A DNA stretch of 64,000 nt. Origin: Alphaproteobacteria bacterium. GTDB taxonomy: Bacteria > Pseudomonadota > Alphaproteobacteria > Bin95. The stretch lies in contig OZ219786.1 of NCBI GenBank assembly GCA_964291285.2, positions 416,001 through 480,000 of the forward strand, in the 5' to 3' direction. A program made the translations under genes and the position numbers. Shown one piece after another: positions 1-64,000 of the stretch; position 1 is the stretch's first letter, and each line of letters begins with the position of its first letter. The notes beneath the pieces are model-generated. The model did not search any database and was not told the origin of the DNA. It worked only from the letters and a program-made list of their open reading frames with translations.

Positions 1-1031
1 CGCGGCATCTATCGCGACCCGGTGCGTTCCAGCCATGGCCATTTCGTCAAGACCAGCGGGCTGCGCTGGCTCAGCTTCATGCTGCTTGTCCCGCTGCCCT
101 GGTCGCCGGGCATCAGGGCCCTGCCCTTCCTGACCATCCTGGCCCCGTCCGAACGCTTCGCCGCCAGGCAAGGCCGGCGTCACAAGCAACTCACCGACTG
201 GGCGCGACAGGGCATGCTTCAAATCCTTCGCTGGGTCCCGCAACGCGCGATCGTCTTCGTCGCCGACAGCAGTTTCGGAACCCACGAACTCGCCTGGCGC
301 ATCGGACAGCGCGCAACCCTCATCAGCAGGCTGAGGCTCGATGCCAACCTCTTCGCGCCCCCGCCGCCGCGCGACCCGAACAAACGCGGTCGACCCCGGC
401 AAAAGGGGCCGCCCCTGCCCAAGCTCCAGACCCGCCTTGACGACCCCGATGCCCGCTGGACAAGCATCACGCTTCCGCGCTGGTACGGAAGTTCGAAGGA
501 AAAGACACTCCAGATCATCTCCGATACCGCGCTCTGGTATCGTCCCGGCACACCTCCCAAGGCCATCCGATGGGTGCTGGTGCGAGACCCGGAAGGCGAG
601 CGGGACCCGCAGGCGTTCTTCTGCACCGACACCAACATGGAGCCGGCCAAGATCATCGCCACCTTCGTGCGGCGCTGGCAGGTCGAGGTCACCTTCCAGG
701 AACTGCGCGCCCATCTCGGGCTCGAAACACAACGCCAGTGGTCACACGCGGCGATCGCACGAACCACCCCCGTCCTCTGCGGGCTCTACAGCCTCGTCTG
801 CCTCTGGGCCACAGACGTGCTCTCGACAAACCACCTGTCCTACGCCGCCGCCTGGTACCAGAAAACCAGCGTCACATTCTCCGATGCAATCGCGGCCATA
901 CGATGCCAACTCTGGCTTGGAAACAATTTATCGCGCTCCCCGCCACACCGGGAACCAAACATAATTCCGCCCGACAAGATAAGGCGGATGCAGTACGCCC
1001 TCTGCTTCGCAGCATAATGCACAAAGTCGAG
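1..1031 (+). mobile_element. IS701-like (DDE) insertion sequence, copy 1, left part outside the window
   Basis: Appears identical to 1822-2852. Transposase C-terminal part ends at 1017; right inverted repeat ACAAAGTCGAG at 1021-1031. Confidence 0.85.
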
Positions 1032-1058
1032 CTCAGCTCGACTTTGTACAAAATTACC

Positions 1059-1346
1059 TCACGTCCATGTCCAGAAGATCTCGTTTTTGGCGATTTCGTC
1101 GAGGGCCTGTTCGAGCGGGAGCACGATGCCCCCCATGTCTCCGACGTCCTGCCAGGACTGGCGCCAGGACCAGTAGCGCACCCTCATCTTGTCACCTGAG
1201 CCTTTCGGCTGGAGCCTTGCGATCGGTGCCTGCGTGGCCGTGAGATACAGATTGTAGCCGCCGCGCACCCTGGTGACCGTCACGCCCCCGCCCCTGGATT
1301 TGTTGAACGCTTCGATGCGCGCCAGACAGGGGTCGGATGCGGCCAT
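1059..1346 (-). CDS. IS passenger protein, DUF3024-like, 95 aa
   Basis: MAASDPCLARIEAF...PIARLQP...VRYWSWRQSW...ALDEIAKNEIFWTWT; lies inside the IS IRs, divergent from the transposase. Confidence 0.55.
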   Translation of the reverse strand: MAASDPCLARIEAFNKSRGGGVTVTRVRGGYNLYLTATQAPIARLQPKGSGDKMRVRYWSWRQSWQDVGDMGGIVLPLEQALDEIAKNEIFWTWT

Positions 1347-1431
1347 GAAGCAGTGATATCGGATTGGATGGCTTCTGTCGCTGCAGCGATGCTGATTCAC
1401 CCGGTCGCATGCGGGCGCCCTTGCATGCCGG

Positions 1432-2838
1432 ATGCTTCTGGATTCGAAGGTCGTCATGACACATTTCGACGACCCTTCGAGCGCCATCGGCGATCCGGTT
1501 CCGCCGTTCCTGATCGACTGGCTGGAGCCCTTTCGAGGCGCCTTCTCATCCCCGACCTGGCGGCTGGTGGCGGTTCTGGTCATGGGAGCGTTGCTGGCGC
1601 CGGGCAAGAGAACCGTGTCGGCCTGCCTGCGGGTGACCGGGCGGGCGATGTGCGAGACATTCTCGTCCTACCATCAGGTTCTCAATCGCGCCCGCTGGGA
1701 CCCGCGTGACCTTTCACGCCGGCTCGTGCTCGTGCTGGTGGCGCGGCTTGCCGGGCAGGGACCGATCATCATCGGGCTCGATGACACCATCGAGCGCCGC
1801 TGGGGCGCGCGTATCAAGGCGCGCGGCATCTATCGCGACCCGGTGCGTTCCAGCCATGGCCATTTCGTCAAGACCAGCGGGCTGCGCTGGCTCAGCTTCA
1901 TGCTGCTTGTCCCGCTGCCCTGGTCGCCGGGCATCAGGGCCCTGCCCTTCCTGACCATCCTGGCCCCGTCCGAACGCTTCGCCGCCAGGCAAGGCCGGCG
2001 TCACAAGCAACTCACCGACTGGGCGCGACAGGGCATGCTTCAAATCCTTCGCTGGGTCCCGCAACGCGCGATCGTCTTCGTCGCCGACAGCAGTTTCGGA
2101 ACCCACGAACTCGCCTGGCGCATCGGACAGCGCGCAACCCTCATCAGCAGGCTGAGGCTCGATGCCAACCTCTTCGCGCCCCCGCCGCCGCGCGACCCGA
2201 ACAAACGCGGTCGACCCCGGCAAAAGGGGCCGCCCCTGCCCAAGCTCCAGACCCGCCTTGACGACCCCGATGCCCGCTGGACAAGCATCACGCTTCCGCG
2301 CTGGTACGGAAGTTCGAAGGAAAAGACACTCCAGATCATCTCCGATACCGCGCTCTGGTATCGTCCCGGCACACCTCCCAAGGCCATCCGATGGGTGCTG
2401 GTGCGAGACCCGGAAGGCGAGCGGGACCCGCAGGCGTTCTTCTGCACCGACACCAACATGGAGCCGGCCAAGATCATCGCCACCTTCGTGCGGCGCTGGC
2501 AGGTCGAGGTCACCTTCCAGGAACTGCGCGCCCATCTCGGGCTCGAAACACAACGCCAGTGGTCACACGCGGCGATCGCACGAACCACCCCCGTCCTCTG
2601 CGGGCTCTACAGCCTCGTCTGCCTCTGGGCCACAGACGTGCTCTCGACAAACCACCTGTCCTACGCCGCCGCCTGGTACCAGAAAACCAGCGTCACATTC
2701 TCCGATGCAATCGCGGCCATACGATGCCAACTCTGGCTTGGAAACAATTTATCGCGCTCCCCGCCACACCGGGAACCAAACATAATTCCGCCCGACAAGA
2801 TAAGGCGGATGCAGTACGCCCTCTGCTTCGCAGCATAA
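1432..2838 (+). CDS. DDE transposase (IS701-like)
   Basis: IIGLDDT, VADSSFG and RRWQVEVTFQE motifs supply the D-D-E triad. Confidence 0.85.
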   Translation: MLLDSKVVMTHFDDPSSAIGDPVPPFLIDWLEPFRGAFSSPTWRLVAVLVMGALLAPGKRTVSACLRVTGRAMCETFSSYHQVLNRARWDPRDLSRRLVLVLVARLAGQGPIIIGLDDTIERRWGARIKARGIYRDPVRSSHGHFVKTSGLRWLSFMLLVPLPWSPGIRALPFLTILAPSERFAARQGRRHKQLTDWARQGMLQILRWVPQRAIVFVADSSFGTHELAWRIGQRATLISRLRLDANLFAPPPPRDPNKRGRPRQKGPPLPKLQTRLDDPDARWTSITLPRWYGSSKEKTLQIISDTALWYRPGTPPKAIRWVLVRDPEGERDPQAFFCTDTNMEPAKIIATFVRRWQVEVTFQELRAHLGLETQRQWSHAAIARTTPVLCGLYSLVCLWATDVLSTNHLSYAAAWYQKTSVTFSDAIAAIRCQLWLGNNLSRSPPHREPNIIPPDKIRRMQYALCFAA

Positions 2839-2857
2839 TGCACAAAGTCGAGCTCAG

Positions 2858-4672
2858 AACCAAGTAAGCGGAGTTCTTGTTCCGTGCGGCGTTCAACTCG
2901 CCGCGCATGACGGGTGTCCACTCGGCTCCGTGAACTATCAGCGCCCGTATCGTCTCGGGCCAGTAGTCGGGGAACCGTGCCATAAGTCGTACAGCGATCC
3001 GCGCCGCCTGAGCCGTCGCCGCGCTCGTTGCTCGAAACGAGACGAGGGGGTCGCGGTCGGTGTTCGGCCCTGTCGACAGAAGTGCGAGCGAATCCGCGTC
3101 ATAGGCATCCGTCCTCGCCGGGGAGACGACGCGATTGCCCGCTTCCATGACGATGTCCGGCTTGAACGGAGATTTCCCTTGGGTCCAAAGAACCGATGTT
3201 CGAGAATAGGGACTGAGCGCACCGGCCCTCGCGTAGGGCGAAAACCCCGCAAACTCCGGTTCCTGGATATTGATCCGATCTGTGTATCCCCCGACCGTGA
3301 GGGCATTCCATGCTTGGCCCGGGTCTTCTATTTCGAGTGCGTTCGGATCTACGATTTGCTCGACTTCGATCGGGTTGGGAGCGTTTCCTGCCGAGACCAC
3401 GAACAATCTTCGAGGTGCCCGCTCTCCAGTTTCAGTGACACCTGCCGCCTCCTGGTCGATCGCCGAGCTCCAGGTGGTCGGTCGTATCCCGCTGCGGTCC
3501 TCATTCGTGACCGCAAGACAAAACACCCTGAGGCGCTCCGGACGTTCCGTCTCCGGCAATGCCACGCCCTGCTTCATGACGGCTCCGTAGAACCGTTCTT
3601 CGGTTGACTCGAAACCGTCCGGCGGAAGAATCTTCACCGATTCGAGCCGGTGGTTCAGGGGTGCGGCCTCTTCATCCGCAAGGCGAGCTGTCAGATCGCC
3701 GAACAGAGCGAGCCCCGCCATGCCCGTACCGTGGCCATGGGGCGAATCCGCGACGCCCCAGTCGGGCCGTACTGCCGTCATATCGCTTTCAATCAGAGTC
3801 GGCTCGATCAGGATGTGTGCTCGGTTGACACCCGTATCTAGAAGGCACACGGCCGGAACATCTGCCCCAGGCCATTCGGTTCTCTCGGCCAAGTGCTCTG
3901 CCACCACTCGCTGCTCGTCACGATCAATATCGTCGAGAAAGAACGCCGGGCTGTCGCTCGCCCGGCGAAGCTCGACAATCGACAGTCGCGCGAACAGCAT
4001 CAGCTCGATCGTCGCCCTGTCGGCCAGCACCGGAAGGACGACATGCTCGGGAAAGTACAGGCGCTGTTCTGCGTCCGCGACCCGCGCCCCGAGCCGATTG
4101 GCCAGTTGCTCGAATTCGTCCTTCAGATCACGAACGCACCAGACTTCCCACCACATTTCCTGACCTGGTGGCGGAAGCCTCTCGGGATCATCAGTCCAGA
4201 ACGTCTCTAGTCGCGCCTGGCGGATCGACTCGATAGCTTCGACGAAGTTCTTACGCGGCGGTCTTCCTCTCTCCGAGAGTTCCCCCTTTTGGTATTCGCG
4301 CAGAATGGTCTCGAAGACCTCGCGAGCCTCATCGGGAACGTACAGCCCGACAATGCGACGATCGCCTACGTCAAGACGGGCCGCACCGGGCCGGATCCCA
4401 TCTCTCTTTCGTTCGACAACCTCGACACCCGCCCCACGCTTCAGCGCCAGCTCCAGAAACGTGCCCTCGGGTGGTCCGATTCGAGGATCTTCACGCCTCT
4501 CAGCATTGAAGGCACGATAAGCCGCAGCAAGCTCTCCCTGCAGTTTTTCACCGTGTTCCTCGCGGATTCGCGGCGTTCCGGCCCCTCCCTGATTCTGGGC
4601 GGTAGATGTAAACGGCGTCGCCTGGACGCGCCGCGACAAGTCGATATGGGGCAGGTCGTATGGAGGCGCCAT
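2858..4672 (-). pseudogene. S8 subtilisin-like peptidase (IetS-like), C-terminus cut by the IS
   Basis: Triad motifs CLLDTG, HGHGTGMAG and ATSAAT, plus VVSAGN and KPDIV. The frame runs into the IS end right after TIRALIVHGAEW...YLVL. Confidence 0.85.
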
Positions 4673-4675
4673 TCG

Positions 4676-5680
4676 TTAGCGGGACACTTGCGCACCGATG
4701 AAGGCCTGGCGCATCTCCCGTCGTTCATCGAGGGCAGCTACAAGGTCTCGTGTCGTCAGTTTGTCGCGCTCGTCGAGTATCGCAGTCTTCACCGCTTTCT
4801 CCGTCGCCCCGGCCAGCTCCGACTGGCTCAGATCGCGGCCTGCCGCGACGATCTGCTTCCACGCCAGCCTCGGATACTTCATAGGCCGAAGGTAGGACTT
4901 GACGATACTGCGGATCTGCTCGTCGGTCGGCATCTCGAACTGCACGACAAGGTCGAAACGCCTGAGAAGCGCACGATCCAGCAGATCCGGATGGTTGGTC
5001 GCAGCCGCGACGAGGCTGTCTGTAGCGTTCGGCTCCTCCATGAATTGCAGAAACGAATTGAGCACCCTGCGCATCTCTGCGACATCGTTCGACGCGCTGC
5101 GATGACTACCGACGGCGTCGAATTCGTCAAAGAGGTAGACACCGCGGCGCTTCGCCGTCTCATCGAAGACCAGACGCAGCTTCGCGGCCGTTTCGCCCAT
5201 GAACCGAGTAATCAGCGCTTCGAGCCGAATGACCAGCAGCGGCAGCTTCAACGCCCCGGCTAGCGCTTCCGCAGTCATCGTCTTGCCCGATCCCGGCGGT
5301 CCGAGGAACAAGACCCGTCGGCTTGGCGTTCGACCATGTTCTCGAAGCCAATCCCTGCGCGTCTGCTCGCGAATCAGGCTCTTGATCTGCACGCAAGGCT
5401 GTTCGTTCAGGACAACATCATCGAGCCGATGAGAGTGGTTGCGCAATTCCATCAGGTCCGCAAGGTCCCCGCGAGGAACCGCGAACGGCACAGCTACCGT
5501 TTGACCCCGACCGCTGCCCCCACGCGCCTCATCAACCGCCTCCCGAATCCCTTCGGCGACGCGTCGATGGCCTTGCCGCGCCTCGGCGGCGGCTATCTGC
5601 AGGGCGATCGTGAAGAATTGCTCATCGTCGCCGGCGGCTCTGCTGCGCAGCATCGCAAGGATTTGTCTGGCGTTGGACAC
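4676..5680 (-). CDS. AAA+ ATPase (IetA-like) paired with the S8 peptidase
   Basis: GPPGSGKT, LFDEFD, ATNHPDLLDRALLRRFD; GTG start at 5680; 3 bp upstream of the S8 gene. Confidence 0.88.
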   Translation of the reverse strand: MSNARQILAMLRSRAAGDDEQFFTIALQIAAAEARQGHRRVAEGIREAVDEARGGSGRGQTVAVPFAVPRGDLADLMELRNHSHRLDDVVLNEQPCVQIKSLIREQTRRDWLREHGRTPSRRVLFLGPPGSGKTMTAEALAGALKLPLLVIRLEALITRFMGETAAKLRLVFDETAKRRGVYLFDEFDAVGSHRSASNDVAEMRRVLNSFLQFMEEPNATDSLVAAATNHPDLLDRALLRRFDLVVQFEMPTDEQIRSIVKSYLRPMKYPRLAWKQIVAAGRDLSQSELAGATEKAVKTAILDERDKLTTRDLVAALDERREMRQAFIGAQVSR

Positions 5681-6030
5681 GGCGTAGATACGAGTCTCTA
5701 TCTCTGGATTGCGCTGGTGATTCACGATACCGACCGCCGTTCCAAGCGACAACGCGGAAAATCAGTCGCTGCCGGTCGATCACGCGACGTCATCGGGGCA
5801 TCAAACATCCCCGTTGCCGCCGGCTGCGCGTCGCCGAACACTGGTTCGACACCACGGGCCGCGTCCGCCCACGGTAGAACTCTGGCACGTCATAGAGCTG
5901 TACGAGGGCCCGCGCGAGTCGATGGGAAGGTCCTGATAGGCGAGCTTCGGAGGGTGTTAGCGACGGTTACAGAGCGCGCCTGTTCGCTGACGTTTTTCGG
6001 CCGGTTGCGGTTTTTCAGTTGATTTGTCGG

Positions 6031-6737
6031 TCATCGGTTTCGAGTGGTTCGCCGTCTCGGTCGCGGATGAGCATGTCGTTCCAGTCCCGATTGTCGAGTG
6101 CGGGTCGCAGCCGGACGATCCGTGTGTGTGTCCTTGCGGGCGAGGCGCCTTGCGGCGTGATCGCCGTTTGTGGTGGCGTCGTATGCACAGAAGATGAGGC
6201 GCGGGTTCCATGCCTCGATCCATTTGGGGACTTTGGTGGCGACGGCGCCGGTGGAGACGGTGGCGCATTCGGTGCGTTTTACCGGGCCGAGGTGGAGGGA
6301 GAGGATGGAGAGGGCGTCGAGGGCGTTGCCGGCCAGGATGACGGCGTGTGGCCATTCGGTCTCCCAGGACATCCGGAAGCCGCCGCCGCGGTCGGCTCGC
6401 GGGCTGCGGCGGAGACGGTTTCGATGCCGGTCGTCTCGCCGGCAGCGTTTCGGCGGAGGAACACGGGGTTGCCGTGCCGGTCGGGGTGGACGAGGCCGAG
6501 GTCGCGGCACAGCGCGACGAGGGCGTCGCCGAGGCCGCGCCGCTCGACGAGGTATCGGCGCAGCGGGGTCCAGCGGGGGTCCTTGGCCGGCGCCTGCCGG
6601 CGGCCGCCTGGGGGCATTGAGAGGTCGGACAGTTCGGCGAGGAAGTCGATGGCGTCCGGCGGGGTGCATCCGAGCGCATGGACCGCCAGTTCGATAGCCC
6701 CGGCTCCCTCCTCTGCGCGCAGATGGTCGTAGAACAT
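6031..6737 (-). pseudogene. DUF3991/toprim-like gene fragment, frameshifted
   Basis: [10 protein letters not shown]...[21 protein letters not shown] in one frame; NALDALS...IFCAYD...GDHAARRL in another. Confidence 0.55.
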
Positions 6738-6759
6738 GAAGCGGTTGCCCGCGCAAGCT

Positions 6760-7605
6760 GCGGGCGTGACGCTTGCGCCTGACCAGCTCCTCGATGTGTT
6801 CGGGGTTCTCGATGCGGGCCGCCTTGTCGAAGCTGCGCGGATGGCGGGCGATGACCTCCATGCCGTCGAGGATGCGCACCTCTTCCAGCGTCGCGGCCAC
6901 GGTGAGGGTACGCCGCACATGGGTATGCGGGACGCTGTGCGGGACGCTGTACTCATTTTTGTCGAAGCGGGCGTAGGGGGTCTTGGCGATCCTGACCTCG
7001 CCCCTCTCGTCGACGGGGAAGCGGTCGTCGGGCAGCGCCATCAGGGAGCCGCGCTCGCGCTCGAAGGCCTCGCTCACGGTGAGGGAGCGGTCGTCCGGCC
7101 AGGGGCGGTCGGCGGCGACGCCCTCGCACCACTCCCGGGCCTGGGCGTTGAGATCGTCGAGGTCACGCCAGGCGCGGGCGGCGAAGAAGCTGTCGCGCAC
7201 ATAGCGTATGGCGCGCTCGACGCGCCCTTTTTCGTTGCCTCGGGCGACCGCGACCGGCTTCGGCAGGAAGCGGTAGGCGCCTGCGAAGTCGAGAAGCCGG
7301 GGATTGAAGCGGATGGCGTCGCCGCGCCGCTCCAGCACGACGCTCTTCAAATTGTCGTACCAGAGCTCGGGGAGCACGCCCTGCCAGGCCTCGAAGGCCT
7401 CGACATGGCCGCGCAGGAAGTTGTCCGTCCCGGCGTTGAGGTGGAAGCGCAGAAAGAGGCGGCGCGAGTGGCCGAGCACCATCACGAAGGCCATCAGCGG
7501 GCGCTCCGCACGCCCGATCCTCACCTTGCCGAAGTGGACCCGGTCGACCTGGGCCTGCTCGCCGGGCAGAGCCTTGAGGCGCAGACAGGCCTCGGCCACC
7601 GGGCC
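6760..7605 (-). pseudogene. istA: IS21 transposase IstA core, deleted at both ends; istB absent
   Basis: [30 protein letters not shown] motifs. Confidence 0.85.
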
Positions 7606-7624
7606 CGGCCGCTGCAGTTCCGCG

Positions 7625-7866
7625 AACAGTAGATGTTGCCGTGGTCGCAGCGCCGGCAAAGAACCACCTGGCGACCGCACGAGGCACAGTTGAACAGGCG
7701 GGCAGCGTTCCTCATCGCGACCGATGAGAACGGGCTGGACCCCCGCAAAAACCCGCACGATACTGTGCATACGGGCCATGCCCCGCATGGCTCGGGGGAT
7801 GCGGCGCCGGTCGTTGCCTCCTAGCAAACGGGGCCGGCGCCGCATCGTTCTCACCGGACCGAGTCT
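7625..7866 (-). repeat. Diverged duplicate (copy at about 9843-10087) encoding a Cys-rich ORF fragment upstream of istA
   Basis: Both copies read [30 protein letters not shown]. Confidence 0.7.
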
Positions 7867-8069
7867 ACTCCCGCCGATCCCGCTGTCAGGGTCGAGTGAC
7901 CGTCAAAGGCGTGCCGCACGCCCGCTATGGATAACCAGCCCGCCGCCGCCAGACTCCTCGACGGTCGCTGCGGCGGGCTGGTTACCCACAGCTCCGCCGA
8001 AGAATGCCTCCAACAACAGACCGCTGGATACGGCGGTGACGTCATCACCTGCCGACTTCAGCAAATAAA

Positions 8070-9765
8070 CCTAAATCCGGCAGTTGACGAGCTTGATCGC
8101 TGTCTCGGGGTAGTGTGAACGGTCGGATTTGGGCGTGGATTTCAGCACGTGGTCGCGGCCCTGGGTGGCGGCAGCCAGGGTTGACGCCCCGGTTCGCGGC
8201 CATGGAGGTATTTCCTGAGCGCCTCGGCGAGGATGCGGCGCCAGCGATCCCCGGCGCTCAACTGCTCCGCAGTTTGCGTCAGCGACCGGAAGAAGCCGGC
8301 GATCCGGCGCAGCGCCGCCATCACCGTCTTGCGACGCCCGTGATGGGAGGTCACCGTCAGCCGGGTCTGGCCGGCGTGGTGGGTCTGACGGGCAACCCCG
8401 TGCAGGAGCAGCGGCCGGCTGGTGATCGCCTCGCGGTGATGGTCGGGGTCGGCGAGGCGCACGAACAGGCTCCACCAGTTGTAGATGAGCGCGACCAGCC
8501 GGGCCATGTGCCGGCAGCGCGTCAGGTCGCGCGTGGTGAAGCCGCCCCAACCCCACTGGTTCTTCAACTCGTCGAAGCCGTTCTCCGCGTCCGCCCGGTC
8601 GCGGTAGAGCTGGGCCAGCGAGCGTATCTCCAGGTCCAGCGAGGTCGCCAGCACCGCGAACTCCCATACCCCGGTGCCGGGCTGCGCCTCGGTCCAGAAC
8701 AGCTCGCCCCGGGCCTTGTCGCCACGCGTCAGCGCCAGCGTCGCAGGAAGCCGCCGACGCAGCACCACAACCCGGCGCGTCCGGCTCCAGCCCTGCAGAC
8801 GCAGATCGGCCCCGATCCCCGACCAGCCCTGGCCCGCATCCTCCCAGCCGTCCCGCGCCATCAGCCGCTCGGCAAGCCGGCGCGCCCCCTTCGTCAGGCG
8901 CAGCTTGAACAGATAGTCCGGACCCGCAGCCTCGCACGACGCCATGTTGGCCTCGCTGCCCCAGTCCTTGTCGCCCCGCACCAGACGCGGCCAGCGATCC
9001 CGCCCAAGACGGTCGAGCAACGCCCACAAGGACGGCGCCGCGCGCCTCGAATGGTGATGGTTGCCCGGCGCCACCTCGACATCCAGAACAAGCCGCGTGC
9101 CCGCCATCAGGAACGCATGGCAGGTATGCGAGGGGCGGCCCGGCTTCTTCGGGTTGTAGCTCACAACCGCTCCCTCCTGACGACCGTAAAGCGCCTTGAT
9201 CGTCGTGTCGCAGTCCAGAACCCACGGCTCCCTCAGCAGCGGACGGACCACCTCGTCCAGATGGCCCTGAAGCCACGATGTGCCGACATCCGCACCGATC
9301 CGCTCCAGACCGCGCCGCACCGAATCCTCGCTCGCAACCTTGTCCATACCCAGCAGCGCAGGGTTCACCCCGTCGCCGCGCAGCGACGTGATGTGCGCAT
9401 AGCGAGACTGCCCCGCCAGAACCGACAGAAGAACCGTCCCCGGGACATCCCGCTTCGACGGCGCGTTCGGGCTCGTGTACCGCAGCGGGCAGTCCGCAAC
9501 CAAAGCGTCAAAGCGACCGCTCACCTTCAGCTATTCCGCGAAAAACGCCAGATGGCCCAGCGGCGTCACCGCCGCATCAGGGTCCCATTCCACATGAACC
9601 GCGCCGCCGAAGGTGTCCACCTTCACGAACGCTCGGGCGACATCCCGCACAGCGCCAGGACAGTCACCCACAGGGTGAGCCTCTTCGGCCCTTGAAAAGC
9701 CGCTCATACCCGAAGACTACAAGGGATTCGGCAAGGCCCCGCCATACTCAACTGCCGGATTTAGG
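8070..9765 (-). mobile_element. IS1380-family element
   Basis: IRs CCTAAATCCGGCAGTTGA / TCAACTGCCGGATTTAGG; 5-bp target duplication ATAAA. Confidence 0.9.
8142..9707 (-). pseudogene. IS1380 transposase with in-frame TAG at 9531-9533
   Basis: MSGFSRAEEAHPVG...VEWDPDAAVTPLGHLAFFAE*LKVSG; WVLDCDTTIK, LVRGD, YRDRADAENGFDELKNQWG. Confidence 0.8.
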
Positions 9766-10308
9766 ATAAATGCAGTTCCTCACCGTCAACTACATGCGTC
9801 ACTTTCTGCGCACGGCGCCCCTCCTCAGGCGCACGGACGCGAGCAGTAGATGTTGCCGTGGTCGCACCGCCGGCACAGCACAACCTGGCGATGGCACGAA
9901 GCGCAGGTGAACAGGCGGGCGGCGTTCCTCATCGCAAAGACCGATGAGAACGGGGTGGACCCACGCCCGAACGCCTACGATACTGCGCATACGGGCCGCG
10001 CCTTGCATGGCTCGGGGGGTGCGGCGCCGGTCGTTGCCACCAAGCAAACCGGGCCGGCGCCGCATCGTTCTCAGCAGCCCGAGTCTAACCCCTGTCGCAG
10101 CCCGGGGACCCCCGCCGACAGCGCCAGGACACCCTCCCCTCGGCAGGCGAAAATATCAACGCGACGGGGGCCGGCGACTCCAGTCGGGCTACGCCCTCCT
10201 TCCGTCCCCGGCCCCCGTCACAAATGCCGCGGCGCCACCATCACAATCGGCGCCGCGCTCCACAAAAACGCACGGCGCCATCAAATATGCGCTCTGTAAC
10301 CGGCGCTA

Positions 10309-11534
10309 ATACCAACCGCAAGTCATATAGACCGATGCATTGGGTCGTGGGGATCGTCACGATGGTGCGACGGCCCAGCTTCGCCGGGTTGTTTTGGTGA
10401 TGATGTCGGGTTGCTCGATGAGCCATTGCCATGCCGTCCGGCAGGCTTCTCTCAGGGCGGCGACATCCGTGAACACACGGTTGGCGAAGCGGTTCGATTT
10501 CAGGACCAGTATGATCTGCTCCATGGGATTGAGTTCCGGACTGTATGGCGGCAGATGCAGGAGCGTCAGATTGGGGGGGACGAGAAGGTCGCCCGAGCGA
10601 TGCCAGCCTGCCCCGTCCAGTATGACCACGCCGTGCGCACCCGGCGCCACGGCCGCGCCGATCGCCGCCAGATGCTCGTTCATCGCCGCCGTGTTCGCCC
10701 TGTCCGCCACATGGGCGATGCCGACGCCGCGCTGTGCGCAGGTGGCGCCGAACAGATAGACATAGCCATAGCGATGGTCGCGCACGATGCGCGGACGTTG
10801 CCTCCCGCGCGCCCAGACGCGCGTCGTCATCCCTTTCTGGCCGATGCGCGCCTCGTCCTGGAACCAGATTTCGATCGGGCCCGCCAGCGCCTCGGAACTG
10901 AGCATCGACGTCACCCTTGCCTCGAAGTCCGCCACGAACGCCCCCTGCCGCTCCGCGTCGGCCCTGGGGTGGACCGGCCGTCCCGAGACAAAACGAAACC
11001 CGGCCCTTCGGAGCATCATACGGGCGCCGCTCTCCGTATAAATGACCCCGAAGGCCTCCTCGATTTTCCGTATGATGTCCTGAACCCGCCAGCGCGTGAC
11101 ACCGTCCCGCTCAAGATCGGGACCCGCCTCGACCCACAACCCGATCTCGGCAATCCGAGCCTCCGTCAACCGACCATCGCTGCCCCCGCGAGGACGATCC
11201 GCAAGCCCCTCGAACCCCTCCGCATTGTAGCGCAGCACCCAGTCGCGCAGAACTTGAAGCTCCATGCCCTGCGCCCGCGCCGCCTCCGTGCGCGACGCCC
11301 CATCCATGATCATCGCGATCGCACGAGCCCGACAGGCTTGCTTCGCCTCACCGCAGCGCTTCGCCAGATCATGGAGATCGTCCGATCCATGCTCCGTCCA
11401 GGTTATCGGCGTCGCCGCACCCATCATCATCCTCCAACCCCAAGACTGCCTGACATCACTCTATCAACGTTGTCCGGCACCTCACCTCAACACAACATGT
11501 TGGAACAATGAGTCAATTCGAACCGCGCTTGGTA
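10309..11534 (-). mobile_element. IS630-family element inserted at TA
   Basis: TA|ATACCAACCGC...GCGCTTGGTA|TA. Confidence 0.88.
10357..11430 (-). CDS. IS630 transposase
   Basis: N-terminal HTH, WFQDEARIG, ILDGAGWH, LPPYSPELNPME. Confidence 0.92.
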   Translation of the reverse strand: MMMGAATPITWTEHGSDDLHDLAKRCGEAKQACRARAIAMIMDGASRTEAARAQGMELQVLRDWVLRYNAEGFEGLADRPRGGSDGRLTEARIAEIGLWVEAGPDLERDGVTRWRVQDIIRKIEEAFGVIYTESGARMMLRRAGFRFVSGRPVHPRADAERQGAFVADFEARVTSMLSSEALAGPIEIWFQDEARIGQKGMTTRVWARGRQRPRIVRDHRYGYVYLFGATCAQRGVGIAHVADRANTAAMNEHLAAIGAAVAPGAHGVVILDGAGWHRSGDLLVPPNLTLLHLPPYSPELNPMEQIILVLKSNRFANRVFTDVAALREACRTAWQWLIEQPDIITKTTRRSWAVAPS

Positions 11535-11697
11535 TAACACTCCTGTCCGCTGCATGGTCGTCCTGCCGGCGTCTCCATCCACGCGCCTCCCACCGGCAGG
11601 AGGCGAGGTCTGGCCGTGAGTGGGGCGGCGGTCGGCGCTCCGGAGGGAGAGTAGCGCTGCCGCCGTTCCCGTTCACCTGTCGAAGGAGCACGGCACG

Positions 11698-12024
11698 ATG
11701 CAGGCGGCAATCGCACCGCGCGGCGACGCGCGCACCTATCTCATCCACTTCGTCGGCGGCGGTCTCGAGGACGACCGTTATGTCGTGGAGCGGTTCCACT
11801 CGCTCGCGAATGGCGAGATCGTTCCCGTCCAGTCCGGCGGCACGGCACACAAGGGCCGTCGCAAGGCCCGGGGCACGATCGTCACCGCGAAGGCGCTTGA
11901 GGAGATGCGTCCGGCCCGGGACGAGATCATCATCGCGACGGGGGTCAGACTGCGGCATTGCGGGGTGCAGCTGTGGGGCTGGCGCAGCCTCGGGATCTTC
12001 GCCGACCGCCGCCAGCGCGGCTGA
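11698..12024 (+). CDS. Unknown protein family X, copy 1 (108 aa)
   Basis: RBS GAAGGAG. Shares GLxDxxYVVER and RPARxEI with 28596 and 53622. Confidence 0.75.
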   Translation: MQAAIAPRGDARTYLIHFVGGGLEDDRYVVERFHSLANGEIVPVQSGGTAHKGRRKARGTIVTAKALEEMRPARDEIIIATGVRLRHCGVQLWGWRSLGIFADRRQRG

Positions 12025-12110
12025 CCGCCCGCCTCGCCGGACGTCCGGCCGGCCCGCCGCCGGCCGGGCGTCTCCCGCCCGACCCCGCACCATCGACGAG
12101 GAGAATGGCC

Positions 12111-13097
12111 ATGGCTTGCCGGGACCCGGAAGTCCACAAGGCCCGCGAGCGCGAGCGTATCGCCCAAGGCCTGTGCCCGCGCTGTGGCAAGGTCCCGCCC
12201 GCACCGGGTCGCAGCGTCTGCGCCGGGTGCTCCGCGAAACGCAGCCGCGCCCGCGATGCCCGTCTGCACGCCGCGGGCACACCGCGAAGGGACCCCGAAA
12301 CCGTCCGGCAGTCCGAGCGCCAGCGCACCCGCAGCAAGAGGGAACAAAGGGCCGCCAAAGGCCTCTGCACCCGCTGCGGCAATGCGCCGGCCGCCGATGG
12401 CCGCGCGTCCTGCGAGCCGTGCCTGGAGAAGCGCCGGGCAGCCGACCGCGCGAAATACGCCGCCGGGAAAGCCGCCGGCCTCAGGTATGGCGGGGCCGAT
12501 GCCGAAGCCAAAAGGCGCGCCGCCCGGGCGAAGAGCAAGCGCCGCCAGAAAGCCCGGATCGAGACGGGACTCTGTATCCGCTGCGGCAGGCAGCCCCCTG
12601 CCGGGGGCGGAACCACCTGCCAGCCCTGCCGGGACAGGAGGCAGGCGGCGGAACGCCGGAAATACCGGGACCGGCGCCAGGCCGGGCTCTGCACCCGGTG
12701 CGGCGCCGCCGTCCATGACGGTCTGTCGCGCTGCGCTGCGTGTGCCGCCATCGAGGAGGCCAGCCACGACCCGGAGCGCAAGAACGCGCGCTAGCGGCAG
12801 TTGTACGCCCGACGCCGGGCCGCCGGCCTGTGCACGGCCTGCGGGGCGCCGTCACAGGGGGCGGCGCGCTGTGCGCCCTGTGCCGAGAGGTCGTATCACG
12901 GCTCGGCGCATTTCAGGGGCATCCCGGTCCACGAGCCGGTCTGGACCGTGATCGAACTGGAGACCGGCCGCGAGCACGGTCCGTTCGACGATCCGGCCGA
13001 TGTCGCCCTCTGCCTCGCCTTCGGGAAGCTCGACCGCAACCGCGTCGAGATCGTCGCCGACGCCCCCGTCACCGCCTCCTTCACCGCCTGGACCTGA
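12111..13097 (+). pseudogene. CxxC-CxxC repeat protein, copy 1 (5 units), in-frame TAG at 12792-12794
   Basis: GLCxxCG...CxxC units; conserved C-terminal RGIP...TVIE...HG...LAFGKL...VEIVADA domain continues in frame after the stop. Confidence 0.75.
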
Positions 13098-13287
13098 CCT
13101 GCTGTCCCGGGCGGCGATGGCGGCGCTTGCCTGGCCGCGATCCGCCGCGCCGTCCCTGTGTCGTGGAGAGGAGTGAAGCGTCTGCCGGGCGAGTGTCCGG
13201 CAGGGCGGAGGAGAGGACTCTCCGCCGATGCCGGATCGATGTCCGGCACAGGTCGCCGGCAGGGCAACGGCAAAGGAGACCCCGCCC

Positions 13288-13551
13288 ATGTTTCATCCCG
13301 ATACATCCCTCGACCTTCCGCTCGGCTGCGACCTGCTCGCCGAACTCGGCGTCGACCGCCGCACCGTCCGCGAGATCGCCGGGGACGAGCGCGCCATCCG
13401 CTGCCCCGACAGGGGCGCGGCCTGTCCGGTGCACGGCTTCGCGAGCCTCTTCCCGGAACCGGCGTTCGGGATGTCCCTCCAGGACCCGGCGGAGCCCCGG
13501 AACCCGGCGGCACCGCTCCCTCCGGCGAACCGGAGGTGGAGGAGGGCCTGA
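13288..13551 (+). CDS. Hypothetical protein
   Basis: RBS AAAGGAG, ATG, co-oriented with neighbours. Confidence 0.4.
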   Translation: MFHPDTSLDLPLGCDLLAELGVDRRTVREIAGDERAIRCPDRGAACPVHGFASLFPEPAFGMSLQDPAEPRNPAAPLPPANRRWRRA

Positions 13552-13645
13552 AGAGATTGAACGGTCGGGGGTTCGGGGGAGTGACCCCGGCCCCGTCCGT
13601 TCGCAACCCACCGTCATCGACCAGAACCCATGAAGGAGATTCCCC

Positions 13646-14095
13646 ATGGCCTTCGGATTGAACCGCGCGGAACTGATCGGCCGCCTCGGCGCCGACGTGA
13701 CCGTCAACCACCTCCAGAGCGGCGGCCGCGTCGCCAATCTCTCCATAGCGACCGACTAGTCGTATATCGACGCCAAGACCGGCGAGCGGCAGGACCGCAC
13801 CGAGTGGCATCGCATCGTCACCTTCCAGGACGGGCTGATCGACATGCTCGCCAAGCACGCCACGAAGGGCCGGCTGGTCTACATCGACGGCAAGCTCCAG
13901 ACCCGGCGCTGGTCGAAGCCGGGCGAGGACTCCGACCGCTTCTCGACCGAGATCCTGCTCGTGCCCGGCGGGCGCGTCCAGTTCCTCGACAAGCCGAACG
14001 GCAACGCCGCGCAGCCCGGCCCGGACGCGGCGGGCGGCGCCGGCTCCGCGCCGACCGGCGCCGATCCGATGGATGGGGACCATATCCCGTTCTAG
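13646..14095 (+). pseudogene. ssb: Single-stranded DNA-binding protein with in-frame TAG at 13757-13759
   Basis: LNRAELIGRLGAD...SIATD*SY...TEWHRIV...GKLQTRRW...GDHIPF. Confidence 0.88.
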
Positions 14096-14277
14096 AGCTT
14101 CCCGTTCTTCCCTCCCCACAGGGCCGGCGCCTCGCGCGCCGACCCTTTTCTCATGCGAGCAGGTTCGAGTCTCGCCGCGGCGCATACGGGAGTGGGAGCG
14201 AGGCTGGAAAGCGGGTGAACCGCGCGAGGAGGAGAGGGAGCCCGCTCGCGCACCCGTCACGCGACCCGGAGAACCCG

Positions 14278-14505
14278 ATGAGCACCATCTCCTTTCGCCG
14301 CATCGCCCCCGACGAATCCCGCATCTACCGGGACGGCGACCATGTCGGCGACATCCACGCCTTCGACGACAGCATCCGGCCGGGGCGCAGGGTGTTCGCC
14401 ATACATCTCGACGAGGACCCGCGCGGGCCGGTGTATCTCCACGACCGCACCCGCATCCGCGAGACCGCCCGGCAGCGGGTCGACTCCCATCCCCTGTGGG
14501 GTTGA
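14278..14505 (+). CDS. Hypothetical protein (75 aa)
   Basis: RBS GGAG; MSTISFRRIAPDESRIY...; coding-like codon usage. Confidence 0.6.
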   Translation: MSTISFRRIAPDESRIYRDGDHVGDIHAFDDSIRPGRRVFAIHLDEDPRGPVYLHDRTRIRETARQRVDSHPLWG

Positions 14506-14897
14506 CGCAAGGGCGGGCAACGGCGCCTCCCGCTCCGGCGCCGTGCCGGCCGAACCGCCGATGGGGTCCGTGCAGGGCGAGAGAAATACGCCACCCCGCT
14601 GTGATCTCCAATCGTGTCACACGTGCTCCCTCCGCCAACCCCGCCGCAGGCGGGGTCCTCCACTCCGCTCGCGCTCCGTTCCGGCCGGGACTCGGAATGA
14701 AACGGCGCAAGCGCCTGGGCCTGACGGCATGCGCGACCGTGGCTCCGCACTCGCTGCGCTCGCTTGTGCGCCCGCACCACTCGCGCATCCCGCCAGGCCG
14801 TTCATTCCGGCCCCGGTGGCTGCGGTCCGCGCGCGTGTCCCGACAGGACATCACAACGGGGATCGGCCCCGAACGTGAAAACCGAAAGGAAAACGAC

Positions 14898-15824
14898 ATG
14901 ACCTTCCATACCGACGCCATCAAGACCGCCGCGCAGTCCGCAACCGCGATCGTCTGCGACAACGCCGCACTCTTCGGCGCAACCCCCGAGCGCGACGAGT
15001 TCGATACCCGCGATGTCTGGGACGAGGACGATGCCATCGCCGCCGTCGCCGAAGCCTTCCGCATCCTCAGCCAGGGCGTCGCGCCCGATGGCTACCAGAT
15101 GGCAGACGAACGCGAACACCTCCTCTGGGGCTTCGTCAACATGCTCCACGCCCAGACACAGCGCCTCGACCGCAGCGTCGACAAGCTCACCCCCGAACTC
15201 CAGGACCTCCAGCGCACCCAGGACGGCTCCGAGATCAGGTCGCTGGAACTGGAACTCACGACCGACCGCGCACAGTGCCTCTCCGACCGACGCGACGCCT
15301 TCGAGACTCTCCGCGACGAGGCCGCCGAAGCCTACCGCGCAGACACCGGAGACACATGGCGGCCCCGGCGCGGCAGCCACGCCAGCCAGACCGGACATCT
15401 GACCTCCGCAGCCATCGACGCCCGCGACTTCGTCCGCGCCCGCAAGGACCGCAAGACACAGGCTCACCTGCCCCAGGGAACCCTCGTCGCCATCGCAGGC
15501 GGAAAGGACATCGCAAACCCGGCGGCAGTCATCGAGCGCCTCGACAAGGTCCGCGCCAGGTATGCCGACCTCGTCCTCGTGCATGGCGGCGGTCCCGGCG
15601 TCGAGAAGATCGCCGCAAGCTGGGCAGAGCGCAACGGCGTCCACCAGGTCGTCTGCAAGCCCGACTGGGACCGCCACGGTCGCGCCGCACCCTTCCGCCG
15701 CAACGACGAACTGCTCAACCTCCTGCCCAAGGGCGTCATCGCCTTCCCCGGCTCCGGCATCACCGAAAACCTCGTCGACAAGGCCCGCAGCCTCGGCATC
15801 CCGGTCATGCGCTGCGCCGCCTGA
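14898..15824 (+). CDS. DUF2493 (SLOG/YspA-like) domain protein
   Basis: VAIAGG, LVHGGGPGVEKIAASWA, AAPFRRND, AFPGSGIT. Confidence 0.8.
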   Translation: MTFHTDAIKTAAQSATAIVCDNAALFGATPERDEFDTRDVWDEDDAIAAVAEAFRILSQGVAPDGYQMADEREHLLWGFVNMLHAQTQRLDRSVDKLTPELQDLQRTQDGSEIRSLELELTTDRAQCLSDRRDAFETLRDEAAEAYRADTGDTWRPRRGSHASQTGHLTSAAIDARDFVRARKDRKTQAHLPQGTLVAIAGGKDIANPAAVIERLDKVRARYADLVLVHGGGPGVEKIAASWAERNGVHQVVCKPDWDRHGRAAPFRRNDELLNLLPKGVIAFPGSGITENLVDKARSLGIPVMRCAA

Positions 15825-16925
15825 CACGCAGCACCCACGGGCCGCGTCGTCTCCGCTCCGGCGGCGGCGCGGTCCGTCTCCGTATGCGCACACCCGTCGC
15901 GCTGCGCCGCCGACACCCGTCGCGCTGCGCCGCCGACACCTCGCGCGCGCTTCGCGCCGCGTTCGTGCGGAGTCTGCCCCGGACTGCGGTCCGGGGATGC
16001 CGCATCACGCGCCGCTGCACCATGCTTCGCATGGGTGCATCGCGGGCTGCGCCGAACCCGGCGCAGGGCCGCCGGCACTGCTGACCCGCCCACTGCCGGC
16101 GCTGCTGCCGGACCGGCACGACACCGTGCTTCGCACCGCTGCCCGCAGTCGTGCAGGTGCCGCCGTCGGCGCCTCCGATCGCAACGGCTATCGCAACCGT
16201 CACCGCACCCGCGCGGCTGACGCCGCGGTAACGGGTGCGCCATCCCCGGCTGCGTCTGGCGGCAATGTGTGAGCAGCACGCGATCACCCTGAACAGCCCC
16301 GCTTTCGTCCAGCACGCCTGTATCGCGGTAACATGTGCGCGGCGTCCTTCGGCTCCGCGGAACATGTGCGGCGGCGCCCGTGTCGCCGGGGTAACGCCGC
16401 CGGCTCCGGTGCGCCATGTGTGAAGACTGCCCTCCGCCGTTTGCACGCCGCGCCGCGTTCTGTTACCTCTGCGACCGAACGACAACGCGGAACGCGCCCG
16501 AAGATCGCGGACCGGTCGTCTCGCTCAATCGCCGCGACGGCTCCCGTCCCTTGTGACGCCGGCGTTTCAGGCGATGGTGGTGTGCAGGGCGACCTCGCCC
16601 GATCTCGACTCCGTTCGGAGTTTTACCGTCACACCCGACTCACCTGAAGGTGAAGGTATGCCAGGCGCGCGCCTGACCGCTCTCCGCTGCGATTTCAACG
16701 CCTCGTGACGACACAGCGTTGTTGGGCCGAGTGTATGCCCGAAGCATACTTGCGTAACACAATCCGTGTTCGGCAAACCGTTTCAATGACTTGCGCGCAG
16801 TCAATCTGACTGCTCGCTCCGGTTCTCCAAGGTTCGCAAATTTCCTTGATCCTGAAAAGCACTCAGATTGACTGTGCGCTGGGCTACGCCCGCCATTGAA
16901 AGCAGTCAGATTGACTGCATGGGTC

Positions 16926-18365
16926 GTGCCCCCAGGCGTGGTGTAGGAGCTGGAGCCACCATCGGTAGCTGTGGGTAAGTGGCCCGCCGCCGCGACCGTC
17001 TGGAGTCTGGCGGCGGCGGGCCACTTATCCATAGCGGATGGCCATCGCGGTGCCGGTAGGGTTGGGCTTCCACAGTCCATCCGACCGGAGGAGTACCACG
17101 ATGACCACCACCGACATGATGACCCTGCGGGCGCTGTTGGAGAAGAGTTCCGACGCCGATCTGCTTCGCGAGATGATCGGGTTCACGGCCGCGCGTCTGA
17201 TGGCGCTTGAGGTTGAGGGCCTTGCGGGCGCCGGGCACGGCGAGCGTTCGCCGGACCGGATCACGCACCGCAACGGCTACCGCGACCGGGTCTGGGAGAC
17301 GCGCGCCGGCACGGTCGAGCTGAAGATCCCGAAGCTGCGCAAGGGGAGCTACTTCCCGGGCTTCCTTGAGCCGCGGCGGATGGCGGAGAAGGCGCTGACG
17401 GCGGTGATCCAGGAGGCCTACATCAAGGGCGTATCCACCCGCTCGGTCGACGACCTGGTGCAGGCGATGGGCATGTCGGGCATCTCCAAGAGCCAGGTGT
17501 CCAGGCTGTGCGGCGAGATCGACGACAAGATCCGCGACTTCCTCGACCGGCCGCTGGAGGGCGACTGGCCGTATCTGTGGCTGGACGCGACCTATGTGAA
17601 GATGCGCGAGGCCGGGCGCATCGTCTCGGTCGCGGTCACCATCGCGGTGGCGGTCAACGACCAGGGCCGGCGCGAGGTGCTCGGCATGGCGATCGGCGCG
17701 TCCGAGGCCGAGACCTTCTGGACCGACTTCCTGCGCTCGCTCGCCCGGCGCGGCCTGCGCGGCGTCAAGCTGGTGATCTCCGACGACCACAAGGGCCTGA
17801 AGGCCGCCGCGACCCGCATCCTCGGCGCCACATGGCAGAGATGCCGCGTGCATTTCATGCGCAACCTGCTCGCCCATGCCGGCAAGCAGGGCCGGCGCGT
17901 CGTCTCCGCCTTCGTCACCACCGCCTTCGCCCAGGAGGATGCAGACAGCGCCTCCGCCCAGTGGCGCCAGGTCGCCGACCAGCTCAGGCCCAAGGCGCCG
18001 AAGCTCGCCGCCATCATGGACGAGGCCGAGCACGATGTTCTCGCCTACATGACCTTCCCGGCCGCGCATCGCGCCAAGCTGCACTCCACAAACCCGCTCG
18101 AACGCCTCCATGGCGAGATCAAGCGGCGCACCAACACCGTCGGCATCTTCCCCAACGAGAACGCCATCACCCGCCTGATCGGTGCCATCCTGCTCGAGCA
18201 GAACGACGAATGGGCCGTCCAGAGAGCCAGATACGTAACGCTGGAATCCATCGCTCCCGTGAGCGACAATGCAACCGTCAAGCTGCCCGCCGTGGCAGCC
18301 TGAGCCTACCGGCCCTACCCGCCGGACACCGCCACGGGCGCCAGGCTCTTACACCACGGCCGCAC
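16926..18365 (+). mobile_element. IS256-family element (ends approximate)
   Basis: IR-like GGCGTGGTGTAGGAGC / GCTCTTACACCACGGCC around the transposase. Confidence 0.75.
17101..18303 (+). CDS. IS256 transposase
   Basis: [40 protein letters not shown]. Confidence 0.95.
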
Positions 18366-18479
18366 CTGCCGGTGCTAACTATCTGACATAGCGTCGTTTT
18401 TTCTCCCGAAATGCAGCGGTCGGGCAAGCGGGTCGCAAGGGCCCGTTCCCCGGCTGCAACCGGAGCCGGGAGAAACGCA

Positions 18480-19604
18480 ATGGCGAAGACTACCCTTACC
18501 GAGGCGCGCGTGAAGGCGCTCAAGCCCCGCAGGTCCGTCCGCGAGGTCCGCGACGGCAGGCTCAGGGGGTTCGGCGTCCGTGTGTCGCCCTCGGGCCGCA
18601 AGCAGTTCTTCATCCACTGCCAGCATCGCGGCGTGCGTATCTGGAAGATCGTCGGCGACGCCGGGTCGATGAGCGTCACGGACGCGCGGTCTGCGGCTGC
18701 GGACATGCTTGCCGCGATCAGGCGCGGCGGGGAGGCGCCGCTCACGCCGGACGAGACGCTCTTCGAAGCCGTCGCCGAAACCGTGTTCGAGCGCCATGCA
18801 AGGCTCTGGAAGGCCGGAACGCTCGCTGTCAACCGCAGCTATCTGCGCAACCGGCTTCTGCCGCATTTCGCCGGGCGTCCGGTTGCCGCCATCGACCGGC
18901 AGGAGGTAAGGAACTGGTTCGCCCGCCTGCGCGCGACGCCGGTGGCGGCGGACCGGTCGATGCCGGTGCTGTCCGTCATCATGAGGGAGGCGGAGGCCAT
19001 GGGCCTGCGCCCGGAAGGGTCCAACCCCTGCCGGGGCATCCGCCGCTACCGCCGCAAGGGCCGCGAGCGGTTCCTCCCGGACGAGGAAATCCGCCGCCTG
19101 TCCGCGCGGCTCAAGGCGCATGAGGCCCGCTGGCCGCAGCATGTCGCCGTCATCCGCCTGCTGCTGCTGACCGGCTGCCGCAAGGGCGAGATCCTCACCC
19201 TGCAATGGTCCGACTACCGGGAAGGCCGCCTGTTTCTTCGCGACTCCAAGACGGGGCCGAGGACAGTCTGGCTGTCGGAGCCGGCCCGGGCCGTTCTCGA
19301 CGGCCTTGAGCGGGAAGGCCGCCATGTGTTCCCGGCCCCGGATAGCGACCGGCCCCGGAGCGGAAGCTGGCTGGACCACTTCTGGCGCAGGGTCCGCGCC
19401 GAGGCAGACCTGGAGGACGCCCGCCTTCACGATTTGCGCCATACGCATGCGAGCCTTGCCCTCCGGCAGGGCGTGACGGTGCTCGCCATCGGCCGGTTGC
19501 TGGGCCACCGCAGGCCGGAAACCACGCTGAAATATACCCATGTCGCCGACGCCATGGTGCAGGACGCTGTCGAGACGGTCGGCGCCGTGCTGGAGGCAGA
19601 CTGA
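18480..19604 (+). CDS. Tyrosine recombinase/integrase with arm-binding N-terminus
   Basis: TGCRKGE, HDLRH, LLGH, TTLKY. Confidence 0.92.
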   Translation: MAKTTLTEARVKALKPRRSVREVRDGRLRGFGVRVSPSGRKQFFIHCQHRGVRIWKIVGDAGSMSVTDARSAAADMLAAIRRGGEAPLTPDETLFEAVAETVFERHARLWKAGTLAVNRSYLRNRLLPHFAGRPVAAIDRQEVRNWFARLRATPVAADRSMPVLSVIMREAEAMGLRPEGSNPCRGIRRYRRKGRERFLPDEEIRRLSARLKAHEARWPQHVAVIRLLLLTGCRKGEILTLQWSDYREGRLFLRDSKTGPRTVWLSEPARAVLDGLEREGRHVFPAPDSDRPRSGSWLDHFWRRVRAEADLEDARLHDLRHTHASLALRQGVTVLAIGRLLGHRRPETTLKYTHVADAMVQDAVETVGAVLEAD

Positions 19605-20794
19605 TGGCGGGCCGGGAACGGATGAAGCTGACCGACGCCGCCGTCGCCCGTCTCCGCCCCCGCGAGCGGGAATATACGGTCCGGGACACGCGCATCGCCG
19701 GCCTCGGCGTCCGGGTGCGGCCCGCCGGCGGGCGCAGCTGGGTGCTGCTGCTCGACAGCGGCGGGCGCACCAGGCGCGTCTCGCTCGGCCCGGTCGGCGT
19801 GAAGAGCGCCGCCGAAGCCCGCCGGGAGGCTCTTGAACGCCAGGCGGCCCCGCAGCCGGAGGAGACTGCCAAACCGCCCGGCGCGGTCCCGCTGTTCCGG
19901 GATTTCGTCGCCGGCCCGTGGAAGGAGGCCCATTTCAACCGCTGCAAGCCGTCGGGCCAGCAAACCGCGTCCGGGATACTCCGGCGACAATTGCTTCCGG
20001 CATTCGGCTCGAAGCCGCTCGACCGCATTTCCCCGGCCCATGTCCGGCAGTGGTTCGACCGCTACAGCCGGACCGCGCCCGGCGGCGCCAACCGCGCCCT
20101 CGACATCCTGCAGCAGATCATGACCTTCGCCGCCGCCTGCGGCCACATCGAAGTCAATCCGGCCAAGGGCACAAGAAGGAACCGCCGCCCGGCGCTCATG
20201 CGGTTCCTGTCCCGCGAGGAACTCGCACGCCTGCACAGTGTTCTGGACGCGCAGACCCGAAGCCGCGACAGGCAGCAGGCCGACATCGTCCGGCTGCTGC
20301 TGTTCACCGGTTGCCGCAGGGGCGAGATCACGGGCCTGCGATGGTCGGAAGTTCGCGAGGACATGCTGGCCCTCTCGGACAGCAAGACGGGGCCGAGGAC
20401 GGTCCCGCTCGGCAGCCGGGCGCGGCGCATCCTCGACCGGCAGCCGCGCACGGGCAGCGCGTTCGTGTTTCCCTCGCCGCGCGACCCCGCCCGCCCGCGC
20501 AGCCCCGACCTGCCGCTCTGGTACCGCGTCAGACGCGAAGCCGGCATCGGGGATGTGCGCCTTCATGACCTGCGCCATACCATGGCCAGCCATGCCGTCA
20601 TGAACGGCGTGCCGGTCCCGGTCGTCTCCCGCCTGCTCGGCCATTCCGATGTGCGCATGACGCTGCGCTACGCCCATCTCGCCGACCGCGACATCGAAGC
20701 TGCGGCCGAGCGGGTGGGCAAGGCGATGGCGCGGACCATGACGGGCGAACCGGACAGCGCCGGTGACGGCCGGGCAACCGCGACCGATTCCTGA
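19604..20794 (+). CDS. Second tyrosine recombinase/integrase, coupled to the first
   Basis: TGCRRGE, HDLRH, LLGH, MTLRY; TGATG overlap. Confidence 0.92.
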   Translation: MAGRERMKLTDAAVARLRPREREYTVRDTRIAGLGVRVRPAGGRSWVLLLDSGGRTRRVSLGPVGVKSAAEARREALERQAAPQPEETAKPPGAVPLFRDFVAGPWKEAHFNRCKPSGQQTASGILRRQLLPAFGSKPLDRISPAHVRQWFDRYSRTAPGGANRALDILQQIMTFAAACGHIEVNPAKGTRRNRRPALMRFLSREELARLHSVLDAQTRSRDRQQADIVRLLLFTGCRRGEITGLRWSEVREDMLALSDSKTGPRTVPLGSRARRILDRQPRTGSAFVFPSPRDPARPRSPDLPLWYRVRREAGIGDVRLHDLRHTMASHAVMNGVPVPVVSRLLGHSDVRMTLRYAHLADRDIEAAAERVGKAMARTMTGEPDSAGDGRATATDS

Positions 20795-21108
20795 CAATGC
20801 CGCTGTGCGGTTCCGCTCGCGCTCGAAAATCAACCGCCGCCCTCGCCTCAACACGCCACAGCACAACACCGACCGGACGCGAACCCCCATCTCCTGCTGC
20901 CGAAAAAGCACCACAGCCGCACCGCAGCGCAAATTTCTGCATTGCATGACGCCGCGCGCCGGGTTAGAGGTTTCGGGCCATCGCAGCGGCGGGTGTATCC
21001 AGACTTGACTTCAGCGTCTCGAACACGGTGTAGAATACGCCTCGCGCCTCGCCCCCCGCGACTTCGCCCGCAGCCTGATGGGACTGGAGTGAGGGGTGGA
21101 AGCCGCGA

Positions 21109-21909
21109 ATGCAGGACAGATATACGGGAGACATCGGCGACTACGCAAAATACAGTCTGCTTCGCGCGCTTTCCTACGGATCGAAGCTGGGCGTGGCCTG
21201 GTATCTTTTCCCCGACGAAGAAGAGAAGAAAGACGGAAAACACACAGGTTATCTATGCAACGCGAAGAAATGGCGAGATTGCGATAGGGAGACATTCGAC
21301 AGGCTCTACAGGCTCGTAAAATCTGGAAATCGCAGCGTCCGGGCAGTTGAAAGCTCCGATCTTCTCGCGGATGCCGTCTTTTCGGATGGGAAATTGGATT
21401 TCCACGGATGCAAGCAGCACGAACAAGGGACATGGAGGAAGAAGTGGTTTCGTAAAACCAGGAGGGATTTGCAAGATTGCGATTTGGTCTTTGCCGATCC
21501 CGACAACGGCCTCATTGAGCAGGAGTCGTTTCGACCCGGTCGCAGAAGGCACGGAAAGGGAATTCCCGAATGCGAAATAGCGGCGTTATCAGAAGGAGGG
21601 AGGCCCGTAATCCTCTACCATCACAACAGCCGACGTAAAGGAGGCCATGCCGAGGAGGTATGCCACTGGCAACGACGGCTTGAGGAAGGGCTCGGTAGCA
21701 GAACCTGTGCGGTTCGTTGGCGGTACGTATCGCCTCGAACATTCTTCATGGTCAACTGCAATTGCGAATTGCAGTGGCGCGCAAAGCAATGGTGCAACCG
21801 GTGGAAGGATAAGGACAAGGTGTTCTTGGTCGATTCCCCCGGAATCGCGAAAGAGTCCACGGACCGGAAGCAGGGGACGACCGCGATTTATCCTAAATCC
21901 GGCATTTGA
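21109..21909 (+). CDS. Hypothetical protein, possible SAM-methyltransferase-like fold; stop lies inside the IS1380 end
   Basis: MQDRYTGDIGDYAK...DLVFADPDNG; visibly lower GC than its neighbours. Confidence 0.6.
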   Translation: MQDRYTGDIGDYAKYSLLRALSYGSKLGVAWYLFPDEEEKKDGKHTGYLCNAKKWRDCDRETFDRLYRLVKSGNRSVRAVESSDLLADAVFSDGKLDFHGCKQHEQGTWRKKWFRKTRRDLQDCDLVFADPDNGLIEQESFRPGRRRHGKGIPECEIAALSEGGRPVILYHHNSRRKGGHAEEVCHWQRRLEEGLGSRTCAVRWRYVSPRTFFMVNCNCELQWRAKQWCNRWKDKDKVFLVDSPGIAKESTDRKQGTTAIYPKSGI

Positions 21910-22669
21910 CGGGCTTGATCGCTGTCTCGGGGTAGTGTGAACGGTGGGATTTGGGCGTGGATTTCAGCCTGTGGGCGCGGTCCTGGGTGGCGGCAGCCAG
22001 GGTTGACGCCCCGGTTCGCGGCCATGGAGGTATTTCCTGAGCGCCTCGGCGAGGATCCGGCGCCAGCGGTCCCCGGTGCTCAACTGCTCCGCAGTTTGCG
22101 TCAGCGACCGGAAGAAGCCGGCGATCCGGCGCAGCGCCGCCATCACCGTCTTGCGACGCCCGTGATGGGAGGTCACCGTCAGCCGGGTCTGGCCGGCGTG
22201 GTGGGTCTGGCGGGCAACCCCGTGCAGGAGCAGCGGCCGGCTGGTGATCGCCTCGCGGTGATGGTCGGGGTCGGCGAGGCGCACGAACAGGCTCCACCAG
22301 TTGTAGATGAGCGCGACCAGCCGGGCCATGTGCCGGCAGCGCGTCAGGTCGCGCGTGGTGAAGCCGCCCCAGCCCCACTGGTTCTTCAACTCGTCGAAGC
22401 CGTTCTCCGCGTCCGCCCGGTCGCGGTAGAGCTGGGCCAGCGAGCGCACCTCCAGGTCCAGCGAGGTGGCGAGGATCGCAAACTCCCACAGCTTGGCGTC
22501 AGGCTGCCCATCGACCCAGAACAGATCGCCCTGGCCGTCATCGCGGCGCGTCAGCGCCAGAGGCCCGCGAAGCCGCCGGCGCAGCACCACAACCCGGCGC
22601 GTCCGGCTCCAGCCCTGCAGACGCAGATCGGCCCCGATCCCCGACCAGCCCTGGCCTGCATCCTCCCAG
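21892..22669 (-). mobile_element. IS1380 partial copy (3' half)
   Basis: IR CCTAAATCCGGC at 21892; transposase C-terminus; cut by an IS21 end. Confidence 0.85.
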
Positions 22670-22738
22670 TGTTAGCGACGGTTACAGAGCGCGCCTATTC
22701 GCTGACATTTTTCGGCCGGTTGCGGTTTTTCAGTTGAT
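22670..22738. mobile_element. Isolated IS21-type end
   Basis: Near-identical to 5955-6023. Confidence 0.8.
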
Positions 22739-43516: not shown

Positions 43517-44194
43517 ATGCATGACCGATCGCAGTCCGCTGCGCTTCCAGCGCCCCGCATCCTCGCCTTCGTGAGCCAGAAGGGCGGGGCCGGGAAGACG
43601 ACGCTGGCGCTCAACGTCGCGGCCCATGCCGTCCGGGCCGGCCGCCGGGTCACCGTCCTCGACTGCGACCCCAACTGCTCGGCCGTCGTGTGGGGCGATC
43701 TCCGCACCGACCCGGCGCCCGAGATCCGCTATTGCCCGTATCTCCGCCTCGACCGGGAGATCGGGCGGGCCCTGGCGAAGGGCTCCGACCTGATCCTGAT
43801 CGACACCCCGATGGGGGCCGATGGCGGTCCTGTGGCCGGCGCGCGGCATGCGGACCTCGTGGTCGTGCCCTGCCGGCAGTCGCTGTTCGACCTCGCCGCG
43901 ATCCGCGCGAGCCTCGATGTCGCCGCGCTGGCCGGGACGCCGGCCGTCGCGGTGCTGAACGCGGTTCCGACACGGGCCGCGCACTGGGAGACCGAGGCCA
44001 GGGACCTGCTCTCCCGACAGGGGGTGCAGATGCTGTCTGCCGCGGTGCGCAACCGCGTCGCCTTCGTGCGGTCCACCCGGGCCGGGCTGGGCGTGGTGGA
44101 GTGCGATCCGCACGGGGCGGCGGCGGCCGAGATCGGCGCGGCGGCAGACGCGCTGCTGGCCTGGCCGGTGCGCGCGCTGAGGGCAGTCGCATGA
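43517..44194 (+). CDS. parA: ParA-family ATPase
   Basis: QKGGAGKTT, LDCDP, IDTP. Confidence 0.92.
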   Translation: MHDRSQSAALPAPRILAFVSQKGGAGKTTLALNVAAHAVRAGRRVTVLDCDPNCSAVVWGDLRTDPAPEIRYCPYLRLDREIGRALAKGSDLILIDTPMGADGGPVAGARHADLVVVPCRQSLFDLAAIRASLDVAALAGTPAVAVLNAVPTRAAHWETEARDLLSRQGVQMLSAAVRNRVAFVRSTRAGLGVVECDPHGAAAAEIGAAADALLAWPVRALRAVA

Positions 44195-45264
44195 GCCGGG
44201 CCCCGAAGAACGGCGGCGGGGCGTTCATCGAGCGCATCGAGGACTGGCGCCGCCGCAATCCCGCCGCAGCGGCCGGAGCTTCCCGCCTCGATCCGTCGAC
44301 GGCGCGCCAGCGGAGCACCTGGCCGATCAGCCTCGACCAGATCCACATCGGCCCCCGTCTGCGCGAGGTGGACGATGAAGCGGTCGAACGCCTCGCGGAG
44401 TCGATGGACCGGATCGGGCTCCAGAACCCGATCCAGGTCCGCCACAATTTCGGCATCGACCCCGATACCGGCGAATACGAGCGCGGCCTGGACCGGGGAG
44501 GCTTCGCCCTCGTTGCCGGCGCCCACCGTATGGAGGCGGCCCGGCGTCTCGGATGGGGCCGGATCGAAGCCCTCGTGCTCGACGATCCGAGCCCGGAGGT
44601 TCTCGCCCTGGTGGAGGTCGACGAGAACCTGATCCGATCGGAACTCACGCCGCTGCACCGCGGCCGCTTCGCCGCAAGACGCAAGGAGCTTCATAGAAGA
44701 CTGCACCCTGGCGCTGACAGAGGCGGTGACCATAAGAGCCTGGAATATCAGAATAAAATCAAAGTCCGATTATCAGACTTCGATAATTCCCCCGAGCGCG
44801 GGTTTCTTGAGGACACAGCCGAAGCGACCGGTCTGGCAAGAAGCACGATCGCGAGAGCGGTCCGCATAGGAGAGGGCATCTTGCCCGAACTGCAGGACGA
44901 GCTGGAAGGCACCCCGATCGCGCGCCGGGAAGGGGACCTCTACCGGATCGCGGGCCTTTCGGAAGGCCGGCAGCGTCACGCCCTTGAGCGCCTTCGGGAA
45001 GCCGGTGAGCCTCCCGAAACCCTCGCCGCGCTGCTGCAGAAGACGGACGCGCCGCCTGCGCCCCCGAAGGAGCCGACGCGCACGCAGCAGTTCGGCCGCC
45101 TGGAAAGCGCCTGGTCGCAGATCGCGCCGCACGACCGGGTCACGGCGCTCCACCGCCTCTGCCTGCTGGTCGACCGACGGCAGCGCGACGAGCTCGCCGA
45201 GGCCCTGCGCGGGCTGCTGATCGCGGACAGGAGTCACGCGGCCTGCCCCGAGGCCGGGCGATGA
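44191..45264 (+). CDS. parB: ParB N-terminal domain protein with HTH
   Basis: LAESMDRIGLQNPI, VAGAHRMEA, ENLIRSEL, TAEATGLARSTIARAV. Confidence 0.85.
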   Translation: MSRAPKNGGGAFIERIEDWRRRNPAAAAGASRLDPSTARQRSTWPISLDQIHIGPRLREVDDEAVERLAESMDRIGLQNPIQVRHNFGIDPDTGEYERGLDRGGFALVAGAHRMEAARRLGWGRIEALVLDDPSPEVLALVEVDENLIRSELTPLHRGRFAARRKELHRRLHPGADRGGDHKSLEYQNKIKVRLSDFDNSPERGFLEDTAEATGLARSTIARAVRIGEGILPELQDELEGTPIARREGDLYRIAGLSEGRQRHALERLREAGEPPETLAALLQKTDAPPAPPKEPTRTQQFGRLESAWSQIAPHDRVTALHRLCLLVDRRQRDELAEALRGLLIADRSHAACPEAGR

Positions 45265-45533
45265 GCGACCTGGCCGAAACCGTGCGCCGCATTGCGCGGC
45301 GCGAACGCCGGCCGGCCTCCGGAGCGGAGCAGAGGCATTACCTGGAGAGGATTGCCGTCGATCCCCGAAGCCGGTGGCTGGCCGTCAGGAAGATTCCGGA
45401 GGCGCCCCGGTTCATGGTTGTACTCCGCCTGCACGGCGCCTTCGGCCAGCCAACGGAAGCCGGCCCGGCAGGAGGCCGGCGGTGCAGGCGCCCGGCAAAG
45501 ACCGCCGGCGAGCCGCGAGGGGAACCGACATGA
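45261..45533 (+). CDS. Hypothetical protein
   Basis: ATGA overlaps with both neighbours. Confidence 0.45.
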   Translation: MSDLAETVRRIARRERRPASGAEQRHYLERIAVDPRSRWLAVRKIPEAPRFMVVLRLHGAFGQPTEAGPAGGRRCRRPAKTAGEPRGEPT

Positions 45534-46042
45534 AGAAGATGCGGACGAGACCGGGGGCGGGCCGGTCGAAAGGTGGCCACCGCACTGTCTGCGCCACCGG
45601 CGAGGACTGGGAAATGGTCCGGGACGGCGCGCGCCGCGCCGGCATGTCGGTATCGGCCTGGTGGTTCGAATGCGCGCTGAACGTGGACCTGTCGGCGAAG
45701 GGCGGCAAGGCGCGGGCGCCGGTCCTGGACGCCGGGCGGCAACACAGCCTCGCGGATGGCGTGTCGGCACTGGCGCGCGGTCTCGATGCTGCCGACGAGG
45801 AGGCGCTGGCGCAGTACCGGGACGACATCCGCGCGATGCTGGAGGAACCGCTCAGGGCGATGGTCCGCCAGGGCAAGCGCGAAAGGGCGATGGAACTGCT
45901 GCGGGAAGTATTCGGCGAGGAGCGTGCGGCGGCGATCGCGGCCGCATTCATACCCGAAACCCTGACAATGGCGGACAAGCCCGCCGAGTGCCCCGCAAGG
46001 ACCGCGGACGCCGGCCGCCCCGGGTTCGGAGAGGACGCATGA
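45530..46042 (+). CDS. RHH/MobC-like protein
   Basis: RTVCATGEDWEMVRDGARRAGMSVSAW. Confidence 0.7.
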   Translation: MKKMRTRPGAGRSKGGHRTVCATGEDWEMVRDGARRAGMSVSAWWFECALNVDLSAKGGKARAPVLDAGRQHSLADGVSALARGLDAADEEALAQYRDDIRAMLEEPLRAMVRQGKRERAMELLREVFGEERAAAIAAAFIPETLTMADKPAECPARTADAGRPGFGEDA

Positions 46043-46533
46043 AGAAACCGCACAACCGCCAGCCCGGCATGAACCGCACGGTCTCCATGACCGGGGAGGA
46101 ATGGGCGCAGATCAAGGCCTGGGCCGCCGAACGGGGCATGTCGGCCGCCCGGTTCCTTCGGGAATGCGCGCTGACCGTGGACCCGTTTGCGGAGACGGCT
46201 TCTGCCCGGCCGCTGGTGCTGGATGCGGGGGAGCAGCGCGGCCTCTCCCTTGCCCTGGCGTCTGCCGCCCGCGACATGGGTTCCGGCGCGGAAGCGCCGT
46301 CGGACCTCGCTGACAGCATGCGCGCCCTGCTGGAGGCAAGGCTCAGGGCGATGGTCCGGGAGGGCAAGCGCGAGCGGGCGGTCGACCTCCTTCGGGAGGT
46401 GCTCGGAGAAGAGCGCGGGGCAGTGGTCGCGGCCGCGTTGATCCCCGAAACCCCGGCAATGGCGGATATGCCGGCCGCGAGCTCCGCCGGAACCGCGGGC
46501 GCCGGAGGCCCCGACCCGGAGAAGCCGGCATGA
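46039..46533 (+). CDS. RHH/MobC-like protein
   Basis: RTVSMTGEEWAQIKAWAAERGMSAARFL. Confidence 0.7.
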   Translation: MKKPHNRQPGMNRTVSMTGEEWAQIKAWAAERGMSAARFLRECALTVDPFAETASARPLVLDAGEQRGLSLALASAARDMGSGAEAPSDLADSMRALLEARLRAMVREGKRERAVDLLREVLGEERGAVVAAALIPETPAMADMPAASSAGTAGAGGPDPEKPA

Positions 46534-46698
46534 CCCGGTATGCCACGCCGTCCAGGGAGCCCCCGCCGGACCTGCTCGTGCTCATCGACGCAGTCGCCTT
46601 TACCGCCTACCCGGCTCTCGTCGCCATGTTTATCGTCACGGTCCTGACGGCCGCGCTCATCCGCCGGAGCCGCCAGCCTCGAACCCGGTCGTGGCCCC

Positions 46699-47991
<1,293 letters not shown>

Positions 47992-48335
47992 GGTCCTGAA
48001 TGACCCGGCTCTGGCTCCTGCTGCCGCCCCCCACTGACCCAAGGAGGCCTGTCCCACATGATCATACTGCCGGAGGACCCCCGATGCCCGAACTGCGACG
48101 CGCAGACCTGGAGCCGGATCGAGCCCCGGGCCAGGGAATACCAGGGCTGTGGATACATCCAGCGGCTCCTGACCGACAGGGAGCACTGGCTGCGCGAGCA
48201 GGCCGAAATCGACGCCGGGATCGCAAGCGGCGCCTGACCGGAACCTCGATCGACCGGAGACAATGATGACCGACACCCGTATCCCGTTACCCGCAACGTC
48301 CGGGCCCGGGCACGCGGGCGAGGGGTAGGCGATCG

Positions 48336-48614
48336 ATGTCCAGGATCGTTTTCGGGCGCGTCTTCACGCAGCCGGACGCATTCCATTCGGCCAGCGATCG
48401 CCGGACCGTTGCCGTCGCGCATGAATGGCACAGTGCCGCGAAGGGCCGGCGTCGCGACGTTCTGGGCGAGCTCGTGAAGATCGGCCGCGGTTCCGCTGTC
48501 TGGGAGCCCTGCAAGGTGCTGCGCGCCCATCTCCCGAAAGGCGCGAAGGACATGTATCGCGCCGATCTCCGCGCCGCGAAGGCGCGCATCAGGGAGCTGC
48601 TGACGAATGGCTGA
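48336..48614 (+). CDS. Hypothetical protein
   Basis: Co-oriented 92-aa ORF with coding-like codon usage. Confidence 0.45.
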   Translation: MSRIVFGRVFTQPDAFHSASDRRTVAVAHEWHSAAKGRRRDVLGELVKIGRGSAVWEPCKVLRAHLPKGAKDMYRADLRAAKARIRELLTNG

Positions 48615-48681
48615 CAAACGACAGGCCCTATCCGAACGCGCTCGTCAAAGCGCGGCGCCTCTCCAGGAGTTAACCACCCCG

Positions 48682-49389
48682 ATGCCATGCCTTTTCCGAC
48701 GCCTCGCCTCCGTTCTCGCCGCAGCCGCGCTGCTTGCCTTCGCCCTGCCGGCTGAAGCCGAAACCCTCACCGGCAAGGCCCGGGTCGTGGACGGCGACAC
48801 GCTTGCCGTGCAGGGCCGGCGTGTGCGCCTTCACGGGATCGACGCGCCGGAGGCCCGCCAGACCTGCTCGCGCGGCGGGCGCCGATGGGCCTGCGGGCGG
48901 GCGGCGACGCGGGCGATGCGCAGGCTCGTCGGGCGGAACCCGGTCCGCTGCGAGGTCCGGGACCGCGACCGCTACGGGCGCGCGGTCGCGGCCTGCTTCG
49001 CGGCCGGGCGGGACGTGCAGCAGGACCTCGTGCGCCAGGGCCTGGCGCTGGCATACCGGCGCTGGTCGATGCGGTATGTCCCGGACGAGGACGCGGCCCG
49101 CGCCGGGCGGCTCGGCCTGTGGTCCGGCGACTTCACCACGCCCTGGCGCTGGCGCAGGCAGGACCGGAACCGCCGGGCGGAGATACACCGGCGGCACGGG
49201 GCCGGCCCTCCCCCGCAGACGGGTTCCTCCTGCCTCATCAAGGGCAACATCTCGCGGCACGGGCGCATCTACCATGTGCCCGGGGCCGAGCATTACGACC
49301 GGACCCGCATAAACACCTCGAAGGGCGAGCGCTGGTTCTGCAGCGAGGCGGACGCCCGGGCCGCCGGATGGCGCCGGGCGCGGCGATGA
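48682..49389 (+). CDS. Secreted thermonuclease (SNase) family protein
   Basis: Signal peptide; VVDGDT, RLHGIDAPE, DRYGR; C-terminal IKGNIS...YH...ERWFCSE. Confidence 0.9.
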   Translation: MPCLFRRLASVLAAAALLAFALPAEAETLTGKARVVDGDTLAVQGRRVRLHGIDAPEARQTCSRGGRRWACGRAATRAMRRLVGRNPVRCEVRDRDRYGRAVAACFAAGRDVQQDLVRQGLALAYRRWSMRYVPDEDAARAGRLGLWSGDFTTPWRWRRQDRNRRAEIHRRHGAGPPPQTGSSCLIKGNISRHGRIYHVPGAEHYDRTRINTSKGERWFCSEADARAAGWRRARR

Positions 49390-49493
49390 CGGCGACCGGC
49401 CGGTTGTCCGCCGGGAGCGGAAGCCGTCCCGGTTGCGGCGGCGGGGCGCCCGTTGCCAGAGTGTGCGGCCATCCGACACCCGAAGGACCGGCC

Positions 49494-51077
49494 ATGAACG
49501 GACCGTCCGGCGCCATCGCGCGCTTCGCGATCTATGCGCGCTACTCCTCGCCCCTGCAGGAGATGACCTCGATCGCGGGCCAGCTGCGCCTGTGCCGCGA
49601 CCGCGTCGCCGCACTTGGCGGCGTGATCGCGGGGGAATACACCGATCCGGAACTCACCGGCGCGGCCATGCAGCTGCGCCCGGGGCTTCGCCGTCTGCTC
49701 GACGACGCCCGGGCGCGCCGGTTCGACGGCGTCTGCGTCGAGGGTCTGGACCGGCTCGCCAGGAGCACCGCCGACATGGCGTGGCTCTACCGCGAACTGC
49801 GGTTTCTGGGGATCAATCTGTACAGCCTGGAGGACGGTCGGGTCGACTCCCTCCATGCGCACATCAAGGGGGTTGTGAGCGAGATGGTCATCGACAATAT
49901 CGGCGCCAAGACGCGCCGGGGGCAGATCGAAGCCCTCCACGACCTGCGAATGATCGGCTCCTGCATATACGGCTACAGGATAGCCAACTACATCTCCGAG
50001 AGCGGCAAGCCCGTCCGGGGCCAGCGCACGATCGACCCCGACGAGGCCGGGACGGTCCGGCGCATCTACCGGCTCTATCTCGACGGCATGAGCCCGCAGC
50101 AGATTGCCGTGCTGCTCAACCGGGAAGGCGTGGCCGGGCCCGGCGGCAAGCCCTGGACCGCTGGCGCCGTGCGCGGCCGGGAAGGAAGCGGCGTGCTGCG
50201 CAACGACATATACTGCGGGCGGCTTGTCTACGGGCGCACCCGCAGCCGGCGTCACCCGGGCACCGGGCGGCGCCATTTCGTTGCCGTCCCCCGCGAGGAA
50301 TGGACCGTCGTGGAAGCCCCCGAACTGCGAATCGTGGACGACACGGCCTGGCAGGCCGTCCAGGACGAGGTCGGGCGCCGCAGGAACCGCCACCACACCG
50401 TGGTGACCCGCTACCGCAAGGCGGCCTATCCGCTGACGGCGCGGGTCCGCTGCGGCGTTTGCGGCGAGCGCATGACGATCGCCGGGATGGGCTACTACCG
50501 CTGCCTCGCCCGCCGGCGCGACCCGGACAGCTGCACCAACAACCGCGGGATCCGGCTGGACATGCTGGAAGACCTTGGCGTGCGGCGGCTCTTCGCCTGG
50601 ATGCTGTCGCGCGAGCGCGACTGGCGCGGCCTGTTCGCCGCCGCCGAACGCGGGACCGCGGTCCGGCGCGAGGAACTCCGGGAGAGGGCCGGGGCCGCCG
50701 GCGCCGGGATCTCCCGCCTGGTTGCCGCGATCGAGAGCGGCATCCCCTCGACGGGCATCGGCGAGCGCCTGCTGGCCCTCGAGCGCGCGCGCAACGAGGC
50801 GCTTGCCGAACTGGAGCGGCTGCCGGGACCGCCGCCGCCCGCGGGCTTCAGCGTGGAGAAGTTCATGCGCGACCGGGTCGCCGGGCTCCGGCGCGCCGTC
50901 GCGGGCGGCGCGCGGGCCGGGCGGCGCGAGCAGGCCCTGCTCGCCATCCGGGACCTGGTCGCCCGGATCGAGGTCCGCCCGTCAAAGGGCCGCGGACGCG
51001 TCGAGGTGGAGACGGTTCCCGACATTGCGGCGATCCTCGAGCTGATCTCGCGCCATGCCGCAGACGAGGGCGCATGA
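49494..51077 (+). CDS. Large serine recombinase
   Basis: IYARYSS, RPGL, LDRLAR, YGY, recombinase domain, CGVCG...YYRC...C zinc ribbon, coiled coil. Confidence 0.92.
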   Translation: MNGPSGAIARFAIYARYSSPLQEMTSIAGQLRLCRDRVAALGGVIAGEYTDPELTGAAMQLRPGLRRLLDDARARRFDGVCVEGLDRLARSTADMAWLYRELRFLGINLYSLEDGRVDSLHAHIKGVVSEMVIDNIGAKTRRGQIEALHDLRMIGSCIYGYRIANYISESGKPVRGQRTIDPDEAGTVRRIYRLYLDGMSPQQIAVLLNREGVAGPGGKPWTAGAVRGREGSGVLRNDIYCGRLVYGRTRSRRHPGTGRRHFVAVPREEWTVVEAPELRIVDDTAWQAVQDEVGRRRNRHHTVVTRYRKAAYPLTARVRCGVCGERMTIAGMGYYRCLARRRDPDSCTNNRGIRLDMLEDLGVRRLFAWMLSRERDWRGLFAAAERGTAVRREELRERAGAAGAGISRLVAAIESGIPSTGIGERLLALERARNEALAELERLPGPPPPAGFSVEKFMRDRVAGLRRAVAGGARAGRREQALLAIRDLVARIEVRPSKGRGRVEVETVPDIAAILELISRHAADEGA

Positions 51078-51156
51078 ACGCCGCAGACAAGGAAAGCCCG
51101 GCCCCTGTGCCGGCCCCGACCGGCCGGCGTCTCAACTTCGCAGGAGGAACACGCGC

Positions 51157-51519
51157 ATGTCCAACGTCATCGACTTCGAGGGCTACTGCCGGGACTGGCA
51201 CGCCTGGGAGGATCCGGACGAGGACTTCCACGAGTACGACTACGAGCCGCTGCCCGATCCGGGCCCGGCTTTCGAGCCTCGCCCGCGGACCTGTGACCTC
51301 CAGAAGCTCTCCGAGTTGACCGCCAGGCTCGGGCGGGAGTCCGGCTTCAACCTCGGCATCGACGAGACCGCGCTCGAGGCGGCGTTCCATTTCGCGAAGG
51401 AGCAGGCCGGGCGCATGGAAATCCCGCTGTTGGCCGCGCTCGAGATCGCGGCCTGGGCGGTGCTCAACTACGAGCGCGGGCGCCGCGATCCGGAACTCTG
51501 CAGGATCCGTCCGTTCTGA
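51157..51519 (+). CDS. Hypothetical protein with acidic N-terminus
   Basis: RBS AGGAGG; WEDPDEDFHEYDYE. Confidence 0.6.
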   Translation: MSNVIDFEGYCRDWHAWEDPDEDFHEYDYEPLPDPGPAFEPRPRTCDLQKLSELTARLGRESGFNLGIDETALEAAFHFAKEQAGRMEIPLLAALEIAAWAVLNYERGRRDPELCRIRPF

Positions 51520-51583
51520 GCGCCGCGCGCAAGGCCGTCCCGGCGACAGCGCCGGGACGGCCGGGGAAAGGGGAGGCCGCGCC

Positions 51584-52600
51584 TTGCCCTCCGATCCGAC
51601 AACCCACAGCCTGAAGGAACTGTCCGCCCTGCTCGCGGCCGATATCGAGGCGGTCTGCCGCCACTACCTTCCGAACGGCAGGCGCAACGGCAACTTCTGG
51701 CAGGTGGGCAGCACGGCCGGCGAGGAGGGCGCCTCGCTGCGGGTGAACCTCGCCGGACGCTGGCGCGGCTACTGGAGGGACTGGGCGAGCCCGAAGGACC
51801 GGGGCAGCCCGCTGGACCTGATCCGCGCCGTCCGCAGCCTCGCCACGATCGGCGAGGCGGCCGACGAGGCGCGCCGCTTCCTCGCCCTGCCGGAGTATGA
51901 GCGCCCCCGCCGGCAGGACGGCGCGCCGCCGGAGAGGCAGAGGGGACTCGAACGGGTTCTCGAGGGCGCGGCGCCGGTCCGGCCCGACGATCCGGCCGGG
52001 CGCTATCTGGCCTCCCGCGGCCTGGCCCCGGAGGCCGCCCATGCCGCAGGCCTCCGGTTCCGCCCCGATGTCTGGGTGCAGGTGGACGGCGGGAAGCGCG
52101 AGCTGCCGGCCCTGCTCGCGCCGGTCCGCGCCCTTGACGGCACGCTGGAGGGCCTGCAGCGAATATTCCTGACCGGCGAGGGGCGCAAGGCCCCGATCGA
52201 GGGGCCGAAGCGCACCAGCGGGCGCCTATCTACGGGCGCCGTCTGGTGGCCGGCGGACGACGCGCGCCGCCTGGTGCTGACCGAGGGCGTCGAGGACGCG
52301 CTCGCCATGGCGGGGGCGCTCGGCGCGGGCGGGCGCCGGGATATCGCCGTTGCCGCCGCGCTCTCCGCCGGGCGCGTCCACCGCGTCGGCCTGCCCGCGG
52401 GCGTCCGGCGCGCGACCCTCGTCCAGGACCGCGACCCGGCGGGCGAGAGCGCCTGGGTCGCGCTCTGCCGGGAGCATGCCGGTTCCGCCATGCTGCTCGA
52501 CCGGATCGTCCCCCGCGCGAAGGACGCCAATGACGAGCTGCTGGCGCTCGGGCCCGCCCGGTTCCGCGCCTGGCTCGCGGCCAGCGGACTGTTCGACTGA
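51584..52600 (+). CDS. Toprim-domain primase-like protein, copy 1
   Basis: YLPNG...WQVG, RYLASRGL, LQRIFL, TEGVEDAL, QDRD, KDAND. Confidence 0.85.
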   Translation: MPSDPTTHSLKELSALLAADIEAVCRHYLPNGRRNGNFWQVGSTAGEEGASLRVNLAGRWRGYWRDWASPKDRGSPLDLIRAVRSLATIGEAADEARRFLALPEYERPRRQDGAPPERQRGLERVLEGAAPVRPDDPAGRYLASRGLAPEAAHAAGLRFRPDVWVQVDGGKRELPALLAPVRALDGTLEGLQRIFLTGEGRKAPIEGPKRTSGRLSTGAVWWPADDARRLVLTEGVEDALAMAGALGAGGRRDIAVAAALSAGRVHRVGLPAGVRRATLVQDRDPAGESAWVALCREHAGSAMLLDRIVPRAKDANDELLALGPARFRAWLAASGLFD

Positions 52601-52769
52601 CAGGCGGGCGGCAGCGCCGCGGCCGCGAAGTCCGGAGCCTCCCCGCCGGCGCGTCGGTTCCCGGTCCGGCGCCGGAAGGTCGGGAAGGGGTTGGTCGGGG
52701 TATCGATGCGCGCGGCTTGCCTTCGGCGCGTTCCGATCCCATACTCCCCGACAGACAGGAGACGAGGCC

Positions 52770-53312
52770 ATGACCTCTCCCGATACCACCCCCCCGGCCC
52801 CGCAGCGCGGCATTTTCGTCGTTGGCGACGGCAGCTGGAAGGCGATCCTGCCCTCCGCCACCGTGCTGGGCGTCTTCCTGGCCTTTCTGGTCGGCATGCT
52901 GGCCTGGTTCGACATCCGGATCGACGGAGTCGAACGGCGGCTCACCGCTCAGATCGGCGGGGTGAAAACGGATCTGGTGAACCGGATCGATCAGGTCGAG
53001 ACTGGCCTCAACGCCCGGATCGACGGTGTCGAGAAGCGGATCGACCGGGTGGAAAAGCGCCTGACCGACCGGATCGACGAGGTGAAGGTGGAACTCGGCC
53101 GCCGGATTGACGGGGTGAAGTCGGACCTTGCGGCGGGCGAGGCGAAGCGCGAGGCAGCGGAGGCGCGGCAGTCGGCCGCCATGGAGCGCCTGACCTCCGG
53201 CATCGCCGAAAACCGCGCCAACCATCGCGAGCTTCTCGGCTTCGTTCGCGCCCGTTTCCCCGGGGCGCCGCAACCGGCGCCTGCCGCCCCGGAGCCCTCT
53301 CCGGCGCAGTAG
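52770..53312 (+). CDS. Membrane-anchored coiled-coil protein
   Basis: One TM helix followed by RIDxVE repeats. Confidence 0.75.
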   Translation: MTSPDTTPPAPQRGIFVVGDGSWKAILPSATVLGVFLAFLVGMLAWFDIRIDGVERRLTAQIGGVKTDLVNRIDQVETGLNARIDGVEKRIDRVEKRLTDRIDEVKVELGRRIDGVKSDLAAGEAKREAAEARQSAAMERLTSGIAENRANHRELLGFVRARFPGAPQPAPAAPEPSPAQ

Positions 53313-53621
53313 CCGGGTCTCCGCCGGCGCCGTTCCCGCCCCTCCCCGGCGACAGGCCGGGGAGGGTTTTTTCATGGCGGCCTGCCCGCGGCATCGATCC
53401 GCCATCGGGCTTTCCGCCGGCATCCCGGCTGCCATCTCCCGCAATCCGCCCCCGGCGTTCCGGGCCGTTGCGGCCTCCCCTGTGCGACCGGCTGCCGTTT
53501 CCCGGCGGGCGGCGTTGCCGGCCTGCCGTCCGAAAGGTCGGGAAGGGGTTTTCGGTGCGATTCCCGCGGGCGGCCGTCCGACCGGCTCCCGCGCCCGTTT
53601 CCCGAACAGGAGAAATCGCAC

Positions 53622-53933
53622 ATGAGCGCTGCCAATGCGTCCGTCCTTCGCCCCGATGCGAACACCTTCCTCACGCACGTCTTCGGCCGCGGCCTGCAGG
53701 ACAGGCACTATGTGGTCGAGCGCTACCGCACGACGATCGACGGCGAGATCCGCCGGCTGCCGGGCGGCAAGGGCCACCCGCTCACCCTGTCGCTGGCGAC
53801 CGTGCGCGCGCTGCGTCCGGCGCGCAACGAGATCCTGATCTGCAAGGGCGAGAAGACCGCCGGCTCCGGCATCCAGTACTGGGGCGACCTGGCGACCGGC
53901 CTCTTCGCCGAGGCCCGGCGCAAGCGGTCCTGA
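53622..53933 (+). CDS. Unknown protein family X, copy 3
   Basis: RBS CAGGAG; paralogue of 28596-28910. Confidence 0.8.
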   Translation: MSAANASVLRPDANTFLTHVFGRGLQDRHYVVERYRTTIDGEIRRLPGGKGHPLTLSLATVRALRPARNEILICKGEKTAGSGIQYWGDLATGLFAEARRKRS

Positions 53934-54014
53934 GCCGGTCCTTCGGGCGGCGCTCCTCCGGGGGCGCCGCGCGGCCCGCTCCCCTTCCATCGTTCCGTTC
54001 CACGGGGTATTGCC

Positions 54015-54230
54015 ATGACCTGCACCGCCCGCGCGCCGGACGATTGCGCCAGTCGGCCGGGCCTCGCCCCCCGCAAGCGCAATGCCCGCCTGGCTGCCGG
54101 CCTCTGCGGCAGTTGCGGCAACCGCGCGCCCGAAGAGGGCCGCACGTCCTGCCGTCCCTGTCTGGACATCCACAACGAAAAAGACCGGCGCCGGAGGCGG
54201 CGCCGCTCCCTCCTGCGACTGTGCCTGCTC
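54015..54230 (+). pseudogene. Truncated CxxC repeat gene (one unit) fused onto the ssb leader
   Basis: GLCGSCG...SCRPC...RRSLLRLCL matches the start of 55005, then switches to the leader repeat. Confidence 0.7.
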
Positions 54231-54335
54231 CTCCTTCCCGGCCTTCGGCGGCATCGACGCCGCAAAGGTCGGGAAGGGGCTTTTCGCGGTGAGTTGCAAC
54301 AGCTCGCAATCAACCTCCTGCAGGGAGCAAACGCC

Positions 54336-54749
54336 ATGAACGGCCTCAATCGCGTCGACCTGATCGGCAACCTGGGCGGCGACCCCGAGTTCCGCAGCCT
54401 GCCCGGCGGCGGCGACGTCGCCAATTTCTCCCTCGCCACCAACACGGTCTACAAGGACCGCCAGAGCGGCGAGTATGTCGAGCGGACCGAGTGGCACCGG
54501 ATCGCCGTCTACCAGGACGGCCTGGTGAAGATGCTGCGCAAGCACGCCGCCAAGGGCCGCCTGGCGCACATCACCGGGATGCTGCGCACCCGGAGCTGGC
54601 GCAAGGACGGCGAGGACAGCGACCGGTTCGCCACCGAGATCGTCGTCGGCCCGCGCGGCTGCATCAACTTCCTCGACAGGAAGCCGGACGGCGGCGGCAA
54701 CCGGCCGCCGGCGCCGCCCCCGGAAGCCTACGAGGACTTCTCCGCCTGA
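54336..54749 (+). CDS. ssb: Single-stranded DNA-binding protein lacking the DDIPF tail
   Basis: MNGLNRVDLIGNLGGDPE, TEWHRI. Confidence 0.93.
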   Translation: MNGLNRVDLIGNLGGDPEFRSLPGGGDVANFSLATNTVYKDRQSGEYVERTEWHRIAVYQDGLVKMLRKHAAKGRLAHITGMLRTRSWRKDGEDSDRFATEIVVGPRGCINFLDRKPDGGGNRPPAPPPEAYEDFSA

Positions 54750-55004
54750 TGGCGCGCCCTCCGCCCCGGAGCCTGCGGGTTCCGGGGCTTTTCCGTTTTC
54801 CCCTCGCATGCCGTCCCGGGGCGGGGAACCCGTCTGTCTTCGCCGGCGCCATTGCTCTCCGCCGGCCACCGCTCCCGCGGCGGCGCTCCTTGCAGCCCCA
54901 AGGTCGGGAAGGGGTTTGCAGCGTGAGTCCTGCGCCCGGCCGTCCGATCGGCTTCCCCCCGTTCGGCCCGGGCCGCGCCCGCTACCGACACGCCGGGAGC
55001 CGCG

Positions 55005-56216
55005 ATGACCAGCAAACCGCATCCACCCGCCGACACCGGGAACCCTGTCCGCCGCAGCGACCGGACGCGCAACGCGCGCCGGGCGGCGGGCCTGTGTTCC
55101 CATTGCGGCGACCGTCCGCCCGAGGCCGGCCGCGTGAACTGCCGCCCCTGCCTCGACGCAGCCCGTGAGGGCAACCGGCGCCGGAAGCTTCGCCGCTCCC
55201 TGCTGCGCCTGTGCCTCGATTGCGGCATGACGCCCCCGGCGCCCGGGCGGCGCCGCTGCAAGCCCTGCGGCGACATCCACGCCCGCCGGACGCGGGACAT
55301 GCTCCGCGCCCGCCGCGCCGAACGCGCGTCGAAGGGGCTGTGTCCGCGATGCGGCGACCGGCCGCCGGCTCCGGATCGTTCCGCGTGCCAGCCGTGTCTC
55401 GACAACCGGAAGAAATACGACCGCAAGACCCGCGTCCCCCGGGAGAAACGCCGCTTCTGCCAGGGCTGCGGCATCCCGGTGCTGCAAGCGGGGATCCGGC
55501 TGTGCCCGGACTGCTCCGAAGACCGCCCCCGCAAGCTCGCCGAACAGCGCGCCACGGCCGGGCTCTGCAAGAGATGCGGCAATACCCCGGCGCTTCCCGA
55601 ATTCGACACCTGCGAAAGCTGTCGTCAGCACGACCGGCTGACCTCGCTTCGCAACTGGCGCCGCCGGTCGGCCCGCAGAAGGGCAGCCGGCCTCTGCGTC
55701 CGCTGCGGCGAACGGCCCCCGTTTCCGGACAGCCCCTATTGCGCCCCTTGCCGGGACCGGCGCCGCAAGCAAAGCCTCGCCGGATACCACCGCATGGCAG
55801 CCGCGCGCCGCGCCCGGGGGCTCTGCACGCGTTGCGGCGATACCCCGGCGCTTCCCGAATTCGACACCTGCGAAAGCTGCCGGCAGCACACCCGGCTGAC
55901 CTCGCTTCGCAACTGGCGCCGCCGGTCCGCCCGCAGAAGGGCCGCCGGCCTCTGCGTCCGCTGCGGCGAACGGCCCCCGGAACGCGGCACGCTGGACTGC
56001 GGGCCGTGCCGGGACAGGCAGCGCTCCCGTGAGTATCGCGGCATGCCCGATCTGCCGTCCCGGTACACCGTGATCGAGATCGCGACCGGTACCGATCACG
56101 GCACCTGGGACACCTTGCAGGAACTCGCGGCCGCACTCGCCTATGCAAAGCTCACGCTCGAGGATGTCGAGATCGTCACCGACGCCGCCCCCATGGCCCG
56201 CTTCGCCAGCTGGTGA
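55005..56216 (+). CDS. CxxC-x11-CxxC repeat protein, copy 3 (8 units)
   Basis: Repeat units, an internal duplication at 258-bp offset, and the conserved C-terminal domain. Confidence 0.85.
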   Translation: MTSKPHPPADTGNPVRRSDRTRNARRAAGLCSHCGDRPPEAGRVNCRPCLDAAREGNRRRKLRRSLLRLCLDCGMTPPAPGRRRCKPCGDIHARRTRDMLRARRAERASKGLCPRCGDRPPAPDRSACQPCLDNRKKYDRKTRVPREKRRFCQGCGIPVLQAGIRLCPDCSEDRPRKLAEQRATAGLCKRCGNTPALPEFDTCESCRQHDRLTSLRNWRRRSARRRAAGLCVRCGERPPFPDSPYCAPCRDRRRKQSLAGYHRMAAARRARGLCTRCGDTPALPEFDTCESCRQHTRLTSLRNWRRRSARRRAAGLCVRCGERPPERGTLDCGPCRDRQRSREYRGMPDLPSRYTVIEIATGTDHGTWDTLQELAAALAYAKLTLEDVEIVTDAAPMARFASW

Positions 56217-56262
56217 TGCTGTCACCCACCCCGGAACCTTCGGGTTCCGGGGTTTCTTCGTT

Positions 56263-56974
56263 CCCCCGTTCAGCGCCCCGAGGCTCCGGCCCGGGGCGTT
56301 TCTCGTTGCCCCGTGCCGGCCGTCCCCGCTGCCGGCGGCCCGGAACGGTTCCGCGGCGGCCGGCCGTTGCCACGGTCCCGGCGCCGTGCCGGCCGCGAGG
56401 CAGGAAAGGCGGGGAAGGGCTTGTCCGGGCAGTATTGCGGGCCTCGCTCCGGCGTCCCGCCGTGCTACAATCCCCCACCGAAAGGAGCGGCACCATGACC
56501 GCAGCCGAACTCGCCCCATGGGCGACGCCCGCGATCACCATCGCGCTCATCGCCTGGCTCCGCATGGACCTCGGCAAGCGCATCGACCGGCTTGACCAGC
56601 GCATGGACCGGCTTGACCAGCGCATGGACGGCTTCGATCAGCGCCTGCGCGCCCTGGAGGTCGCCGTCAGCGCCATGGCGGCCAAGCTCGACCTGCTCGA
56701 GCGCTACTTCCTGAGGCGGAACGCCCCCGACAGCGGCCCGCCGCCGGCCGCCGCCGAATAGCCGTCCCCCCGACCCCGGCCTCCGCGCCGGGGTTTTTCC
56801 TTGCCCCCGTTCAGCGCCCCGAGGCTCCGGCCCGGGGCGTTTTTCGTTGCCCCGTGCCGGGCCGTCCCCGCTGCCGGGCGGCCCGGAACGGTTCCGCGGC
56901 GGCCGGCCGTTGCCCCATGGCCCGGCGCCGTGCCGGCCGCAAGGCAGGAAAGGCGGGGAAGGGGTTGTCCGGGC
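56263..56974 (+). repeat. About 170-bp direct repeats (56263-56430, 56804-56974) flanking one small gene
   Basis: Near-identical CCCCCGTTCAGCGCCCCGAGG...GGGGAAGGGSTTGTCCGGGC. Confidence 0.9.
56495..56761 (+). CDS. Small membrane-anchored coiled-coil protein
   Basis: RBS AAAGGAG; hydrophobic N-terminus; RIDRLDQ/RMDRLDQ heptads. Confidence 0.75.
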   Translation: MTAAELAPWATPAITIALIAWLRMDLGKRIDRLDQRMDRLDQRMDGFDQRLRALEVAVSAMAAKLDLLERYFLRRNAPDSGPPPAAAE

Positions 56975-57024
56975 GGAATCGCGGCCATCCCGGTCCGCGA
57001 CCGCGAACCGAGAGGATTTAGGAC

Positions 57025-57201
57025 ATGACCGCCCTTCTGGACCCCGCCTTCGACGCGCTCGACGCCCGCCACGCCGTTGCCGAGCTCGGCCTCGATGCGC
57101 TCCCCCTCCGCGACAGCGTCCTGGAGGACAGCCTGCCCCGCTGGGGAGACCAGGCGACACTGTTCCCCTGGGAGCCCGACCACGCCGGAGACGCCGGCTG
57201 A
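57025..57201 (+). CDS. Small acidic protein (58 aa, not in the ORF track)
   Basis: Leader repeat, GAGGA/AGGA RBS, MTALLDPAFDALDARH...EPDHAGDAG*. Confidence 0.55.
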   Translation: MTALLDPAFDALDARHAVAELGLDALPLRDSVLEDSLPRWGDQATLFPWEPDHAGDAG

Positions 57202-57458
57202 TCCGATCGCCCCGATGCCCCCCGGCGTCGGGGCGATCGTTCTGTACCTGCCCTCCGCCGCGCGCGCCCGATCGGGGGCGGAGGCAGCCGGAGGCGTGGA
57301 GCCGGGCCGGGACAGGGAGGCGGGCGCTCGCGGCCATGCTCCCGGCGCCGTGCCGGCCGCGAGGCACGAAAGGCCGGGAAGGGGTTGGTCGGGGCGATAT
57401 CGGGGCTGACGCCCGCCAGGCGCGGCTCCGGAACCCCGGCCCGGAAGGAGGATCGGAC

Positions 57459-58487
57459 ATGGCTGCGATGCATGGAGGGATTTCGCTGCAGGAGCTGGCG
57501 GCGCGGCTGGCGGGGGAGATCGAGGCGGTCTGCGCCTGCTATCTGCCGAACGGGCGGCGCGAGGGCCCGTTCTGGCAGGTGGGCAGCGTCGCGGGCGAGC
57601 CGGGCAGTTCGCTGCGCGTCAACCTGGAGGGCCGCCTGCGCGGGCGCTGGAAGGACTGGGCGAACGGCCGCGACCGCGGCGACGCGCTGGACCTGATCCG
57701 CGCGGCCCGCGACCTGGGCTCGATCGGGGAGGCCGCGCGCGAGGCCCGGCGCTTCCTGGCCCTGCCCGCCGCCGAGCGCCCGGCGCCGCCGGTGTCCGCC
57801 GCGGCCTGCCGGCCGGTGAGCAGCGCCGGCCTGGAGACGGTGCTGGCCCGTTCGCGCGCGGTCCGCAGCGACGACCCGGCCGGGCGCTATCTGGCCTCGC
57901 GCGGGCTGTCGGCGGAGGACGCGCGGGAGGCCGGCCTGCGGTTCCGCCCCGACGCCTGGGTGCAGGTGGACGGGCGGAGGCGGGAGCTGCCGGCCCTGCT
58001 GGCGCCCGTCCGCGCGCCGGACGGCACGCTGGAGGGGCTGCAGCGGATCTTCGTCGCCCCGGATGGCGGCAAGGCCCGGATCGCGGACCCGAAGCGCACC
58101 AGCGGGCGGCTGTTCTCCGGCGCCGTGCGGTGGTCCGCTTCCGCCGGCGCGCGGCATGCGGTGCTGACCGAGGGCGTGGAGGACGCGCTCGCGGTCTGCC
58201 GGGCGCTCGGACCGGAGGGCCGCCGCCACGTCGCCATCGCGGCCGCCGTGTCCGCCGGGCGCATCCACCGGGTCGCCCTGCCGCCGGGCATCGAGCGCGT
58301 CACGCTGGTGCAGGACCGGGACCGCGCCGGCGAGGAGGCCTGGGCCGCGCTCCGCAAGGCGCACCGGGACACCGGGCTGCGGGTGGAGCGCATCGTCCCC
58401 GGCGCGAAGGACGCCAATGACGAGCTCCTCCGGCTCGGCCCGCCGGAATATCGCCGCCGGCTGCATGCCGCGGGATTGCCGGCTTGA
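57459..58487 (+). CDS. Toprim-domain primase-like protein, copy 2
   Basis: Paralogue of 51584-52600; RBS AAGGAGG. Confidence 0.85.
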   Translation: MAAMHGGISLQELAARLAGEIEAVCACYLPNGRREGPFWQVGSVAGEPGSSLRVNLEGRLRGRWKDWANGRDRGDALDLIRAARDLGSIGEAAREARRFLALPAAERPAPPVSAAACRPVSSAGLETVLARSRAVRSDDPAGRYLASRGLSAEDAREAGLRFRPDAWVQVDGRRRELPALLAPVRAPDGTLEGLQRIFVAPDGGKARIADPKRTSGRLFSGAVRWSASAGARHAVLTEGVEDALAVCRALGPEGRRHVAIAAAVSAGRIHRVALPPGIERVTLVQDRDRAGEEAWAALRKAHRDTGLRVERIVPGAKDANDELLRLGPPEYRRRLHAAGLPA

Positions 58488-58711
58488 GCCACGGATACCC
58501 GACGCCGTCCGGCGTCGGGTATCTCCCGCGTACCGGTGCGGGGCCTGGCGCCTTCCCGGCCTGGCCGGATGCGCCGGGAGAGCGCCTGCGGCGGGCGGCC
58601 GGGAAGGGAAAGGCGGGCGATAGCGGCCATGCTCCCGGCGCCGTGCCGGCCGCCAGGCGCGAAAGGCGGGGAAGGGGCCGATCGGGGCAAATCCCGAACA
58701 GGAGAGAGACG

Positions 58712-58969
58712 ATGAGCGCCGACGCTTGCTGGACCGTGGATATCCTGCTGCCCTGGTACACCGGAGGGACCCGCTGGCGGGTCACCCACTACGGCGAGAG
58801 CGAGCAGCTCGCGCGGCGCGTGCTGGCCGCCGAGCGCCGCGCGGGCCACCGGGCGCGCCTGCGCAGCTGGACGCCGGAGGTGGTCGACGCCGACGAGGAG
58901 TTCGACCTCGCCGAGGCGGCCCCGGCCCGCCAGCCGGAGGATGCGCTCCCGGACACGGTCCCGTTCTGA
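58712..58969 (+). CDS. Small protein with acidic tail ending DTVPF
   Basis: Leader repeat, RBS CAGGAG, downstream terminator. Confidence 0.65.
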   Translation: MSADACWTVDILLPWYTGGTRWRVTHYGESEQLARRVLAAERRAGHRARLRSWTPEVVDADEEFDLAEAAPARQPEDALPDTVPF

Positions 58970-59034
58970 TTCCCGGAGCCCCGGCGCCGCCCGCGCCGGG
59001 GCTTCTTCCCTGTACCGCTCCCGCCGTCCCGTAG

Positions 59035-59430
59035 CGGCCGCGAGACCGGCTCCGCTATCCGGAACCCTGCCAGGCCCTCCGCAGGCTCCGGCCCTGCCAG
59101 GAACCCGGAAGACTGCGCCTCGCAGGCCTGCCGGCGATGCCTGGAGCATAGCGCCAGGTCGCTTCGCTCCCGGGCCGGGAAGGAGGAAGACGGACGGTCG
59201 CGGCCATGCTCCCGGCGCCCTGAGGCGTCGGGCTTCCTTTCCGTACCGGCCTCCGACCCGGGCCGTTTCCCTTTCCCGGTCATGCGGCGATCCCTCGCCC
59301 GCTTCGCGTTCCTGCCCTCCCCGCATGACCCCTGGCGCCCGTACCGGCCGCGAGACCGGCTCCGCTATCCGGAACCCTGCCGGGCCCTCCGCAAGCTCCG
59401 GTTCCGGCAGGAACCCGGAAGACTACGCCT
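59035..59430 (+). repeat. About 85-bp direct repeats (59035-59120, 59345-59430)
   Basis: CGGCCGCGAGACCGGCTCCGCTATCCGGAACCCTGCC...AGGAACCCGGAAGACT. Confidence 0.85.
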
Positions 59431-59519
59431 CCGCGCCCCGCCGATTTCCGATCCCCCGGCTGCCCCGACGGTTGCCAGCTTCCGGATCGCGGCCTATCCT
59501 CATGGAACCGTGTTGAGGT

Positions 59520-59740
59520 CGCGGATCGGAGTCAGCACACCGGTGCCCCTGCGGTGCAAATAATAGCACGACGGAATACACAATGATTTCAACGGGTTAC
59601 GGATCGCCACGGCAGATGACGGCATCACGCGCGGAAGTGGGGCGCATGACCACAGCGGAGACTCTACCTGGCACCGCTCATTTGCGGGGTCATCCTGCTT
59701 TTTCCATGCGAGTCGAGCACGGACCCCAGAGGCTCTTCAG
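59520..59740. other. Candidate oriT region
   Basis: Lower-GC non-coding DNA upstream of the relaxase genes; IHF-like TTTCAACGGGTTA. The nic site was not identified. Confidence 0.4.
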
Positions 59741-60997
59741 GTGGTAGCGAGAATCAACAAGCTGGCCGACCCGGCCCTCTATACCAACCGCCAACGAGCC
59801 TACGCTGCCACATGGCGCAATCCGGCCGGTTTGCTGCATCTCCCGGACGGGGCGACGGTTCCCGACAAGGACTTGCTCGCCTTATGGAGGGGATTTGCAC
59901 CGCAGAACGCGGGCCCGCTTACCCGCAGGGCCATATCCGGGACACACACGCCCGGCTTCGATATCGTCCTCTCGCCCGACAAGTCGATTTCCGCGCTCTG
60001 GGCCACCTCTCCCGACTTCGACCGCAAGCGCATCGAGCGCGCGGTCATGGACGCCGCCAGGATCGCTCTCACCGCGATCGTCTTCCGCCACTGCGCCACC
60101 ACACGCATCGGGAGAGCAGCAAGCGGGCTTCGCGTCGAGACCGGCGACATCCTCGCCGCGATTGCCCCGTTTCACATTTCCCGCGAACTCGACCCCCAAC
60201 TGGACGTCAGCTGCGTCGTCTTCAATCTTGTCAGAACCCATTCAGACGGCCGCTTCCGTACCCTTCACGGCTATCCGCTGTATTCCTGGAAGAAGGCCAT
60301 CGGCGCCGCCTTCCGCAACCGCCTGGCCTGCCGGCTGCGCAGCCGCCTCGGGGTGGAGATCGAGCGTCACGGCGCGCATGGCGAATACACCCGCGTCCGC
60401 CGCATGGACCGCGGTCTCGAGGGACTCTGGAGCAAGCGTAATGCGAGGCTGCAAGCCCATGTCAACGCCGTTCACGCTGCCTGGAGGACACCCGATCCGG
60501 CCGCTTCCGGCGCCGGCGCGTCCACGACCGCTGCCCTGCGCCTCAAGCGAACGGCCACGGAAAGCGATATCGCGCGGTTCAGGGCCGAAGCAGCGGGGAT
60601 CGTCGATCCCGACGCCCTGCACGCGCGGATCGTCCGATCCTCCTTCAATGACGTAACCGAACAGGAGCGCGACAAGCTCCGCCGGGAGCTCGAGGACATT
60701 CCCCGCACTCTCGCCGCGGCGGACCTGGTCTTCAACACGGCCGATATCGTCACCCGTGTGGAGAACGCCGCCGCCGGCCTCTTCGACGACACTGCGATGG
60801 ATCAGTGGCTGGAATACGCCCTCTCCACCATCAACCTGCTCCCGCTTGAATACGACGACCCCAACCCGGACGCCGTCGCCGGCATGGCGCACAAGCGCCT
60901 GTTCACGACGCGCGACATCCTGGACGCCAATCCGGACCACAGGCGCCTCTCCGGACTGTCGGCGCAGGACCCGGCCAGGGAGCCGCCGCGGTGGTAG
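59741..60997 (+). CDS. MOBF/TrwC relaxase-domain paralogue lacking catalytic residues
   Basis: GFDIVLSPDKSISALWA is retained, but HISRELDPQLDVS replaces HxxSRxxDPQLHxH and there are no YY pairs. Confidence 0.8.
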   Translation: MVARINKLADPALYTNRQRAYAATWRNPAGLLHLPDGATVPDKDLLALWRGFAPQNAGPLTRRAISGTHTPGFDIVLSPDKSISALWATSPDFDRKRIERAVMDAARIALTAIVFRHCATTRIGRAASGLRVETGDILAAIAPFHISRELDPQLDVSCVVFNLVRTHSDGRFRTLHGYPLYSWKKAIGAAFRNRLACRLRSRLGVEIERHGAHGEYTRVRRMDRGLEGLWSKRNARLQAHVNAVHAAWRTPDPAASGAGASTTAALRLKRTATESDIARFRAEAAGIVDPDALHARIVRSSFNDVTEQERDKLRRELEDIPRTLAAADLVFNTADIVTRVENAAAGLFDDTAMDQWLEYALSTINLLPLEYDDPNPDAVAGMAHKRLFTTRDILDANPDHRRLSGLSAQDPAREPPRW

Positions 60998-63900
60998 CGA
61001 CGCTCGCGAAGATGGCCGTGCCGAGCTACTACATCGAGAGCCAGGCGGCGCATGAGGGCTATTACACGGGCGGCGGCAAGGAGCGTCCGGGCGAGTGGCA
61101 CAACCCGGCCGGCCTCTTCGGCCTGAAGAACGGCGGGATCGTCTGGGAGAAGAAGTTCTACGCGCTCTGCGCCGGCCATTCGCCCGACCTCGACGGCACC
61201 TCGCTCGTGCAGAACGCCGGCTCCGAGAAACGCTCGCCGGGCTTCGACATGACCTTCTCCGCCGACAAGTCGATCTCCGCGTTATGGGCGATCACGCCCA
61301 GGGCCGAGGATCGCGAGAAGATCGAGCGCGCCGTCATCGACGCCGCGCGCTGCGCTCTCGACGAAACCGTGTTCCAGCACTGCGCCACGACACGCGTCGG
61401 AAAGGCCGGGGTGGATCGCCGCGTCGAGACCGGCGACATGCTGGCGGCGACGTTCCTGCACCGCACCTCGCGCGAGGGCGATCCCCAGCTGCATGTCCAC
61501 GCCACGATCTTCAATGCCGTGAAGACGCATTGCGACGGCAAATACCGCGCCCTGCACGGCTATCCGCTCTACTCCTGGAAGAAGGCCGCCGGCGCGGCGT
61601 TCCGGGGCCACCTGGCCCACATCATGCAGGAACGCCTCGGCATCGCCATGGAGCGCCACGGACCCGAAGGCCAATACAGCCGCGTGCGCGAGATGGACCC
61701 GGAGCTGGAACAGGTCTGGAGCAAGCGCCGCGCCGCGATCGTCGCGGCCGTCGCCGAACATCTGGGCGAGGAAGCGCTCTCGAACCCGGCGCAGATGGCG
61801 GCCGCGACGCTCGCGACCCGCTCGCACAAGCCCGAAGGCGGCCCCACGACGGAGGAGGACATCGAGCGCTTCCTGGAGGAGGCCGCGGAGGTCGTCGATG
61901 TCGAGGAGCTCCGGGACCGCATCCACGCTGCCGGGATCGAGGAGCTCACCCGCGAACGCATCGAGGAGATCCACGCCGAGATCACCGCCATTCCCGGGAA
62001 GCTCGCGCAGATGGAGGCGATCTTCAACGTCCCGAACATCATCGAGAAGCTCGAGAACGCTCTCGCCGGCGCGGTCGACCGCGAGGCCATGGGGCGCTGG
62101 CGCGAGGTCGCCCTCGGCAATGCCGAGCTGGTCTCCCTCCAGTATCCGGAGCCCGGCATCGAGGCGCAGGCCGGCATGGCGCACAAGAGGATCTTCACGA
62201 CCGGGGACACGCTCCGCGCCGAGCACACGCTGCGCCACGTCTCGGCCCTTTCGGTTTCGGACCGCACCCACGCCGTCGAACCTGGCAAGGTCGCCCGGCT
62301 GCTCGAGGAACTCGCCAGCAAGGGCAAGCGCTTCAGCGCCGAGCAGCGCAAGGCCATCGACCACGCCGCCGCGGAGTCCGGTCGTATCGCCCTCATCGAA
62401 GGCGCCGCCGGCAGCGGCAAGTCCCACGTGCTCGGCCCCCTTGCCGACCTCTGGCGCGCCGAAGGCCGCACAGTCCGCGCGCTCGCCGTCGCCTGGTCCG
62501 TCGCGGTCGAACTTGCGAGCGACATCGACGCGCCGCCGAGCGCCGTCCACCCCTTCCTGCGCAAGGTCAACAAGGGAGCCGTCGATATCGGTCCCGACAA
62601 CGTCCTGGTCGTGGACGAGGCCGGCATGCTGTCCACGCGCCAGACGCTGCAGCTCGTCCGGTTGAGCGAGCGGACCGGCTGCAAGCTCGTCCTCGTCGGC
62701 GACACCCGGCAGCAGCAGCCGATCGAGGCCGGTCCGGGCATGCGCATCGTCAGGGACCGCGTGAAGGGCGTGCGCATCGACCGCATCCGCCGCCAGAAAG
62801 CGACGCCGGAAGACTTCCTTCGGGAGGTCGACGGCCTGCCGGCCGGGGAAGCCATGGAAAGGGCAGCGGCGATGACCCGCGAGGACCGCGCTGCCGCCCG
62901 CAAGCGCTACACGGCCATGAACCGGGAACGCAAGGCCGCCGGCGAAAAGCCCCTGCGTATCGAACGGCCCTGGCAGCTCGGCGTATCCGCCCTGCTTCGC
63001 ACGGGCGCCATGCACCAGGCCTTCACCGAGCTCCACAAGCGCGGCCGCCTGGCGCTGGCGGAAGGCAAGGAGGACGCCCTGCTTCGCCTGGTCGCGCACT
63101 GGTCCGCATACATGGCCGAGAACCCGGAGCATGACGCCGTCGTCATGGCCCGGACCCGCGCCGACGTGCGCGCGCTCAACGCCCTGCTCCGCGCCCGGCA
63201 CCACGCCGCGACCGGGTCTCCCGGCCATGATCCCGCGAGGGACACCGCCGTCATCCGCATCCACCGCCTGCGCGACCGCGGCAAGGCCCTGGAAGACGAT
63301 TTCGAGGTCCGCGTCGGCGACCGCCTGCGGATCGGCTCCACCGTTTCGCGGCTCGGCCTCTACAACCGCGACGTCGTCACCGTCACCGGCCTCGAAAAGC
63401 GCGAGACCGAAGACGGCAAGACGCAGGTCCTCATCACGGCCCGCACCGGGGACAGGCGCACGATCCGGTTCGAGCCCGGAGACATACGGAACTGGCTCGG
63501 CGAGATCACCATCGACTACGCATATGCCGCAACCTGCACCGCCGCCCAGGGCCTCACCATCGACGCCGGCTTCGTCCTGCTGGACGAGGGCATGGCCCGG
63601 GAGACCGCCTATCCGGCCTGCACCCGGCACACCGACCACCTGCAGGTCGTCGCCGACCGGCTTCCGGTCGCGATCGCGATCGCCGGCGCCACGCCCGACG
63701 GCGAGCCCGGGCGCGAGGTCTCCGACGACGAGGTGCTGATGACGCTGGGGCGGCTCTGCGGGCGCTCGCAGCCCAAGGAGGCCGCGACCGACTACATCCT
63801 GGCCGCCAATGAGCAGGAATACCTCGCACAGGGCGAACTGGAGCTCGGGCGCGACCCGATCGAGCCCGCCATCCCTGCCAACGACGCATTGGAGCCCGGC

Positions 63901-64000
63901 ACCGCCGGCAGCGGGCCGCGCCGCCCCGGGGAAAGCCCCGGCCTCTCCGTCCGCCGGCACGCCGACCGCGCCGCCGTCCAGCGCATCATTGCCGCGTCCA
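60991..64000 (+). CDS. MOBF relaxase-helicase (TrwC/TraI-like), runs off the window
   Basis: Read by hand in frame +1: SYYIES...GYYTG, GFDMTFSADKSIS, HRTSREGDPQLHVH, GAAGSGKS, VDEAGM, GDTRQ, YAYAAT..AQGLT. Confidence 0.92.
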   Translation, partial: MVATLAKMAVPSYYIESQAAHEGYYTGGGKERPGEWHNPAGLFGLKNGGIVWEKKFYALCAGHSPDLDGTSLVQNAGSEKRSPGFDMTFSADKSISALWAITPRAEDREKIERAVIDAARCALDETVFQHCATTRVGKAGVDRRVETGDMLAATFLHRTSREGDPQLHVHATIFNAVKTHCDGKYRALHGYPLYSWKKAAGAAFRGHLAHIMQERLGIAMERHGPEGQYSRVREMDPELEQVWSKRRAAIVAAVAEHLGEEALSNPAQMAAATLATRSHKPEGGPTTEEDIERFLEEAAEVVDVEELRDRIHAAGIEELTRERIEEIHAEITAIPGKLAQMEAIFNVPNIIEKLENALAGAVDREAMGRWREVALGNAELVSLQYPEPGIEAQAGMAHKRIFTTGDTLRAEHTLRHVSALSVSDRTHAVEPGKVARLLEELASKGKRFSAEQRKAIDHAAAESGRIALIEGAAGSGKSHVLGPLADLWRAEGRTVRALAVAWSVAVELASDIDAPPSAVHPFLRKVNKGAVDIGPDNVLVVDEAGMLSTRQTLQLVRLSERTGCKLVLVGDTRQQQPIEAGPGMRIVRDRVKGVRIDRIRRQKATPEDFLREVDGLPAGEAMERAAAMTREDRAAARKRYTAMNRERKAAGEKPLRIERPWQLGVSALLRTGAMHQAFTELHKRGRLALAEGKEDALLRLVAHWSAYMAENPEHDAVVMARTRADVRALNALLRARHHAATGSPGHDPARDTAVIRIHRLRDRGKALEDDFEVRVGDRLRIGSTVSRLGLYNRDVVTVTGLEKRETEDGKTQVLITARTGDRRTIRFEPGDIRNWLGEITIDYAYAATCTAAQGLTIDAGFVLLDEGMARETAYPACTRHTDHLQVVADRLPVAIAIAGATPDGEPGREVSDDEVLMTLGRLCGRSQPKEAATDYILAANEQEYLAQGELELGRDPIEPAIPANDALEPGTAGSGPRRPGESPGLSVRRHADRAAVQRIIAAS

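Follow-up and report, generated by a model that had tools for sequence, protein, structure and literature searches.

A conserved word as a candidate shared promoter and operator of single-gene units beside the relaxase genes of a conjugative element

Within the window (the whole 64,000-nucleotide stretch of DNA analysed), eight genes in an array beside a relaxase and three in a second module are each headed by the same short sequence word. Judged from sequence and position, we lean, with modest confidence, towards the word and an A/T island behind it being a shared promoter, with an overlapping operator, of a leading-region establishment regulon in a MOBF/type IVB conjugative element. The sequence-only reading that drew attention to this region had described a shared element before these genes, and the repeat proved real: there were 12 matches to AARGNSGGGAAGGG with at most one mismatch against a shuffle mean of 0.46, a count of 12 being reached in 0 of 100 shuffles. 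Eleven matches lay on the + strand (starting at 27067, 28508, 29057, 52676, 53534, 54265, 54900, 56406, 56950, 57370 and 58663), all with the first G of GGGAA 43–99 nt ahead of a start codon, and the twelfth, at 54232 on the − strand, represents the reverse reading of the 5' arm of the ssb hairpin. The picture of a unit array carrying establishment genes in a leading region likewise found support, while a conserved covarying hairpin as the defining part, its role as a single-stranded DNA promoter and the regulon's undescribed status did not. The features are as follows.

51584..52600, + strand: first primase paralogue (DUF7146 + Toprim), just 5' of the array, with no word before the gene
52675..52706, + strand: copy 1 (first G of GGGAAGGGG at 52682; span −7 to +24), preceding gene 52770–53312 for a membrane/coiled-coil protein
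53340..53376, + strand: terminator-like hairpin and T run after this gene; similar hairpins at 54763–54798, 56228–56263 and 56772–56805
53533..53564, + strand: copy 2, preceding the 103-aa gene 53622–53933
54231..54279, + strand: strong hairpin with copy 3 as its 3' arm
54264..54295, + strand: copy 3, preceding ssb 54336–54749
54899..54930, + strand: copy 4, preceding the nine-repeat zinc-ribbon gene 55005–56216
56405..56436, + strand: copy 5, preceding the 88-aa gene 56495–56761
56949..56980, + strand: copy 6, preceding the 58-aa gene 57025–57201
57369..57400, + strand: copy 7, preceding primase gene 57459–58487 (DUF7146 + Toprim; PHROG DNA primase, 3e-35)
58662..58693, + strand: copy 8, preceding the 85-aa gene 58712–58969
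59535..59575, strand unassigned: candidate oriT nick region, a conserved heptamer adjoining a covarying inverted repeat
59741..60997, + strand: short TrwC-domain (MobF) relaxase gene
60991..64000, + strand: start of the long TrwC relaxase-helicase gene, a 2115-codon ORF continuing beyond the window
27066..27097, + strand: copy 9 (second module), preceding zinc-ribbon repeat gene 27158–28462
28507..28538, + strand: copy 10 (second module), preceding a 103-aa paralogue, 28596–28910
29056..29087, + strand: copy 11 (second module), preceding the second ssb, 29128–29547; hairpin spans 29024–29071

The constant part of the repeat was a linear word of about 25 nt, A-AAGG-T-S-GGGAAGGGG-YT-K-T-Y-C-GGG, and not the hairpin. 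Conservation was counted over 117 copies, all distinct and in sense orientation, drawn from the window together with 18 related loci, at positions not fixed by the search pattern and numbered from the first G of GGGAA. Upstream, A was kept at −7 in 71 copies and T at −2 in 106; further on, G was kept at +6 and +9 (105 and 115 copies), T at +11 and +13 (101 and 87), C at +15 (79) and G at +16, +17 and +18 (98, 85 and 105, respectively). Positions +21 to +24 then form an A/T island (A/T fractions 0.43, 0.79, 0.61 and 0.65), set in DNA otherwise of 70–90% G+C. Spacing between word and island is thus fixed and the distance to the start codon variable: each of the 117 copies was followed by a sequence like a ribosome site and by a start codon opening an ORF of high third-position G+C, with 42–110 nt (median 70) from word to start codon. 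Only 43 nt separate the first G of the word from the ATG of the 85-aa gene, and between the window and related locus L031 the sequence 5' of the word differs and all from the word onward is kept, indicating that the functional unit begins at the word. A search for a known family in Rfam gave no match to the repeat at the gathering score or at E ≤ 1.

In the source genome the word was confined to eight clusters, made up of the 8-unit array (three full copies and one cut) and the 3-unit module (four copies), rather than scattered in the manner of a REP element. Ten of 16 genomes of the same genus contained it, nine with at least three copies and all of these as same-strand arrays, and it was found in 0 of 20 genomes from the order's two other genera. 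It occurred only as arrays inside repeated mobile elements, with copies about 0.4–1.7 kb apart and all on one strand.

Terminator-like hairpins numbered 14 between 52000 and 60000, compared with 3.6 in shuffles, and 12 of the 14 were on the + strand, in agreement with the gene-end terminators proposed earlier. As the units end in these putative terminators, each would require a promoter to itself, and between terminator and ribosome site nothing but the word is conserved. The word would be a control site in double-stranded DNA heading every transcription unit of the relaxase-adjacent region, and each unit would run from it through a short 5' UTR and a ribosome site to a single gene and its terminator. 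A common factor, which could be a repressor or activator encoded by the element, would turn on all the units at once, and derepression after entry of the DNA into a recipient lacking that factor is the most plausible route. A consensus scan found no sigma-70-like promoter at the eight array copies, the sole match in 52000–60000 being at 59472–59500, and AGGTSG at the place of the −35 hexamer is a poor match, so that a putative non-standard factor or sigma must be assumed; no sigma or HTH matches were obtained among the array genes. In the unit of the 88-aa gene, compared over nine copies including 8 orthologues, a TACAAT is well conserved about 55 nt after the word and may represent a second or alternative promoter of this unit.

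All cassette genes point towards a non-coding stretch at 59000–59740, beyond which lie two TrwC-domain relaxase genes, as expected from the earlier description of single-gene units facing a candidate oriT with a MOBF (TrwC) relaxase adjoining. At 59535–59575 a conserved heptamer stands beside an inverted repeat, the two arms of which covary between relatives. This is the likely nick region and, under the general rules for MOBF systems, the − strand would be transferred and would be the template for the array genes, an arrangement that fits a leading region. The array encodes establishment-type proteins, namely SSB and two primases, with a sliding-clamp homologue in the relative L035, together with zinc-ribbon proteins and small proteins. 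A structure model of the 103-aa protein, the most conserved of the small ones, was beta-rich (pLDDT 71.8) and gave no fold match at E ≤ 0.001.

By analogy, the array is not an undescribed idea, shared elements before leading-region genes being already known. In IncN plasmids, as outlined in PMC6289460 (citing Delver and Belogurov 1997), leading-region genes share upstream CUP elements that bind the repressor ArdK; these overlap promoters, the regulator is plasmid-encoded and the establishment genes form one regulon. The likeness to pKM101/R46 drawn here is one of arrangement, a short conserved sequence before several leading-region genes. Here, however, the host is an uncultured Alphaproteobacteria member with another relaxase and another mating system, the array genes yielded no ArdK-like regulator, each gene stands as a separate unit closed by a terminator (8–12 units), and the word forms the 3' arm of an upstream terminator-like hairpin in about two-fifths of copies. 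IncP (KorA/KorB) and IncW (ArdK/StbA) plasmids also place one operator at many promoters, much as the word recurs from unit to unit here, and a repressor-free cell then gives a burst of expression. Those global operators are palindromic and are recognised by known proteins of the HTH or ParB type, whereas the word is asymmetric, AAGG-N5-AAGG in a G-rich run, and its binding protein putative.

A complementary 5' arm (at least 12 of 13 pairs) was present in 45 of the 117 copies and absent from 72, so the hairpin is not the defining part of the repeat. Where the arm exists it gives an 18–22 bp hairpin with modest compensatory change: across 44 hairpin copies 87.4% of cells were paired, compared with 42–60% when the partner was slid, and the 19 compensatory cells were equalled in 0 of 500 shuffles. 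These changes indicate selection for pairing, which a terminator or a single-stranded DNA role would both explain. Within the window a hairpin covariance model scored strongly at 3 of 11 copies (54228–54289, 83.6 bits; 29021–29081, 71.9 bits; 28469–28532, 54.8 bits) and weakly at six (24–29 bits), with no score at E ≤ 0.01 for those at 54906 and 58669. When 150-nt windows were folded, the ssb copy was the only one of eight at 52.6–58.7 kb to beat shuffles (z −4.0 and −4.2 for the − and + strands; hairpin energy −34.9 and, as RNA, −38.6 kcal/mol, respectively), the other seven giving z −1.2 to +1.7 on either strand.

From its sequence and position the hairpin looks like the terminator of the upstream gene. 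It resembles an intrinsic (Rho-independent) terminator in its G+C-rich stem, in the placing of its 5' arm a median of 26 nt 3' of the upstream stop codon (n=44) and in the T-rich stretch that follows, and no other terminator was found at hairpin-bearing copies. A separate terminator-like hairpin within 240 nt upstream was present at 0 of 45 copies with the arm and 24 of 72 without (Fisher p 2e-6, which overstates the difference as the copies are related). The upstream stop lay a median of 54 nt before the word in hairpin copies and 195 nt in armless ones (n=55), 18 of the 117 copies being dropped from this analysis where the upstream ORF was not found. It departs from intrinsic terminators in that a conserved word supplies the 3' arm, the word standing partnerless before the other units as well, and in that the tail is T-rich to a moderate degree only (on average 4.2 T in 8 nt with the arm and 3.1 without). 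In about two-fifths of copies the upstream terminator would be built onto the word by an arm complementary to GGTSGGGAAGGGG, the T-rich stretch 3' of the word being its tail.

The sequence-only reading had named, as one of several roles for the hairpin, a single-stranded DNA promoter of the Frpo type, in which the inverted repeat would fold on the T-strand, make the word double-stranded and allow early transcription before the complementary strand is made. Precedents are F and ColIb-P9 (PMC9849209, PMC6294495), where, on the account given in PMC9849209, inverted-repeat hairpins precede ssb and its neighbours in a leading region with the T-strand as template. The direction of the genes towards the candidate oriT, the probable use of the T-strand as their template and the pairing of the 44 hairpins are compatible with this, as is equal stability on both strands: of 37 clear hairpins collected in the window and in relatives, just 20 (RNA parameters) or 22 (DNA parameters) were more stable as the + strand, which also means that the suggestion of G.T pairs favouring the + strand does not apply generally. 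However, Frpo as described there is a long stem-loop that rebuilds both −35 and −10 boxes, one copy serving several genes (PMC9849209). Here there is one copy per gene and the arm pairs with the 13–20-nt G-rich word only, ending before the A/T island, so promoter rebuilding as in Frpo is impossible. Moreover, the 72 armless copies include, on inspection copy by copy, all five nearest the relaxase in L031, which would enter first; for seven of eight array copies the − strand gives no more stable a fold than its shuffles; and at one stem position the commonest pair, G.T on the + strand, is a C.A mismatch on the T-strand (33 of 39 cells). We consider such a promoter improbable.

A similarly low probability attaches to an RNA element, with one long operon in which word or hairpin would be an attenuator, an antitermination or processing signal, or a purine-rich ribosome landing site. 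The 54-nt gap in hairpin copies makes upstream read-through the simplest way to transcribe the word, the hairpin with its T-rich tail resembles a terminator or attenuator, the sense strand tolerates G.U pairs, the word with its many purines is ribosome-binding-site-like, and the establishment operons of pLS20, as reported in PMC6294495, combine internal terminators with processive antitermination. Against this, seven of eight array copies lack a stable fold, Rfam gave no match, a linear word with an A/T island at fixed spacing is unneeded by an RNA leader, and the sequence 5' of the word varies with the unit's neighbour. To our knowledge, processive antitermination needs a single loading site and not one per gene.

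Still less probable is a priming signal (ssi), by which the word on the T-strand would direct the element's primases in discontinuous complementary-strand synthesis, the 5' end entering first. Two primase paralogues and SSB in the array, the sliding-clamp homologue in L035 and the spacing of copies along one strand would suit such a role, and RSF1010 has a plasmid-specific primase that recognises hairpin sites. It leaves unexplained, however, the position of the word after a terminator and before a start codon in 117 of 117 copies and the 72 copies without a hairpin, and the first primase gene and everything 5' of it lack the word.

Homology between related arrays breaks preferentially at the word: of 501 BLAST segment ends lying in arrays, 159 fell within −50 to +30 of it, compared with 46.7 expected (3.4-fold), and one break (L035 9639 against L033 7908) is within the word. 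Relative to L031, L032 carries one extra unit with hairpin-plus-word at both borders; relatives differ in unit content with gene order largely kept, and in units with different neighbours the sequence 5' of the word is not conserved. In the window, as in L031 and L035, a gene for a large serine recombinase lies 2–3 genes 5' of the array. The word as a joint at which a recombinase inserts or excises cassettes, as at integron attC, would account for the breakpoints, the recombinase gene and the variable unit content, yet is very unlikely, since homologous recombination between 25–60-nt repeats would give the same pattern, intergenic breakpoints are expected anyway, the word sits at the unit 5' end and is consistently tied to a ribosome site, inverted repeats are a minority among its copies, gene order is for the most part kept and the recombinase is more simply taken as the element's integrase. 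With the word as a shared promoter and operator, the units would behave as cassettes because it is the sole sequence common to them, so that related arrays would break and rejoin there.

Each gene of the array (eight one-gene units at 52.6-58.7 kb) and of a second, three-unit module at 27-29.6 kb is headed by a linear, approximately 25-nt conserved sequence followed by an A/T island, here called the word, with offsets counted from the first G of its GGGAA. With at most one mismatch, the pattern AARGNSGGGAAGGG gave 12 matches in the window, 11 of them on the + strand, compared with 0.46 in shuffles, and 12 matches were reached by 0/100 shuffles of the window, confirming that the repeat copies lie where the sequence-only reading had placed them. 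The lone - strand match comes from reverse reading of the 5' arm in the ssb hairpin, an arm being upstream sequence complementary to the word, with which it pairs to form the hairpin. The window has a G+C content of 61-75% (2-kb bins) and is part of a 1.43-Mb contig in a 6.1-Mb genome of five contigs. Gene order from 42 kb on was assigned by Pfam, NCBIfam and PHROGs and is as follows.

Features of the array and surrounding element
From 42 kb, 5' of the recombinase: DnaA_N-domain protein, ParA, DUF5131 protein and SNase-like nuclease, in that order (Pfam, NCBIfam, PHROGs)
48885-51077: large serine recombinase (domain search)
51584-52600: DUF7146 plus Toprim primase (domain search)
52770: membrane/coiled-coil protein, array unit
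53622: 103-aa protein, array unit
54336: SSB, array unit
55005-56216: protein with nine CxxC...CxxC zinc-ribbon repeats, array unit
Between the zinc-ribbon gene and the second primase: 88-aa protein, then 58-aa protein, array units
57459: second primase, array unit (PHROG DNA primase, 3e-35)
58712: 85-aa protein, last array unit
Between the array and the TrwC genes: non-coding stretch of 740 bases
59741-60997: short TrwC-domain gene, 418 aa
60991 onward: TrwC relaxase-helicase, 2115-codon ORF

A resolvase, a coupling protein and Dot/Icm-like type IVB genes (DotI/IcmL, DotB-type ATPase, DotD) lie 3' of the TrwC genes, indicating a complete conjugative element. The tandem TrwC-domain pair (418 aa plus the 2115-aa relaxase-helicase) is also present in L031, a related locus, and in the related locus L035 a sliding-clamp homologue (DNA polymerase III beta; 6980-8521) forms an extra array unit. 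The zinc-ribbon proteins encoded at 55005-56216 and 27158-28462 are arginine-rich, with approximately nine CxxC...CxxC repeats and a C-terminal domain of approximately 60 aa; they gave just a weak DksA-like or double-zinc-ribbon signal, and the Atlas returned unnamed or double-zinc-ribbon clusters only. Occurrence of this protein in all arrays as well as the three-unit module suggests a possible nucleic-acid binder. The three-unit module has no adjoining relaxase; overlapping - strand ORFs with NikA-like ribbon-helix-helix matches (29748-31502) converge on it, and a defence-type cluster (DUF6088, AbiEii toxin, SNF2-like helicase fragment, Cas3 HD-helicase) lies amid many IS transposases at 32596-39539.

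To characterize the word, copies were collected from the window and 18 related stretches, yielding 129 anchored copies, comprising 117 in the sense orientation and 12 5' arms read from the opposite strand. Besides the letters fixed by the search, A-7, T-2, G+6, G+9, Y+10, T+11, T+13, C+15 and GGG at +16 to +18 are conserved, followed by the A/T island at +21 to +24 in surrounding DNA of 70-90% G+C. Each of the 117 sense copies is followed, 42-110 nt from the first G, by a start codon that is preceded by a ribosome-site-like sequence and opens a high-GC3 ORF; at the 85-aa gene this distance is just 43 nt, and the sequence shared by the window and L031 begins at the word. The A/T island is held at fixed spacing and the distance to the ATG varies, and this combination of constant spacing inside the element with variable distance to the gene gives it the look of a promoter. 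A sigma-70 consensus scan found no promoter at the eight array copies of the word, and an EM motif search 3' of the word returned a wwTCSnGG-like sequence at two offsets with no single clean box, so the region is described here only as an A/T island. On balance we favour, with some reserve, a shared promoter or operator, in some copies joined to the terminator of the preceding gene. A look-up of sequencing runs for 52600-59700 listed no RNA data set, and three runs of one study that contain the DNA. No HTH or sigma domains were detected among the array genes in domain searches. The 103-aa protein, considered as a regulator candidate, had no match in Pfam, NCBIfam or PHROG, no usable match in the Atlas and no informative match in a PDB sequence search, and its structural model (pLDDT 71.8) had no Foldseek match at E <= 0.001. 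A conserved TACAAT located approximately 55 nt after the word, at 56466-56471 in the window and in eight orthologous copies (L031-L037, L048), precedes the 88-aa gene (155-aa in the relatives) and may represent a second promoter.

The sequence-only reading had described a conserved, covarying hairpin leader, an observation now partly confirmed and an interpretation partly supported: covariation is present, to a modest degree, in a subset of copies, and 72/117 copies lack an arm. At 45/117 copies a 5' arm pairs with GGNNGGGAAGGGG at 12 or more of its 13 letters; when only Watson-Crick pairs over 15 letters were counted, 25/117 copies reached at least 12, compared with 0/117 for shuffled upstream sequence. 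Arm-bearing copies form hairpins of 18-22 bp (-28 to -43 kcal/mol as RNA), and a covariance model built from 37 hairpins recovered 44 copies at 54.8 bits or above. In the structure-fitted alignment 87.4% of cells were paired, compared with 42-60% when partners were slid, and the 19 compensatory cells were matched by 0/500 shuffles. Changes on both sides were seen in 3/20 hairpin pairs and mainly at one position (G-C 28, C-G 9, A-U 1). The pairing excess and compensatory cells indicate that hairpin pairing is real but modest and confined to the subset. In L031 the arm is missing from the five copies closest to the relaxase. The suggestion that the + strand folds better was not borne out, as this strand was the more stable in 20/37 hairpins with RNA parameters and 22/37 with DNA parameters, showing no preference. 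An inner stem-loop was also rejected as a general feature, since the 32 nt preceding AAGG in the 58 copies that lack a long arm gained little in folding over mononucleotide shuffles (mean -12.2 vs -11.1 kcal/mol; 41/58 better).

Three observations are relevant to the function of the arm. None of the 45 arm copies has a separate terminator-like hairpin upstream, compared with 24 of the 72 copies without an arm; tails are richer in T in arm copies, yet average only 4.2 T in 8 nt; and the arm begins a median of 26 nt 3' of the upstream stop codon. Copies without an arm lie a median of 195 nt 3' of the stop, with ordinary terminators in the gap. The simplest reading of the hairpin is as a putative terminator of the preceding gene, in which the arm would recruit the word and its T-rich tail, and the array would then illustrate how a promoter sequence is co-opted to form one half of a neighbouring gene's terminator.

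The stretch that separates the final array unit from the relaxase genes contains, at 59535-59575, an inverted repeat with covarying arms and a conserved heptamer flank, the heptamer and repeat having been compared over five distinct sequences. For MOBF relaxases, the strand that is transferred carries the binding repeat on the 5' side of the nick, the nick itself falling in the conserved flank; applied to this repeat, the rule would make the - strand the transferred one, with the array first to enter and serving as template. A plasmid search with the relaxase returned only distant matches (<=28.5% identity over long stretches), and orientation consequently rests on conservation among relatives and the general MOBF rules, which, with the candidate nick position they imply, support a putative assignment of the array to the leading region. 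Relatives carry a further unit (word plus a 114-127-aa gene) before oriT, at the position of window 59000-59500, for which tblastn found no match in this genome; two direct repeats of approximately 60 nt, near 59020 and 59340, lie in its place. In the related locus L032, tandem 11-nt units replace part of the oriT-like region (approximately 14500-14700).

Reading of the word as a single-stranded DNA promoter, an RNA element, a priming site or a recombination site is, for all four together, a minority possibility of some weight. Frpo is described as a long stem-loop that rebuilds both the -35 and -10 elements (PMC9849209). Its leading-region geometry, with the T-strand as template, would be fitted by the repeat 5' of the relaxase genes, given the candidate nick position there. 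In contrast to Frpo, double-stranded rebuilding of the two boxes is absent here, as the arm pairs with the G-rich word only; most copies have no arm, and in the window the ssb copy alone folds better than shuffles, with z of -0.85 to +1.73 on the - strand for the other 7/8. A Frpo-type promoter is accordingly considered unlikely. A known structured RNA finds no support: Rfam gave no match at gathering score across the whole 64 kb, and at E <= 1 within 52000-60000 the one match (E 0.68) was to an unrelated sRNA, inside a primase gene. The closest logic, in arrangement, is apparently that of the CUP sequences, conserved ArdK-binding sequences upstream of ardB, ardK and repA (PMC6289460); like that regulon, the array has one short sequence repeated 5' of several leading-region genes. 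Literature on leading-region promoters in general yielded no paper on the word.

Evidence for exchange at the word came from BLAST comparison among eight arrays, in which 159/501 segment ends fell at the word, compared with 46.7 expected, with a peak at -20 to +20. In L032 an extra unit has a hairpin-plus-word copy on either side. One junction, in the comparison of L035 (9639) with L033 (7908), falls within the word. Homologous recombination between repeats suffices to explain this accumulation of breakpoints, repeats such as the word becoming exchange points between elements. A 54015-54335 ORF encoding one zinc-ribbon repeat unit, in frame into ssb through the hairpin and word, looks like the remnant of a zinc-ribbon gene severed at a cassette joint. 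A broader proposal, which we consider improbable, is that the word is a two-state signal and a joint: an operator-controlled promoter when double-stranded, read by the element's own primases or RNA polymerase when single-stranded, with units swapped at the repeats. The hairpin, where present, would help this reading on the entering single strand, and every establishment gene would be primed and expressed separately on arrival; if true, the array would be a self-contained establishment system that exchanges cassettes, in a lineage known from metagenomes alone. Also rejected was an integron attC site, which closes the 3' end of a cassette with an imperfect inverted repeat and adjoins an IntI tyrosine recombinase; the word lies at the 5' end of units, is asymmetric in 72/117 copies and neighbours a large serine recombinase.

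Within this genome, copies of the word that have its flanks are limited to eight clusters inside repeated mobile modules, namely three full eight-unit arrays and one at a contig end, and four copies of the three-unit module (zinc-ribbon protein, 103-aa protein, SSB) including that at 27-29.6 kb. The flanks are missing from the remaining near-matches. In a search of 40 relatives with the exact 17-nt version, 10/16 same-genus genomes matched, nine with three or more copies, invariably as same-strand arrays of 3-11; a reversed control pattern gave 0-2 per genome. An order-wide tally of 37 genomes gave 10/16 in the genus and 0/20 in its two other genera. Among the genomes searched the word is thus restricted to a single genus of uncultured Alphaproteobacteria, and this distribution together with the clustering excludes a dispersed REP/BIME-like repeat, which the sequence-only reading had listed among the observations that would refute it.

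Whether a conjugative element survives the first minutes after reaching a new cell depends on its leading region, and to our knowledge detailed understanding of leading-region control is limited to a few enterobacterial plasmids. The array, which belongs to a MOBF/type IVB element of uncultured Alphaproteobacteria, would represent the same logic in an unrelated lineage, with one shared signal before each early gene, in a highly regular form: 8-12 units of one gene, each having its own terminator as well as the word. As a handle, the word could serve to locate the establishment genes of these elements, most of them of unknown function, to fish for its putative binding protein and to test whether early expression reflects repressor escape or single-stranded DNA.

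More distant relatives were collected via the 103-aa protein (19 loci). The 12 loci with 48-63% identity in this protein contained no array of the word. In these loci GGGAARGGG occurred 12 times on the gene strand, ten of them in two conserved upstream positions, compared with once on the opposite strand, an excess that is no more than a hint. In the distant loci L057 and L059-L062, with approximately 50% identity in the 103-aa protein, GGGAARGGG is found 5' of ssb at approximately 7500-8000 (10400-10460 in L061), twice in each except L057, where it occurs once, with differing flanks; L059 and L060 have one more before a small gene.
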